IMG/VR virus record: IMGVR_UViG_3300032282_004188
Span: 1 to 63,800 of that record
Direction: 5' to 3' (one strand)
From: a virus
Taxonomy: Duplodnaviria > Caudoviricetes
DNA: 63,800 nt
Part shown: positions 1 through 63,800 of the stretch, piece after piece
Layout: each line of letters starts with the position of its first letter
Numbering within the stretch: position 1 is the stretch's first letter
The notes under the pieces: generated by a model
Told to the model about the DNA's origin: nothing
Seen by the model: the letters and a program-made list of their open reading frames with translations, nothing else
The model's database searches: none
Position numbers and translations under genes: made by a program

Positions 1-1
1 C

Positions 2-3000
2 AGCTTTTTCAGGTAAACTTGTCGCCGTTTGATTTGACATAATGTCCTTCATTAAAGCTGAAGATCCATGAGTATATTGAATTCCGCCAATCATCTGAGT
101 ACTTAAGGCGTCTGCAAGTGCATCTACCGAGATATTTCCTCCAGCGTTAATTCCACTGTTGGATGCCATTATATTATCCATATAGAATCTAGTGTCATTT
201 CTCATATTTTGCATGCTGAGCCATGAATGTATCCATGAAGACAAGAACCATTTAGAAGGGTCATTAACCGTAACTAGCGCGTTAGGTGTTACCGTGGTGA
301 CGTATCCCATCTCTGAAGTGAAGTGGTGAACCACTTGTTCTACCTCAAATATTCCATACATTCTATTGTAGACATCAGAAAGATACACTAAGTCATGTGG
401 CCTAATATCTGGATTTCCTATTATAGTTAGTTCTCCACCATAAATATCTTTAATTGATTCCTTTAAATGAGATAGTGCAACTCTTCTTGCCGAAAGTTCA
501 TCTGGAGTTCCCTGTAATGTTTTTGCGTATCCCCTAAATGTTTCCAAAGGGTGCATAAACGGATGAAGTACCCCGAGGAATCCAGAACCAATCATATTGT
601 CATAATATAGTCCCGTTTCAACTGTTGTTTCTGTTTGACGTTCTGATGGTGCGCCTTTGTCTAAAGCTACGGTTACTGGATTTTTTCCATCGGAAACAGC
701 TGTAATAACAGTTGAAACGTTATTTAAATTTTCTTGAATTTGGTTAGATATAATATGAGAAAAAGAACTTAAATAATGTATCCTCTGGAATGGTTGACGA
801 ATTTCCATTACGGGTTCTCCATATTCCCTAGTAAATGGATTGTCTACAGCTCTTAATAAGCTTCCTGGTCTACCAAGCGAATAGTATATAGAGTCATTTA
901 ATACCTTATTCAAAATGTGAGCTTGCTTACTAAAGTTTCCAACTTCGGAAAGTGCATACCCCATTTGCATCATGCTTAATTTGAACATGCCCAATAGCGC
1001 AGACAAGCCATCTCCAATGGCTCCAAGTATTGGTCCTATATTTGAATTGTAGAAGTCTGATACATCTTCATCTATTCCGCCGATAAATGTTGAGGAGTTG
1101 TTGCCTTCTCCTTTAGTAGAAACTAAAAGTTTTAAAAATCTACTATCCTCTTTAGCATATTGGCTATATGGATTAATGAATGCCTCAAATACCTTATCTA
1201 CCGGTTTAAAAGACCATTGTCCATCTTCGCCTCCTCCGCCAGGTGTAATGGCACCGCGCTTTCTATCTGGTTTAAGAACTAACCAAGCTCTACCATACGC
1301 GGAACTCCAAAGCTTTTGCCTGAATAATCCAACCATTAATAAAAATAGTTGATGTGGAGTTTTTATTACTTCTGATAATTTTATTGCAGTTGCTGGATTA
1401 TTTTTATTTTCAATTTCAATTGACAGCGCATTATCAATTACTCCCGTTTCAAAAAAGTTTGACTTAATGCCATCAAGTGATCTAGATATAACACTATTAA
1501 AATACTGTATAATTCCGGCATCACCTTGTATGCCCTTGCTCTGAAAGTCTATATAATTTGCTCTAATAAATTCTACAGCTTTTATTCGTGTCTCTGCGTT
1601 TGTTGTTGCTACACCCTGTCCCCCGAGTTGAGGATTACTTGGACCATTAAAAAAGTCTGAACCTAAAAGAATTGCCAATTCATCTACACCCGTAGCATCT
1701 GCTCTTCCAATTGTGGAAAGACCAGGAACATCTACTTCGCGATCTGAAAAATTACTGAATGGGCTGGCATTGCTGCCACCTAGTATTCGGGAAAACTCCG
1801 CAGGGAAGGGGTCTATGGAATCGGCATCCATGCCATATGTTTTTGTGAATATAGCTTTAACGCTATCATATGTATGGTATCCAAATCTAAATTGATCCCA
1901 AATATCTGATGCCTGATCAAGTGTTCTTCCATTTCCAGCTATTACTGAAACATTAGGGTCGAAATTTTCGTCATAGAAAGATCTAGCTTCAACTGATATG
2001 GAGTCTAGCGACGAATAAACTGCGCCAAAGCCAATTCTTCCGCTACCAGTCTTTTCGTCTCCCGTAGTATAAAGCTCAGCGTCGAGACGTTCATACAACT
2101 TACCCCTATCTAAGGCGTCATAATTTGCATCGATAACCGCTTTAAAGTATCCTGGATCGTCTCCACTTTTTATAACATTTCCGGCGTATTCATAATTTGG
2201 AATAGATACCATTGAATTTGATGCAACGTATTCTTCTATGGATGAAATATTTTTATCTAAATATCTTTCTGCGCTATCTGCGGACATGCCACCCGGCGCT
2301 TCAATGATCGCCTTTGAGGCGATAAATTTATTACTGTCTCCATTATCATTGATGGCGTAGTTCCCAAAGCCTATAATGTATGCCCTGGAGTCATTACTGT
2401 CGTAAAATCTTTTTGCTGGCGCCGCCTCTGATGATACTACTCCTAACGGAGTGTCATCAGGGACAAAACCAAAAAAACAATCAACGTCTCGGGGAAAGGA
2501 GCTTAATGCAGTTTCTTTTTCTATTTTTTTTAGAATAGAATTGTCAAGTCCTATGCCATCATATAACGACAAATTTGCCCATGCTGGCAAAGAATCTGCC
2601 AACTGGCTACCATCAATGGCTATTTTATCATCTATGGTAGAGACAAAAGTACCCAGATACCATGCTGCGTCAGGGGATACGACCGCTGCAACGTCGTCTT
2701 CATTATTTTCTCCCCACATAAAATACGCAGGGGCGCAAACAACTGCTCTTCCGGTTAATGGACTAAATACGAGTACTTTTCTTTTTTTATAATCACTTAC
2801 CGTTCCACTTAATGATGTATCAGGGTCTGGAAAATAAATATTTTTAAATTTAGCTAACGATGTTTCCGAAATGGAAGGTAGGTAGGGCCATCTCATTGCT
2901 ATGTAGAACTGCTCTTCCACGGCAGTGGTGGGACATCCCCATTCATCATATGAAATTTGATCAGTTAATTCATATTCAAAACTAAAATCATCTACGTTTT

Positions 3001-6000
3001 CTGGCAACTGAGCTGTAACACTATTGACCGCGGCAAAACCTATTGTTGAAAATTGATCTTTTTGAGGATTGGAAACTGATGGTAAGGGCATTCTGGCAAT
3101 AGTCGTTTGAGCTAGTCCTAAAAGACCTGTCCCAGAAGATTGAATCGTGTCCATAAAACTAGTAAAACCTAAGGGTCTATCCAATTCCAGTATACCAGAA
3201 CTAGGCTTTAAGGTTATTTTTGTTTCATTTAAAAACTCTGCCTCTAATTGAAGGAAATATATAAGATTAGCCGATAATAAAGCTCCACCTTGTGAGAAAG
3301 AATTTAACTGAGCTTCTTTAATTCTTTTATCTAGATTTTGTTTTTTTGATAGATTTGACAACTGCGATTCGTTACTATCTCCATCGTCAAAATGGTCCAC
3401 AATTCTAGCAGCGGGGGCAAAAGGATTTATAGATCCTTGAAAAAAATCAATGATCCCCGATGCTGTTGATCTTTGATCTCCTGCAATATCATTTAAGTAC
3501 TTACCAAATAATCCACCATCTCTAACTTCATAAGATTTTTTATCAAGAACTGTAGTTTCTGATATTGTATAATATGGATATTTAAATCTTGGAGGAAGAT
3601 TATCTAACTGTCTATGATCATAACTTGGAGTGAGAGTAGCGTAGGTTGTGGGCTCAGGGCTGACTGGTAAGTGAAAACCCATTTTAACTTTACCAATACT
3701 AACGGGGAGTTTAGAAACAATAATTTCATTTCCATCTTTATCTTTACTGGTTCTAGTTGTTGCTAAATTTGAATCAAAATTTAATAATTTTCCTGCTAAT
3801 TTTTGCGTTGGCGCGTATACCCCTTTTGATGATGCTTGATCCTGTGCCAATCCAGCCATAACATCACTAAGTTCTTCGGATCTTTTAAATGCTTCATAAT
3901 CTGCTAACGAGTTTGACTGTTTATTAACATTATTCATAATCGTTTGAATATCTTCATTGGGACTTCTATACTTAGGATATCCTTGCAGTTGTAATTCATT
4001 TGCTTTTTTTACACTTGGAAAACCTGTGGTTATTGGAATTACGCCAGAAGTATATAACCAATGTGGTTTTCCGTAAAAAATAGTAGACCTATCTTCAAAG
4101 GGTCTTACTGCTACAATATAATTGGGCAGTAGTCTTGCACATATCTGAAAAAGATCCCATACAGTTCTCATATATGTTTGTGCCCGGAAAGATACTTCAT
4201 CAAATCCGCTTAAATCATCATCAGCGTTTGGCGCTATGATTCCCATTGTCCGGAATACGTTATTTCCCCCTCTTCCACTTAGTAGGCCCGTAAGTGCCGC
4301 TCCTCCCGCCAATCCCGCAATAACATTAACTCCAGGTATCGCGGCAATTCCGGCTGTTACCCCTCCCATTAAAACGTTTTTTACAGCCCCTGCTCTTCCT
4401 TCAGCTGAAACCAGTTTATTATCTTCGACATAAGAATCTATTGTATTACTAGATGACACTGAACCATTTTGCGCCTCTACTATTAGCCTGTTCCATGATC
4501 TATCCGTTCCATTTTCCAGATATTGTTGTCCTGCTAAGACTTTTCCATCATCCTTGACCATAGAAGAAGCGGTTAACCAGCCATCGTCCAAGTCTCCACC
4601 TAAGAACTGCGCAAATCCTGTTCCATTTCCAGGGTAAATATTTCTTTTATATAGTTCTAAATCAACTTCTGAACAAAAATTAGACATTAGCTGACCCATG
4701 CTAGTCATGATATTTCCGTTTCCGAAAAATGCATTAACGGGGTTTCTTTGAAAAATATTTGTTGATAATTTAAACGTAGCAGCATTTGCGGTTCCGCCTA
4801 TATCTCCCTGACCCGCGTTTGCGTAAGCGTTGGTAACAACATTCCTTAGTCCATCAGCTCTTTGTTTTTCAACCTCATTAAGAGGTTCGTATAGAATGGT
4901 GCCAAAATGTCTAATGCCAAATCTATTTTCGGAAAATACAGTTCCAAGAGTTGACCTTGCTATAGCCTCACGAACCCTAGAAGCTCCCATGCTCAGTAGT
5001 CTGACCATTAAATCTCTTGGCTCAGAAAGATACATTCCAGTATCTACTCCACCATCTATTTTTCCCGAATCGCCTTTTTTATTTGTTGAGTTTACAATGG
5101 CTCCAAGTTCAATAGCGTCAGACTGTGCCGTGACCGTAACTATCTCCCCCTCTTCAACATTTGTTATTACCCCATTAAATAATGTTTGCAGTGAGTTTGG
5201 ATTAGAGCCATACCCACCTCTTAAGTGAACTCTAACTCCGGGCTTTAATCTAATATTATTAATGTCTACTACATAATCATTTCTCATTCCTGAGACAATA
5301 TTTTTAGCTATATTTAAGGTGCGATCTAAAATGGCACTAATTCCATCCGTAGAGTTTAAAGGGTCAGAATTAAAGTCGTCATTGCGTGCGTTAAATATGT
5401 CTGTAGATGGGCGCGTCGTTAATTTAGAGTACATATTTGAAACTCTTAGTATTAGAGTGTCTCCCAGTAAGTCCTCAGATGATACAACTGAAAAATCTAT
5501 AACAGACTGAAGTCCATAGAAATTATCAAATAACTTGACTCCTGCAAACATTCCTCCTTCATCTATTAGCCACAGCATATAGGTTGGAAATGCTCTGAGC
5601 ATTCGTCCAGATATATCCCTATACTGAACGTCATTGAGCATTTTTTCTATATGGTTATTAAATGATCCATCATAAGCTTTTTGATATGATGAAAGTGGTT
5701 GAGCGCCACTAATTCCAGTAAGGGAATTTTTACATCCTGTATCTGGAGTTTGCGTGTCTACTGTATGATTACTTGCTAGTTTTTTAGCTCCGTCACTTTC
5801 GACTTTAACATTACTACCCTCTATTGTCAGGTAAAATCTTCCAGTATCTTTATTAATGTAACCAAAATGTGTACCGAGGGCACTGTACATGATTGCCGGT
5901 ATTTCATTTGGCTGATCTTTTTCCGGGTTAGTCAGCGGCATAAGGTTAATAATTTTATGGAATTCTACCTCGTCTGGATTAAAACTAACAAATTCTTCTT

Positions 6001-9000
6001 CTGCCAAATGGGACGTAGCTAACACCTGCTTAATTATGTCTTCTGTTTGGGCACTTGTTATTCCTATGTTGCCTATAACATATGGTGATCCATTGATTTC
6101 TTCAAAAAATTGTTTATCTTCAGAAGATTGTGAAGCTAAAAATATATAATCAGTTAAGAGCGCGCGCTTTGAATTGTTATTAATGGTGTCATTATCATTT
6201 TCTTTTATGATTTGTTGAAAAATATAAACAAAATTATGGATACTAATTCCAGTTGAGTTTACATAATCTATTAGTTCGTTAATTAAATCTTCATTTTTTT
6301 GTCGTCTAGATTCAATGGCAACTGGGTTTGCTGCGTCAGTAAAAGAATATCTTCTAATAAAATTTATAGTACTATTTTTTACCGACTGAAGCCTACTTTC
6401 CAGGGAATCTACTGATCCCTGCGCCCATTCATCTGCACTGTCGAAAGTAAAACCCTTGGTTAGATCCATTTGGATTGTTGTATTATTTATAATGTCACGA
6501 TCAAACATTTCAAAACTTCTAAAATAGAAATCTGGATCCATATTGCCAACAATATCTCCGTTAACATCCTTTATTCCCAGTGGCAAATCTGGATATGCAT
6601 TGAAGGATCCCCACAACTGCTTTATTCTTAGAAATGGATTTCTTTTTGTACCAAAATGTTCAATTAATTCTTTTTGTTGCTTTGAGGATATTTTCTCTCT
6701 TTGCTGTTGGAATATATCAAAGTCAACTAGGCTTAATTGTACGGAGTAAACGTGTGGATAATTCGGTATTGTATCAACCTTATAATTAAGCGGTAAGACA
6801 TATTTAATACCAGATAGCGCAGTTATAATGTTTTTAATTCCAAGGAATCCTATAACGCCAGTAGAATGCTCCAATCTTGCTAGCGCATTCACATGGTCAA
6901 ATACAGATTTAATTTTTAATAATTCTTTTTCACCAAAAACTGTCATAGATACATTAATATAACTATCTTTTCCGCCAATATATTGATAGCTTGGCTCATC
7001 TTGCATCTGGATTTGCAACTTAGCTAGATTGTTTCCCATTGATACGCTAACGCCGTTAACTATAGCGTTTTTTGGATCTAAATCTATTCGATTCATTGGG
7101 ACTTCCCACTCGTTAAAGTGATAATCTCCATCTCTTAATCTGACGGCGTCCATCATATCCTTAACAAATCCGTCAGAAAAAAATCTCTCATACATGTTTA
7201 CTTGAAAAGCGTCAGTGACCTGTTGTTTAATTTTTTCCCTATCTGGTTCTATTCCAGCGCTTTTAGTTTGTCTAATGAATTCTTCATCAATTAATTTTTC
7301 TAATATAGTTCCAGATTGCTTAGATCTTTCATAAAGTCTCATCTTAATTTCATTCAAACTTAAATCACTTACAAGTACATCATCTAGAAAATAAGATTCG
7401 TTAGTACTGGAGTATTGAGAAAAATATCCTGCTGTTTTACGACTTTCTTCATCGCTTGCATAATTTAAAAACCAATTTACTTGTTCATTATCTAATCTTA
7501 TTTTATTGGCATTTACGAAAGAGGTTGCTAAGTAAAGATAAACTTTTTCTCTTTCGTCAGAAGTAGATATGCCTGCGGTGAGGATATCAATTGCTTGTCT
7601 AATAAATGATTTTGTAGAATTTGAAAAAGTATTTTCCGTAGCCATTGATTTAACTTTATCAATGTCTTTGATCAGAGGAGTATTGACAGAGCGCTCTATA
7701 CCAAAGGAAGTCAGCAGCCTATCCCATAGCCCAGTTGCTGTATCGTTTAATATTTTCTCTTGATCACTTCTAAATGAAGTATTATCTGGTAGAAATATTT
7801 TTGTCTGCGTTTCAGCTGGGGTAAATAAAGTTATGTTACTTCCATCTCTCCATTGAGAAATTATATTAGTTGACATAACGTCATTGTTAAACGAATTAAA
7901 ATACGTGAGTTGCGTATCCTCTGGAAGCACGTCTAAGTTAAAGTTTTCAGATAGAGCTTCAATCCCCGCCGCTGTTTGTTCCTGCATATTTACAACGGTG
8001 TCTACCGTTTTATTATCTGAAGTTTTAAGTAGGAAACTTTCATTCACATACTTATGCATTTCTCCCGCTGCTTTGCCCATGTATTGGCGATATTTACCCC
8101 AATGTATTGCTTGATTGAAATCTTTAAGCATTGGGAGAAACGGTTTATGATTAAAGTGCACCATTTCCAAATCGATAACAAGGGCAAATGGGTAATTTGG
8201 AACTGTCGATATAGACATATTCGAGAGTCCAACAGCAGAGATTCCATGTGCAGAATTAAGATAACTGTTTTTAATTGGGAGGATTGGAGAGTATTTGAAC
8301 GCTGCGACTAAACCTCTCAGAGATGAGAGAAATTTATCTATTTTTTGTTCGTCATCTCCACCATTTTTAAAATCAATTGTAAAACTGTTATTTAGATTAA
8401 TCGATGCGGCATCTTCTATGGACAGCCCCCATATTTCTTCATAATTCGGGAAAAATAATCGCATGGATATTGTAGTTTCTTTATATCCCGTATTGAACTT
8501 GGGCGTATTTTTTTGCCTGATTGCCCCGCCTGTTAATGATCCAGTTTTAAAGTTAGAATTTACACTAATTGAAACCGGAGGAACATAGAAATTAGCGGCT
8601 CCCAACCTAAGATGAAAAATATCTGGTTTTCTGGGAGGAATATTCTCCCTAAAAGGAAAGTCAATAATAGCCTGCTTAATTCGCTGTGCCGTATTTTGTA
8701 CTTTAAAGGCTAATGTAAATATTGCCTGGCCACCTTTAGTAACTCCAAAGGCTTTTTCTAGTGAGTCAATTGCATCGGCTTCATTATTTAGGGTATCTTC
8801 CATTCCACCGCCTTGGCCGTCATTAGAGTAATCACCCACCGCTGCTAATGCGTCGAAAAGAAATATAACTAAACTTGGGAAATAAAAATTTATAATAGAA
8901 AATGCAATTGGATCTTTTTGAAGATTGTAAACTACTTCACTTAATATTGTTAACCAAGGCGTATCAACTTCTGGAACGATATAATCATTCATGGAATTTT

Positions 9001-9916
9001 TAACTGTTGCAACGCTTTGCAACCTTTTCTTTGCAAACTCGCTAATTTCATATGCGAATGATGCTAACTGCAGTAGTCCGCTTGCCTCTAACTTCGCATA
9101 GACAGATTTAGATGTTGTAATATCTAATTGTATAGAACCAAGAGCGCCTAATCCAAAAACTCTACTAGTTACCCCTTTTGATATATCATTAGCTGTGTAA
9201 TTTACTCCCCTTGTTGACAAGAAGTATTTATCTATTGCCCCATTAATATCGTTAAGTTCATTTATCGGATCACTACCATATACGTTGTTTAAAAATATTC
9301 TAAACTCCGTTAGATAATCTTTGGAATTTTCATCTTGTGTATTGTTATCTTCTAGTTCTTTATCTTTTTCTGTTGTATTAATTACTTCATTTGTTTCAAT
9401 TGCTGCCAGGTCTTCATCAGTTATTCCGTTTTCGCCTATGTAACTTTTCCAGATATTAAGCCTGTCAATAATAATTGACTTAGCTGTTTGCATTGTGATT
9501 TTTTTTGGAAAATTGTTAGGTAAGTAGGCGTAAAAAAACCAACTTAGTGCTTCTTCTATTTTTGGAACATTTATCGTAGCGTATCCGAAATTAACTGCCC
9601 ATGCCTGAAATGTTTCAAGTACAAATAATGAATTTGAATCTTTATCTAAAACTTCGCAGTTTGCCAAACGAAGCATTGACAAATACGCGTACTGGTCGCC
9701 TGTACTTTTGAAGTCATCATCGATTGCATAAATAAGGGCTTTTCCACCTTGATTATTATCATGACCAATTATATCCGGGTAAGATCCTGGCAAAATTAAG
9801 AACGAGTACATCTCGTTTTCATTGAAACCCGTAATATCTTCAATTATTGAATTAATACGATCTTCATTTTCAGATAGATACTTTAAGAGATCTTTTGCTA
9901 TTGGATTAATTGCCAT
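2..9916 (-). CDS. Giant virion protein, >=3305 aa, 3'-truncated by window edge; baseplate hub / late-control-D-like
   Basis: Not in ORF track (no stop inside window). ATG at 9916 with AGGAAAG RBS gives MAINPIAKDLLKYLSENEDRIN... Frame spot-checked open at ~5287, ~2896 and the left edge (...ALMKDIMSNQTATSLPEKA). Hub-like segments RLKPGVRVHLRGGYGSNP...FNGVITNVEEGEIVTVTAQSD and GELTIIGNPDIRPHDLVYLSDVYNRMYGIFEVEQVVHHF. Lies downstream of the tape-measure-like gene. Confidence 0.75.
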   Translation of the reverse strand, partial: MAINPIAKDLLKYLSENEDRINSIIEDITGFNENEMYSFLILPGSYPDIIGHDNNQGGKALIYAIDDDFKSTGDQYAYLSMLRLANCEVLDKDSNSLFVLETFQAWAVNFGYATINVPKIEEALSWFFYAYLPNNFPKKITMQTAKSIIIDRLNIWKSYIGENGITDEDLAAIETNEVINTTEKDKELEDNNTQDENSKDYLTEFRIFLNNVYGSDPINELNDINGAIDKYFLSTRGVNYTANDISKGVTSRVFGLGALGSIQLDITTSKSVYAKLEASGLLQLASFAYEISEFAKKRLQSVATVKNSMNDYIVPEVDTPWLTILSEVVYNLQKDPIAFSIINFYFPSLVIFLFDALAAVGDYSNDGQGGGMEDTLNNEADAIDSLEKAFGVTKGGQAIFTLAFKVQNTAQRIKQAIIDFPFRENIPPRKPDIFHLRLGAANFYVPPVSISVNSNFKTGSLTGGAIRQKNTPKFNTGYKETTISMRLFFPNYEEIWGLSIEDAASINLNNSFTIDFKNGGDDEQKIDKFLSSLRGLVAAFKYSPILPIKNSYLNSAHGISAVGLSNMSISTVPNYPFALVIDLEMVHFNHKPFLPMLKDFNQAIHWGKYRQYMGKAAGEMHKYVNESFLLKTSDNKTVDTVVNMQEQTAAGIEALSENFNLDVLPEDTQLTYFNSFNNDVMSTNIISQWRDGSNITLFTPAETQTKIFLPDNTSFRSDQEKILNDTATGLWDRLLTSFGIERSVNTPLIKDIDKVKSMATENTFSNSTKSFIRQAIDILTAGISTSDEREKVYLYLATSFVNANKIRLDNEQVNWFLNYASDEESRKTAGYFSQYSSTNESYFLDDVLVSDLSLNEIKMRLYERSKQSGTILEKLIDEEFIRQTKSAGIEPDREKIKQQVTDAFQVNMYERFFSDGFVKDMMDAVRLRDGDYHFNEWEVPMNRIDLDPKNAIVNGVSVSMGNNLAKLQIQMQDEPSYQYIGGKDSYINVSMTVFGEKELLKIKSVFDHVNALARLEHSTGVIGFLGIKNIITALSGIKYVLPLNYKVDTIPNYPHVYSVQLSLVDFDIFQQQREKISSKQQKELIEHFGTKRNPFLRIKQLWGSFNAYPDLPLGIKDVNGDIVGNMDPDFYFRSFEMFDRDIINNTTIQMDLTKGFTFDSADEWAQGSVDSLESRLQSVKNSTINFIRRYSFTDAANPVAIESRRQKNEDLINELIDYVNSTGISIHNFVYIFQQIIKENDNDTINNNSKRALLTDYIFLASQSSEDKQFFEEINGSPYVIGNIGITSAQTEDIIKQVLATSHLAEEEFVSFNPDEVEFHKIINLMPLTNPEKDQPNEIPAIMYSALGTHFGYINKDTGRFYLTIEGSNVKVESDGAKKLASNHTVDTQTPDTGCKNSLTGISGAQPLSSYQKAYDGSFNNHIEKMLNDVQYRDISGRMLRAFPTYMLWLIDEGGMFAGVKLFDNFYGLQSVIDFSVVSSEDLLGDTLILRVSNMYSKLTTRPSTDIFNARNDDFNSDPLNSTDGISAILDRTLNIAKNIVSGMRNDYVVDINNIRLKPGVRVHLRGGYGSNPNSLQTLFNGVITNVEEGEIVTVTAQSDAIELGAIVNSTNKKGDSGKIDGGVDTGMYLSEPRDLMVRLLSMGASRVREAIARSTLGTVFSENRFGIRHFGTILYEPLNEVEKQRADGLRNVVTNAYANAGQGDIGGTANAATFKLSTNIFQRNPVNAFFGNGNIMTSMGQLMSNFCSEVDLELYKRNIYPGNGTGFAQFLGGDLDDGWLTASSMVKDDGKVLAGQQYLENGTDRSWNRLIVEAQNGSVSSSNTIDSYVEDNKLVSAEGRAGAVKNVLMGGVTAGIAAIPGVNVIAGLAGGAALTGLLSGRGGNNVFRTMGIIAPNADDDLSGFDEVSFRAQTYMRTVWDLFQICARLLPNYIVAVRPFEDRSTIFYGKPHWLYTSGVIPITTGFPSVKKANELQLQGYPKYRSPNEDIQTIMNNVNKQSNSLADYEAFKRSEELSDVMAGLAQDQASSKGVYAPTQKLAGKLLNFDSNLATTRTSKDKDGNEIIVSKLPVSIGKVKMGFHLPVSPEPTTYATLTPSYDHRQLDNLPPRFKYPYYTISETTVLDKKSYEVRDGGLFGKYLNDIAGDQRSTASGIIDFFQGSINPFAPAARIVDHFDDGDSNESQLSNLSKKQNLDKRIKEAQLNSFSQGGALLSANLIYFLQLEAEFLNETKITLKPSSGILELDRPLGFTSFMDTIQSSGTGLLGLAQTTIARMPLPSVSNPQKDQFSTIGFAAVNSVTAQLPENVDDFSFEYELTDQISYDEWGCPTTAVEEQFYIAMRWPYLPSISETSLAKFKNIYFPDPDTSLSGTVSDYKKRKVLVFSPLTGRAVVCAPAYFMWGENNEDDVAAVVSPDAAWYLGTFVSTIDDKIAIDGSQLADSLPAWANLSLYDGIGLDNSILKKIEKETALSSFPRDVDCFFGFVPDDTPLGVVSSEAAPAKRFYDSNDSRAYIIGFGNYAINDNGDSNKFIASKAIIEAPGGMSADSAERYLDKNISSIEEYVASNSMVSIPNYEYAGNVIKSGDDPGYFKAVIDANYDALDRGKLYERLDAELYTTGDEKTGSGRIGFGAVYSSLDSISVEARSFYDENFDPNVSVIAGNGRTLDQASDIWDQFRFGYHTYDSVKAIFTKTYGMDADSIDPFPAEFSRILGGSNASPFSNFSDREVDVPGLSTIGRADATGVDELAILLGSDFFNGPSNPQLGGQGVATTNAETRIKAVEFIRANYIDFQSKGIQGDAGIIQYFNSVISRSLDGIKSNFFETGVIDNALSIEIENKNNPATAIKLSEVIKTPHQLFLLMVGLFRQKLWSSAYGRAWLVLKPDRKRGAITPGGGGEDGQWSFKPVDKVFEAFINPYSQYAKEDSRFLKLLVSTKGEGNNSSTFIGGIDEDVSDFYNSNIGPILGAIGDGLSALLGMFKLSMMQMGYALSEVGNFSKQAHILNKVLNDSIYYSLGRPGSLLRAVDNPFTREYGEPVMEIRQPFQRIHYLSSFSHIISNQIQENLNNVSTVITAVSDGKNPVTVALDKGAPSERQTETTVETGLYYDNMIGSGFLGVLHPFMHPLETFRGYAKTLQGTPDELSARRVALSHLKESIKDIYGGELTIIGNPDIRPHDLVYLSDVYNRMYGIFEVEQVVHHFTSEMGYVTTVTPNALVTVNDPSKWFLSSWIHSWLSMQNMRNDTRFYMDNIMASNSGINAGGNISVDALADALSTQMIGGIQYTHGSSALMKDIMSNQTATSLPEKA

Positions 9917-9925
9917 TGGACTTTC

Positions 9926-10375
9926 CTATTTAAACATCATATTGTTACGAACAATAGTTCTAAGTCTATCACTTGAAGAATCTTTCATGGTAACAGAAGT
10001 ATAGTTATTCATTATACTAGACTTTGTTTCTTTTTTGAAGGAATCTAAGGTAAAATTTTGCTTTTTTGTTTGCAGGTCTTTATTATATCTAGCTTGCTGG
10101 TGTCTTTTACCACTGTATCCGCTGCCATTCATCTCAAGACGGGTAGTCGGAGCGTCATCTAAACCTTCTTTGGAGTATTTGACCTTATCGGACTTTCCTG
10201 ATGCTTGTATCTTTTGACGCGATTCACTGACTACATTTTGGGTTGGACTTTTACTGGAAGCTATCTTTGCTGCGTATTTGTTTGCCGTTAAGGATCTATG
10301 AGATGTATCTTTGGGCTGTTTTGCAGCAGCGCTTAATGCCTTGTTTTGGTCCTTGACATTTAAAATCATATACAT
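9926..10375 (-). CDS. Hypothetical basic Lys/Ser-rich protein (149 aa)
   Basis: ORF fills the gap between two giant genes; AAGG upstream; no recognisable motif. Confidence 0.7.
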   Translation of the reverse strand: MYMILNVKDQNKALSAAAKQPKDTSHRSLTANKYAAKIASSKSPTQNVVSESRQKIQASGKSDKVKYSKEGLDDAPTTRLEMNGSGYSGKRHQQARYNKDLQTKKQNFTLDSFKKETKSSIMNNYTSVTMKDSSSDRLRTIVRNNMMFK

Positions 10376-10381
10376 TTAACC

Positions 10382-13300
10382 TTAATAAGATTGAGCCATC
10401 GATTGATATGGATCTCTTGCCACATCCGGGATTCTATTATACATAGTACTGTTAATACTTCCATTAGTAAGTCCTGATGCTGCTGTGCTGAACTTTTGTA
10501 TTTGATCTCTATCTCCGAACAGGGACACCTTATAGTTCATGCCAGCAGTGTAGCCTTGACCTCTGGCCTGAGGAATCTCTGGTGACCTTCTCGGGTAGTC
10601 GGATTCATAGGCAGATCCGCCTGGCAAAAGTGGTGGACCAGAAATGTCTTCCTTAGTGTGATCTTTTTTGTTTTGATATAGAAAGCTAGCTGCTATTGCC
10701 AATCCGGCACCTATTGCTGCCTTGCGAACATTCGACTTTCCAAACTGTTCAGCCAAATATTCTTTATTGATCCTTTTATAGGCTGTTTTAGTGGCTGAAG
10801 ATTGACCATGACCTGATAAGTCCCTAAGCGTGTCGGCTACAATTTTAGAAGTTTGATCTGTAATATCGCCTGCAGATTTGAGAACACTACCTGAAGCTAA
10901 ATCTCCATTTAGGAACGCAGCAGCTTCCTTATCAGCTTGTGCGGTTTGTTCAAAAATTGTTTTACTCCTTAAACCATTAGCTATCTGTCGTTCTTCAGTA
11001 CTTCCCAATCCTTCAGCACTTTGGCCTTTTATCAATGAAGAAATCACGGAAGAGTCGTTGTTCGTTCCAAAAAAGTCATCTGCAAAAATTAGGTCCAAAT
11101 CTTTTTCTAAAGTGCCCGCTTTTTGCGCATCGGTCATTTGACCAAAAATGTTATCAACATACTGCCTGAGCTCAACGTTTTTAGTTTGTCTTTCGTATAT
11201 AGCTTTTTGTTCTGAAATTTGCATGTATCTATGAAAAAGATTAGCACTTCCCCCTTCTGCATTTACTGACGAGTCTGGAAGTTTAGTGAAAAATTCTGGG
11301 GCTAATTTTCTTTTGATTCCACTATACTGAAGAGCGCCCGTTAGCTCATGCCCAGATATGCCCATTGATCTTTGCACTTCGTGCATACTTTCTAGTAGTC
11401 TATCGCCTAATTCTATTCTTTTTACTTCTAATGTCGCTTTTACTATTTCCCCTCCTTCATCTTTAGCCACTGTGTCGCCTAGTTCTTGTATTGATTTGAT
11501 TAGGTTTGCATTTTCATCTAATATTTTTTCTGAAGCAACTCGAGAACGCTGTGTAATCCTGGATGCTAGTTCTTGTTCTCTGGATATTTGTGAATTTGCA
11601 CTTAATCTTTTCATTGCGTTAAGGTAATAGTCTGAAGTAGAAGCTATATCTATCATTTCGGAAAGAGATCCCTTATCTATAATTCCTCTAGCTCTCAAGA
11701 CTTGTTCTACTTTGTCAAATTGTCCAGATCCTACGGCCGTATTAATGTCGGCTACATCTGCGCCAGTATCTGCTAATGCCATTCCCTCTGATAAACTCCT
11801 TGCAAAATTTATAAGATCATTATTATTCATTTTTCCACTAGTTAAAAAAGCCTCATCTATTATTCCCGCAAAAGTTCCTCCATGTTTTTGCTTTAAATAA
11901 CCAAACATTTTTCCATACTGATTCATTGTATTTTCGCCTAGTTTATTTAGGTCGGTACTTTCTCCATACAACATTTTAAGTGCTCTATCAGCCTGTCCGG
12001 CATCTGTGTTCAGTATCTCGGACGTATATTGCATCATCATTCTTCCGGAAGTAAAAGTTTGAGTCATGTCAATGACACTTTCAGCGGAGGGGAAACCTAG
12101 CATTAGTTCTTTGCTAAGTAAGTCTTTTTCTATTCCAGGAATTCCTCCTAACATATCTTCCATTTGCCTCATTCCGTGGCCCACTACAGTAGCTCTATTT
12201 ATGTATTGTCCAAGTATGTTCTTATTTGCTATTGCCGTATCAATGCTTTTATTTATAAAAGTTTTACCAAATGCAGCGGCTTTTTGCTCTGCGTTAAGTC
12301 CCAAGTTTTGAATTTCAGCGTAAAATTTTTCAGATAAATCGTCTATTGCTTGCGAACTTCCGTTTGAAAGATTTTTCCTCTGTACTTCTAAGTCTTTTAC
12401 TATCTTACTTAATCCTGTTTTTTGTCCCGTAGTTATCATGCCATCCAGACTTGATAATACATCGGCTTCAAGTGGCATGTCAGCTATTTCTGCTTTTAGC
12501 CTTTGAAATCCAAGCGACATTAATGATGGATCTTCATTTCCTAACGCAATTAATTTTGTTGCAGAAAAATTGGTTATTTCATTTTCGCCAGATTTTAATA
12601 CTCCTAATTTTTCAAAAAAGTTTCTATTGAAATCTCGCATTCCGCCAGTTCTAACACCATTTGAGTCAAACTTAGCGCCACTCATCATGTCATTAACATC
12701 AATAGTCAGTTGCTCTAGCATGCCCATTGTATTCGGATTAAAAAGGTCGTCTGACATTCCAGTTCCATCAAGAGCGCTCGATAAAACTTTATATTTAGAA
12801 TCTTTTTCAGCCATCTCATTTAAGGTATTCATAAAGAATCTATTGTTACCAAATATCTCGCGATAACTTTCTATGTCTTCAAATCTAGTAAGACCAATAA
12901 CTTCACCCATTGAAGTAGGTTGACGAACCATGGCAGCGGCTAGTTTGCGCTTACCTTCAGACATATAAGTTCCAAGTATAGGAAGGCCCTTGTCGTCTAG
13001 GTCGAAACCACCAAGTGCATGATAGAACTTTCTGATATCTTTTTCGCTAAATAAGATATTATGATTGGATACTCTAAATTGCGTAATTTGTGCAGAGATT
13101 TCATTGCCAACTTCACCTATTTTTTCTTCAATTGGATTTCCTGATAATATTTTTCTTCCAGTAGTTCCGGTCATTGCATTTGTTTCGGAGTTAAGGGCAA
13201 ATCTATACACGTCACCAACGACTGGGAGCTTCTGCCCATTCTTGGTTTTGTACAACTCAGATTGATACCATTTAGATAATAAATTTATATATTCTGGAGA

Positions 13301-15133
13301 ATCATTAATACTTACTCCAGTATTATGTAAATCTAGAATCCTTTGTTGGAAATCTTTGCTCAACATTTTTGAGAACTGCTGAGGCTCTAAGAAGTCTTCT
13401 ACGTCCTGCTCTGCGCCTTTCCTAATTGCTTGCAAGACCTTACTATCTTCTGTTAAATACCCTCTGGATAATATTCCTTCAAATTCATTTAATACATTTC
13501 TTGAATGAGCTTTAGCTATTAGTCTATCTTCCTCATTCCCAAACGCTGCATTATGAAAAGCTACTAGCATTGGATCGGTATACACCCTAGAGGTGGATTC
13601 AGCTAATCCGCTAAAATTCACAATTGGAGTTCCGGCTCCTATTCCTGTTTCTTTTTTTAATCCACTAATTGCAGTAATGATTCCATATTTATCAAATCTA
13701 TCTGAAAACTTTTTAATCTGAGCTGCCGTTTTATAGGAATAATCTATTTTGCCAATTCGGACAGAACCTCGAATTGTACCCTGGGATAATCCTATTGCTT
13801 CTCCGTCCTTGCCTATAGTTATTTCGGCTAATTGTCTTCTTAATTCAACCTTACGAATCATTGATTGTTCGTCTCTGTTTTGTGTAAGACCTAATAATTC
13901 CTCTTGTAAGTTTTCCCTTAATCTTTTCGCGTACTTTACGTTCACTAGTGACGATCCATCTCGACCTTTTTCTAGTTCACTAAAAAGACCTTTGAGAACA
14001 TCTTTAGTGTCTTTATCTGATTCATTTTTTAGTAAATTTTTTACTTGCTCGATACCATATCTTCCCTCTGCGGCATCTATGTCTCCAGTTCTAATGGCTT
14101 CGCTTATTAGATCCCTCAGTGAACTTTTTATTTCGGCAGATTTTGAACCAAGCTTTTTTGATTCAATTATTTCATTTAAAACCTCGTCAACATACTTTTC
14201 TGCTTCTTGACTTGCTGTTCTGGCACCGTCGTATTGAAATTCAAAAGATTCCCTTACATATGCTGCTACATCTTGTTGCTTAAGTGATTTTCCTAGTGAT
14301 GTATCTTCTCCAAATGCTAAGGCCATTGTTTCAAATACGCTATCAACATTAAGCGTTACGTCTGACAGCTGTTTCATTAAATGTTCAGATCCGACTCCTG
14401 TAGTATTAAAAGGAATTTTAGGCCCAAGAAAGGCTTGCATAAGATCGCCAGATATAGATACATCTCTTGGGGATAGAATGCCTTTTAATCTTTTTGGAAG
14501 TTTTGCAAATAATTTAGATAACCCTGCGTTTCCGTTTTTCAATGCCTCATTCAATTCGCCTGGGGTAAATAAAGGTTTTCCGCTCTTTGACATTGCCTCA
14601 AGTGTTTCTTGCATTGATAGAACCCGATCACCTTGATAAAGACTAAGAGCCATTCCACCATCATCAGTGGGGAAAACTAATCCGGTTCCTTGTTCTTTCA
14701 TTTTTGTTAGAAAATCTCCAACACTCTTAGATCCAACTTCTGCTTTATGAATTTTAATTTGCGCACCATATTGCTGATCTCCAGTTAATCCAAGTGTTTG
14801 ATTAATATCTTTTAGCACTTGAGCATAGCCTCTATACTCTGATGGGCCAAGGGATCCTGGTTTAATGTCAGCTAGTTCAGTAATTCCGTGACCAGATAAA
14901 TAATCCATAGATTCTTGTAGCGAGTCAGAAACAAGTTGTGCTGACTGCCCCTGATTTAACCTCAAGGAGTCAATGTAAGTTGATTTAAATTTTAATTTTC
15001 CATCAACTTCTATAGGTTCTATTAAACCTTTTTGGCCAAAATATGTTTTACTTAAAGCTTGTTTAGCTAAAAGTATTTGTCTCTCCATGGGCATAGGAGA
15101 AAGATAGGACGTAATATAATCACTTAAGGACAT
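10382..15133 (-). CDS. Large putative virion/ejection protein (1583 aa) with RNA-polymerase-like acidic motif and C-terminal TM helix
   Basis: Long ORF coupled to the upstream gene (TAATG overlap at 15133); motifs LGGFDLDDKG and MVRQPTSMGE; hydrophobic AAIGAGLAIAASFLY near the C-terminus. Function is inference. Confidence 0.55.
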   Translation of the reverse strand: MSLSDYITSYLSPMPMERQILLAKQALSKTYFGQKGLIEPIEVDGKLKFKSTYIDSLRLNQGQSAQLVSDSLQESMDYLSGHGITELADIKPGSLGPSEYRGYAQVLKDINQTLGLTGDQQYGAQIKIHKAEVGSKSVGDFLTKMKEQGTGLVFPTDDGGMALSLYQGDRVLSMQETLEAMSKSGKPLFTPGELNEALKNGNAGLSKLFAKLPKRLKGILSPRDVSISGDLMQAFLGPKIPFNTTGVGSEHLMKQLSDVTLNVDSVFETMALAFGEDTSLGKSLKQQDVAAYVRESFEFQYDGARTASQEAEKYVDEVLNEIIESKKLGSKSAEIKSSLRDLISEAIRTGDIDAAEGRYGIEQVKNLLKNESDKDTKDVLKGLFSELEKGRDGSSLVNVKYAKRLRENLQEELLGLTQNRDEQSMIRKVELRRQLAEITIGKDGEAIGLSQGTIRGSVRIGKIDYSYKTAAQIKKFSDRFDKYGIITAISGLKKETGIGAGTPIVNFSGLAESTSRVYTDPMLVAFHNAAFGNEEDRLIAKAHSRNVLNEFEGILSRGYLTEDSKVLQAIRKGAEQDVEDFLEPQQFSKMLSKDFQQRILDLHNTGVSINDSPEYINLLSKWYQSELYKTKNGQKLPVVGDVYRFALNSETNAMTGTTGRKILSGNPIEEKIGEVGNEISAQITQFRVSNHNILFSEKDIRKFYHALGGFDLDDKGLPILGTYMSEGKRKLAAAMVRQPTSMGEVIGLTRFEDIESYREIFGNNRFFMNTLNEMAEKDSKYKVLSSALDGTGMSDDLFNPNTMGMLEQLTIDVNDMMSGAKFDSNGVRTGGMRDFNRNFFEKLGVLKSGENEITNFSATKLIALGNEDPSLMSLGFQRLKAEIADMPLEADVLSSLDGMITTGQKTGLSKIVKDLEVQRKNLSNGSSQAIDDLSEKFYAEIQNLGLNAEQKAAAFGKTFINKSIDTAIANKNILGQYINRATVVGHGMRQMEDMLGGIPGIEKDLLSKELMLGFPSAESVIDMTQTFTSGRMMMQYTSEILNTDAGQADRALKMLYGESTDLNKLGENTMNQYGKMFGYLKQKHGGTFAGIIDEAFLTSGKMNNNDLINFARSLSEGMALADTGADVADINTAVGSGQFDKVEQVLRARGIIDKGSLSEMIDIASTSDYYLNAMKRLSANSQISREQELASRITQRSRVASEKILDENANLIKSIQELGDTVAKDEGGEIVKATLEVKRIELGDRLLESMHEVQRSMGISGHELTGALQYSGIKRKLAPEFFTKLPDSSVNAEGGSANLFHRYMQISEQKAIYERQTKNVELRQYVDNIFGQMTDAQKAGTLEKDLDLIFADDFFGTNNDSSVISSLIKGQSAEGLGSTEERQIANGLRSKTIFEQTAQADKEAAAFLNGDLASGSVLKSAGDITDQTSKIVADTLRDLSGHGQSSATKTAYKRINKEYLAEQFGKSNVRKAAIGAGLAIAASFLYQNKKDHTKEDISGPPLLPGGSAYESDYPRRSPEIPQARGQGYTAGMNYKVSLFGDRDQIQKFSTAASGLTNGSINSTMYNRIPDVARDPYQSMAQSY

Positions 15134-18100
15134 TATCTAACACCTGCATTAATATCAATTTGCTCCGATCCAAAAGGATTCATAACTGGAATAACAGATC
15201 CTGAAACTCCCATACCACTCATTAAGGACCTTAATCTTGATGCAGTATCTGTCTGAGATCCAGATCCACCACCAAATCTAGGATAACTAGGATTTGCCAA
15301 GTTAGCTTCTTGTAGCTGTTGAGGATAGTAACCCATTTGAGACATTTCTAGACCCATATTTTGGCCAATTTTTATTTTAACTTGATCCATGTTGGTATTT
15401 GGGTGCCAACCTTCCCAGTTTTCGCTTGGGAGTTCATGCTTAGAAAAGTAATCGGTCAATTCTGGTTTTTTTTCTACATCCATGCCCCATGCAGCTTCGT
15501 ATATTCTTCTTTCAAGTCTTCCGGCTGTAGATAATATTCTTCCTCTTTCATCTACGGGGGCATTAATCATGGCTTTAAAATGTTCTCGTTTTCTTTTTGG
15601 TATAGATAAAGAAAGTGACTCTATATCTGTTCCGTATTTTCCTGAATTTATATCCTCTATTGGGGCACCATACATTGTTCTTTTTGCAGCTGACTCATAT
15701 TGAAAGGCTGCACCTTTGTCTCCAGCCATATTTGCCATTTTAGCTAATCTAGTATTTTTAGTATAATTCAATATGTCTGCATACTCTTCTAGTGCAAGTT
15801 CCTTTTTCCTAGTCCTTGGCATGAACTGCTCTCCTGTAACTGCCTTATTTGCTGAGTGAAATGAGGAAACGCTTAAACCGGTTACCGCCCCAAGTGTTGA
15901 CATTATAAATTTGCCTTTGCCTGATTCTCCAAAAAATGTACCAGCTACAGCCAATGTGGCTGCTGCAGTTATTGGATTTCTATTACCCGCTTTATTAATC
16001 ATTGGAGCTACAAAACTCTCAAAAGGCCTCTGCCATTCGGGGAACGTTGCCCCGTATACATTATTTCTTTCCCAATCCTCTGTAGCTGTTTGTTTATTTA
16101 TAAACTTTTTATTAATAAAAGTATCTCTATGCGCTAGCATTTCGCCTGCTCTGCTCAGTGCATGAACAGTGGGGTGCATTCCCATTTCTCCTGGAGTGCT
16201 ATTTTTATATTTATATTCAGTAAAATTTTTTTTCTGTTGTATTGATGCTGCGCGCTCTCGAAGTTCTTGGACTCTTAATTTATCTGTAGGACTACTTACC
16301 ATGGAGTCTATTGTTTTATCTAGTGACCTAAACTGTTTAGAGTAGGGTGCAACGTCACCAAGTATTTTATATTGGTCTAATACGCCGTATTGACCAGTGG
16401 CATCGGGGCTTAGTTTATTTAATCGTTCATATGCTACTCCTGGCAGCCTCAACTCTCCTTCTGCGACCTTTGTAAAAGGGTCACCCGTAGTAAAGTCAGT
16501 AAAGTATTCTGATCCTGGAAGAAATGGATATTGTTTGCCCATTGCATTCTTAATTGGATTTATATAGTCAATTCCAGATCTTTCCTTGGGTATGAATCTT
16601 CTTGTTATTTCTGAGAATTCAATAGAGCCTATCTGCCTCCCGCCCAACATGGGTATATCTCCTAATCCCCCCAGGTTAAGGTCCCAGAATTGCCTTCCCG
16701 TTCCGTATCCCTTAGAGGCTGATTGAAGAACTGATCTTTGCGGCGTTAAGTCTGTTTGTCCTAATCCAAAATTTTCTCGCAAATTACTAGCAGCAAAACC
16801 GTAAATGCCTAGCATTTCTTGAGTTCTATATCCAAGTTCTTGTGCTTGAATTTGCGGACTTCCAACGTTCACTGGACTACCAGCAGGGACAATGCGTTGT
16901 GGCATGACTCCAGTAACCTTAGGTGGTCCATAGGCCATCTGCATGTATTGATTATTAATGCCAGATATTGTATTTCGAGTTTCATTTCTTGCAGTATTCA
17001 GAGATCCAGCTCTTCCAGCTAACATTGCATTAGAAGATGCCTGTGTGCCGTTTGGGGGGCCTCCAAATCCTCCCATGGCCATTCCACCAGCAACTCCACC
17101 CATACCCCCAAAAACGCCACCTCTGCCATTAATATATGGATCTGCATTATATGCTCCAGATTGACCAGCTGGTACATAATTTGCTAGTCCAGCAGTTACT
17201 TCTTGCTGATGCATCATGGTCTGCGGTTTAAGCACTTTTCCAACGGTTGCATTAAGTGCGGGAACAAGAGGGCCAAATGGTCCACTGAAATATTCTCCAG
17301 ATACAGGATATGGCCTATCTTCAAAGTGTTTACGCTCAAAGCGATATGGATCTAATGGTCTAAGTGGGGAAATGTCAGTATAGAATAACGCTCTTTCTAT
17401 TGGGCTCCCCATACTTTCTGAGGTGAACATTGCTCCAGCTTCTAGTTTGCGGTATATACTCGGGCGGTAATACATAATCTTTCCGCCCATAAATGGAGTG
17501 TTGCCTAGTGGCCAGAATCGACCCTGCCTAATTGCCACTTCACCTTCAAATAACTGCTCTTTCTTTTCTTGAAAATTCATTCCGCCAGGAGTGATTCCAG
17601 ATCCAAGGGCTTGTAAATTGCCCGCTGCTTTTGCTGCGCCACCAATGAAAAATGGCGAGTAGACTCTTTCGCCTCTACTGTCTTTTTCGTTTACCATACC
17701 GCCGATAGTTCTATCGACAGTCATTATTCCTAGGCCAGCACCGTATATGGGCAGGATTCGTTTACCTACCATTCCGCTTGTAAATAAACTTAATGGGGAA
17801 CCATATTGAGAAACGTCTAGCTGTAAACCAATAGTTCCAAAATATTTATTTAATCTTTCAACACTATGAGATACCGCTGCTGATGCATTAGAGTAACTTT
17901 CTGTACTATTATAGGTATTAATTCCTAGGGCACTTTTTATTGCACCATATGGATTCTTTGCAAAAACAGTGCCGAAAGTTGGAACTAATAAAACATCTGC
18001 ACCGGGGCCCCTAGTTGATCCAAGAACATCTGTTGCCGATTCAGATATTCTATAAGGAGCTGTGCTTAGTCTAGGATATAATGCCTTTTTAATTAATCCA

Positions 18101-21100
18101 GATTTTCCTACTTCTGCTACTCTTTGTACGGATCCGGTAACGAAAGGATCAACTAATCCTTCTGCCCCTTTTAATGCTTCTACCGAATTTTTAAATGCAC
18201 CTCTTTGCACTGCAAGTTCACTTAATCCGGCCCTATTTGCTTTCATGGAACTCAGATTAAATATTGTTGCAAGTCCTGCTGCTTGTGCTTCCGCTAACTG
18301 TCCAGCTGGCAAATCCTTTGCCATTGAAGTGATGATTTCATTCATCTGAATAAAAGTATTAGAAAAATTTGCCCCTACTGCACCGGCTGAGCCCGATGCT
18401 AATAATTCATTTCTTTGAACTAAATACTTGAATAGCTCATCTTGAAGTTTATCTCCCCTTGTAAGAATTGTGGGACTTCTTGACTTAATGTGAGATCCAG
18501 ACATTAAGTCAGCTTCTTCTAACAGATTTCTAAGACTACTGCCCATTTCATGCAGAGTATCTGTTTCATAACCTAAACTTCTTATCCTTGAGGCGTCATG
18601 CGTTGCAGAAGCAAGCACGTCGTTTGTCATTTGAATTCTATCTTGAACATTGCTAAGCGAAGAGACTCTTCTACCATTAAATGTTCCTATGCCATTATCC
18701 TCAAGAGCTTTCATTACCCTCTTGGGCATGGCAAAGCCACGAGTTTGTTTTCTAAAGTTTTCAAATGACCTTAGCATCTCGCCTTCGGAGATCATTTCAC
18801 TTGAAGCGCCAGGAGATCTGGCAGTTACTGCGCCAGTATCGTCTGCAAAATCTAATTTAAATTGCTTGCCCTCAGCTTCAATTGTTTCATTCTTAAGAAG
18901 TCGCCCAAAAAAAGCTGGGTTTTCTGGATCGGTTTTTCTTTTGGCAAATCTTGAAAATAAGCGCCCAATTGAATTCGGCTGCTCATAATCAACATCGAAT
19001 CTTTGTCTAAGGGCAAGTTCTCTTTCTGGACTAACTCCAAGTCTTTTTAATAAATTTGATCTATTTTTTCCATCAGCAAATTCAACTTCATTCAGCGATT
19101 TTGCCTTGCTTTCCGAAGCTGCGTTTCTTGCAGCCCTTGAGAGCATTTCGTTACTTCTTCTTGATAGGGGCCTATAAAATCCTTCTAATTCTTTTGATTG
19201 ATATTGACCAGTAATTGCCTCCTCAGTAAAAGACATTACTTTTTGCTTACTTCTGCCTCCGCTGTATGTTATAAAGAAATCTGCATTTCTGTCTGCCTGA
19301 GAAAGAAAAGGTTGAGATATTTTTCCCTGCACTAACTGAAAAGGTGCGCGACCTGACATTTCATCAAATGAGCCTTTTCCAAGCATCCGCGCTGGATTAA
19401 AATTAAGTATGGGAATTTTTAAATCATTAGATAAAAAGTTGCCAGCATTTCTTACCGATTGTTTGACTCCAGAAAAATCTAATACATTTCCAGAACGGGT
19501 TGTATATATATCTTTCATTACGGAAACGCTAGAAGACGTAGTTGTTGGATCTGCTAGTGCCATTCTTTTAGATATTTCGCCCAGCATTGTTTGAGCATCG
19601 TCGTTAAGTCCCGCAAATAACCCTTTACCAATTCCTTCATCTAATGTCATTGACTTTAGGCCAAGGATATTGAATCCTCCACTAAATATGCCAGTGCCTA
19701 TTTGTTTTTCTCTAACTAAAAAACTTCTTAAACTGTCCAGATTATTAGTATCTAAACCTCTTTTTCCTAAATTTTGGGCAAGGACCGCATTAGATACTTC
19801 TCTGCCATTCGCATCTTTTAGATTTATCCCGAGTCTTTGGGCTGATCTTTTAATTAAGAAATCTTTTTTAGAAACTGATATATTATTTAGGTCTGCAAAG
19901 TCCTCAAAATCTGCTTTTTTAATCTTTAGTACTTTCCCGCCTGCGCGTGGAATTCCATTTTCTACTACAGAATTCCATCCTTTTTCTGCCTTTAATTTCA
20001 GTGCAGCGCGAAATTCTTTGCCTTCAAATATCATATTAGTATTCTCTATGGATGTTTTTAGTGCGTCTGCACTAATGAACCCTTGCTCTATAGAGCCATC
20101 TACTGTCGTAGAGAATCTTTTTAATATTTCTTCAAAAGCTTGATCACCTTCTTTGATGATTTTAGTTTTTCCAATAGTAACTTTTCTGCTAACTTCTGTA
20201 GCTGAGGAATTGATATTAATATCATCTATAAACTTTCCTAATGCCCCAGAAAATCCTTCGCGTGCGGAATTTGGCGTTCTATCCAATATCTGCTTATGAA
20301 GAAGTTTTTTGTATTCTTGTTGTTCAATTGTTCTAAAAAATTCTGAATCACTAAATGACTGACTACCTACTCCACCTCCTCCAGTTGTAGCAAGTTTCTC
20401 AGCTAACTTGGACACCCTGCCAGAGAGGTTAGCTTGTACATTTTTAACGGCGTCTGTTAATTCAGCTGGGTTCATGCCAGTTTTACGAATTGCTGCGTCA
20501 AAGCTTATTGCTTTATTTACTACGTCGTAGCCAACTCCAGTTTTTCTAAACGTATTAATGCCTTGATTAACTGCTGATCCAATTCCTCTTAGACCAGGCA
20601 CTAGGTCTATGTATCCAAAATTTCCATCTGCTCCATCACCAAAGGCTAACGTTCGACCAAATATGGCAGCCCTTTTTAGGGCGCTTTTTCCTGCCGAATT
20701 AGCTAAGGCTTGTCTTGCCCCGGTATTTCTAACACTGTGCATAATCGCATTAATGTTGGGACGTTGCTCAACATAATTTTCTGTTGCTGCTTTGACTCCG
20801 GCTGACCCTTGAGCTGAAACCTTGAGTGCCTGGTTTGTTATCTTGCTAAGGTCATGACCAACTTCTCCTAGAATATCATCTAGGTCAGCAAATCGTTGAG
20901 CTGCCATTGTTTTGAAAGAGCTAACTCCAGACGACCTTGCAACATCGCCCATTGATTGCCTAAAATTATGAAGAGAAGATCTTGCATTTCCCGCTGCTGC
21001 GCCAGCTGCCTCAAATGGCAGGATTGTTGTAGCCAAAGCTATTGAAGATTCTTTTACGAAATCCGTAACAACATCTACCGGGTTGTACCAGTTAACTTTG

Positions 21101-21738
21101 GATTTTTTATCTTTACCGCCAAATATTGGGTCGATTAAAGCTTTTTGACCAACGTATAATGCGGGGAGTTCGTATGGCATGCGCCTTGCGGAGGCCACCA
21201 TCCTCGTCTGAATAGAATCTCTGAGTGACCATATTGCTGCTGGCTCATTTTCTATACCCCTGCCTGCCTGATTAAGCTCTGCGGAAGTAAAGTAATCTCC
21301 CTGATCAGTTAACTTCGTTTGGCCTGCGCTCAATCTCCCATTGCTCTCAAATACTAAATTACTATATGGATCCAGTTGATCTGGACTCATTCCATCTATA
21401 GCTCTTGAGACACCTTGTAGCTCATCTAGCTGTTTTCTTAGGCCCGTAAGACTTTTTACGGCTTTTGATGAAAACCCTTCTGGATTAACAGATGCTTGAT
21501 CTTGCAGTGTTTTAGCAAGTTTTAGGCCACCTTCTTTAGTAATCTTACTGAGAACAAACATTGCCCCCAATGTGGCCCCACTTGTTGCGAGAAACCTTAA
21601 TACTGGGTGCCCATTTAATGCTTTACTTATAAAGCTGGAATTGGGAGCGTCACCGCGCTCCTCATCATTCATTGTTGGCAAGTCTCTAGACGTTACGCTG
21701 TAACCTAAGTTTTGTATAGGTCCTGGATCTCTTACCAC
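15133..21738 (-). CDS. Tape-measure-like protein (2201 aa)
   Basis: Directly follows two tail-chaperone-like genes; very long, Ala/Gly-rich helical composition with several hydrophobic segments; GTG start with AAGGA RBS. Confidence 0.65.
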   Translation of the reverse strand: MVRDPGPIQNLGYSVTSRDLPTMNDEERGDAPNSSFISKALNGHPVLRFLATSGATLGAMFVLSKITKEGGLKLAKTLQDQASVNPEGFSSKAVKSLTGLRKQLDELQGVSRAIDGMSPDQLDPYSNLVFESNGRLSAGQTKLTDQGDYFTSAELNQAGRGIENEPAAIWSLRDSIQTRMVASARRMPYELPALYVGQKALIDPIFGGKDKKSKVNWYNPVDVVTDFVKESSIALATTILPFEAAGAAAGNARSSLHNFRQSMGDVARSSGVSSFKTMAAQRFADLDDILGEVGHDLSKITNQALKVSAQGSAGVKAATENYVEQRPNINAIMHSVRNTGARQALANSAGKSALKRAAIFGRTLAFGDGADGNFGYIDLVPGLRGIGSAVNQGINTFRKTGVGYDVVNKAISFDAAIRKTGMNPAELTDAVKNVQANLSGRVSKLAEKLATTGGGGVGSQSFSDSEFFRTIEQQEYKKLLHKQILDRTPNSAREGFSGALGKFIDDININSSATEVSRKVTIGKTKIIKEGDQAFEEILKRFSTTVDGSIEQGFISADALKTSIENTNMIFEGKEFRAALKLKAEKGWNSVVENGIPRAGGKVLKIKKADFEDFADLNNISVSKKDFLIKRSAQRLGINLKDANGREVSNAVLAQNLGKRGLDTNNLDSLRSFLVREKQIGTGIFSGGFNILGLKSMTLDEGIGKGLFAGLNDDAQTMLGEISKRMALADPTTTSSSVSVMKDIYTTRSGNVLDFSGVKQSVRNAGNFLSNDLKIPILNFNPARMLGKGSFDEMSGRAPFQLVQGKISQPFLSQADRNADFFITYSGGRSKQKVMSFTEEAITGQYQSKELEGFYRPLSRRSNEMLSRAARNAASESKAKSLNEVEFADGKNRSNLLKRLGVSPERELALRQRFDVDYEQPNSIGRLFSRFAKRKTDPENPAFFGRLLKNETIEAEGKQFKLDFADDTGAVTARSPGASSEMISEGEMLRSFENFRKQTRGFAMPKRVMKALEDNGIGTFNGRRVSSLSNVQDRIQMTNDVLASATHDASRIRSLGYETDTLHEMGSSLRNLLEEADLMSGSHIKSRSPTILTRGDKLQDELFKYLVQRNELLASGSAGAVGANFSNTFIQMNEIITSMAKDLPAGQLAEAQAAGLATIFNLSSMKANRAGLSELAVQRGAFKNSVEALKGAEGLVDPFVTGSVQRVAEVGKSGLIKKALYPRLSTAPYRISESATDVLGSTRGPGADVLLVPTFGTVFAKNPYGAIKSALGINTYNSTESYSNASAAVSHSVERLNKYFGTIGLQLDVSQYGSPLSLFTSGMVGKRILPIYGAGLGIMTVDRTIGGMVNEKDSRGERVYSPFFIGGAAKAAGNLQALGSGITPGGMNFQEKKEQLFEGEVAIRQGRFWPLGNTPFMGGKIMYYRPSIYRKLEAGAMFTSESMGSPIERALFYTDISPLRPLDPYRFERKHFEDRPYPVSGEYFSGPFGPLVPALNATVGKVLKPQTMMHQQEVTAGLANYVPAGQSGAYNADPYINGRGGVFGGMGGVAGGMAMGGFGGPPNGTQASSNAMLAGRAGSLNTARNETRNTISGINNQYMQMAYGPPKVTGVMPQRIVPAGSPVNVGSPQIQAQELGYRTQEMLGIYGFAASNLRENFGLGQTDLTPQRSVLQSASKGYGTGRQFWDLNLGGLGDIPMLGGRQIGSIEFSEITRRFIPKERSGIDYINPIKNAMGKQYPFLPGSEYFTDFTTGDPFTKVAEGELRLPGVAYERLNKLSPDATGQYGVLDQYKILGDVAPYSKQFRSLDKTIDSMVSSPTDKLRVQELRERAASIQQKKNFTEYKYKNSTPGEMGMHPTVHALSRAGEMLAHRDTFINKKFINKQTATEDWERNNVYGATFPEWQRPFESFVAPMINKAGNRNPITAAATLAVAGTFFGESGKGKFIMSTLGAVTGLSVSSFHSANKAVTGEQFMPRTRKKELALEEYADILNYTKNTRLAKMANMAGDKGAAFQYESAAKRTMYGAPIEDINSGKYGTDIESLSLSIPKRKREHFKAMINAPVDERGRILSTAGRLERRIYEAAWGMDVEKKPELTDYFSKHELPSENWEGWHPNTNMDQVKIKIGQNMGLEMSQMGYYPQQLQEANLANPSYPRFGGGSGSQTDTASRLRSLMSGMGVSGSVIPVMNPFGSEQIDINAGVR

Positions 21739-21752
21739 GGTTTTTCCTTAGC

Positions 21753-22382
21753 CTAGCCTGATCCCCACAGCTTGTGCGCAATGGGGTCTTGATAAGCTGC
21801 TTCTCCTTCTTTTTTGGAAAGATTATGACGAGCAGCTGTAATTTTTTGTTTCTGTACTTCTTCCTCTGGGTCAATCAATTGAAGCGTTAGATTGGTAGGT
21901 TCCATGCCATTCATATTTTGCTTAATTTCAATTATTTTTTCTGAAAGAGCTACATTTTCAGCTAATTCAGAGAATGTCATATTTTCTAAATCATCTGGGG
22001 TGTATGTAGATATAGTAGCGAGAACAAAGGCTTTCATTAAATTTTTCACCTCAGTAGCTTCATATCTTTTTGCCTCAAGAATATTTTTAGCTAAAGATAC
22101 AGTAAAAAAACCTGATATATTTAATATCTCCTGGGACAATGACGAGACTGCCCCAGGAGATATTGACATTAAATCAAAATTTTCCGGATAGATAATAGCA
22201 TATGAGAGAATCAGGTCTTCCATATCAGCGGAAGAAAAACCATCCAAACCCTGAAGATATAATATCTTATTATATTCTTTAAAAGTTAATTCTCTGAAAA
22301 CTAAAGTTTGACTTTTTACATCAACGCTATAGATGTTTCCATATTTACTTTTTAAGGTAAATACTAACTCTGGGTCTATCAT
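21753..22382 (-). CDS. Tail assembly chaperone-like protein 2 (209 aa)
   Basis: LKSKYGNIY..VFRELTFKEY pattern typical of tail chaperones; sits between the tube genes and the tape-measure-like gene. Confidence 0.6.
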   Translation of the reverse strand: MIDPELVFTLKSKYGNIYSVDVKSQTLVFRELTFKEYNKILYLQGLDGFSSADMEDLILSYAIIYPENFDLMSISPGAVSSLSQEILNISGFFTVSLAKNILEAKRYEATEVKNLMKAFVLATISTYTPDDLENMTFSELAENVALSEKIIEIKQNMNGMEPTNLTLQLIDPEEEVQKQKITAARHNLSKKEGEAAYQDPIAHKLWGSG

Positions 22383-22385
22383 AAA

Positions 22386-22943
22386 TTACAGCTGTCTTAC
22401 CTCTAAGGCAACGAATCCTGAAGCTTCCAATACTTCTTGCGCAATCAATGAAGGAAGACCTGCCATGAATCCGGCAGAGTTATTCTTGTCAAATTGCGGA
22501 TAGAGCATGCATAATTCGGAGATTGTTTCTTCGTTCCAAAGATTAGCTTCCGCTGTAGTTAATTGTCCGGCTTGAACTAGCTGTTCCATTTTTTTGACAA
22601 TTTGTTTGTATTCAGCGCGATTTAAAACTCTCCATACGATATGCTTGTCATAAGTAATAGAGGTTACGTAGATATCGCCATATTGTTTTTTCCAAGCTTT
22701 AACCGTTCCGGCCAATGGTCCACCTTCCCAAATTGGCTCTTCATCGGGAACATCTTCTATTTCCTGGTAATCAGCATCTACTACTGTTTGCCCTTCTTCG
22801 TCTTCTAAATCTGGAGAATAACCAGATGCAAGATCGCTTACTTTAGGGTCATCTGACATCTCTAAATCTACCGTAGTAGTTTCAAAGTCTGTACCAGATT
22901 CAATATCTAAATTCTTAACAACAACTTTTCTTTTAGAATCCAT
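22386..22943 (-). CDS. Tail assembly chaperone-like protein 1 (185 aa)
   Basis: WKKQYGDIY..VWRVLNRAEY pattern, paralogous to the next gene; acidic N-terminus. Confidence 0.6.
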   Translation of the reverse strand: MDSKRKVVVKNLDIESGTDFETTTVDLEMSDDPKVSDLASGYSPDLEDEEGQTVVDADYQEIEDVPDEEPIWEGGPLAGTVKAWKKQYGDIYVTSITYDKHIVWRVLNRAEYKQIVKKMEQLVQAGQLTTAEANLWNEETISELCMLYPQFDKNNSAGFMAGLPSLIAQEVLEASGFVALEVRQL

Positions 22944-22971
22944 AATTACTCTCTTTCACTTGAATCAATTC

Positions 22972-23000
22972 ATTATATCATATAACGACTACTGAGGCAA
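22972..23000 (-). promoter_or_regulatory. Sigma70-type promoter (TTGCCT-17 bp-TATAAT, with TG extended -10)
   Basis: Minus strand TGATATAAT at 22972-22980, TTGCCT at 22995-23000; intergenic, ~30 nt upstream of the 22943 start. Confidence 0.6.
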
Positions 23001-23040
23001 TATGTTCAAACACTCAAGTATTGCCTTGTATTTCTTATTA

Positions 23041-23973
23041 TTAATCTGATAGATTGCCGCTAGTAGAAGTTGCGGTTCCTGCTGCTTTAGCTGACTCTCC
23101 GGCTGATGAAGTATTTGAGGTTATTCTTGTCTTAACGAAAGAAAGATCACCTTCCGTAAAGTAATGATCCCTTGCCATAAACTGGTAGCTTTCACCAATA
23201 GGTTGACCACCCGGCCCATAAGATATTGCCATGCTTGTTAAGTTAACCTCTTGAATAACTATTTTCATTGGCTGAGTAATGCCATCTGATTTAACAGTTC
23301 TTTGGTTAACGTCAGAAATCATCATTCTATCTATATTATCAGAAATGTTAATATCTTCAGATTGATAAACATTTAATGGGGACAACGCAACTTCTTCCAG
23401 TCCATATACTATAATTAAGTTAAATGGCGGATGAGCGCTGAAAATATTTCTATTAGAATTCTCAACATTTTTAGCAAAAGGGTCATCTGTCGCCCTATCC
23501 AACTGTCCTCTAGCCCAATATTTTTCTATTAATTTTTCATCATCTTCTGTTTCAAAAGTGGATCTTAAATTAGACATAACTGACTCAGCAGGGTATTTAT
23601 CTTTTGCTGCGCGAGCCCTAACATTTGCGGCCTTTTCAAGAAGTTCTGTCATTCTTCTTGGATATTTAGAGAACATTGTTAATTCTCCACTGATAATTCT
23701 AGTTCCGTACATCATGGCATCGTAGTTGTATGACCAGAACCCATATAGGGGTTGCTTCTCTTGTCTGACATTAAACGCAAAGGATGCAATGTCAAGTTCA
23801 TCTTCAGGAGAAAATAGTCCATCAATATATATTCTGATATCTTCTCCGCTAAAATAATAATCATAATAATTACTAAAGCGTAAATCTTCCTTTTTGCCAC
23901 CACTCCATAATGCATCTATTGTTGCGTGGATTGGATTGAACTCTCTTGTGTTGTTTATGTTTGAAATAGTCAT
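23041..23973 (-). CDS. Tail tube-like paralogue (310 aa), possible tube initiator
   Basis: YFSGEDIRIY...QEKQPLYGFWSY...GTRIISGEL...PPFNLIIVYG...FMARD aligns by eye with the tube motifs of the two upstream genes. Confidence 0.65.
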   Translation of the reverse strand: MTISNINNTREFNPIHATIDALWSGGKKEDLRFSNYYDYYFSGEDIRIYIDGLFSPEDELDIASFAFNVRQEKQPLYGFWSYNYDAMMYGTRIISGELTMFSKYPRRMTELLEKAANVRARAAKDKYPAESVMSNLRSTFETEDDEKLIEKYWARGQLDRATDDPFAKNVENSNRNIFSAHPPFNLIIVYGLEEVALSPLNVYQSEDINISDNIDRMMISDVNQRTVKSDGITQPMKIVIQEVNLTSMAISYGPGGQPIGESYQFMARDHYFTEGDLSFVKTRITSNTSSAGESAKAAGTATSTSGNLSD

Positions 23974-24755
23974 GCTGGGGGCTTTACCTGAGTTGTGTTT
24001 GTTTCATTCTTTTTAGGATTATATTTTGCCTGATAATAATCTGATTCATTTAACTCAGCTAGTTCCTGCACTATTAAGTCTCCAAATATATTAGATCCTA
24101 TATTCATATCCCTAGTTTTCATTTCTTGAGTATAGGATGGATCCGTTGGCACTAAACTATCATTAGGCATTTTGACTAGGGGCTGAATTCCTCTAGCCAT
24201 ATAAGTATAAGTCTGTTCCGTTATTAAGTCGTCTATAGATAAGGTCTGACCTTCATCTACTATTGTAATTCCAAAGATTTTCATCTTAGCCCCAATACCG
24301 TATTCGTTAAAAAAGGTAATTACAATATCGAAAGGTGGCAGCATGTCTGCTAGTGGAGCAAAAAAGCCCTGTTTTCTAGCAAGGTATTCTCTAAATTGTT
24401 TTATTCTATAAAAAGCGTACTCGTTAAATACGGTGAATATTAAACTTCCTGCAATTGTTCTTCCGCCTTTGACAAAACCTCTAACATTTACATGGCCCAA
24501 TGTTCTTATGGGGGAATTTTCTCTATGTATAGAGTAAGAAATTGTTTGAAGCTCTCCAAGATTTATTACATCTCCCCGGGGTTCAACATTTCCAGTTTTA
24601 CCTATTACTGGAATTATCATTGTTGCTACTGCGTCAGCTCCAGAGAAAGACATATTTGACATATACTTATCAAAGTCAAATAAATCATGCCCCGTATTCG
24701 GCTGACTTTCTTCTTTTCTGGTTAGCTTAAAAGGGAACGATTGCCCTTGTGCCAT
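23970..24755 (-). CDS. Tail tube-like paralogue (261 aa)
   Basis: SFSGADAVAT...SYSIHRENSPIRTLG...GGRTIAGSLIFTVF...LPPFDIVITFFNEYG...YMARG; AGGAG RBS. Confidence 0.75.
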   Translation of the reverse strand: MAQGQSFPFKLTRKEESQPNTGHDLFDFDKYMSNMSFSGADAVATMIIPVIGKTGNVEPRGDVINLGELQTISYSIHRENSPIRTLGHVNVRGFVKGGRTIAGSLIFTVFNEYAFYRIKQFREYLARKQGFFAPLADMLPPFDIVITFFNEYGIGAKMKIFGITIVDEGQTLSIDDLITEQTYTYMARGIQPLVKMPNDSLVPTDPSYTQEMKTRDMNIGSNIFGDLIVQELAELNESDYYQAKYNPKKNETNTTQVKPPA

Positions 24756-24768
24756 ATTATTCTCCTAT

Positions 24769-24808
24769 AAATAAAAAGGTGCATGGAAGAAGCCTCCCAT
24801 GCACCTTT
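24769..24808 (-). terminator. Rho-independent terminator after major tail tube gene
   Basis: 12-bp stem aaaggtgcatgg / ccatgcaccttt, followed on the minus strand by a T-rich tract. Confidence 0.8.
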
Positions 24809-24827
24809 CACGTAAAATTACACTCTA

Positions 24828-25490
24828 TCAGGGTCTGATAATTGTGGTGTTCAATCCCTCAGGTGGAATACCTACCAGGTTAGTCGGATCGACAAGAGTA
24901 TCATTTCTGATAACATACATCGGTCCAAGTTCACGGGCTACGTAAGTCATTGTTTCTTCGATAACGATGTCATCCATCGATGCTCCTGAACCTTCGTTCA
25001 AAAGCTCAACACCAAAGATTGATCTCACTGCAGCCTGACCATATTCATTAGCAAATGTAACGGTAATGTCAAAAGGAGGAATCTGATCAGCATAGTAGGG
25101 AACTTTTCTTACTACGCCGGTCTTCTGCTCATTAACATCAGCAATACCGCGTCGATGGCCATTATCACCTGGCAATGTGTTGTGACTTCTTGTGTAGAAG
25201 TCCATGGGTCTATTTTGTGTATAGTTTTGTTCCAACATCTTATAAAGTGCAGGACGATCAAAAACTGTAAAGATTAAGGAGCCAGCTATTCCTCTTTTTC
25301 CTCTTGAGAAAGAACGAGGATTAGGTGATCCCATGGTGTAGATTGGGGCCTTTTCTCTAGTAACAGAGAAAGTAATGCCTGATAAGGCACCGATTTCTAC
25401 GCCACCAAATGTGGCTACAATGTCTGCTCCTGAGAACGTGGTGTAAGTATTGAGATACTTATTAACTGATGTATATTCTTCTGCTGCCAT
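24828..25490 (-). CDS. Major tail tube protein (220 aa)
   Basis: Follows the sheath; TFSGADIVATF...TREKAPIYTMG...GKRGIAGSLIFTVF...PPFDITVTFANEYG; strong AGGAGGG RBS; followed by a terminator. Confidence 0.8.
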   Translation of the reverse strand: MAAEEYTSVNKYLNTYTTFSGADIVATFGGVEIGALSGITFSVTREKAPIYTMGSPNPRSFSRGKRGIAGSLIFTVFDRPALYKMLEQNYTQNRPMDFYTRSHNTLPGDNGHRRGIADVNEQKTGVVRKVPYYADQIPPFDITVTFANEYGQAAVRSIFGVELLNEGSGASMDDIVIEETMTYVARELGPMYVIRNDTLVDPTNLVGIPPEGLNTTIIRP

Positions 25491-25516
25491 TTAAGTTACC
25501 CTCCTAGTCGGTAAAT

Positions 25517-26755
25517 TTATAGACTAATGGCCACTCTGACTTCGATCTCTTTGAGTTCGAAGGCAGGTGTTAAAATAAGGTCTACAACCGCCTTGTTTTC
25601 GTTCGGAATATAAGAGACCGTAAAGTCACTACCGAGCAAGGCTCCTACAATTTGCATACCTCTCAAGCCAGAAGTAATTGCTGTTTCCATCGCATTTCTT
25701 GTTTGGATATTTGATGGCTCACCAACGAATCTCTGGCAGGCTTGTCTGACAACCGACGTAGCATCATTGATGATTCTCTTGGTTGAAAGACGAGTATAAT
25801 CTGATGTTGACCAACTAAAAGTCAATCCATCTCCGAATACCGGAATCTTGTTAAAGTTAATAACAATGCTATTAACGCCCTTATCTGACAAAGCAGCTTG
25901 TTGTGTTCTAGTGGGAGAATATCTGATAGCCTCCACGTTGTACGCTGCTTTATTCACAACTGAGCTATATGATGGCAGTATGCTTATGGTCGCTGCTAAG
26001 TGTGTGGCACCGTTTGCGTAACCAAAATCAACGTTTCCAGAGGAGTAATTAACGGGTTTAATTTCCGTAGCAACAATTACCACATAAGGACCAGTTTCTT
26101 TCAAGAGTGCGCTATCATTTCTTACGGGAAGATTAGTGAGACCTAAGTGCGTGTTTACGTTTCCTGGAGTCATAGCTTCTGATCCGCTAACATATGGCTT
26201 AACGCCCATAATGGCTATACAGGGATTGATATTTTCCGAAATGTCTTTGACTTTCTCGGAAACTTTATATGCCCAATTATTAGCCACGGTAACCGCATTG
26301 TCTGCGTAAAAGCCATAAGAAGAAGCAGTAGGCGAATCTGGCGTTGCAGCCCATTCGCTTGGATGTCCACCACGGCCCCAGGGGACAATGATGTCTGGGA
26401 TGCAAGATTCTGCTGCCACAAATGCGTCATCAAAAATATCTACTGCGCTACTAGTGACGGCACCAGTAGCAGGGACGAATACGGTGTCGCTTGGTAGCGG
26501 GACAATATATACTCTTCCTGCTCCAGCAATGAGCAATTCGAGGAATGCTCTGTGTGCGTCTGAACCATCGCCAAATGCAGTGATAACGTCAGCTTCGTTT
26601 GAAACTCGGACGACGTCCAGATCTGCTACGCCACCAGTACCACTGGCGGTACTACGCTTTGCGATTGCGACAATTCTAGGACCAGCTGGCGCGTCCTGAC
26701 GTGAGACGCTATAAAAGCGATCTCTGATTAAAGTTTTTACTCCAGGTATAGCCAT
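25517..26755 (-). CDS. Tail sheath protein
   Basis: Starts MAIPGVKT (GGAGGA RBS; track start 26773). C-terminal sheath-like domain LSDKGVNSI...DGLT...YTRLSTKRI...FVGEPSN...LTPAFELKEIEV. Confidence 0.85.
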   Translation of the reverse strand: MAIPGVKTLIRDRFYSVSRQDAPAGPRIVAIAKRSTASGTGGVADLDVVRVSNEADVITAFGDGSDAHRAFLELLIAGAGRVYIVPLPSDTVFVPATGAVTSSAVDIFDDAFVAAESCIPDIIVPWGRGGHPSEWAATPDSPTASSYGFYADNAVTVANNWAYKVSEKVKDISENINPCIAIMGVKPYVSGSEAMTPGNVNTHLGLTNLPVRNDSALLKETGPYVVIVATEIKPVNYSSGNVDFGYANGATHLAATISILPSYSSVVNKAAYNVEAIRYSPTRTQQAALSDKGVNSIVINFNKIPVFGDGLTFSWSTSDYTRLSTKRIINDATSVVRQACQRFVGEPSNIQTRNAMETAITSGLRGMQIVGALLGSDFTVSYIPNENKAVVDLILTPAFELKEIEVRVAISL

Positions 26756-26801
26756 TTTATTTTTATCCTCCAAATTTCAAAACTCTATTTGAATCTTTCC
26801 T

Positions 26802-26809
26802 TATAGTAA
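26802..26809 (-). promoter_or_regulatory. Candidate late promoter TTACTATA
   Basis: Intergenic, 47 nt upstream of the sheath start; same motif recurs before other structural genes. Confidence 0.55.
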
Positions 26810-26868
26810 CACACAAGTTATAAAAACAACTACAAACTTAATTTTGAAGAAGATTAATATATACCATT

Positions 26869-27732
26869 CTACTCATTGGGTGTTGCACCCTGGAAGAGGT
26901 CTATCATATTCCCTTCTGTTCCAGAGTAGTTTGGCGTTGATAATTGATTTCGAATAAGTTCCTTTTCATATGCCATCCAAGTTCTTGCATCAACAGAAAT
27001 TTTTTCAATTCTATTATTAGCTATTGCAAATGTTTTTTCAGTAGTCAACATGTACGTGACTGTTCTTTTATGTATGTCCTTGCCTTCTCTATTTATTTCT
27101 GAGTCTGACAACCTTCTAGAATAGACTAACTCTGCAGCCCCTGCTGCCTTAAAAATTGAAGTATACTCTAACATGAAATCCTCAAAAGCTTCTATTACCT
27201 GGTCACAAAGTACGGCAGCATCGAGGTCATCTCTAGTTGTTGTGCTATTTGGTCCTTGAAAAGTTCCAACTTTACTCATGACCGTAAATCCAACAACGTT
27301 TTGAAATTTTTGACCATATATTGTTACCGAGTTGGACAGTACATTTTGACGCATTCTCGGCTTAGGCTCCGTGGTATGAGCTTTTCTTAGTTCTAAATGA
27401 TAACCAATTATTGCAGGGAACTCGTTCAATTGTACGGAATCGGAAGATGGAGCAGAGGATATGTCACCAGATCTAATTTCGGTTCCACCATTATCCTTGT
27501 ATGTTACTGAAGTGTCTCTGTTTATGTTTAATGGTAGTATCGGTATTGTTGGGTAGCTTTCTTCCCATATTTTTTTTACTAAACTAATAAATTCTAAATA
27601 AGTTAAATTACCAGTGTATATCTCTTCTATTCCATCGCTATCTAATCTTCGATACCCGGGTGACTGTAAAGCGGGAAGTCCATATCGTGCATTTTCTGAA
27701 AAATGGGGAAATTCTCTATTTATATAACTCAT
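26869..27732 (-). CDS. Neck / tail-terminator-like protein (287 aa)
   Basis: Position between neck genes and sheath; alpha/beta pattern (FQNVVGFTV, FEDFMLEYTSIFKAAG). Positional inference. Confidence 0.5.
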   Translation of the reverse strand: MSYINREFPHFSENARYGLPALQSPGYRRLDSDGIEEIYTGNLTYLEFISLVKKIWEESYPTIPILPLNINRDTSVTYKDNGGTEIRSGDISSAPSSDSVQLNEFPAIIGYHLELRKAHTTEPKPRMRQNVLSNSVTIYGQKFQNVVGFTVMSKVGTFQGPNSTTTRDDLDAAVLCDQVIEAFEDFMLEYTSIFKAAGAAELVYSRRLSDSEINREGKDIHKRTVTYMLTTEKTFAIANNRIEKISVDARTWMAYEKELIRNQLSTPNYSGTEGNMIDLFQGATPNE

Positions 27733-27733
27733 A

Positions 27734-29332
27734 CTATGCTCCTGGTCCAGCTGCTAATGAAAAGTCTACTCTTTTTAGTCCAAGTGCGGAAAGAAGTTCT
27801 ACTTCAAAAATAAAGACACCTCTTTCTGTTTCGGATATTTTAACATTAAAAGAGTAATCATTTATTACCGAGTTCTTTTTAAGAAGTTCTAAAAACTCTT
27901 TTGTTTCGGAAACTATTTGATCAAAGGACATGATATCAAAATGAGATAATGCTATTCCCTTTATTTCGCTCACCACAAGAGACACTAATCTCATTTGTGA
28001 AAGTTTAGTAAAAGTTGAGGTTGCATTAGCCATTGTATATTCATTAGTTATGTACACCTCAAATGGCACTGCTCTTCTTGTTTTGCTTCCTCGGTATAAC
28101 GTATTAACGCCGATGCTTTCCAATCTCTGATACTCTGCCTGAGTGAGATCATTACCAAATAAAGACATAGCTCCTGGTATTCTATTCCTAATTAAAGCCC
28201 TATTAATTGGCATAGAAGATATCATTCCAGCAACGGCTGCTGCTGCACTTGAGGTATAGCTTAATTTTATTTGAGGGTGCTGAAAAACCATTTCCCCATA
28301 TATTGGGACTATGTATCGACCCTTATCTGAGGTTATTTGTCCAGTCGAACTATTATAAACTGTAAATTTCTCAGTAAAAATAGGATTTTGTTCTAGTATA
28401 TTTATGTCTGATGCCTTAAGGCCATTGGTTTTGGAGCCGATAATTCCTATTTGAACATTTCCAGTATTATTATGAAAATCGGAACAATAGGTTGCTAGTT
28501 GCGTCACAAAATCTACTTCTCCTGTACTCATAATAGATGTTTCAAGTGGCACAATTATATCCACAAAATCTAAATCCATTATATCTTGATAAGTTTGCTC
28601 TAGTCTTTCGTAATACTTTTCATAAAAAGTCTGAGAACTAGGAGTAGATTGATCCCGGTTGAATACGGTAGTGGATATGAGTCTTCCCCCATAGCTGTCA
28701 ACATATTCTGTCATCGGCGCCGATGCACAAATCATTATATCCCTTGCTCCGCAAGAATAAGCGTCTAAGACTCCTCGTAAAAGTGGACTATTGATATCAG
28801 CCTGTAACAAGTCAACTGCTTGCTGTATGGAATTAATTTTTACCGGATAATTTAATTGCACTCCGTCCGCGTGGCCTATTAATAAAATGGTGCTTGTATT
28901 GCTTTTATCTAATTGCTGATATGTTGGCCTATAATTTATGACGCTAGACTTTGGAGATACTATGGTAGCTGGAGATAATGTATTAGTGGATGACCTTACT
29001 TGAAATACTGAACTTATCGTAATATCTTTTATTGAACTATTTGTTCTAGCTAAAACGGTATAATTATATTCATATAGATTATCAGGAACAGTATAATGAA
29101 AAATATATTCTCCATTAGAAACTTTTTCAATCCTATTGCCTGTAGCTTCTGGATCCTGAGCAAGATAAAAATATGGACCATTAATTACGGGCCCCGCTCC
29201 ACCTTCACCTCTCAGCACATATATGCCTATATCTATGGGCGTGGCCGAACTTACTGGATCATAAAGTGTTCCATCGGTATCGGTAAATATAAATTTAAAC
29301 TGAGCAGTTTGCCCCTTAGATAAAACTAACAT
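27734..29332 (-). CDS. Second sheath-like protein with N-terminal Ig-like domain (532 aa)
   Basis: C-terminus resembles a sheath (AAAAVAGMISS, LESIGVNTL, FTKLSQMRLV, INDYSFNV); N-terminus resembles that of the 300-aa gene at 29700. Confidence 0.6.
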   Translation of the reverse strand: MLVLSKGQTAQFKFIFTDTDGTLYDPVSSATPIDIGIYVLRGEGGAGPVINGPYFYLAQDPEATGNRIEKVSNGEYIFHYTVPDNLYEYNYTVLARTNSSIKDITISSVFQVRSSTNTLSPATIVSPKSSVINYRPTYQQLDKSNTSTILLIGHADGVQLNYPVKINSIQQAVDLLQADINSPLLRGVLDAYSCGARDIMICASAPMTEYVDSYGGRLISTTVFNRDQSTPSSQTFYEKYYERLEQTYQDIMDLDFVDIIVPLETSIMSTGEVDFVTQLATYCSDFHNNTGNVQIGIIGSKTNGLKASDINILEQNPIFTEKFTVYNSSTGQITSDKGRYIVPIYGEMVFQHPQIKLSYTSSAAAAVAGMISSMPINRALIRNRIPGAMSLFGNDLTQAEYQRLESIGVNTLYRGSKTRRAVPFEVYITNEYTMANATSTFTKLSQMRLVSLVVSEIKGIALSHFDIMSFDQIVSETKEFLELLKKNSVINDYSFNVKISETERGVFIFEVELLSALGLKRVDFSLAAGPGA

Positions 29333-29335
29333 TAC

Positions 29336-29707
29336 TTACTTCTCTCTCGTAGCACCGACAACCCAATAGCTTATTTTACCCATTCTCCCCCTGACTGCAC
29401 TTGCAGCGTCCACTAGGAACATAGTATAATTTTTTGCAGCTTTGAGGGAATAATTCTCATATATTCTATCACCCTCTTTGGGGAAAACAGTGTCTTGAAA
29501 ATAATATACGGCGTCATAATTTGTGTATAATCCACTTTGTAATTCTACTGTAGATTGATAATTAGCTGCTCCAGATTGGGCCACCTGTCTAGTGGTTATT
29601 CTTTCAAATTGGCTAGAATGATTGCCATTTGCAAGTATTCTTTGAAGATATATATCATGACCCCATTCTCGCAAGATTTTATTAAATGAACGCTTTGCAT
29701 CAATCAC
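29336..29707 (-). CDS. Head-closure / neck protein (123 aa)
   Basis: Size, position, and PKEGDRIYE beta-barrel-like motif. Confidence 0.5.
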   Translation of the reverse strand: MIDAKRSFNKILREWGHDIYLQRILANGNHSSQFERITTRQVAQSGAANYQSTVELQSGLYTNYDAVYYFQDTVFPKEGDRIYENYSLKAAKNYTMFLVDAASAVRGRMGKISYWVVGATREK

Positions 29708-30602
29708 GACTTCTAAAGCCTCTGTTTGGCATGGGGTCTTGCTTGGCGGGTATTGTTCTTACGGGGCCATACAATTCTCTATCTGTCAAATAGGCAATCT
29801 TGCCACCATCTACTTGCGGCATCTTCCCAGCTGAATAAACTGGGCCAACACTTGGAAGACCTTTCATCTGGAAACCTAAAGGACTAACTTTATTTGCTAG
29901 CATTTCTTTTCTTAACGCTGCGGCAATTTGGCACCAGGTTGTTGCATTATCTCTTGTTACTTTATTTCTAGGTATTGATTTATTGGTAATATTAAGATCG
30001 CCAAGTCGCAGAGATATTTCATCATCTCCACCATACCCATAATTTCTACTTAGTTCACACGCTGTAGCAGCTTTGATGTATTCTAAAATAATAAATGCTA
30101 AACCACTACCATCTTCACTATCTAATAGTCCGTGTATACCTTTTATTTCATTGGAATAATTATGTATTATTTCTCCAATTTCCAATGGACTAGCGTCGGG
30201 AAAGTAAGACAATAATTGCTCCGGATCTAAATAAAGTGGTATTACATCAGGGGCAAAAGTTATAGTTTCATCATTTTTAAGAATTACCGTTGGCTGGTAT
30301 TCTTCGACTGTTGAACTGACATATAATCTTTGCTCTACTACTACAGAATTACCATTTGCTAGTAGTCCGGTAAACTTTACCGTATAAGTATCGGCTATAG
30401 TCGGAGTGTAATCATAATAATATATTGAACTAGATATCTGACTAGAGATATCGTCTAAAACTGTTTCATTTGAAGAATTCTTAATTAATACTGATGGATT
30501 TGTTTCAGGAACTAGATCTATTTCATTTCCATTGGCGTCAGTATCCTTGAATCTAACTGTGATTCTAACGGTATCACTAACTAATACTCTATCTGTTGAC
30601 AT
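29700..30602 (-). CDS. Head-tail adaptor-like protein with N-terminal Ig-like domain (300 aa)
   Basis: Position in the neck module; beta-rich N-half and helical C-half with ISLRLGDLNI; GAGG RBS. Confidence 0.5.
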   Translation of the reverse strand: MSTDRVLVSDTVRITVRFKDTDANGNEIDLVPETNPSVLIKNSSNETVLDDISSQISSSIYYYDYTPTIADTYTVKFTGLLANGNSVVVEQRLYVSSTVEEYQPTVILKNDETITFAPDVIPLYLDPEQLLSYFPDASPLEIGEIIHNYSNEIKGIHGLLDSEDGSGLAFIILEYIKAATACELSRNYGYGGDDEISLRLGDLNITNKSIPRNKVTRDNATTWCQIAAALRKEMLANKVSPLGFQMKGLPSVGPVYSAGKMPQVDGGKIAYLTDRELYGPVRTIPAKQDPMPNRGFRSRD

Positions 30603-30617
30603 CGTAAACCTCTTAAT

Positions 30618-30989
30618 TTAATTGTTAGACATTATAGTAACATCTATAGTTCCAGCCGAATTATTCTCCAAGATAATACTTTCTGCACTAGAAATGGCAT
30701 AAGCTTCATCTTTTCTAATTGAAAAAGCTATAACTCCAGAACTATAAGAAGAAAATGATATATTTGATAAAGTTTCTGTATTCTCTATAACTGTAGTCGA
30801 AACTATCAGCGAATGAGTATTGACAAACACTAAAGTGCTGTCTATGGAGGGCGGAGATAATACTACAACTGCTAATACTTTTTGATTGCCTAAATTAGTA
30901 TTAATGCCAAAAGATTCTGGCGATACTACATAGGCTCCTGAATAGGAATATGTAGTATCGTCATATTCTATATCTACATCATAATTCAC
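30618..30989 (-). CDS. Hypothetical Ser/Thr/Val-rich protein (123 aa)
   Basis: GTG start with AAGG upstream; fills an operon gap. Confidence 0.55.
   Translation of the reverse strand: MNYDVDIEYDDTTYSYSGAYVVSPESFGINTNLGNQKVLAVVVLSPPSIDSTLVFVNTHSLIVSTTVIENTETLSNISFSSYSSGVIAFSIRKDEAYAISSAESIILENNSAGTIDVTIMSNN
30633..30640 (-). promoter_or_regulatory. Candidate late promoter TTACTATA
   Basis: 31 nt upstream of the 30602 start, the same spacing as the copy before the protease gene; lies inside the 3' end of the 123-aa ORF. Confidence 0.5.
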
Positions 30990-31003
30990 TGGAAAACCTT
31001 ATA

Positions 31004-39966: not shown

Positions 39967-41599
39967 TCAGTTCATCCTTTTCATCATTTGTATAAACTAT
40001 AGTATACTCTGACTCAAGAGCATTTTCAACTAACGTAAGCCACGCGTTATCAGATCTTTTAATATTTGGAGAAGTATTTCTTCCCTGTTGATTAGTCGGA
40101 CGAATTACATTACCTGCGCCTTTTCTTTTATTTGGCAAATTTCTTTGACCCTTTTGGGCAGGGTCTTGTTTATCAGCATTCAAAGCAACGTCTTTAGACT
40201 TTAACGAAGCGTTAAGCTCATTCTGCTTTTTGCTCATATCTATTTGTATTTGTGCCTGAATAGCCGCATAAAATTCTTTAGGATTATGCTCTGCGTCCAT
40301 ACCTAATTCTATTCTTGCTTCTGAAAGGCCAATTAAATTGCTTGTAAATTTTTGAATAGTATGAGTTTCTTTTTTTACTTGAGTATCAACATCTATCTCA
40401 TTAAATTTAAAATAACAACGATCTGAAACGCCATCTTCGAGTGGATTAGTTATAGGGTCAAAACCACCCTCTAAAAGAAGTTCATTAAATAAGTGAACTC
40501 TTACCATCTCAGAGAAAAGCTTTTGATACTGCTTAACTTTGTCATAAAGTGCAGTATCTAGTCTATCTGTCATTGATCTATTGCCTCCGCCCATCGACAT
40601 GCCAAGATGGTGAGGGGCAACGCCTAAGCCAACAGAAACTCTTTCCTTAAAGTGATCAAGATATTTAGATGCATCCAGTGCTGCGTTATTTGCTCCAATG
40701 ACTTCAATATTGTGACGGAACGGTAAAATTAATCCGCCTTCTGCCCTAAGATTTTCTAGCTCTTCACCAGCTGTACTAATTTCATGAGGTTCGGCTGGCT
40801 GATCTGCTGTTCCTATTGTATATTTATACAATGGAAACAGTTCTCTATGCACTAGGTTTTGAATATCTTCTTCTATTTGACGAAGGGCAACAATATCATC
40901 CAGGGCTGCTTCCATAAATGGCGTTCCAAATGCTCTGCCAGTTTTTTTATCAATGTAGACATGAATAACCTTATCGGCAGTCCAAACAGGGTCGCGATCT
41001 GTAGGCATATATGTAAGTGGATCAGTACGCTGTTGATACTTTTGGGGTCTATTATGCTTATCTCTTAATATCCGCACCTGTTCAGTAGGTATTAGGTAAT
41101 ATCCAACAACCGGTTGTTCCGTATTAACCCCCTCTAAAGGGGTCGGAAAATATTCTGATATGTCGCCACGTGCCTTAACAATAAAGGCGTTTCCATATTT
41201 AAAGAGATGATCTGTAACTTCTATTAAGAAGTCTAGGAAGGGACGTTTCATTGCCATTTCCATGTAATCTATTCTTTGATACAAGTAAGAAATTGCTTCT
41301 GGATTTTCTCCTACAATTTTCCAATTCTCTTTCCAGAATAACTCTTTATACTTATTTAAAGCTTGCTTTACATAAGAATCAGTATCAGCTGCCTGCATGA
41401 TTCTATAGAAATCATAAGGAGAGGGCTCAAAAGTTGATCTTTTACTGAAAAAATAAGTATTTCCCTGAAACCCAAGTGCTAGCGATGCAACTTTCATTGA
41501 TCTGCTAACTGATTTAATTTCTTCACCATCCAGTGCTTTGGCTGTAAAATTATTATTTTTATCAACTTGCCTAAAGGGCAAATAATCAAAGACTGCCAT
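39938..41599 (-). CDS. Portal protein
   Basis: LFKYGNAFIVK, YYLIPTEQVRI, KVIHVY...AFGTPFMEAALDD, LGVAPHHLG, CYFKFNEID motifs; start MAVFD with GGAGAG RBS (track start 41611). Confidence 0.88.
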   Translation of the reverse strand: MAVFDYLPFRQVDKNNNFTAKALDGEEIKSVSRSMKVASLALGFQGNTYFFSKRSTFEPSPYDFYRIMQAADTDSYVKQALNKYKELFWKENWKIVGENPEAISYLYQRIDYMEMAMKRPFLDFLIEVTDHLFKYGNAFIVKARGDISEYFPTPLEGVNTEQPVVGYYLIPTEQVRILRDKHNRPQKYQQRTDPLTYMPTDRDPVWTADKVIHVYIDKKTGRAFGTPFMEAALDDIVALRQIEEDIQNLVHRELFPLYKYTIGTADQPAEPHEISTAGEELENLRAEGGLILPFRHNIEVIGANNAALDASKYLDHFKERVSVGLGVAPHHLGMSMGGGNRSMTDRLDTALYDKVKQYQKLFSEMVRVHLFNELLLEGGFDPITNPLEDGVSDRCYFKFNEIDVDTQVKKETHTIQKFTSNLIGLSEARIELGMDAEHNPKEFYAAIQAQIQIDMSKKQNELNASLKSKDVALNADKQDPAQKGQRNLPNKRKGAGNVIRPTNQQGRNTSPNIKRSDNAWLTLVENALESEYTIVYTNDEKDELNVEKDDNKK

Positions 41600-41627
41600 G
41601 TATCTCTCCAATATGAAAACTATATAT

Positions 41628-41635
41628 AATAGTAG
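41628..41635 (-). promoter_or_regulatory. Candidate late promoter CTACTATT
   Basis: Intergenic, 29 nt upstream of the portal start; TACTAT core shared with the other copies. Confidence 0.45.
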
Positions 41636-41658
41636 TTAAAGTGCTGTTTTTTTATAAG

Positions 41659-41871
41659 TTACTCAGATTGGGTCTGATTAACCTTATCAAAGGCATTTTT
41701 CAAGATTAGCGTCTTAACTGATTCCATCCAGAAAATTGTTTCAGCTTCATTAAAATCACTCTTGTATTGAAGGTTTGCGTTTGAAATCTTAATTTCAATA
41801 ATAAATTCTTTAACTTCTACTGGCTCAGTTGTTTCAATTTCTTCAATTACTTCAGTTGTTTCATCCGACAT
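41659..41871 (-). CDS. Small acidic hypothetical protein
   Basis: Start MSDE with GAGG RBS (track start 41889). Confidence 0.7.
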   Translation of the reverse strand: MSDETTEVIEEIETTEPVEVKEFIIEIKISNANLQYKSDFNEAETIFWMESVKTLILKNAFDKVNQTQSE

Positions 41872-41881
41872 TTTATTTACC

Positions 41882-42073
41882 TCACTCAAAGTTGTCTGTT
41901 TTTGTTTGTTTAATTAATTTTTCTGTTTTACCTGGTTGCGTCATGGCAGTTAGAGTTGCAACTTTTGCACTTAGTTGTTTAATTGTTGCCTCTTTAACTA
42001 CCAAGTCAGTCACTAGTTGACCAATTTTTTCGCTAAATGTTTGAACTAAAATATTAATATCTAGGTCGTCCAT
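41882..42073 (-). CDS. Small coiled-coil hypothetical protein (63 aa)
   Basis: AAGGAAAGG RBS; heptad pattern LVTDLVVKEATIKQLSAKV. Confidence 0.7.
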   Translation of the reverse strand: MDDLDINILVQTFSEKIGQLVTDLVVKEATIKQLSAKVATLTAMTQPGKTEKLIKQTKTDNFE

Positions 42074-42103
42074 ATTTGCCTTTCCTTACAGTCTTAGGCA
42101 AAT

Positions 42104-42112
42104 ATTATATCA
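42104..42112 (-). promoter_or_regulatory. Extended -10 promoter TGATATAAT
   Basis: Perfect TGnTATAAT overlapping the stop of the upstream gene, ~30 nt before the 42073 start. Confidence 0.55.
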
Positions 42113-42913
42113 CATTGGGTAGCTTAAATGAGCATATGACTGGTTGATGTTTATCGGAAATCCTTTATTTCTTTCTCTATAATCATAGTATACATCTGAG
42201 ATCCATAATCTAAACGACTCTGGCATCTCTGCTTCAATATCGTATTCCTGAAGTGCACTGGCATCTCCCAGTATGAATCTTCCAACCTGTTGTGGTCTTA
42301 TTCCGATTAAGTCATCCCTTACATTTTTTGGCATTTGGACTATTTGTAAAATATTGTGGCAGAGTTTAGCCATTGGTTCTGTATTTTGGAATTCTGTATA
42401 ACCATATGCCCATTCTATGATCAATCTAAATAATTCATGAATTGTTCTGGACGTGCATTGTGGGTGCATGCCATATACCGTCTGAAATGCATCCAAAGTT
42501 TTCTCTGCTGTCTCCGAATAGGAAATAACTCCCAGAGGTGCAAGATCTATCACAGTGTAATGCTTTGTTATGATTGGAAATGTAACTTCATTATTTTCTG
42601 TAGAAATTACAAGTTGATCTATATCTTTATCTCCGTGCGTGATTTCTTGCATAGATTTGATTGCATATTCAGTAGTTGAGCATGCCTTGCCGAAGGATGA
42701 GTTATCATTTTTTTCTTCAACACCCCAAAGCTGAAAGCCTCGCAACAATCTATTGGGATTTATTTGGCATTCCGATATCCATTTATTGTCAACTTCATCC
42801 CATTCGGAATTAAATTTTGAAGTTGGTAGTTGTATATTTGGATATTGCCATTTATGGCGATTGGGATTCCATACCCAATCTGCGAATGGTCTTTCTGTAT
42901 CTATTTCTGACAT
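42110..42913 (-). CDS. Fibre-associated hypothetical protein (267 aa)
   Basis: N-terminal Trp-rich PFADWVWN...W..P...WDE...W motif of the type seen next to phage fibre genes; GAGG RBS. Confidence 0.6.
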   Translation of the reverse strand: MSEIDTERPFADWVWNPNRHKWQYPNIQLPTSKFNSEWDEVDNKWISECQINPNRLLRGFQLWGVEEKNDNSSFGKACSTTEYAIKSMQEITHGDKDIDQLVISTENNEVTFPIITKHYTVIDLAPLGVISYSETAEKTLDAFQTVYGMHPQCTSRTIHELFRLIIEWAYGYTEFQNTEPMAKLCHNILQIVQMPKNVRDDLIGIRPQQVGRFILGDASALQEYDIEAEMPESFRLWISDVYYDYRERNKGFPININQSYAHLSYPM

Positions 42914-42920
42914 ATTAACC

Positions 42921-44918
42921 TCACGTTACTCCGTCGTCATAATTTAAAGTAAAATATCTAAATTTTAATTTTACTTCTTGAACCTTAGCGTACCAGCCGA
43001 AACCAGTATCTACTCTTGCTACTTCTAGTTTAACATAGAATGCCGTGTCTTTAAACTCTGATGCGTAGGTTGCATACATAGTTGTAGACGGCGCAAAATT
43101 TCTTGTTTGATTTATGCCGAAAGATTCATCACCTACGTTTATTTGTGTGTTATTTAAATAGACTTTAATAGTTGTTGCAAGATCACCGTTTGTGACTGAT
43201 ACAAAATTATCGTTGGCTTCTATTTTTGCATAAGAGTAATCACTCTTGACATTGAAATACGCATTAAGCGTTTCTGTTCCATAGTCTTTATCAACTAATC
43301 CTGTGAGGCCCATGGTTGGGGTATTTGTGCCGTCCCCTAAAACTTCAGTGAGGCTAAATTGCAGAGTTGTTCCAACATCTGCTGTTGCAATTTTGACCGT
43401 TGAACCACCCACCACATCCATTGCCCCTCCTTTATCTTTGATGTTAAGATTGCTAACAGCACTGCCTCCGGAAGTTGCACTAGTAATTGTTCCAGTATCG
43501 CTTTTATAGGCGCTATCGAACGCAGATACAAATGAAATATAACGCAATTCATTATCAGCAATTCTTTTATTAAGATCTTTTGTGCCATTAGTTACAGAAT
43601 CTGATAGTCCAGCAATTGTTACACTGTTGTCGCTGGCATTAAACGGATAAATAGTGCTGCCTCCACCTTTTATGTTGACATAATAGGTGCTGCCTCCTGC
43701 GTTTTCGCGTTTTGTAGTTAGAATATTACCCCTTAGTCTGTTTATGTTACTAACAGTAACGTTTGTTACACTTTTTACAGATGTCAACCCTGAGCCCGAA
43801 TAATATACATATGATCCATCTCTTTTTATGCTCGTCACTGTTGTAGAAAATGGCAGCTCTACCGATGGATTAGAAAGCCAAACTGTGCCACTGTTTCCAT
43901 CCGAAGCTTTAGCTGGAGTGGTGTTGCTATCATAGTTTGAGCTTGCGCTAATTTCACTCTTATCTGTACCAGTTCCTATTTCTCTAAAGTAGGTGGTATC
44001 ATTCATTGCCGCAAAAGTTCCTATTACTTCTGGCTTACTGTATAGAGGCCTAATGAAGTTAGAATAACTGCCCCAGGCTCCAACTTCTGAATTACTATTT
44101 CCTAGCCCGGAATATACTACTCGTGCTCGAAACCGATATTCCTTATCATTGTCCAATGAAGTAAAATACCTTCCTCGGTTATCATTTGATTGATTATCTG
44201 TGAAAGCGTTTGATGAATCATCTACCGTGCCTAGGTCCGTCCATGCACTGCCGCTTCCCGCATTTCTACTTTGATATTGCCATCTTAACCATGCGTCCCC
44301 GTTATTGTATGCATTACCTTCGGCGTACAGATATAGTTGAGTGCTTGTTTTAAGGGCTACGCCGAAATATGATGCTAACGATACTGGTTTGCCTGCTGTG
44401 AAATACGGATGTGTTGTAACAGTTAACGTATTTCCAGCCACTGACTTAATAAGACCATTAGAGCTATTGTAGAACTGTGCTACAGATGCTATGTAATATG
44501 TTGCGTCTTCATCTAGTACACTGTTGTAAGTATTGGATCCAAAGGTTTCAATTTGACCAGAATAAGTTGTTGTGGTGTATCCTGTATTAGGGTGTATTTG
44601 CGTACTTATAGGGGATAAGAAAACTGGCGGATTTACATCATCTATATATGCTAGGACTATTACATTGTCGCCACTTGAATTATTATGCTGTACGGTAATT
44701 CTTATTCTTCTACTACTCTTATCTGACAGGGCAATTACTGGTGCTGCGGCAGTTCCGCCATTTCCAACTGATCTAATGTAGAAAACTTCCCAACCAGATC
44801 CTGTGTATATTTCTCCTTTTTGTATATTAGTAAACGTACCAGATCCTGCTGCGGACGTGCATATTTCAGGGTCATCCACATCTTGCCAACTGCTTCCATT
44901 ATATATTTCAATAGCCAT
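42921..44918 (-). CDS. Putative receptor-binding/fibre protein with FN3-like domains (665 aa)
   Basis: LDEDATYYI, LDNDKEYRFRARV...GAWGSYS FN3 patterns; ASSNYD...KASDGNSGTVWLS resembles a discoidin start. Confidence 0.6.
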   Translation of the reverse strand: MAIEIYNGSSWQDVDDPEICTSAAGSGTFTNIQKGEIYTGSGWEVFYIRSVGNGGTAAAPVIALSDKSSRRIRITVQHNNSSGDNVIVLAYIDDVNPPVFLSPISTQIHPNTGYTTTTYSGQIETFGSNTYNSVLDEDATYYIASVAQFYNSSNGLIKSVAGNTLTVTTHPYFTAGKPVSLASYFGVALKTSTQLYLYAEGNAYNNGDAWLRWQYQSRNAGSGSAWTDLGTVDDSSNAFTDNQSNDNRGRYFTSLDNDKEYRFRARVVYSGLGNSNSEVGAWGSYSNFIRPLYSKPEVIGTFAAMNDTTYFREIGTGTDKSEISASSNYDSNTTPAKASDGNSGTVWLSNPSVELPFSTTVTSIKRDGSYVYYSGSGLTSVKSVTNVTVSNINRLRGNILTTKRENAGGSTYYVNIKGGGSTIYPFNASDNSVTIAGLSDSVTNGTKDLNKRIADNELRYISFVSAFDSAYKSDTGTITSATSGGSAVSNLNIKDKGGAMDVVGGSTVKIATADVGTTLQFSLTEVLGDGTNTPTMGLTGLVDKDYGTETLNAYFNVKSDYSYAKIEANDNFVSVTNGDLATTIKVYLNNTQINVGDESFGINQTRNFAPSTTMYATYASEFKDTAFYVKLEVARVDTGFGWYAKVQEVKLKFRYFTLNYDDGVT

Positions 44919-44926
44919 AATTAATC

Positions 44927-46564
44927 CTAAGAAAAATAAATATCTCCGACAGATGGAGATCCTGGCTTAGTTCCGCCATACTGAATATTTCTTATAAACA
45001 TACCTTGTAGTCCTCCACCTGAACTTGAAGTTCCTGAACCATAACCACTTATGAGCGGAGTTATAATCCTTGAAGAGAACCATGCCCAACCACCAGGCGC
45101 AATTGCGCTCAAAGAAGATCCAGAACCACTATATAAAGCTCCACTTAATGCGCCACTACCATTTTGATCTACAATTCCTATATTCCATCCACCTAATACC
45201 CCAGATGTTGCAGTCATTTCTCCAGCTGGAGTAACTCTAAATGGGGCAGAAAGAAATGTTGTTCCATGACCTAAATAAATCCCATTGGAATCAGCTTTAA
45301 ATATATTATTACCTGATCCAATTGATATAGTTCCACCAGATAGTGCACCAGTAAATGTACCTCCACCGTTAATTGTTAAATTTGTTCCATCAAATGTTAG
45401 AGAGTTAGTAGAACTTGCAATTCTTACTTTCCCATCTGCTCCAAAATAAAAACCATTTCCAGCTGTAGCTGTTGTACTTCCAGTATTAATGTAGGTTCCT
45501 GCGTCTGCAGAGGTTCCAACAATTTTTATCTTATTGGTTCCAGTGCCAACTTGCAGTGTTCCAGATGTTGCCCCACCAACTGTTACCGTACTTGTAAAAG
45601 TTCCTGCGTTAGCGTTAACAGTTCCAGTAAAAGTTCCAGAAGTTGCAGTAATAGCTCCTGTCACGTTTACGCCAGTTGCCGTTAATGCGCCAGCACTTGT
45701 AACCTTGAAAGGTGGTGACGCAGAAAAAGTTGATGCACCTAGCCACATATTTCCACTGGAATCTACATGGAATGAAGTTGTACCTGATCCGCCAATATCA
45801 ATTGTTCCACCATCTATTGCACCTCTTGCAACTATATTATTAAATTCGGCTCTACCATCTCCTGATATAATCCAACCAGCTGATCCGCTAGTCCATATGT
45901 CTGTTGTATTATTATATGCACCATTATAATCAGAAGATCTAAGGATCGCTTTATTGTCAGGACTAGTTATTGTTGTGGCAGTTCCTGGTTGAGTTAGTAT
46001 TATCTCATGTGCGCCAATTGTTCCAGCAGTTATTTTTCCTGCTGTCAAAGAACCAATAAACTTTTCATCGATCAATGGAGTGTCACCTGAGGCGACTATT
46101 GATGTCCAGCCACTGATGTTGCCTGATGTATCAATTGTTCTTACTCTTCCATAATACTTTACTGGATTAGTAGTAGATGAAGTGCTAGTTGTTGTGCTGT
46201 TATCGTCTACTGAAACAACAAAAACATTAGTCTGAACAAAACCAGTTCTATGTGGGGTTTGTCCAGAAATAATTGAATTTAAACCACTGACAATTTGTAT
46301 TTGGGCTTGCTTGTATAGTTCATATTCATACTTTCCTGCATCTTCGTCAACACTGTCTGTATACTTAAATAATACATTAAGAAAAGATGCTGCGAGAACA
46401 AGGTTTGATGGCGCATTAGGTATTGTTGAATCTGTTGGAGTTCTAAATCTTACTGAATCTGTGTAGCCTGATAAAACATTAATGTCATTATTTTTTGCGC
46501 GAACAGTAACAATATACTCTTTATTTGGTTTTAAGTTTTCTATATTTTTAGATACAATACTCAT
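44927..46564 (-). CDS. Tail fibre/tip protein with FN3 and beta-repeat region (545 aa)
   Basis: ENLKPNKEYIVTVRA, YYGRVRTIDTSGNISGW, LTAGKITAGTI, repeated APF(K/R)VT.AG. Confidence 0.65.
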   Translation of the reverse strand: MSIVSKNIENLKPNKEYIVTVRAKNNDINVLSGYTDSVRFRTPTDSTIPNAPSNLVLAASFLNVLFKYTDSVDEDAGKYEYELYKQAQIQIVSGLNSIISGQTPHRTGFVQTNVFVVSVDDNSTTTSTSSTTNPVKYYGRVRTIDTSGNISGWTSIVASGDTPLIDEKFIGSLTAGKITAGTIGAHEIILTQPGTATTITSPDNKAILRSSDYNGAYNNTTDIWTSGSAGWIISGDGRAEFNNIVARGAIDGGTIDIGGSGTTSFHVDSSGNMWLGASTFSASPPFKVTSAGALTATGVNVTGAITATSGTFTGTVNANAGTFTSTVTVGGATSGTLQVGTGTNKIKIVGTSADAGTYINTGSTTATAGNGFYFGADGKVRIASSTNSLTFDGTNLTINGGGTFTGALSGGTISIGSGNNIFKADSNGIYLGHGTTFLSAPFRVTPAGEMTATSGVLGGWNIGIVDQNGSGALSGALYSGSGSSLSAIAPGGWAWFSSRIITPLISGYGSGTSSSGGGLQGMFIRNIQYGGTKPGSPSVGDIYFS

Positions 46565-47097
46565 TATCTTATGCCACCTATCAGCGTAAATGTATTATTG
46601 GATTGATTAACTATTTCATTTCCAATTGTTAAATATAGATTATAGCTAAATGAATAAGAAGTTATTTTAATATTATTTCCATTTGAAAGAACATTTTTAT
46701 CATATAATGTTTCTATCTCGACAAAATAATCTCTTTCTTCAAAATCTGTCTTTGCAAAAAGCTGTTGATTATCAGAGTAGGTTCTAGCAAATGAATCAAT
46801 TGTTTGCCAATCTAAAGCTAAAGAATTATTCGTATTTACATTATCGGAAAGTGCCGTAAATTTAATTCTAAATTTTCCATAATTAGGACCCTTACCTCCA
46901 TATAAAGTAAACTTAGGGCCAGTAAAATTCATATATAACTTAGATGCTGGCTTTGAAGATAATCCATTATTCCAATCTGTCATTGGATTGATAAATGAAA
47001 AATTATATGATGAATCTGAATTTAAGTCAACTAAATATTGATCTGTATTTACATTGGAATAGAATCCATAATAAGGATTAGAATATGTCACTGTCAT
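46564..47097 (-). CDS. Putative carbohydrate-binding-module-like virion protein (177 aa)
   Basis: FTGPKFTLYGGKGPNYGKFRI...IDSF...QQLF jelly-roll pattern. Confidence 0.5.
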   Translation of the reverse strand: MTVTYSNPYYGFYSNVNTDQYLVDLNSDSSYNFSFINPMTDWNNGLSSKPASKLYMNFTGPKFTLYGGKGPNYGKFRIKFTALSDNVNTNNSLALDWQTIDSFARTYSDNQQLFAKTDFEERDYFVEIETLYDKNVLSNGNNIKITSYSFSYNLYLTIGNEIVNQSNNTFTLIGGIR

Positions 47098-47435
47098 TGT
47101 GGCTCACCTTCTTGCTCTGGTAATGCTGGTTCTTCTTCTTCAACAATGTCCCATTGACATGTTGTTTCGTTTAAAACCCATTCGTATTCTTCGGGCTTTG
47201 GCGGGATGAAAGCATCCCGTGTTTCATCATAGGCATAACCGATGCCAGCGTAGTTAAACCGCACTGGCTCTTTACCTTGTGAGTGTTCGCCAGCAAAAGT
47301 ATTGACAGATGTCTTAATCCAACGCCCACCAAGGTTGTCAATTAACCATTGATAGCCTTCGTCGGGTTCGTCATTATTACCTACTGTAATATTGATAACA
47401 ATATTATTTTCATCTATTTGTGCCCAATGACTCAT
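47094..47435 (-). CDS. Small fibre-associated protein
   Basis: MSHWAQIDENNIV...WIKTS...RFNYAGIGYAYDETRDAFIPPKP; ATGA overlap with the upstream gene (track start 47444). Confidence 0.7.
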   Translation of the reverse strand: MSHWAQIDENNIVINITVGNNDEPDEGYQWLIDNLGGRWIKTSVNTFAGEHSQGKEPVRFNYAGIGYAYDETRDAFIPPKPEEYEWVLNETTCQWDIVEEEEPALPEQEGEPQ

Positions 47436-50400
47436 GTTAACCACCTTAAGAAAACTATTCCAGCCCTACCCCCAGATGCTGTGGACCCACCGCTTCCGAC
47501 TCCTCCTCCACCAGAGCCTAAATCATTGGATGTAGTTCCAGCCGTAGAGGCGCCTCCGCTTCCGCCTTGACCGACAGTAAATGTTGAGGCTATGGTTGGA
47601 TTTAATGCTACTCCGCCCGCGCCACGAGTATTTAATGATGCGGCTTCACCACTGCCGCCAATTCCTGCACCTCCGCCACCAGCCCTAAAGATGCCACTGC
47701 CTGAAGCGCTGGCTCCAGCACCTCCCAAATAATGATTATTAGAAGAACCATTACCGCCACTAGCGCCGTAGGCCCCGCCCCCTCCTGGGGACCCACCACT
47801 AGGCCCTGAACTGCTGACTATGGTGGAACCTGAATAAACTATTGAAGTGGTACCACCACTACTGCCGCCGGTGCCAGTATAGGTAAGACTAGGATTACTA
47901 CCAGAAATATATGTACCACGGCTTCCACCGCCACCAATAGTAATTACGTAATCACCCGTGCTGCCACTTGTTAGTGTTCCAGATGTGTAGTTTCCACCCG
48001 CTCCTCCTCCACCGCCACCACGGTTAGCGAGACCAGTGTTATTACCTCCGCCTCCACCTCCTGAACCACCACTCAAAGCAAAATATCCAATATCTTTAGC
48101 GCCAGTTGAAATTGTAAAAGTACCGTTAGCAGTAAAGTACACACCAGTATATCCAGCACCAGCATCATATGAAGTGCCACCTGAGGTCGTAAAAGGAATC
48201 GCTATTGACCAAGTAAATTCTTTAGTGACATTACCCGCGGTATTTTCTGCCCTAACAGTAAATGTATAGGAAAAAGAAGAGCCATTAACAGGTGTTGTAT
48301 ACGTCCCAGTAATTGCTCCAGTAGAAGAATTAATACTGAATCCGCTGGGCAAAGATCCAGCACTAATGCTATATGTTATTAGTGTAGGATAGGCTGTGTT
48401 GCTTGATACTCCATCTGAATAGGCGGTATTGTATGTTGGAGTTCCTAGTGTTTCGTCATTCCATGTTGGAGCCCTATTAACGTTGAAACTAAAAGATTTA
48501 TTTATACTTCCTTCACTATTGGTGGCGGTTATTGTAAAACTGTGATTGCCAGTTGCGGTGGACGTTCCACTCAATGTGCCAGAAGAGCTCAATGTTAGCC
48601 CCGTTGGTAACGAGCCAGAGGTAACTGAAAATGTAGCTACTGGATAAGACAAAGTAGAAAGCGAATCCGAATATGCGGTATTATACAATGCATCTGCTAA
48701 GGTTTCATCATTCCATGTTGGAACCTTATTAATTGCGCCGGAAAATGATTGTGTGACAGATCCAGTTTCATTAACTGCCTGAATAGTGAATGAATATGCT
48801 CCGTAATAAGTTGGGATACCAGCAATTGCTCCATAAGCTGGGGTGCCAGTAATTACTTCATTTACATCAAAAGACCGCACTGCGCGCACTCGGTTTTGGT
48901 AATTTTTGTAGTTAGCGTTCTGAAAGCCGTCGACAAAACTTTGATTATACGCGCTGCTGGGGCCATCTTCAGAAGAACTCCAATAGGGCTGACTTGTCGC
49001 GAAATCAGCATTTAAAGCAGCCCTGTTTATGTATATTTGGTCTAGTTCATGAACTGAAGGCAAGAACCAATCTGATTTTCCTCCATAAACTAACTCACTA
49101 CAATACACGGCAGCCGAGTTCGCTGCCACATTTCCTGATTGGTTCACAATATTAATAGTGTTCTGTTCGCCAGTACCGATGTCGTTATCATTAGGCCCCG
49201 TCGCCGTCACTAGCCAATTTGACCCAGTCGCCCATTCTCTTAAAGCGTCCGTAGAAACTGGTGCTACCTCAAAATACTTACCTGTGGAGTTTCCAGCCGT
49301 AGACGGAGTAATGAATACCTTGCCTCCACCAGGACCAGTATCGCCAACATTAAGTGTCAAAGGGTTTAAAGAAAGCCCCGTTGGTAAAGTTCCAGAACTA
49401 ATTGTATATGTTGGACTTCCCGTAGCGACTACTTGATCAGAGTAGGCTGTATTGTATGTGAATGTTGCCAGTGTATTATCCGTCCATGCGGGAGTCACAA
49501 ACAAGCTGTCAGTAAATGATTGAGTAACACTACTAACTGCATTTTCCGCTCTTACAGTGAAAGAATATGATCCAGCTGTTGTTGAAGTTCCAGTAATTGC
49601 ACCAGTCGAAGAATTTAGAGTTATCCCAGATGGAAGTGCTCCGGCAGAAATAGAATATGTCACTGCGGGATAACCTGAAGCTGCAACTGCGTCACTATAA
49701 GCCTGCCCGTAAATCATATTTGCAATTGTTGAATCAGTCCACGCTGGAGCTGTGTATATCGTTCCGCTAAAAGCTTTTTCGGCGTAGCCCCAAGTGTTAG
49801 TTGCACGAATTGTAAAACTATAAGAACCAGTAGAACTAGTTGTTCCAGTTATTGCTCCAGTAGATGTATTGAGCGATAATCCAGTTGGTAGTGATCCAGA
49901 ATAGACGGAGTAAACTATAGTTGCAGTGCCTGTGGCTGAAATGCCATTGCTATACACTACGCCTTGCGTAATGATACCGAGTGTTTCATCCGACCAAGAT
50001 GGTGGCGTTTGAATAGTTCCTGAAAAAGATTGAGTAACATTACCAGCGGTATTTTCTGCTCTTATAGTAAAACTGTATGATCCGCTCTGCGTTGAAGTTC
50101 CAGTTACTGCGCCAGTAGAAGTGTTTAAACTTATGCCAGTGGGAAGTGCTCCCGACGAAATTGAATACGTTATTGTAGGATACCCTATGGCTGCTACTGA
50201 ATCTGAATATGCGATATTGTAATTAATATTTACTAAGGTATTGTCTGTCCAACTTGGAGTTCTATTAATTGCGCCGGAAAATGATTGAGTGACAGATCCA
50301 GTTTCATTAGCTGCTTGGACAGTGAAGGAGTATGCTCCATAATATGTTGGAGTACCTGTTACTGCTCCAGTGGAAGAATTTAATGATAATCCTGTTGGTA

Positions 50401-51943
50401 AAGTTCCAGAACTAATTGTATATGTTGGACTTCCCGTAGCGACTACTTGATTAGAATAAGCAGCATTGTACGTAAAGGCAGCTAGAATATTGTCTGTCCA
50501 TGCAGGCGTTACATATAGGTCATCGGTGAATAATTGAGTAACATTGCTGACCGCATTTTCCGCTTTTACGGTGAATGAGTATGACCCAGCTGTTATTGAG
50601 GTTCCAGCGATTGCGCCAGTAGAAGAATTTAATGTTATTCCAGATGGAAGTGCCCCAGCAGAAATGGAATATGTTACTGCGGGATAACCAGAGGCCGCAA
50701 CTGCGTCACTATACGCTTGGCCGTAAATCATATTTGTGATTGTAGAATCTGTCCATGCAGGAGCTGTATATATAGTTCCAGTAAAAGCCTTGGATGTATG
50801 ACCCCAAGAGTTTGTTGCGCGAATTGTAAAATTATATGACCCAGTTGAGCCAGTTGTTCCGGTTATTACTCCTGTAGAACTATTGAGTGACAGTCCAGAT
50901 GGTAGAGAACCAGAATAAACGGAATAGGTTATTGTTGCCGTACCAGTAGCGGAAATACCATCGCTATATGCTACGCCTTGGATAATGGCACCAAGTGTTT
51001 GATCAGACCAAGATGGCGGAGATTGTACTGTTCCAGAAAAAGATTGAGTTATTGATCCAATTGCATTTTCTGCTTTAATCGTAAAGGAATATGCTCCACT
51101 GTCTAATGTAGTGCCACTAACTAATCCAGTTACTGAATTAAGAGTAATGCCTGATGGGAGTTCTCCAGAAGAAATTGAATATGTAGCAGCAGGATATCCA
51201 TCAGCCCAAACTGAATCTGAATAGGCTGTGTTATAATTAATATTAGCTAAAGTAGAATCTACCCATTCTAGATATTCATAAACTGTTCCAGAAAAACTTG
51301 CTTCGTTATAATGCTTTCCATCATCAGTTGTAGCTCTAGCCGTAAAAGAATATGCGCCACTAGAGTTAACAGTACCTGTTATTTGCCCAGTAGATGAGTT
51401 AATTGACAAACCTATAGGCAGGGCGCCAGAGGATATTGAATATACTGTTCCTATTGCGGAAGGTCCATCTAAATATGAATCTCCATAGATAAATGGAGCG
51501 AGTTCTAAATCTTCCCAAACGGGTGCAAGATTTACTTGATAGTCATCTGTTCCGGCATTATCTACTTCATTTAATTTTCTTAAATTCGGCGTATTATAAT
51601 ACGCTGCATACTGTCCAACTATTTCTTCTGCTGCTGTATGTATCTCATATGTTTTAAAATATATATAGTCGCCTTCTATAACCGTTTCAACGGGATATAC
51701 ATTGTCACCTTTCTCGTAAGTAACAATGTATGATGTTTCATCTGTTTGATCTCCTAGAGAGGTGTCTTTATATGTATTGATATTAATATCTGATATGTTA
51801 GCAAATATCCAAGTTCCAGAACTTATTGTATCCCTTGGGGTGAATCTACCTATAAACCTCTTGCAATAGGGGTATGAGTAAGCGGTATTGGCTGTAGTTG
51901 AGTTTATATTTTCAGTAGATTTAAAATATTTAAACCAAGCCAT
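47432..51943 (-). CDS. Ig-repeat adhesin/fibre (1503 aa): 11 putative-Ig (He_PIG-like) repeats, inserted DUF1566/Lcl lectin domain, Gly-rich C-terminal domain
   Basis: Repeats P.W.D..L...Y...YSD....G....YSISSG.LP.G.SLNSSTG.ITGT; lectin motifs DWFLPS..EL, YWSSSE, VRAVRSF. Confidence 0.85.
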   Translation of the reverse strand: MAWFKYFKSTENINSTTANTAYSYPYCKRFIGRFTPRDTISSGTWIFANISDININTYKDTSLGDQTDETSYIVTYEKGDNVYPVETVIEGDYIYFKTYEIHTAAEEIVGQYAAYYNTPNLRKLNEVDNAGTDDYQVNLAPVWEDLELAPFIYGDSYLDGPSAIGTVYSISSGALPIGLSINSSTGQITGTVNSSGAYSFTARATTDDGKHYNEASFSGTVYEYLEWVDSTLANINYNTAYSDSVWADGYPAATYSISSGELPSGITLNSVTGLVSGTTLDSGAYSFTIKAENAIGSITQSFSGTVQSPPSWSDQTLGAIIQGVAYSDGISATGTATITYSVYSGSLPSGLSLNSSTGVITGTTGSTGSYNFTIRATNSWGHTSKAFTGTIYTAPAWTDSTITNMIYGQAYSDAVAASGYPAVTYSISAGALPSGITLNSSTGAIAGTSITAGSYSFTVKAENAVSNVTQLFTDDLYVTPAWTDNILAAFTYNAAYSNQVVATGSPTYTISSGTLPTGLSLNSSTGAVTGTPTYYGAYSFTVQAANETGSVTQSFSGAINRTPSWTDNTLVNINYNIAYSDSVAAIGYPTITYSISSGALPTGISLNTSTGAVTGTSTQSGSYSFTIRAENTAGNVTQSFSGTIQTPPSWSDETLGIITQGVVYSNGISATGTATIVYSVYSGSLPTGLSLNTSTGAITGTTSSTGSYSFTIRATNTWGYAEKAFSGTIYTAPAWTDSTIANMIYGQAYSDAVAASGYPAVTYSISAGALPSGITLNSSTGAITGTSTTAGSYSFTVRAENAVSSVTQSFTDSLFVTPAWTDNTLATFTYNTAYSDQVVATGSPTYTISSGTLPTGLSLNPLTLNVGDTGPGGGKVFITPSTAGNSTGKYFEVAPVSTDALREWATGSNWLVTATGPNDNDIGTGEQNTINIVNQSGNVAANSAAVYCSELVYGGKSDWFLPSVHELDQIYINRAALNADFATSQPYWSSSEDGPSSAYNQSFVDGFQNANYKNYQNRVRAVRSFDVNEVITGTPAYGAIAGIPTYYGAYSFTIQAVNETGSVTQSFSGAINKVPTWNDETLADALYNTAYSDSLSTLSYPVATFSVTSGSLPTGLTLSSSGTLSGTSTATGNHSFTITATNSEGSINKSFSFNVNRAPTWNDETLGTPTYNTAYSDGVSSNTAYPTLITYSISAGSLPSGFSINSSTGAITGTYTTPVNGSSFSYTFTVRAENTAGNVTKEFTWSIAIPFTTSGGTSYDAGAGYTGVYFTANGTFTISTGAKDIGYFALSGGSGGGGGGNNTGLANRGGGGGGAGGNYTSGTLTSGSTGDYVITIGGGGSRGTYISGSNPSLTYTGTGGSSGGTTSIVYSGSTIVSSSGPSGGSPGGGGAYGASGGNGSSNNHYLGGAGASASGSGIFRAGGGGAGIGGSGEAASLNTRGAGGVALNPTIASTFTVGQGGSGGASTAGTTSNDLGSGGGGVGSGGSTASGGRAGIVFLRWLT
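49380..51280. repeat. Tandem duplication of four Ig repeats (1014-bp period)
   Basis: Identical ~58-nt stretch at 49380 and 50394; repeats 2-5 match repeats 6-9 at protein level. Confidence 0.85.
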
Positions 51944-51944
51944 G

Positions 51945-53720
51945 TCATGTTACTTCCGTATATATTATTTCGTATTCATGATTATCTAAAATATTATCAT
52001 CAATTTCTATATTGACTACTGCATCGCACCTAGGTACGCCATTTACAATATCAACATTAAATTGTGAAATAGCTATTGACATAGGGGCAGTTACAGCGTT
52101 CTTTATTATATCAGAATTTCTTGCTGTTTGATAATCTATATCAAGGGAAGAAATTTTAGTAGATCCATCCGTGCCAGTATGCTTATGCTGATTAAGATCT
52201 ACTCCATCAATAGTAATGCCTTCTGCAACAAGAATATCCCCTATTATTCTTCCGCCGTCCCTTAATAAATACTGGGGGTGGTGATCCTCATCTAGCCCTT
52301 GCAATAGGCTGTGACTGGATTTTAAATCATCTTTTCTAGTAGGGCTTATTATAACCTGTTTAAATAAAGAAGATGCCCAGTCATCAGAAATGGGTAAGAG
52401 TAAATTTGGTTTTTGGACTCCCCTAAAAGATAATTGCGCAATAAAATTTGCATATTTTCTTTTTTCATGAACAAGCCTGAGCAGTGCGTCTGTTTTACCT
52501 ATAACAGTGTGGTGTCTATCAATGATATCCGCAACTACGGAAGTAAAGTTTCCCTTCATTAGAACTGAAGCTATTAATAATTCTTCAGCTAAAAATGGAA
52601 TACTTTTTCCAACTGATGTTGTTTGATAGTCTAACTCTAGAGGACTTGAAATCTCTGAAGAAAACTTTAAAGCTGGATTTATGTATCTTGTATAAAAAAT
52701 TTCAGAGTTATCTGAAAGATCTCTTTTTAAAGAACTTAAAATATCTTCAATTTCAGAGTTTACAGCATTTAATTTAATCGCAAAAAAAGCTTGGAATTTA
52801 GAGGCTTGTTCCTTTGATATCTGATCCAATTCGGTTCCGGGAATTTCTCCTGGCTTTGATATGATTGTTTTTGCAATCCTGCTCGTATAGTGTAAGGCTG
52901 TTTTGCCCCACGAGTCATAATGGACTGCGATTTTTTGCTGTAACTCATTTTCATAGGCATCTCCGAAATCTGTAGCTAATGATATCTGTATTGATTTAAC
53001 TTCATTTAATAAATGATTTAAAAGTTTCCTAAATTGAAAGAAATAAGAAAAGGTTGAATGTGCTATTGATTGCTCATATTCTTGTAAAAATTTACGAGAA
53101 ATTGTTGAATTCATTCTCTCGGCAAAAGAAATTTCTTCATAACAAATATAAGAAGGAATTGATATTTTTATATTTGACGGCTTATCAAACGGCGGTGGAT
53201 ATGGCTGAATTGTAATAGATTCTCCATCAGAAGATGATGGATTATCATTTATAATTTTTGGAAAATCTTCTAAATTAGGATCTTGTGCAGAGTCGGTTAT
53301 ATTCTGCGTGGAAGTAGAAGAATATAAACTATTGTTTATTTTTTTATTAAAGAATTCAATGATTTGTGGAGATTCTATTCTTAAAGTTTTATTTAATTCA
53401 TCCCATAAATTTTGATGACATACTAATAAATCTAAATTTAAATTTGGATTTATAAAAACTTTTTTCATCAGATCTTCAATATCTTTAGTTGTATCCAAAA
53501 TTACTTGTTCAGCTAAAGATGTTTGCCTTCTAACGAAATCAAGTGGAATAGAGTACGTTTCCATGACGGAAGAGTTTGCATTTTTTCCATATCTATTCAT
53601 CATTGCTTGCGCATATACCTGATTATCTGATGTATTAACAAATGATGAGTCAGAGAACTTATAGTCTCCGTGGATCTCATTATTAACTTCAGTATATTGA
53701 TTAGTGCTATTTACGGACAT
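51945..53720 (-). CDS. Hypothetical virion protein (591 aa)
   Basis: Helical N-part; C-terminal LQGLDEDHHPQYL and IDGVDLNQHKHTG motifs typical of fibre/spike proteins. Confidence 0.6.
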   Translation of the reverse strand: MSVNSTNQYTEVNNEIHGDYKFSDSSFVNTSDNQVYAQAMMNRYGKNANSSVMETYSIPLDFVRRQTSLAEQVILDTTKDIEDLMKKVFINPNLNLDLLVCHQNLWDELNKTLRIESPQIIEFFNKKINNSLYSSTSTQNITDSAQDPNLEDFPKIINDNPSSSDGESITIQPYPPPFDKPSNIKISIPSYICYEEISFAERMNSTISRKFLQEYEQSIAHSTFSYFFQFRKLLNHLLNEVKSIQISLATDFGDAYENELQQKIAVHYDSWGKTALHYTSRIAKTIISKPGEIPGTELDQISKEQASKFQAFFAIKLNAVNSEIEDILSSLKRDLSDNSEIFYTRYINPALKFSSEISSPLELDYQTTSVGKSIPFLAEELLIASVLMKGNFTSVVADIIDRHHTVIGKTDALLRLVHEKRKYANFIAQLSFRGVQKPNLLLPISDDWASSLFKQVIISPTRKDDLKSSHSLLQGLDEDHHPQYLLRDGGRIIGDILVAEGITIDGVDLNQHKHTGTDGSTKISSLDIDYQTARNSDIIKNAVTAPMSIAISQFNVDIVNGVPRCDAVVNIEIDDNILDNHEYEIIYTEVT

Positions 53721-53728
53721 ATTTATTC

Positions 53729-55588
53729 CTAAAACATTTTTCTAATTTTTTTAGAACTAGTTGATCTCTTAAAGCTTCCAGTTGACTCTAATGCGCTTGC
53801 TCTACCAGTCATCATAAATTTTGGTTTTTCATCTTCTAAATCTGGATTATTTTGTTTAGTCATAAAAAATTCATTAGAGAAACTTTCTGTTCTATTAGCA
53901 TAATTTCCTTGAGAAAATTCTCCATAATTCTGGGTTATAGCCAACAGCGCAAGCATTAATGCGTCGTGTGCGTGATCCATAGCGGATCCTGCTGCTTCAA
54001 AAACTGGGCGTCCAGTTTGAGTAGTTCTAATGACTACATAAGATATTAGTTGCATGTAAATTTCTTCATCTGATTCTGGAATAAGTATTCTTTCTTTTTC
54101 CAAGAACTGTCTAAGGTTATCAACCATAAAAGGTTTCATTTCCTTTTTAATCATCAATTTAGTATAAGGATCTCTTACGTCAATACTTTCTCCAAATCCA
54201 ATACCTTTAACTTTATCTTTAAGGCCAGAGTGTGGATTTTCTACTCCATGTTTCTTCAAAAGTTCAACTTGCACTTCTCCGTATCCACGATCAACATAAA
54301 TATGCTTGGGATTAAATGCTCGGTTTAATTCAATTATTCTATCTACAGCTTTTGTTAACGTATATTCTGATCGAGCTATTTCTTCTCTATAGCAAATCCT
54401 GCTTTTACCCCTAAACCTAGAATCTTCATAGTTTTCTGCACAAGTTTCCACTATAACTATATTAGTTCCCGCGCCATATTTATCCCAGTCAACACCAATT
54501 GTATGGAAAGATCTTGCTGAAGTAATTTCAGGAATATAATCCCAAGATGGCGAAATAAAAGCTCTATCAACAAACTTTCTTGGATAAACTCCTTCTGAAT
54601 CCTCCCCCCAGTCGGCCTCTATTTCATGTCGATATCCACTTGGTGAATATTGTTCTCTAAATTCTTCTTCTTGTTCTTTGGAAAAATAAGGGTTACAGTA
54701 ACTTGGGAACCAGAACTCGGTAAATCTTGGCGATCTACACCATTCCCAAAATCTTTCTCTACGACCAGTAGGAGTAGAAGCACCAATCATAACTTTGTCA
54801 GGTTGATCCTCTGCTGTTTTCTGGAGCATAGCGTATAGCGCGTCCAGATCGTCCGCGTGCATGTAATCCATTTCATCAAGAACAATTAAGTGAGCTTCTT
54901 GACCACGGGCAACATCACTTTTTCCGCCACTTTTCATGCCGGAAGTAAAGAATCTAATTGTTGATCCATTTGAAAATTGAATCATAAATTGTGGACTCGT
55001 AACTTTTCTACTAATAGAGTTAGTTACAACTTCATTCTTAGAAGATATCCTCAATATCTCCTGATAGATAAGTTCAACTTGAGTTTTCATTGGTGCAATA
55101 ACCAATGATCTTCCATCCTTATGCGTATAGCTGTAATGTAATAACATTATTGCTAAACTAAATGTTTTACCTAGACGACGACCAGCTCTGAGAACTTTTC
55201 TTAATCCTGGATCCCTTAAAATTAATATTTGATATACTCTAAGTTCTGCTCCAAGAAATTGCTTAGCCCATACTACTGGATCTCTTGAGATATGCAGCTG
55301 TCTTTGATGTTCAGCACTGACACCTGCCGCCAATAAATCAAGATCTATTTCAAATGGCTCATCTACTAAAAGAGCTAGTTCTTTATTGGTTAACTTTCTT
55401 TCAATTACTGGAGTTCCATCACTCCACGAAATATGGTTTAATTTATTTTCAAAAACCCATTCAATTCTATTAATTTGTTTTATTAATTCAGGATCTTGAT
55501 CTTTAATTATCTCAAATAAATCTTCTCTAGAAAGAGCTCCTAAAGCTTCTCTGAATTCTTGTGTTTTGCTAAAAATTCCCATAATCAC
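53729..55588 (-). CDS. terL: Terminase large subunit (619 aa)
   Basis: LRVYQ Q-motif, Walker A AGRRLGKT, Walker B LIVLDE, coupling motif ASTPTG, RNase-H nuclease IGVDW...YVDRG...DHAHDA. Confidence 0.93.
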   Translation of the reverse strand: MIMGIFSKTQEFREALGALSREDLFEIIKDQDPELIKQINRIEWVFENKLNHISWSDGTPVIERKLTNKELALLVDEPFEIDLDLLAAGVSAEHQRQLHISRDPVVWAKQFLGAELRVYQILILRDPGLRKVLRAGRRLGKTFSLAIMLLHYSYTHKDGRSLVIAPMKTQVELIYQEILRISSKNEVVTNSISRKVTSPQFMIQFSNGSTIRFFTSGMKSGGKSDVARGQEAHLIVLDEMDYMHADDLDALYAMLQKTAEDQPDKVMIGASTPTGRRERFWEWCRSPRFTEFWFPSYCNPYFSKEQEEEFREQYSPSGYRHEIEADWGEDSEGVYPRKFVDRAFISPSWDYIPEITSARSFHTIGVDWDKYGAGTNIVIVETCAENYEDSRFRGKSRICYREEIARSEYTLTKAVDRIIELNRAFNPKHIYVDRGYGEVQVELLKKHGVENPHSGLKDKVKGIGFGESIDVRDPYTKLMIKKEMKPFMVDNLRQFLEKERILIPESDEEIYMQLISYVVIRTTQTGRPVFEAAGSAMDHAHDALMLALLAITQNYGEFSQGNYANRTESFSNEFFMTKQNNPDLEDEKPKFMMTGRASALESTGSFKRSTSSKKIRKMF

Positions 55589-56934
55589 CCATAATGTGCT
55601 GCCATCATTGCACCCTCTGTTCCAAGGGCACTTCTTGCATTAAGTCTAGAATTTTGAATTGCTTGAACACCTCTAGATCTAGAGGTTGCTGCTGCTTCTG
55701 TATCTTTATAACCCATCCCAAAAGATGGTTTAGCTATTGAGCCCTGCAATGACTTATTAGCATCTTTGGCTAAGTTTATCCCACTTTTGACTACTTCGCC
55801 AGCCATTTGACCGAGATCATAAACCATTGAGGCTGCGGCAAGTATTTGAACGCCAGGAATTGCCATTGCTGCTGCTCTTCCTGCTAACACTTTTCCAGCA
55901 CCTTCAACTGCTAATTTTTTTGTAGCACTAGCTCCTAGTTCGCTAAATAGTTTTTTACCACCACTTGCCCTTAAAAGATCTATGGCTCCCTCTGAACCTT
56001 TTATAAGTTTGCCTCCAACTTTTAGTCCATCTTCACCAAATGCTTTTGCGAATGCGGTACCAAAAGACTGTTCTGCTTTTGCGGCCCCTTCCAATGCCCT
56101 TCCGGTTAGTCCCTCAACGCCACCAAAACCCTGTGCACCCCTGATGTATCCTCCAATATATTGAGTGCCTGCTCCAGACATCGATGAGGCGTACATATTG
56201 CCCCTAACCCCTTGAGTTCCGACCGCTCCAGCCTGTGCGGGTATTCCACCAAGAGCTTTGGCGCCTAATTGCCCACCTTGAGGAACTGGCACTTTATTCA
56301 TATTGCCTAACATGTTCAGTGCTCTATCCGACTTAGCTAATTTTGCAGCTGCTCTTGAGCTACCTTTCATGGCTTTTGCTTCCAGCATGTCTATTCTTCT
56401 GCCTGCACTTATGCCAGATATCAGTCCTGGTCCAAAGGCGGATTCACCTTCTTTAAGGTCTATTCCCATATTCGATATTGCAGTTTTTCCAAATTTGCTA
56501 TTTCCTATGAATCCAGAAGCGCCAAATGGTGTATACGCATTTTCTGCGGAGTCTGCGAAGACGCTGAGAGAATGATATCTTCCTAAATTTCTAGGCCTTA
56601 GACTTGCATTATTAAGTCTAGATGATCTAAGGAATGGAGTTTTTCTGGCATCACCGGTAAGACTTGCCATTGTTTTATTTCTTTTTGCGCCACCAAAAAA
56701 TTGTTTAGTGGCAGATTCATAGCTATTCATGGTTCCAGATTGTAAAGTTCTAAATTTCGCCGCCCTTCTGGCATCTACCCCTTTGCCTAGCCTGGACGCA
56801 CTGTCCATATATCCGCCACGCAATAGGGTATTAGAACCTCTCATTGAGCTAAAACCAGCTGATGTAGCCATTCCTGGCATTGATTCTGACATGCGCGCCC
56901 ACAAGGGAGCTTCAGGGGTACCTTCTTCCATCAT
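55585..56934 (-). CDS. Gly/Ala-rich putative internal/ejection protein
   Basis: Start MMEEG with AGGGG RBS (track start 56982); hydrophobic AAAMAIPGVQILAAASMVY segment. Confidence 0.6.
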   Translation of the reverse strand: MMEEGTPEAPLWARMSESMPGMATSAGFSSMRGSNTLLRGGYMDSASRLGKGVDARRAAKFRTLQSGTMNSYESATKQFFGGAKRNKTMASLTGDARKTPFLRSSRLNNASLRPRNLGRYHSLSVFADSAENAYTPFGASGFIGNSKFGKTAISNMGIDLKEGESAFGPGLISGISAGRRIDMLEAKAMKGSSRAAAKLAKSDRALNMLGNMNKVPVPQGGQLGAKALGGIPAQAGAVGTQGVRGNMYASSMSGAGTQYIGGYIRGAQGFGGVEGLTGRALEGAAKAEQSFGTAFAKAFGEDGLKVGGKLIKGSEGAIDLLRASGGKKLFSELGASATKKLAVEGAGKVLAGRAAAMAIPGVQILAAASMVYDLGQMAGEVVKSGINLAKDANKSLQGSIAKPSFGMGYKDTEAAATSRSRGVQAIQNSRLNARSALGTEGAMMAAHYG

Positions 56935-56938
56935 GTTA

Positions 56939-57604
56939 CTAGTATCCCCTTCTTGAATTGTGCATTCCGAGAACAATATCACCAGATGCGCTTAATTGAC
57001 TAGCTGTTGATGATGACGACGAATAAGGTGATTGCCTATAAAATTCTTGGTTATTGGTAATATGCCCACCTATGAGCCCAGCTGATGGAAGTGATCCACC
57101 TAGTGCTGCTCCAGCTAATCCACCAATTGCCCCACCTGCAACTTTGCCAAATGTGCCCATCGAAAATGCCGTGCCTATAGCTCCGCCTATAGCTGAGCCA
57201 GCTACTCCACCCACAACACCTCCTGAAACTCCGCCTGCAGCCGTAGCTGCTAACATTGTAGTTCCGCCACCTGGAACCCCAGCGTGTGTAGCCATGAAGT
57301 CACCCGGCGCAGAAGCTTGGAGCATTCCCCCTCCGACTCCTCCCATCATACTTCCAACTAAAGTCCTAGCATTTAGATCTCTTCCAGTAAAGTACCTATC
57401 AGCATTCTCGTCCCCAAAAGCTGCTCCCAGTACTGCATCTTTGGTTGCTGGACCAACTTTTGAGCCAACGCCAAGAGCAAACACGCCAGCGCCTAAGGCT
57501 CCCATTGCAGCTCTGCTAGACATAATGCTAGCTGGAGCTCTGCCTAGTCGTTCTGCAGCGCCCATTGCTACTTTCTTTCCAAAGTTTAGCATTCCCATTT
57601 TCAC
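56939..57604 (-). CDS. Glycine-zipper membrane-active putative ejection protein (221 aa)
   Basis: Repeated GxxxG (GGVSGGVVGGVAGSAIGGAIG; GGAIGGLAGAALGG). Confidence 0.65.
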   Translation of the reverse strand: MKMGMLNFGKKVAMGAAERLGRAPASIMSSRAAMGALGAGVFALGVGSKVGPATKDAVLGAAFGDENADRYFTGRDLNARTLVGSMMGGVGGGMLQASAPGDFMATHAGVPGGGTTMLAATAAGGVSGGVVGGVAGSAIGGAIGTAFSMGTFGKVAGGAIGGLAGAALGGSLPSAGLIGGHITNNQEFYRQSPYSSSSSTASQLSASGDIVLGMHNSRRGY

Positions 57605-60600
57605 CCTCCATAAAGGTGGTTATACTTATTATTGCCCATTTGTGTGTGACCTATTTTTCTATTATCTAGATTGCCGACCACTCCAGCTGTCACTAAGGGG
57701 TCTCTTCTAGCAGAATTTAAAGACGGCACTGAGGAACCATAATTGCTAGACGCGTTTTGGCGAAATGACTCAGTTGGCTGCTGTTGCAGAGTTTCATCAT
57801 ATAAATTTGTTTCCTTTTTTCTCTTACCTATATAGTAACCTGCAGCAAGCGCTGTTAACCCCAATGCTGCTATTCCTGCTGGTCCTTTGAATTTATGATA
57901 ACTTTCTACGGCTGTTGATATTGGGGTTTGTCTTCTACCAGATCTTAGATTTGTTACGGCTCTGTGTAATAAATTATTATCACCCAATAATGCTTCCCCA
58001 ACTTTTGAAGCGTCTTCCATTGCGGATTTATTTGCGCCCATTAATCTATTTCTAGCTGTTGCCCCTCCTGCATCGATGACTTTTTTATCATATACGTGCC
58101 CGAGAGCTAGAGTGTCACCTGCCTCACCAAGGATGTTAGCCTGAAGGCTGGATGTATCGTTAGCTATGTCCATTCCATTTTTACTTATAGCTTCCGTCAT
58201 GCTCTCAACTACATCTTGATTATACTTATCCCCAAAGCTGGCAATACCAACACCGCGCTCCTCTATGGATTCAGTAATTGCTTGAATTGATTTTTCCCTG
58301 TTTTCTGCTACTGTTAATCCTGGTTGTTCTTTATATGTTTCTTTAAACATCGCTGCTTGCGTATGAAGCTCGTCCATATCATCTAGGGAGGTTATTTTAC
58401 CTTTGAAATCATCTGACGCAATAAAGTCTGCGTGCAGTTGTTCTGCAATTGATCTGGCAGTTAATCCAGATTCATCTTGCCCCTGTTTCCATACAAGGTT
58501 TAAGGTTTTAAACATTTCGCCTTGATCTTTTCTTTCTGCAACGCTAAAAGAAACGGCAAGGTTCCCTTCTGCAATCTTTTCTCCCACGCTTATCGTGCTA
58601 GGTATTGCTCCTGTCGCTGCTCCTACTGCTGACGATGGTGGTGACACGCTTAGGCTTTTAAAATAATCATAATCTAAAAGAATTTTCTTAGCCTGACCTT
58701 GTTCTCCTGCCAATCTAAATGATGATTGTTTCTTGTAATGGCTAATTCCAAATTGAGAAGTAACATCTGCTATTTCATTACTTGCGGCATAGGCAAACCT
58801 CTCGGTTATTTGTGCTGATAGGCCAGTTCCTAAATCTTCAAATCCTCCTAGATTAGCCTTATTATAGACTTCAGTAGCTAGTGATGAAGTTCCGCTAGCC
58901 AGTATATTACTTATAACGGTTGGCTTTACTCCTAGAAATCCATATTTATTACCAGAAGCTAAAGATGATTCTGCGTGCGAGATAAGCTTACCGGTTACAT
59001 CACTAGCTGAATCTTTGCCTAGATTTAATCCAGTAGCAAAATTCATTTTTGTTTCAAAGGATCCGTTACCCCTCATGATGTCTCTAAATTGTAGTTTACT
59101 TGGAGTTTCTGCAAAATTCTTATAAAGATTTGCAATATTATCTACATATTTTTCAGGATCAACCTCTGCAGCCGCCGTGCCTAATGTTCGATTCATTATT
59201 TCCATAGCAGTGTTTTGTTCAAATGAAATTCCAAGGGACATTATCTGTTTTTCCGCTCGATTATATTTAAATTTTTGACCAAGAGCGCTTATTTCTCCCA
59301 TGTTAGTATCATTCTTAGCTTGAGCTATTAAACTTCTTAAATGACTTTCAGCTTTAGATTGTTCTAGAGCTATTCCCTCTTGTTCTGCTCCTGTGAATAA
59401 TTTAAATTTACCTTCTTCTGATTTTATAAATCCTTGAGCAATATTATTATTCATCTGATTCTGTACTGTTGAAATTTTTGCAGGATCTGCTAGTAGGTCT
59501 CCCGCTAAGACATCTTGAAGCGAAATAGTAGCTCGAACCCCAGAAAGACCTTCACCTTGGGCATAGGATAGAGCCGTATCTGTTAACAACTTTGGGTCTG
59601 CAATATTTGTTACTGCAGTTGTTGCTGCTGATTTAAAAACTGTTCTTCTTGCTATATCTAATAGTTCAGCGGGAACATTTTTGGATACGTTAGATGCGTT
59701 GCGAAAATCTAGTTTGCCCGTATGCATATACTTCAATATATGGTCTTGGAGCATTGTGTCAGTTTCTGCGACGTGAGATCCTGCTAATATTTTTTCAAAT
59801 ATCTGGGGAGCGTGTTGTTCGTCTGCCATTAAATCAATTAGATTAGTATTCATCACAAAATTTTCCACGCCCGCGTACGTAGATTTGCCACCTGTTGTTA
59901 CATCAGCTAAAGATTCTGTTGAAAAAAATTGCTTAATATATTTCTCCCCACGAACAACTGAGTCCGGTTCGTTACCTATCGCCTGCTGAGCTTTATCAGT
60001 AATGTAAGCTCTACCTAATTCTAGCGTATCTATAAGGAATGATTTATTATTTTTTTTCTTATCAAGAAAAGTAGATACTAAACCTTTTAATTCTTCGTCT
60101 GCGTGATATCCCTTCATGCCGCTCATAGTTCTTAGCATCTGCGTTATGTCGAAGTTTACATTATGGCCAGTTACTTGATCTGAGTCATTTAAGGTTTTCA
60201 TAACTTTTTTCATATTTTGTAAAAAATGTTCTTCATTATTCGCTAGAGATCCCATATTTTCTGACTTAGCGATAAAACCACTTAATGTATCGCTGAGTTG
60301 TGGACCAGCTAGAATTCCTCCCATTCTAGGAGAATTATATCCAAATTTTTCTACAGTTTCAGCCATGCCATCTAAACTTGTTCTTTGAGCAAGTGATACT
60401 GACCTCACTTGTGACATTGATCCAAGTCCAGTTGTTTCAACGTCAAATGTTACTACTTTTTTCAAGGAGCCGTCAGCATTGGGGGTAAAGTCTAATAAGC
60501 CGCTAACACCTTGGGCATCTCTTTTTCTCATTTCTCCTATTTGAAAAAGATTCCTTTCAAGGTCGTCAGCAGATGTGATATTTGTTGAACCAAATCTAAC

Positions 60601-61122
60601 GTCAGCAACGGAGTTGGATGTTGGGTCAATATTGAATATCATTTTATTCAGCATGACTTGTGCCGGATGCTCAAGACCCTGCTCTACCTCAAACATTGCA
60701 GGTGTTCTATATGGACTGGAAGATGGAAGGTGTCTTGCTGGCAACCCTGCGTTAGCAAAAAGGTCTTCTATTTTAAGGACTGACCCGGCAAATACGTTTT
60801 CAAGTTTTTTTCTTGATTCAAGATTAAGAATACTTAAATCTATTGATCCAGTATTTCGCATCATGTCAACATCTAAATTTTTAGCAAAAGATTTTCTAAC
60901 ATTTTTAATGTCAGATAACTCTTCATAATATTGCCTTTCAAAATCTCGATACTTTCCCATAAAGGTGTCGCTATCGCCATATATTTGATTAGCTAGGCCG
61001 CTATCAACTATTCTTTCGCCTATTCCTCTATTGGCTGGATTTGTTGCGGTTGATCTAAAAATACCTTTTTGAATAGTTTCAATTAGATTTTGGAATTTTT
61101 CGTGAATAGGTTTTATTGCCAT
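57601..61122 (-). CDS. Large protein with DEDDh 3'-5' exonuclease domain and C-terminal TM helix (1173 aa)
   Basis: ExoI FDVETTGL, ExoII GHNVNFDI, IDTLE, ExoIII HVAETD; C-terminal AGIAALGLTALAAGYYIGKRKK. Confidence 0.75.
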   Translation of the reverse strand: MAIKPIHEKFQNLIETIQKGIFRSTATNPANRGIGERIVDSGLANQIYGDSDTFMGKYRDFERQYYEELSDIKNVRKSFAKNLDVDMMRNTGSIDLSILNLESRKKLENVFAGSVLKIEDLFANAGLPARHLPSSSPYRTPAMFEVEQGLEHPAQVMLNKMIFNIDPTSNSVADVRFGSTNITSADDLERNLFQIGEMRKRDAQGVSGLLDFTPNADGSLKKVVTFDVETTGLGSMSQVRSVSLAQRTSLDGMAETVEKFGYNSPRMGGILAGPQLSDTLSGFIAKSENMGSLANNEEHFLQNMKKVMKTLNDSDQVTGHNVNFDITQMLRTMSGMKGYHADEELKGLVSTFLDKKKNNKSFLIDTLELGRAYITDKAQQAIGNEPDSVVRGEKYIKQFFSTESLADVTTGGKSTYAGVENFVMNTNLIDLMADEQHAPQIFEKILAGSHVAETDTMLQDHILKYMHTGKLDFRNASNVSKNVPAELLDIARRTVFKSAATTAVTNIADPKLLTDTALSYAQGEGLSGVRATISLQDVLAGDLLADPAKISTVQNQMNNNIAQGFIKSEEGKFKLFTGAEQEGIALEQSKAESHLRSLIAQAKNDTNMGEISALGQKFKYNRAEKQIMSLGISFEQNTAMEIMNRTLGTAAAEVDPEKYVDNIANLYKNFAETPSKLQFRDIMRGNGSFETKMNFATGLNLGKDSASDVTGKLISHAESSLASGNKYGFLGVKPTVISNILASGTSSLATEVYNKANLGGFEDLGTGLSAQITERFAYAASNEIADVTSQFGISHYKKQSSFRLAGEQGQAKKILLDYDYFKSLSVSPPSSAVGAATGAIPSTISVGEKIAEGNLAVSFSVAERKDQGEMFKTLNLVWKQGQDESGLTARSIAEQLHADFIASDDFKGKITSLDDMDELHTQAAMFKETYKEQPGLTVAENREKSIQAITESIEERGVGIASFGDKYNQDVVESMTEAISKNGMDIANDTSSLQANILGEAGDTLALGHVYDKKVIDAGGATARNRLMGANKSAMEDASKVGEALLGDNNLLHRAVTNLRSGRRQTPISTAVESYHKFKGPAGIAALGLTALAAGYYIGKRKKETNLYDETLQQQPTESFRQNASSNYGSSVPSLNSARRDPLVTAGVVGNLDNRKIGHTQMGNNKYNHLYGG

Positions 61123-61838
61123 TATTCTTTAGTTTCTGGACTCTGTATCTCTATGTATTCATCTTTGTCGTAAATGCCAAGTTTTTGCTTTAAGAGTTTT
61201 TCTCTTTGATTTTCCAGTGACTGAACTTTGAATAATATATCAGATATAGCTTGCGCGCTATCTAGTTGAGTTTGTCCAACTTTAGCTTTAGCTTCTCTTG
61301 TTGCAAGTAATTGATTTCTTAAATCTTTTCTGCGCCGATGAAGTCTATCTTCAAGTTCCACGGCTAAGTGAAGTTCCTTCTTGAGTATGGGCATACCGTC
61401 GTTATCTATTCCAACAATGTTTTCTTGGATAAAATGTTCTTTAGCGAGAAGTTTAGTCTTGCGAATATACTGCACTTCTTGATCCACTAGATCCCTGATC
61501 ATCGATACTTCCACTAGATTGTCGGGATGCACGTCTAGTTGTTCCATATACTCCGCTGTAAATTGCGAAACAATAGACATTTCTATTGGACACGGTTTTC
61601 CGCGAGGAGCTAAATTCTCTTTTAGTAAAGGGCAAGTATCTGCGAAGGTGCACTTAGATGCTTCACAGTTCATTGGAATAGATGAAAACATTGACGTTCT
61701 AGTCTTTTGTGGCCGGACTAATTCAACAGCCTTTTCCCTTTGTTCATCTGTCCAAGTTTCGGGGAAAAATAAATCTGGTCTTAAAGATTCAAAATTATTT
61801 AAAAATTTACTCTTATCACTTTTTTCAATATTACTCAT
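61122..61838 (-). CDS. Cys-cluster coiled-coil protein, candidate terminase small subunit (238 aa)
   Basis: C-x4-C-x5-C...C cluster (CEASKCTFADTCPL...PCPIE) then long helices LLATREAKAK; upstream of TerL. Product is inference. Confidence 0.45.
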   Translation of the reverse strand: MSNIEKSDKSKFLNNFESLRPDLFFPETWTDEQREKAVELVRPQKTRTSMFSSIPMNCEASKCTFADTCPLLKENLAPRGKPCPIEMSIVSQFTAEYMEQLDVHPDNLVEVSMIRDLVDQEVQYIRKTKLLAKEHFIQENIVGIDNDGMPILKKELHLAVELEDRLHRRRKDLRNQLLATREAKAKVGQTQLDSAQAISDILFKVQSLENQREKLLKQKLGIYDKDEYIEIQSPETKE

Positions 61839-62001
61839 TTAAATCTATCCATTCAGTACTGTATGAACTATCGGAATAAAACTTTTGTATAGTTACACTT
61901 TTGCAGTAACTACAATAACTATCTCTAATAAGGCAGTCGGTAGTAAAATCAAAATACTCACTAACTACTTCAGTTTTCTTGTCACATCTCGGACAGTTCA
62001 T
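61831..62001 (-). CDS. Zn-ribbon protein (56 aa), not in ORF track
   Basis: MNCPRCDKKLKVVSEYFDFTTDCLIRDSYCSYCKSVTIQKFYSDSSYSTEWIDLNE*; two CxxC motifs; overlaps both neighbours and exactly fills the gap. Confidence 0.75.
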   Translation of the reverse strand: MNCPRCDKKTEVVSEYFDFTTDCLIRDSYCSYCKSVTIQKFYSDSSYSTEWIDLNE

Positions 62002-62401
62002 CTAGGGCTTTCATTAAGCTTTTTTGAAGCTTGCCTGCCAACTCTGCGTTTTGTGCGGCGTTAAAGAAGATTCCCACTTCTCTAATTTCATCAGAAGTCA
62101 AGTATGAAGACAACTTATATCTAGACCCCTTGCAAACATCGCAGTAAAAATCTCTTTCTTCTGTAAGGCATGTGCACTTTTCAATAATATCAAAAAACTC
62201 TAGAGAGTCTGCGAGTTCAAACCATTTATTTTTAAATAACTTCTTTATCTGTTCTTTGTATGCTCTTAGCTTTTGTTGATCACTAGATAAGAGTGTTCCC
62301 ATATCTAAAGATTGCTTCATTAAATCATTTATGCTTTTATATAGGAAATTTGCTAATTGAAAATCCCCATTAATATCTGTGAATTTTTTCCAATCATTCA
62401 T
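61982..62401 (-). CDS. Hypothetical protein with CxC/CxxC motif (139 aa)
   Basis: KCTC...YCDVCKG. Confidence 0.7.
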   Translation of the reverse strand: MNDWKKFTDINGDFQLANFLYKSINDLMKQSLDMGTLLSSDQQKLRAYKEQIKKLFKNKWFELADSLEFFDIIEKCTCLTEERDFYCDVCKGSRYKLSSYLTSDEIREVGIFFNAAQNAELAGKLQKSLMKALDELSEM

Positions 62402-62406
62402 TGTAA

Positions 62407-62562
62407 TTAATTCTTTTTGTATATCTTAATTGATTTTTTTAAATCTTTTTTTATTTTTTTAAGCTCTTTCTTTTTTTCGCTTATTGTATTTTTTAAGATT
62501 ATATTTAAATCTTTTCTTGTCGGTCCATATTCAATTTCTTTATCTTTTTTCATCGTAAACAT
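62407..62562 (-). CDS. Small Lys-rich protein (51 aa), not in ORF track
   Basis: MFTMKKDKEIEYGPTRKDLNIILKNTISEKKKELKKIKKDLKKSIKIYKKN*; AAAGGA RBS; TATAAT at 62607-62612 upstream. Confidence 0.6.
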   Translation of the reverse strand: MFTMKKDKEIEYGPTRKDLNIILKNTISEKKKELKKIKKDLKKSIKIYKKN

Positions 62563-62612
62563 ATTATATCCTTTACATATTTCATTTTTAATTATTTATA
62601 ATTCATATTATA

Positions 62613-63611
62613 CTAATATCTAGCGCCTGTTTGTCTTCCGGAAGATTGATTGTTATTTTTTCTACTCGCAACAACACCTGCTGCGACGGCAAGGCCAAGG
62701 CCTATTCCCACTTTTGAATGAGTGCTCATTTTGCTAAATTTTTCCATATATTTGCCACCTTTAAATGCTCCTGAGCCAGAATTTTCTGTAGCTGCTACTA
62801 ATGGTCTTCTTGGTGTGACTGAAACTGGGGTGTGAGTTGTATTTCTCATTCTATCTATAACTGATTGAGATCCTGCACGCTGTGCTGCTACGCGTGCTCT
62901 TTCAGCTCTACCTGCGCCACTTGTTGCTACATTTGCCCTGACACGGTCTCCTACTATTTTGCTATATTCTGCTCTGCCAGGACCATGCGGAGCCATAGAC
63001 ATTCCTTCTCTAAAGCCACCAGTTCTACCGGCCCTACTGGACTCTATGTTTGCCAAGACTCGCTGACGTCGTCCAGCTAACTGCTCTGATCTCCTACCTG
63101 CCAGGGCATCGGCTCTCGATGCTCCAGCGCCAGATCCAGCTCTTGCTCTGTTGGCATCGAGGTTCTCAAGAATTCTTGATCTTTGAGCTGCTCGATCTCT
63201 ATTAACTCCAGCCAACTCTGCTCTTCCCGGACCATGCATTGGGCCTGGTGCCATTCTGGTACCCGGCATCGCTCTTGAGCCTCTTCCCTCTAGGCCTCCG
63301 CCTACGGGCCTAGCGCCTCTACCGGGGGCTCCCCTTGTCCCCCTAGTAGATAGGCCAGGATCTGCTGCTGCCAATTTAGCCTGTCTCCTTGCCTCTAGGA
63401 CCGGACCATAATTAGACATACTTGTTCGTCCTCCGGCTGGACCAGATTTAATTCCATTTCCATTTCTCATACCAGTACCAAATGCGCTATTGGAATACTG
63501 GCCCAGTGCTGCATTATCTCCACCGTGAGATCCTATGAACACTCTCGGACGAGAACCTACGTCTTTATTTACGTCACCAAGTGGAAGTCTAGCTCCAGGA
63601 ATAAATCCCAT
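62613..63611 (-). CDS. Arg/Gly-rich basic protein with C-terminal TM helix (332 aa)
   Basis: AGGAG RBS; low-complexity RG/RA stretches; internal repeat HGPGRAE twice; VGIGLGLAVAAGVVA near the C-terminus. Confidence 0.7.
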   Translation of the reverse strand: MGFIPGARLPLGDVNKDVGSRPRVFIGSHGGDNAALGQYSNSAFGTGMRNGNGIKSGPAGGRTSMSNYGPVLEARRQAKLAAADPGLSTRGTRGAPGRGARPVGGGLEGRGSRAMPGTRMAPGPMHGPGRAELAGVNRDRAAQRSRILENLDANRARAGSGAGASRADALAGRRSEQLAGRRQRVLANIESSRAGRTGGFREGMSMAPHGPGRAEYSKIVGDRVRANVATSGAGRAERARVAAQRAGSQSVIDRMRNTTHTPVSVTPRRPLVAATENSGSGAFKGGKYMEKFSKMSTHSKVGIGLGLAVAAGVVASRKNNNQSSGRQTGARY

Positions 63612-63662
63612 TTGTTTCTCCTAAGAATATAATAATTTGAGATAACAATAAGAATTATAAAG

Positions 63663-63800
63663 TTAAATTAGCGTATCTACCGGCTGCTTTATTTTTCTTA
63701 CTGGTTTTTGAAAATCAAAGATAAAGTTATCGTTAAGATAGTCAATATAGAATATAGTACCTTTTGGAATATTGCTATTAACAATTGTTTTAGCAAGTGG
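63663..63800 (-). CDS. 3' end of a gene, probable ClpB/ClpC-type ATPase C-terminal (D2-small) domain
   Basis: PLAKTIVNSNIPKGTIFYIDYLNDNFIF...* resembles the ClpB C-terminal PLA..IL.G....G..I.VD pattern; only 45 aa visible. Confidence 0.5.
   Translation of the reverse strand, partial: PLAKTIVNSNIPKGTIFYIDYLNDNFIFDFQKPVRKIKQPVDTLI

What the first reader, a model, noticed from the sequence alone, without database searches (positions are those of the whole stretch)
12900..13080. RNA-polymerase-like acidic motif in a giant protein coupled to the tape measure: possible virion-delivered RNAP
Seen: in the 1583-aa protein, a beta-rich patch FRVSNHNILFS..FYHALGGFDLDDKGLPIL...AAAMVRQPTSMGEVIGL stands out from helical surroundings. 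Knowledge: two-barrel RNA polymerases use DxDxD (NADFDGD; GGDLDGD in cellular RdRPs) plus an R-x-P motif (NRQPTLH/NRAPTLH), and some phages inject virion RNAPs, including tape-measure-fused ones. Inference: DLDD followed by RQPT would be a variant with reversed motif order (permuted barrel). The gene overlaps the tape-measure stop and has a C-terminal TM helix, which fits a co-ejected, membrane-anchored enzyme. The motif is non-canonical, so this is tentative.
Basis: partly seen in the sequence, partly recalled or inferred. Interest (0 to 1): 0.72.

Follow-up and report, generated by a model that had tools for sequence, protein, structure and literature searches.

The report
RNA-polymerase-like enzyme in phage tail gene
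A 1583-residue protein encoded among the tail genes of an uncultured large contractile-tailed phage probably contains a very divergent copy of the two-barrel catalytic core of cellular-type RNA polymerases, so the phage may carry its own transcription enzyme into the host.

Summary
Window 12900-13080 (minus strand) encodes residues 685-745 of a 1583-aa ORF (10382-15133), with FRVSNH, LGGFDLDDKGLP and RQPT as quoted.

In 109 relatives at about 20-87% identity, only seven columns of the core never vary. All lie here: G708, D711, D713, D714, R737, P739, E744.

The barrel order is canonical, so I found no support for a permuted barrel. Two features are non-canonical: the metal loop reads D-x-D-D, and R-x-P follows it.

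The gene keeps one slot in all 80 related loci: two chaperone-like genes, a gp145-like gene, this gene, a 149-aa gene, then the baseplate hub. All five near-complete relatives also carry compact ~850-915-aa genes with the same motif order, some with canonical DxDGD.

Virion delivery and activity are inferred. This scan noted the family before on four other genomes.

The parts
10382..15133 (-). 1583-aa ORF (P0001), the candidate tail-borne two-barrel RNA-polymerase-like protein
   Evidence: No Pfam, PHROG or PDB sequence match. 40 relatives and 131 cluster representatives.
13940..13960 (-). Conserved D392-G393...N398, upstream of the folded part. Candidate for the fourth Asp of the first barrel (QDE-1 D709 equivalent). 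This is inference.
   Evidence: Invariant in 24 sequences. A nearly invariant D-G pair in 109 sequences, probably the same two columns. Not included in either model.
13604..13801 (-). First beta-barrel (residues ~445-510) with near-invariant R455, K468 and K493, followed by invariant D520
   Evidence: Strands at model 16-79. Conservation. Inside the QDE-1 alignment that starts at residue 718.
13253..13573 (-). Helical insert between the barrels (residues 521-627), in the position of the clamp/connector
   Evidence: Helices at model 92-198. Most unrelated fold matches fall here.
12881..13252 (-). Second beta domain (residues 628-751). The double-psi barrel spans 643-724, followed by a hairpin.
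   Evidence: Model strands 199-322. p97/NSF N-domain superposition on model 214-295.
12980..13015 (-). Invariant loop L707-GGFDLDDKGLP-718. D711, D713 and D714 are the candidate metal ligands.
12902..12925 (-). Invariant R737-Q738-P739 ... E744, 23 residues after the Asp loop
   Evidence: The compact paralogues show the same order.
12149..12292 (-). 48-residue helix (residues 948-995) carrying conserved L-G-x-Y-x-N-R. Candidate bridge helix.
   Evidence: Model 2 helix 519-566. G975 and N979 invariant, R980 nearly so. QDE-1 alignments run on to residue 1148.
12056..12100 (-). Conserved segment with E1018 and D1022. Candidate trigger-loop region (inference).
   Evidence: Invariant. Family consensus IGxxxxExAID.
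10676..10720 (-). Conserved hydrophobic run A1472-Y1486 flanked by basic residues. Possible membrane segment.
   Evidence: Sequence, conservation. Below the 19-residue TM threshold.
10385..10645 (-). Highly conserved C-terminal ~87 residues (GPPLLPGGSAYE ... ), function unknown
   Evidence: Many invariant columns from 1499 to 1576
15133..21738 (-). Upstream 2201-aa gene, homologue of 0305phi8-36 gp145 (virion structural protein). Its stop overlaps the start of P0001 (TAATG).
21753..22943 (-). Two small genes (209 and 185 aa) in the position of the two-gene tail chaperone of 0305phi8-36
9926..10375 (-). 149-aa Lys/Ser-rich gene that always follows P0001
   Evidence: Present in 70 of 80 loci, and the 10 misses are loci cut short.
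2..9916 (-). Giant baseplate-hub gene (at least 3305 aa, runs off the window), homologue of 0305phi8-36 gp147

Best explanation
P0001 is a very divergent single-chain member of the two-barrel (double-psi beta-barrel) polymerase superfamily. It is built into a tail-lumen protein of a contractile-tailed phage related to Bacillus phage 0305phi8-36.

Proposed mechanism:
1. The first barrel (R455, K468, K493, perhaps D392 or D520) would hold the RNA 3' end and the NTP phosphates.
2. The invariant loop G-G-F-D711-L-D713-D714 of the second barrel would bind catalytic Mg2+.
3. The 48-residue helix 948-995 would serve as bridge helix.
4. The protein would be assembled into the tail next to the gp145-like protein and the hub, ejected at infection, and would transcribe the first phage genes without host RNA polymerase. 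This is the role Thermus phage P23-45 gp96 plays.
5. Compact ~850-915-aa paralogues elsewhere in related genomes would be the non-virion enzymes.

Shown here: the conservation, the predicted fold, its best structural matches, and the fixed gene slot.
Inferred: metal binding, polymerase activity, template type, presence in the virion, and ejection.
For: **Conservation**
- All 7 invariant core columns in 109 relatives lie in residues 708-744.
- 14 columns are invariant in 52 viral-contig copies, including D520 and R644.

**Fold, model of residues 430-800** (pLDDT 85.8, pTM 0.79)
- Each of the other 45 listed rows aligns 91 residues or fewer.

**Fold, model of residues 430-1140** (pLDDT 81.2)
- The 9 rows with more than 300 aligned residues are all QDE-1 or RDR2.
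- That QDE-1 range holds R738, K743, K767, the Asp triad 1007-1011, the bridge helix and trigger-loop D1116, by passages of PMC9508822.

**Gene context**
- In 80 of 80 related loci the gene sits in the same slot. Every missing neighbour is explained by a locus cut short.
- The start overlaps the upstream stop.

**Paralogues in relatives**
- 5 of 5 near-complete relatives carry compact genes. These read HGGxD[EQ]DD ... RSPNG, or in two genomes HDTWDQDGD ... RSPNG.
- hhalign of the P0001 core against 22 compact genes gives probability 46%, E 2e-4 over 139 columns. It pairs K468, K493 and D520 with their invariant K238, K260 and D285.
- The Asp-loop segments align colinearly at E 0.036.

**No other polymerase found**
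- The five relatives show no PF00623, PF04542 or PF05183 match.

**Precedent**
- P23-45 gp96, sections 6, 11 and 12 of PMC10770324.
Against: - Foldseek finds nothing at E<=0.001 in the PDB for either model.
- No sequence method links the family to any polymerase. 0 of 52 core copies hit Pfam RdRP or RNA_pol families even at E<=10. PHROGs gave nothing relevant. PDB profile searches were empty of polymerases. hhalign against 0305phi8-36 gp99 (an RdRP-family protein) gave probability 0.09.
- The signature is D-x-D-D, not D-x-D-x-D, and the canonical R-x-P before the loop is missing.
- I could not read the coordinates, so no residue-by-residue equivalence to the QDE-1 active site is shown.
- Both models start at residue 430 and so omit conserved D392.
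- Nothing shows that the protein is in virions.
- The hhalign link to the compact genes is below 50% probability.
- The PF00940 search had a silent control, so a T7-like polymerase is not excluded in relatives.
Confidence: 0.6

Rival explanations
1. The core descends from a two-barrel polymerase but no longer transcribes. It would be a structural or ejection module of the tape measure or tail lumen, whose acidic loop binds a metal for stability or assembly. Alternatively it performs another nucleotidyl transfer, such as priming, DNA synthesis like PolD, or RNA-templated synthesis.
For: - The non-canonical D-x-D-D loop, and no R-x-P ahead of it.
- The slot is the one labelled tape measure in 0305phi8-36.
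- The ESM Atlas nearest clusters are tape-measure families, but at scores of only 0.77-0.80.
- The long helical C-terminal half, hydrophobic run and conserved C-terminus fit a tail-lumen protein.
Against: - Absolute invariance of three Asp, R-Q-P and E across 109 sequences at about 20-30% identity is typical of a working active site.
- Basic residues of the first barrel are conserved too.
- The compact paralogues keep the same residues outside any tail context.
- The best matches are RNA polymerases. PolD is not among the listed rows.
Confidence: 0.17
2. The Asp-bearing barrel is a cell-wall-cutting domain of the double-psi barrel class (MltA / 3D / RlpA-like), as many tape measures and tail-tip proteins carry, and it helps the tail cross peptidoglycan.
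For: - The double-psi barrel fold is shared with lytic transglycosylases that use catalytic Asp (recalled knowledge, not from a call).
- The gene lies in the tail module next to the hub.
Against: - 0 of 52 core copies hit any such Pfam family at E<=10.
- The matches that cover both barrels, the connector and the following helices are polymerases only.
- The neighbouring hub matches phrog_20474, which is annotated endolysin. Its 0305phi8-36 homologue gp147 is annotated as carrying the wall-degrading domains.
- The compact paralogues lie outside the structural module.
Confidence: 0.06
3. [not shown]
For: - Z never exceeds 6.5.
- Foldseek E-values are 0.18 or worse.
- There is no profile-level link to any polymerase.
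- The wide search with the long model returned only helical-bundle rows.
Against: - Four different polymerase groups come top out of 48,161 chains: QDE-1, RDR2, P74 gp62 and P23-45 gp96. They are the only rows with long colinear alignments.
- The alignment lengthens from 232 to 342 residues when the following helices are added.
- A compact paralogue subgroup carries the textbook DxDGD at the aligned place.
Confidence: 0.12

Closest known systems
Thermus phage P23-45 gp96 (with P74-26, G20c, TSP4): virion two-barrel RNA polymerase fused to the tape measure, with non-virion paralogue gp64 / P74 gp62
   Same: - A polymerase-like two-barrel core inside a giant tail-module protein.
- A hydrophobic segment further downstream.
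- One or more compact paralogues elsewhere in related genomes.
- No sequence likeness to other polymerases beyond the Asp loop, as that paper also reports for gp96.
   Different: - gp96 has canonical DFDGD at 779-783 and is 5002 residues with a metallopeptidase domain, in a siphovirus of a thermophile.
- P0001 has DLDD, R-x-P after the loop, 1583 residues and no peptidase match.
- P0001 sits in a contractile-tailed phage, one gene away from the chaperone-like genes.
- Activity and virion presence are shown for gp96 and not here.
Eukaryotic RNA-silencing polymerases QDE-1 (2J7N, 7Y7P-7Y7T) and RDR2 (7EU1, 7W84)
   Same: - A G-G just before the Asp loop here (LGGFDLDD).
   Different: - QDE-1 has D-Y-D-G-D and the R962-S-P964 Pro-gate loop 45 residues before it.
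- No Pfam RdRP (PF05183) signal in 0 of 52 copies.
- Different biology: a cellular enzyme, dimeric, with slab, neck and head domains.
Bacillus phage 0305phi8-36 gp99, an RdRP-family (PF05183) putative phage RNA polymerase
   Same: It belongs to the same broad phage lineage as this window: TerL 29% identical, and hub and gp145 homologues are present. It is a single-chain two-barrel enzyme with a GG before its Asp loop.
   Different: - gp99 is a non-structural gene with canonical FRSP ... GGADTDGD and matches PF05183 at E 1.1e-20.
- hhalign of the P0001 core and of the compact family against it gives probabilities 0.09 and 0.15.
- The five near-complete relatives of this window lack a PF05183 match.
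crAss-like phage phi14:2 gp66 virion RNA polymerase
   Same: A large virion-packaged single-chain two-barrel polymerase that transcribes early genes (abstract of 10.1101/2020.03.07.982082, and passages).
   Different: - gp66 carries a DFDxD motif and comes from a crAss-like phage (abstract). That these phages are podoviruses and that gp66 travels as head cargo is recalled, not from a call.
- It did not appear in my fold lists, which does not exclude likeness.

Membership tests
Two-barrel (double-psi beta-barrel) RNA polymerase superfamily | Two barrels in the order Lys-bearing barrel, connector, Asp-bearing barrel, forming one core | tested here: met
   [not shown]
Two-barrel (double-psi beta-barrel) RNA polymerase superfamily | D-x-D-x-D metal-binding signature in the second barrel | tested here: not met
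   The loop is D711-L-D713-D714, invariant in 109 of 109 sequences. Three Asp are present but the third is one residue early. A compact paralogue subgroup has DQDGD at the aligned place.
Two-barrel (double-psi beta-barrel) RNA polymerase superfamily | R-x-P (Pro-gate) loop in the second barrel ahead of the Asp loop | tested here: not met
   In QDE-1 R-x-P lies at 962-964, 45 residues before D1007. Here the only invariant R-x-P (737-739) is 23 residues after the loop. The upstream candidates R644 and R687 have no Pro.
Two-barrel (double-psi beta-barrel) RNA polymerase superfamily | Conserved basic residues in the first barrel that hold the RNA 3' end and NTP, plus a fourth Asp | tested here: inconclusive
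   R455, K468 and K493 are nearly invariant. D520 is invariant in 52 sequences, and D392 in 24. Their places in space were not compared with QDE-1 R738, K743, K767 and D709.
Two-barrel (double-psi beta-barrel) RNA polymerase superfamily | Bridge helix and trigger loop after the second barrel | tested here: inconclusive
   A 48-residue helix lies at 948-995 with conserved G975, N979 and R980. QDE-1 alignments reach residue 1148. No residue-level check was possible.
Two-barrel (double-psi beta-barrel) RNA polymerase superfamily | Sequence-profile match to a polymerase family (Pfam RdRP PF05183, RNA_pol_Rpb1_2 PF00623) | tested here: not met
   0 of 52 core copies match at E<=10. PDB profile searches found no polymerase.
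Two-barrel (double-psi beta-barrel) RNA polymerase superfamily | Templated NTP polymerisation dependent on the Asp loop | not testable with these tools
   Needs biochemistry.
Tape-measure-fused virion RNA polymerase (P23-45 gp96 type) | [quoted passage not shown] | tested here: inconclusive
   The slot equals that of 0305phi8-36 gp146, labelled 'hypothetical tape measure' on tail-length grounds only. There is no likeness to gp146 and no Pfam tape-measure match. The slot is fixed in 80 of 80 loci.
Tape-measure-fused virion RNA polymerase (P23-45 gp96 type) | Protein present in virions and ejected | not testable with these tools
   The only indirect hint is that the upstream neighbour's homologue gp145 is a virion protein by mass spectrometry in 0305phi8-36.
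Tape-measure-fused virion RNA polymerase (P23-45 gp96 type) | A separate non-virion paralogue in the same genome | tested here: inconclusive
   The window holds none. 5 of 5 near-complete relatives hold compact genes with the same motif order. hhalign to the P0001 core gives probability 46%, E 2e-4. Their fold was not predicted.
Tape-measure-fused virion RNA polymerase (P23-45 gp96 type) | Metallopeptidase and transmembrane domains downstream | tested here: not met
   No peptidase family matched. There is only a ~15-residue hydrophobic run, below the TM threshold.
Double-psi barrel lytic transglycosylases (MltA / 3D / RlpA) | Profile match to these families | tested here: not met
   0 of 52 core copies match at E<=10. 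Their absence from the fold lists is not counted as evidence.

The most novel reading that the evidence does not exclude
P0001 and the compact genes of the same phages form a separate lineage of two-barrel RNA polymerases with a rewired active site. The metal loop is shortened to D-x-D-D, and the nucleotide-gating R-x-P is supplied from a hairpin after the barrel instead of a loop before it. The phage clade (about 170-210 kb, contractile tails, widespread in metagenomes) would run a host-independent transcription programme. That programme would start with an enzyme threaded through a contractile tail tube and be continued by one or two compact paralogues.
Probability: 0.3. Interest if true: 0.85.

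Novelty: new variant of a known kind. Interest (0 to 1): 0.7.

Why it matters
If the core is active, it adds a new and very divergent branch to the two-barrel polymerase superfamily. It would show that the D-x-D-x-D and R-x-P signatures used to find such enzymes are not strictly required in form or order, so motif-based surveys would have missed it.

It would also extend the one known case of a tail-borne polymerase. That case is a siphovirus of a thermophile. This would be a large clade of contractile-tailed phages: 131 cluster representatives at 50% identity, and 108 viral contigs, of which 80 were kept.

Finally, it raises the question of how a polymerase of about 1600 residues passes through a tail tube. 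The family offers natural controls, because its compact paralogues carry either DxDD or DxDGD at the same place.

Tried and rejected
**Sequence searches of P0001 and its family that gave nothing relevant**
- Pfam and PHROGs on the whole protein gave no family.
- phmmer and profile searches of the PDB found no polymerase.
- tblastn of the phage collection gave no match.
- Pfam and PHROGs on 52 core copies at E<=10 gave only scattered chance hits.

**Pairwise and profile comparisons**
- hhalign of the family against 0305phi8-36 gp146 gave probability 1.0.
- hhalign against Moorella CDS0027 gave probability 0.1, and BLASTP agreed.
- hhalign of the core against 0305phi8-36 gp99 gave probability 0.09, and of the compact family against gp99 gave 0.15.
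- A core HMM run over six-frame translations of the window and of the two phage tail regions found only the ORF itself.
- Profile searches of five near-complete relatives found one copy each. The compact genes were found only through a DxDGD DNA pattern.
- The compact family has no Pfam or PDB sequence match either.

**Structure searches that were uninformative**
- Foldseek against the PDB gave nothing at E<=0.001 for either model.
- The wide VIA search with the 711-residue model was swamped by three-helix-bundle matches to model 448-521.
- The BFVD search gave three significant hits (E 2e-6 to 4e-6), all uncharacterised proteins of 851-1141 aa. I could not check whether these are the compact family.
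- The ESM Atlas gave only scores of 0.77-0.80 to tape-measure clusters, below the level where it is a lead.

**Ideas rejected**
- A Toprim DxDxxG reading of DLDDKG. The model is two beta-barrels, not an alpha/beta fold.

**Literature**
- Searches found no description of this family.
- The motifs GGFDLDD, FDLDDKG and DLDD are absent from the supplementary files of PMC10770324 that are held as text. One of those files was cut when stored.

**Not attempted**
- No complex prediction was run.
- No sequencing-run search was run.
Full report
**1. Observation**

The finding lies in a 1583-aa ORF at 10382..15133 on the minus strand. Window 12900-13080 encodes residues 685-745. The DNA there reads, in frame, QITQFRVSNHNILFSEKDIRKFYHALGGFDLDDKGLPILGTYMSEGKRKLAAAMVRQPTSMGEVIGL, so the quoted strings are real.

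The start ATG shares one base with the stop of the upstream 2201-aa ORF (TAATG). AGGTG lies a few bases upstream.

**2. Is it more than chance?**

A D-x-D-D and an R-x-P in a protein this long mean nothing by themselves. Conservation is what counts.
- A word-indexed search gave 40 relatives at 25-79% identity, most of them 1540-1940 aa.
- A full HMMER scan with residues 412-978 gave 131 cluster representatives at E<=0.001, of which 108 were at E<=1e-10. The shared part was query residues ~40-370, that is protein residues ~450-785.
- In 24 full-length sequences, L707-G708-G709, D711 through P718, R737-Q738-P739, E744 and D753 are invariant.
- In 109 sequences, the only invariant columns of the 371-residue core are G708, D711, D713, D714, R737, P739 and E744. 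R455, K468, K493, D520, G606, R644, K715 and Q738 are conserved at 90% or more.
- In 52 core segments taken from viral contigs, 14 columns are invariant: D520, R644, L707 to D714, R737, Q738, P739 and E744.

This is the pattern of an active site.

**3. Fold**

Neither Pfam, PHROGs, the PDB by sequence nor the phage collection gives any match.

*First model: residues 430-800 with 58 aligned sequences.*
- Mean pLDDT is 85.8 and pTM 0.79.
- It shows a first group of strands (model 16-79), a helical insert (92-198), a second group of strands (199-322) and then helices.
- Foldseek against the PDB gave nothing significant. QDE-1 chains had the highest TM-scores in the list, at 0.27-0.28.
- Each of the other 45 listed rows aligned 91 residues or fewer, mostly on the helical insert.
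- Many p97 and NSF N-domain chains, a classical double-psi barrel, fitted model 214-295 at rmsd 2.0-2.5 A over 45-51 residues.

*Second model: residues 430-1140.*
- Mean pLDDT is 81.2 and pTM 0.77.
- It adds a 48-residue helix at model 519-566, that is protein 948-995.
- The nine rows with more than 300 aligned residues were all QDE-1 or RDR2.

By passages of PMC9508822, the matched QDE-1 range holds:
- the product-binding residues R738, K743 and K767;
- the Pro-gate loop 962-964;
- the Asp triad 1007-1011;
- bridge-helix residues 1082-1091;
- trigger-loop D1116.

- Four separate polymerase groups top a list of 48,161 chains.
- They are the only long colinear matches.
- The match lengthens when the following helices are included.

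I could not read coordinates, so no residue-to-residue equivalence is shown. Both models begin at residue 430 and so omit conserved D392-G393, which may belong to the first strand of the first barrel.

**4. What is canonical and what is not**

The order Lys-bearing barrel, connector, Asp-bearing barrel, long helix is the canonical one. I therefore see no support for a permuted barrel.

Two features are non-canonical:
- The metal loop is D-x-D-D in every sequence.
- The only invariant R-x-P lies 23 residues after the loop. In QDE-1 it lies 45 residues before, and in 0305phi8-36 gp99 it lies 44 residues before (FRSP ... GGADTDGD).

The barrel that fits p97 ends about ten residues after the DLDD loop. 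RQP therefore sits at the end of a hairpin after the barrel (model strands 286-296 and 299-309). FRVSNH (R687, H691) resembles the canonical FRSPLIH or NRAPTLH string but lacks the proline, and R687 is not invariant.

**5. Context**

The window is a phage structural module on one strand. It holds:
- large terminase (53729-55588);
- portal (39938-41611);
- capsid (34890-35948);
- tail fibre (31004-33223);
- sheath-like genes (25517-26773 and 27734-29332).

TerL and the giant hub gene are related to Moorella phage MTATph1 and the Bacillus phage 0305phi8-36 group.

The 2201-aa upstream gene is homologous to 0305phi8-36 gp145, a virion protein by mass spectrometry (E 5e-47), and to Moorella CDS0026 (E 8e-37).

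P0001 therefore occupies the slot of gp146. That gene is labelled 'hypothetical tape measure' mainly on tail length (passages of PMC2147016). P0001 has no detectable likeness to gp146.

In 80 related viral-contig loci the gene order is always the same, on one strand: 185-aa gene, 209-aa gene, gp145-like, P0001, 149-aa gene, hub.

| Gene | Loci with the gene (of 80) |
|---|---|
| 185-aa gene | 76 |
| 209-aa gene | 76 |
| gp145-like | 78 |
| P0001 | 80 |
| 149-aa gene | 70 |
| hub | 66 |

Every miss is a locus cut short by a contig end. P0001 diverges much faster than its neighbours in the same loci (E down to 1e-17, against 0 for gp145-like and hub). This is common for tape measures and for proteins that meet the host.

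**6. Other polymerases in relatives**

The window's record is only 63.8 kb, so I used five near-complete relatives (85-100% complete, 180-210 kb).
- None has a match to PF00623, PF04542 or PF05183.
- The PF00940 search had a silent control and says nothing.
- 0305phi8-36 itself has an RdRP-family gene, gp99 (E 1.1e-20; passages of PMC2147016).

Following it, a DNA pattern for DxDGD led to ORFs of 880 and 913 aa with HDTWDQDGD.
- Homologues of 839-913 aa exist in 5 of 5 relatives.
- In three of these genomes the aligned place reads HGG[MH]D[EQ]DD.
- In all of them an invariant RSPNG follows some 25-45 residues later.
- This is the same order as LGGFDLDD ... RQPT in P0001.
- The compact family occurs in 34 viral-contig loci, many on contigs that also hold a P0001 homologue. 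Two genomes carry both a DxDD-type and a DQDGD-type gene.

Profile comparison of the P0001 core with the compact family:
- Against 22 compact genes: probability 46%, E 2e-4 over 139 columns. It pairs K468, K493 and D520 with their invariant K238, K260 and D285.
- Against 5 compact genes: probability 13.7%.
- The Asp-loop segments alone align GGxDxDD, RxP and E colinearly, at E 0.036 and probability 1.4%.

This suggests, but does not prove, a pair or trio of paralogues as in P23-45. It also suggests that D-x-D-D and D-x-D-G-D are interchangeable at this place.

**7. Explanation**

Most likely (0.6): a divergent two-barrel polymerase built into a tail-lumen protein. It would be ejected at infection and transcribe the first phage genes, on the model of P23-45 gp96 (sections 6, 11 and 12 of PMC10770324).

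Rivals:
- A polymerase-derived module that no longer transcribes, or that does another nucleotidyl transfer (0.17).
- An artefactual likeness hiding an undescribed enzyme (0.12).
- A wall-cutting double-psi barrel (0.06).

**8. Novelty**

Five literature searches and motif searches of the P23-45 paper's supplements (one file was cut when stored) found no description of this family. Supplements of bioRxiv preprints could not be seen.

The same family was noted four times before by this scan on other genomes, with the same reading. Those are unchecked AI notes and do not count as independent evidence.

Two defining signatures were tested and are not met in their textbook form. I therefore class it as a new variant of a known kind, not as a plain member.

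Noticed in passing
Related records G001-G005: L105:3340-5982, L106:3321-6062, L110:799-3381, L109:1033-3573 (minus), L111:1-2517 (minus); also L113-L146: There is a second family of compact genes (839-913 aa) outside the structural module. They share invariant K, K-x-E, D, H..D.D and RSPNG. Some read HGGxDxDD and others HDTWDQDGD. Two genomes carry both types.
   Followed up: partly
L055:8587-13491 (record G004) and L071:8561-13820 (record G005): In one relative with direct terminal repeats, the P0001 homologue lies in four successive ORFs in different frames (about 221, 616, 407 and 437 aa). In another relative it lies in two (1356 and 412 aa). In L055 the gp145-like gene also looks broken. 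These could be real splits, programmed shifts or assembly errors.
   Followed up: partly
window 36779-38812 (minus): A 677-aa protein between the portal and capsid genes carries a ferritin/Dps-like domain (Pfam PF00210 at E 1.3e-11; phrog_3636 'DNA binding protein'). This is an unusual item in a head module.
   Followed up: no
window 47432-51943 (minus): A 1503-aa protein has ten He_PIG Ig-like repeats (E 4e-109) and an Lcl C-terminal domain. It is probably a surface or adhesion fibre.
   Followed up: no
window 2-9916 (minus): The baseplate hub gene is at least 3305 aa and runs off the window. It is much longer than its 0305phi8-36 (1903 aa) and Moorella homologues, which align to only 23-34% of the 1972 residues that I searched with (window 4000-9916).
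   Followed up: no
window 23970-24755 and 24828-25490 (minus): Two adjacent paralogous genes (261 and 220 aa) both match phrog_9206, which is labelled 'major head protein'. They lie between the sheath-like genes and the chaperone-like genes. They may be tail-tube paralogues, as annotated for 0305phi8-36 gp141.
   Followed up: no
L003-L082: Across 80 loci, P0001 homologues diverge far faster (tblastn E down to 1e-17) than the flanking gp145-like and hub genes (E 0 throughout).
   Followed up: partly
[not shown]
   Followed up: no
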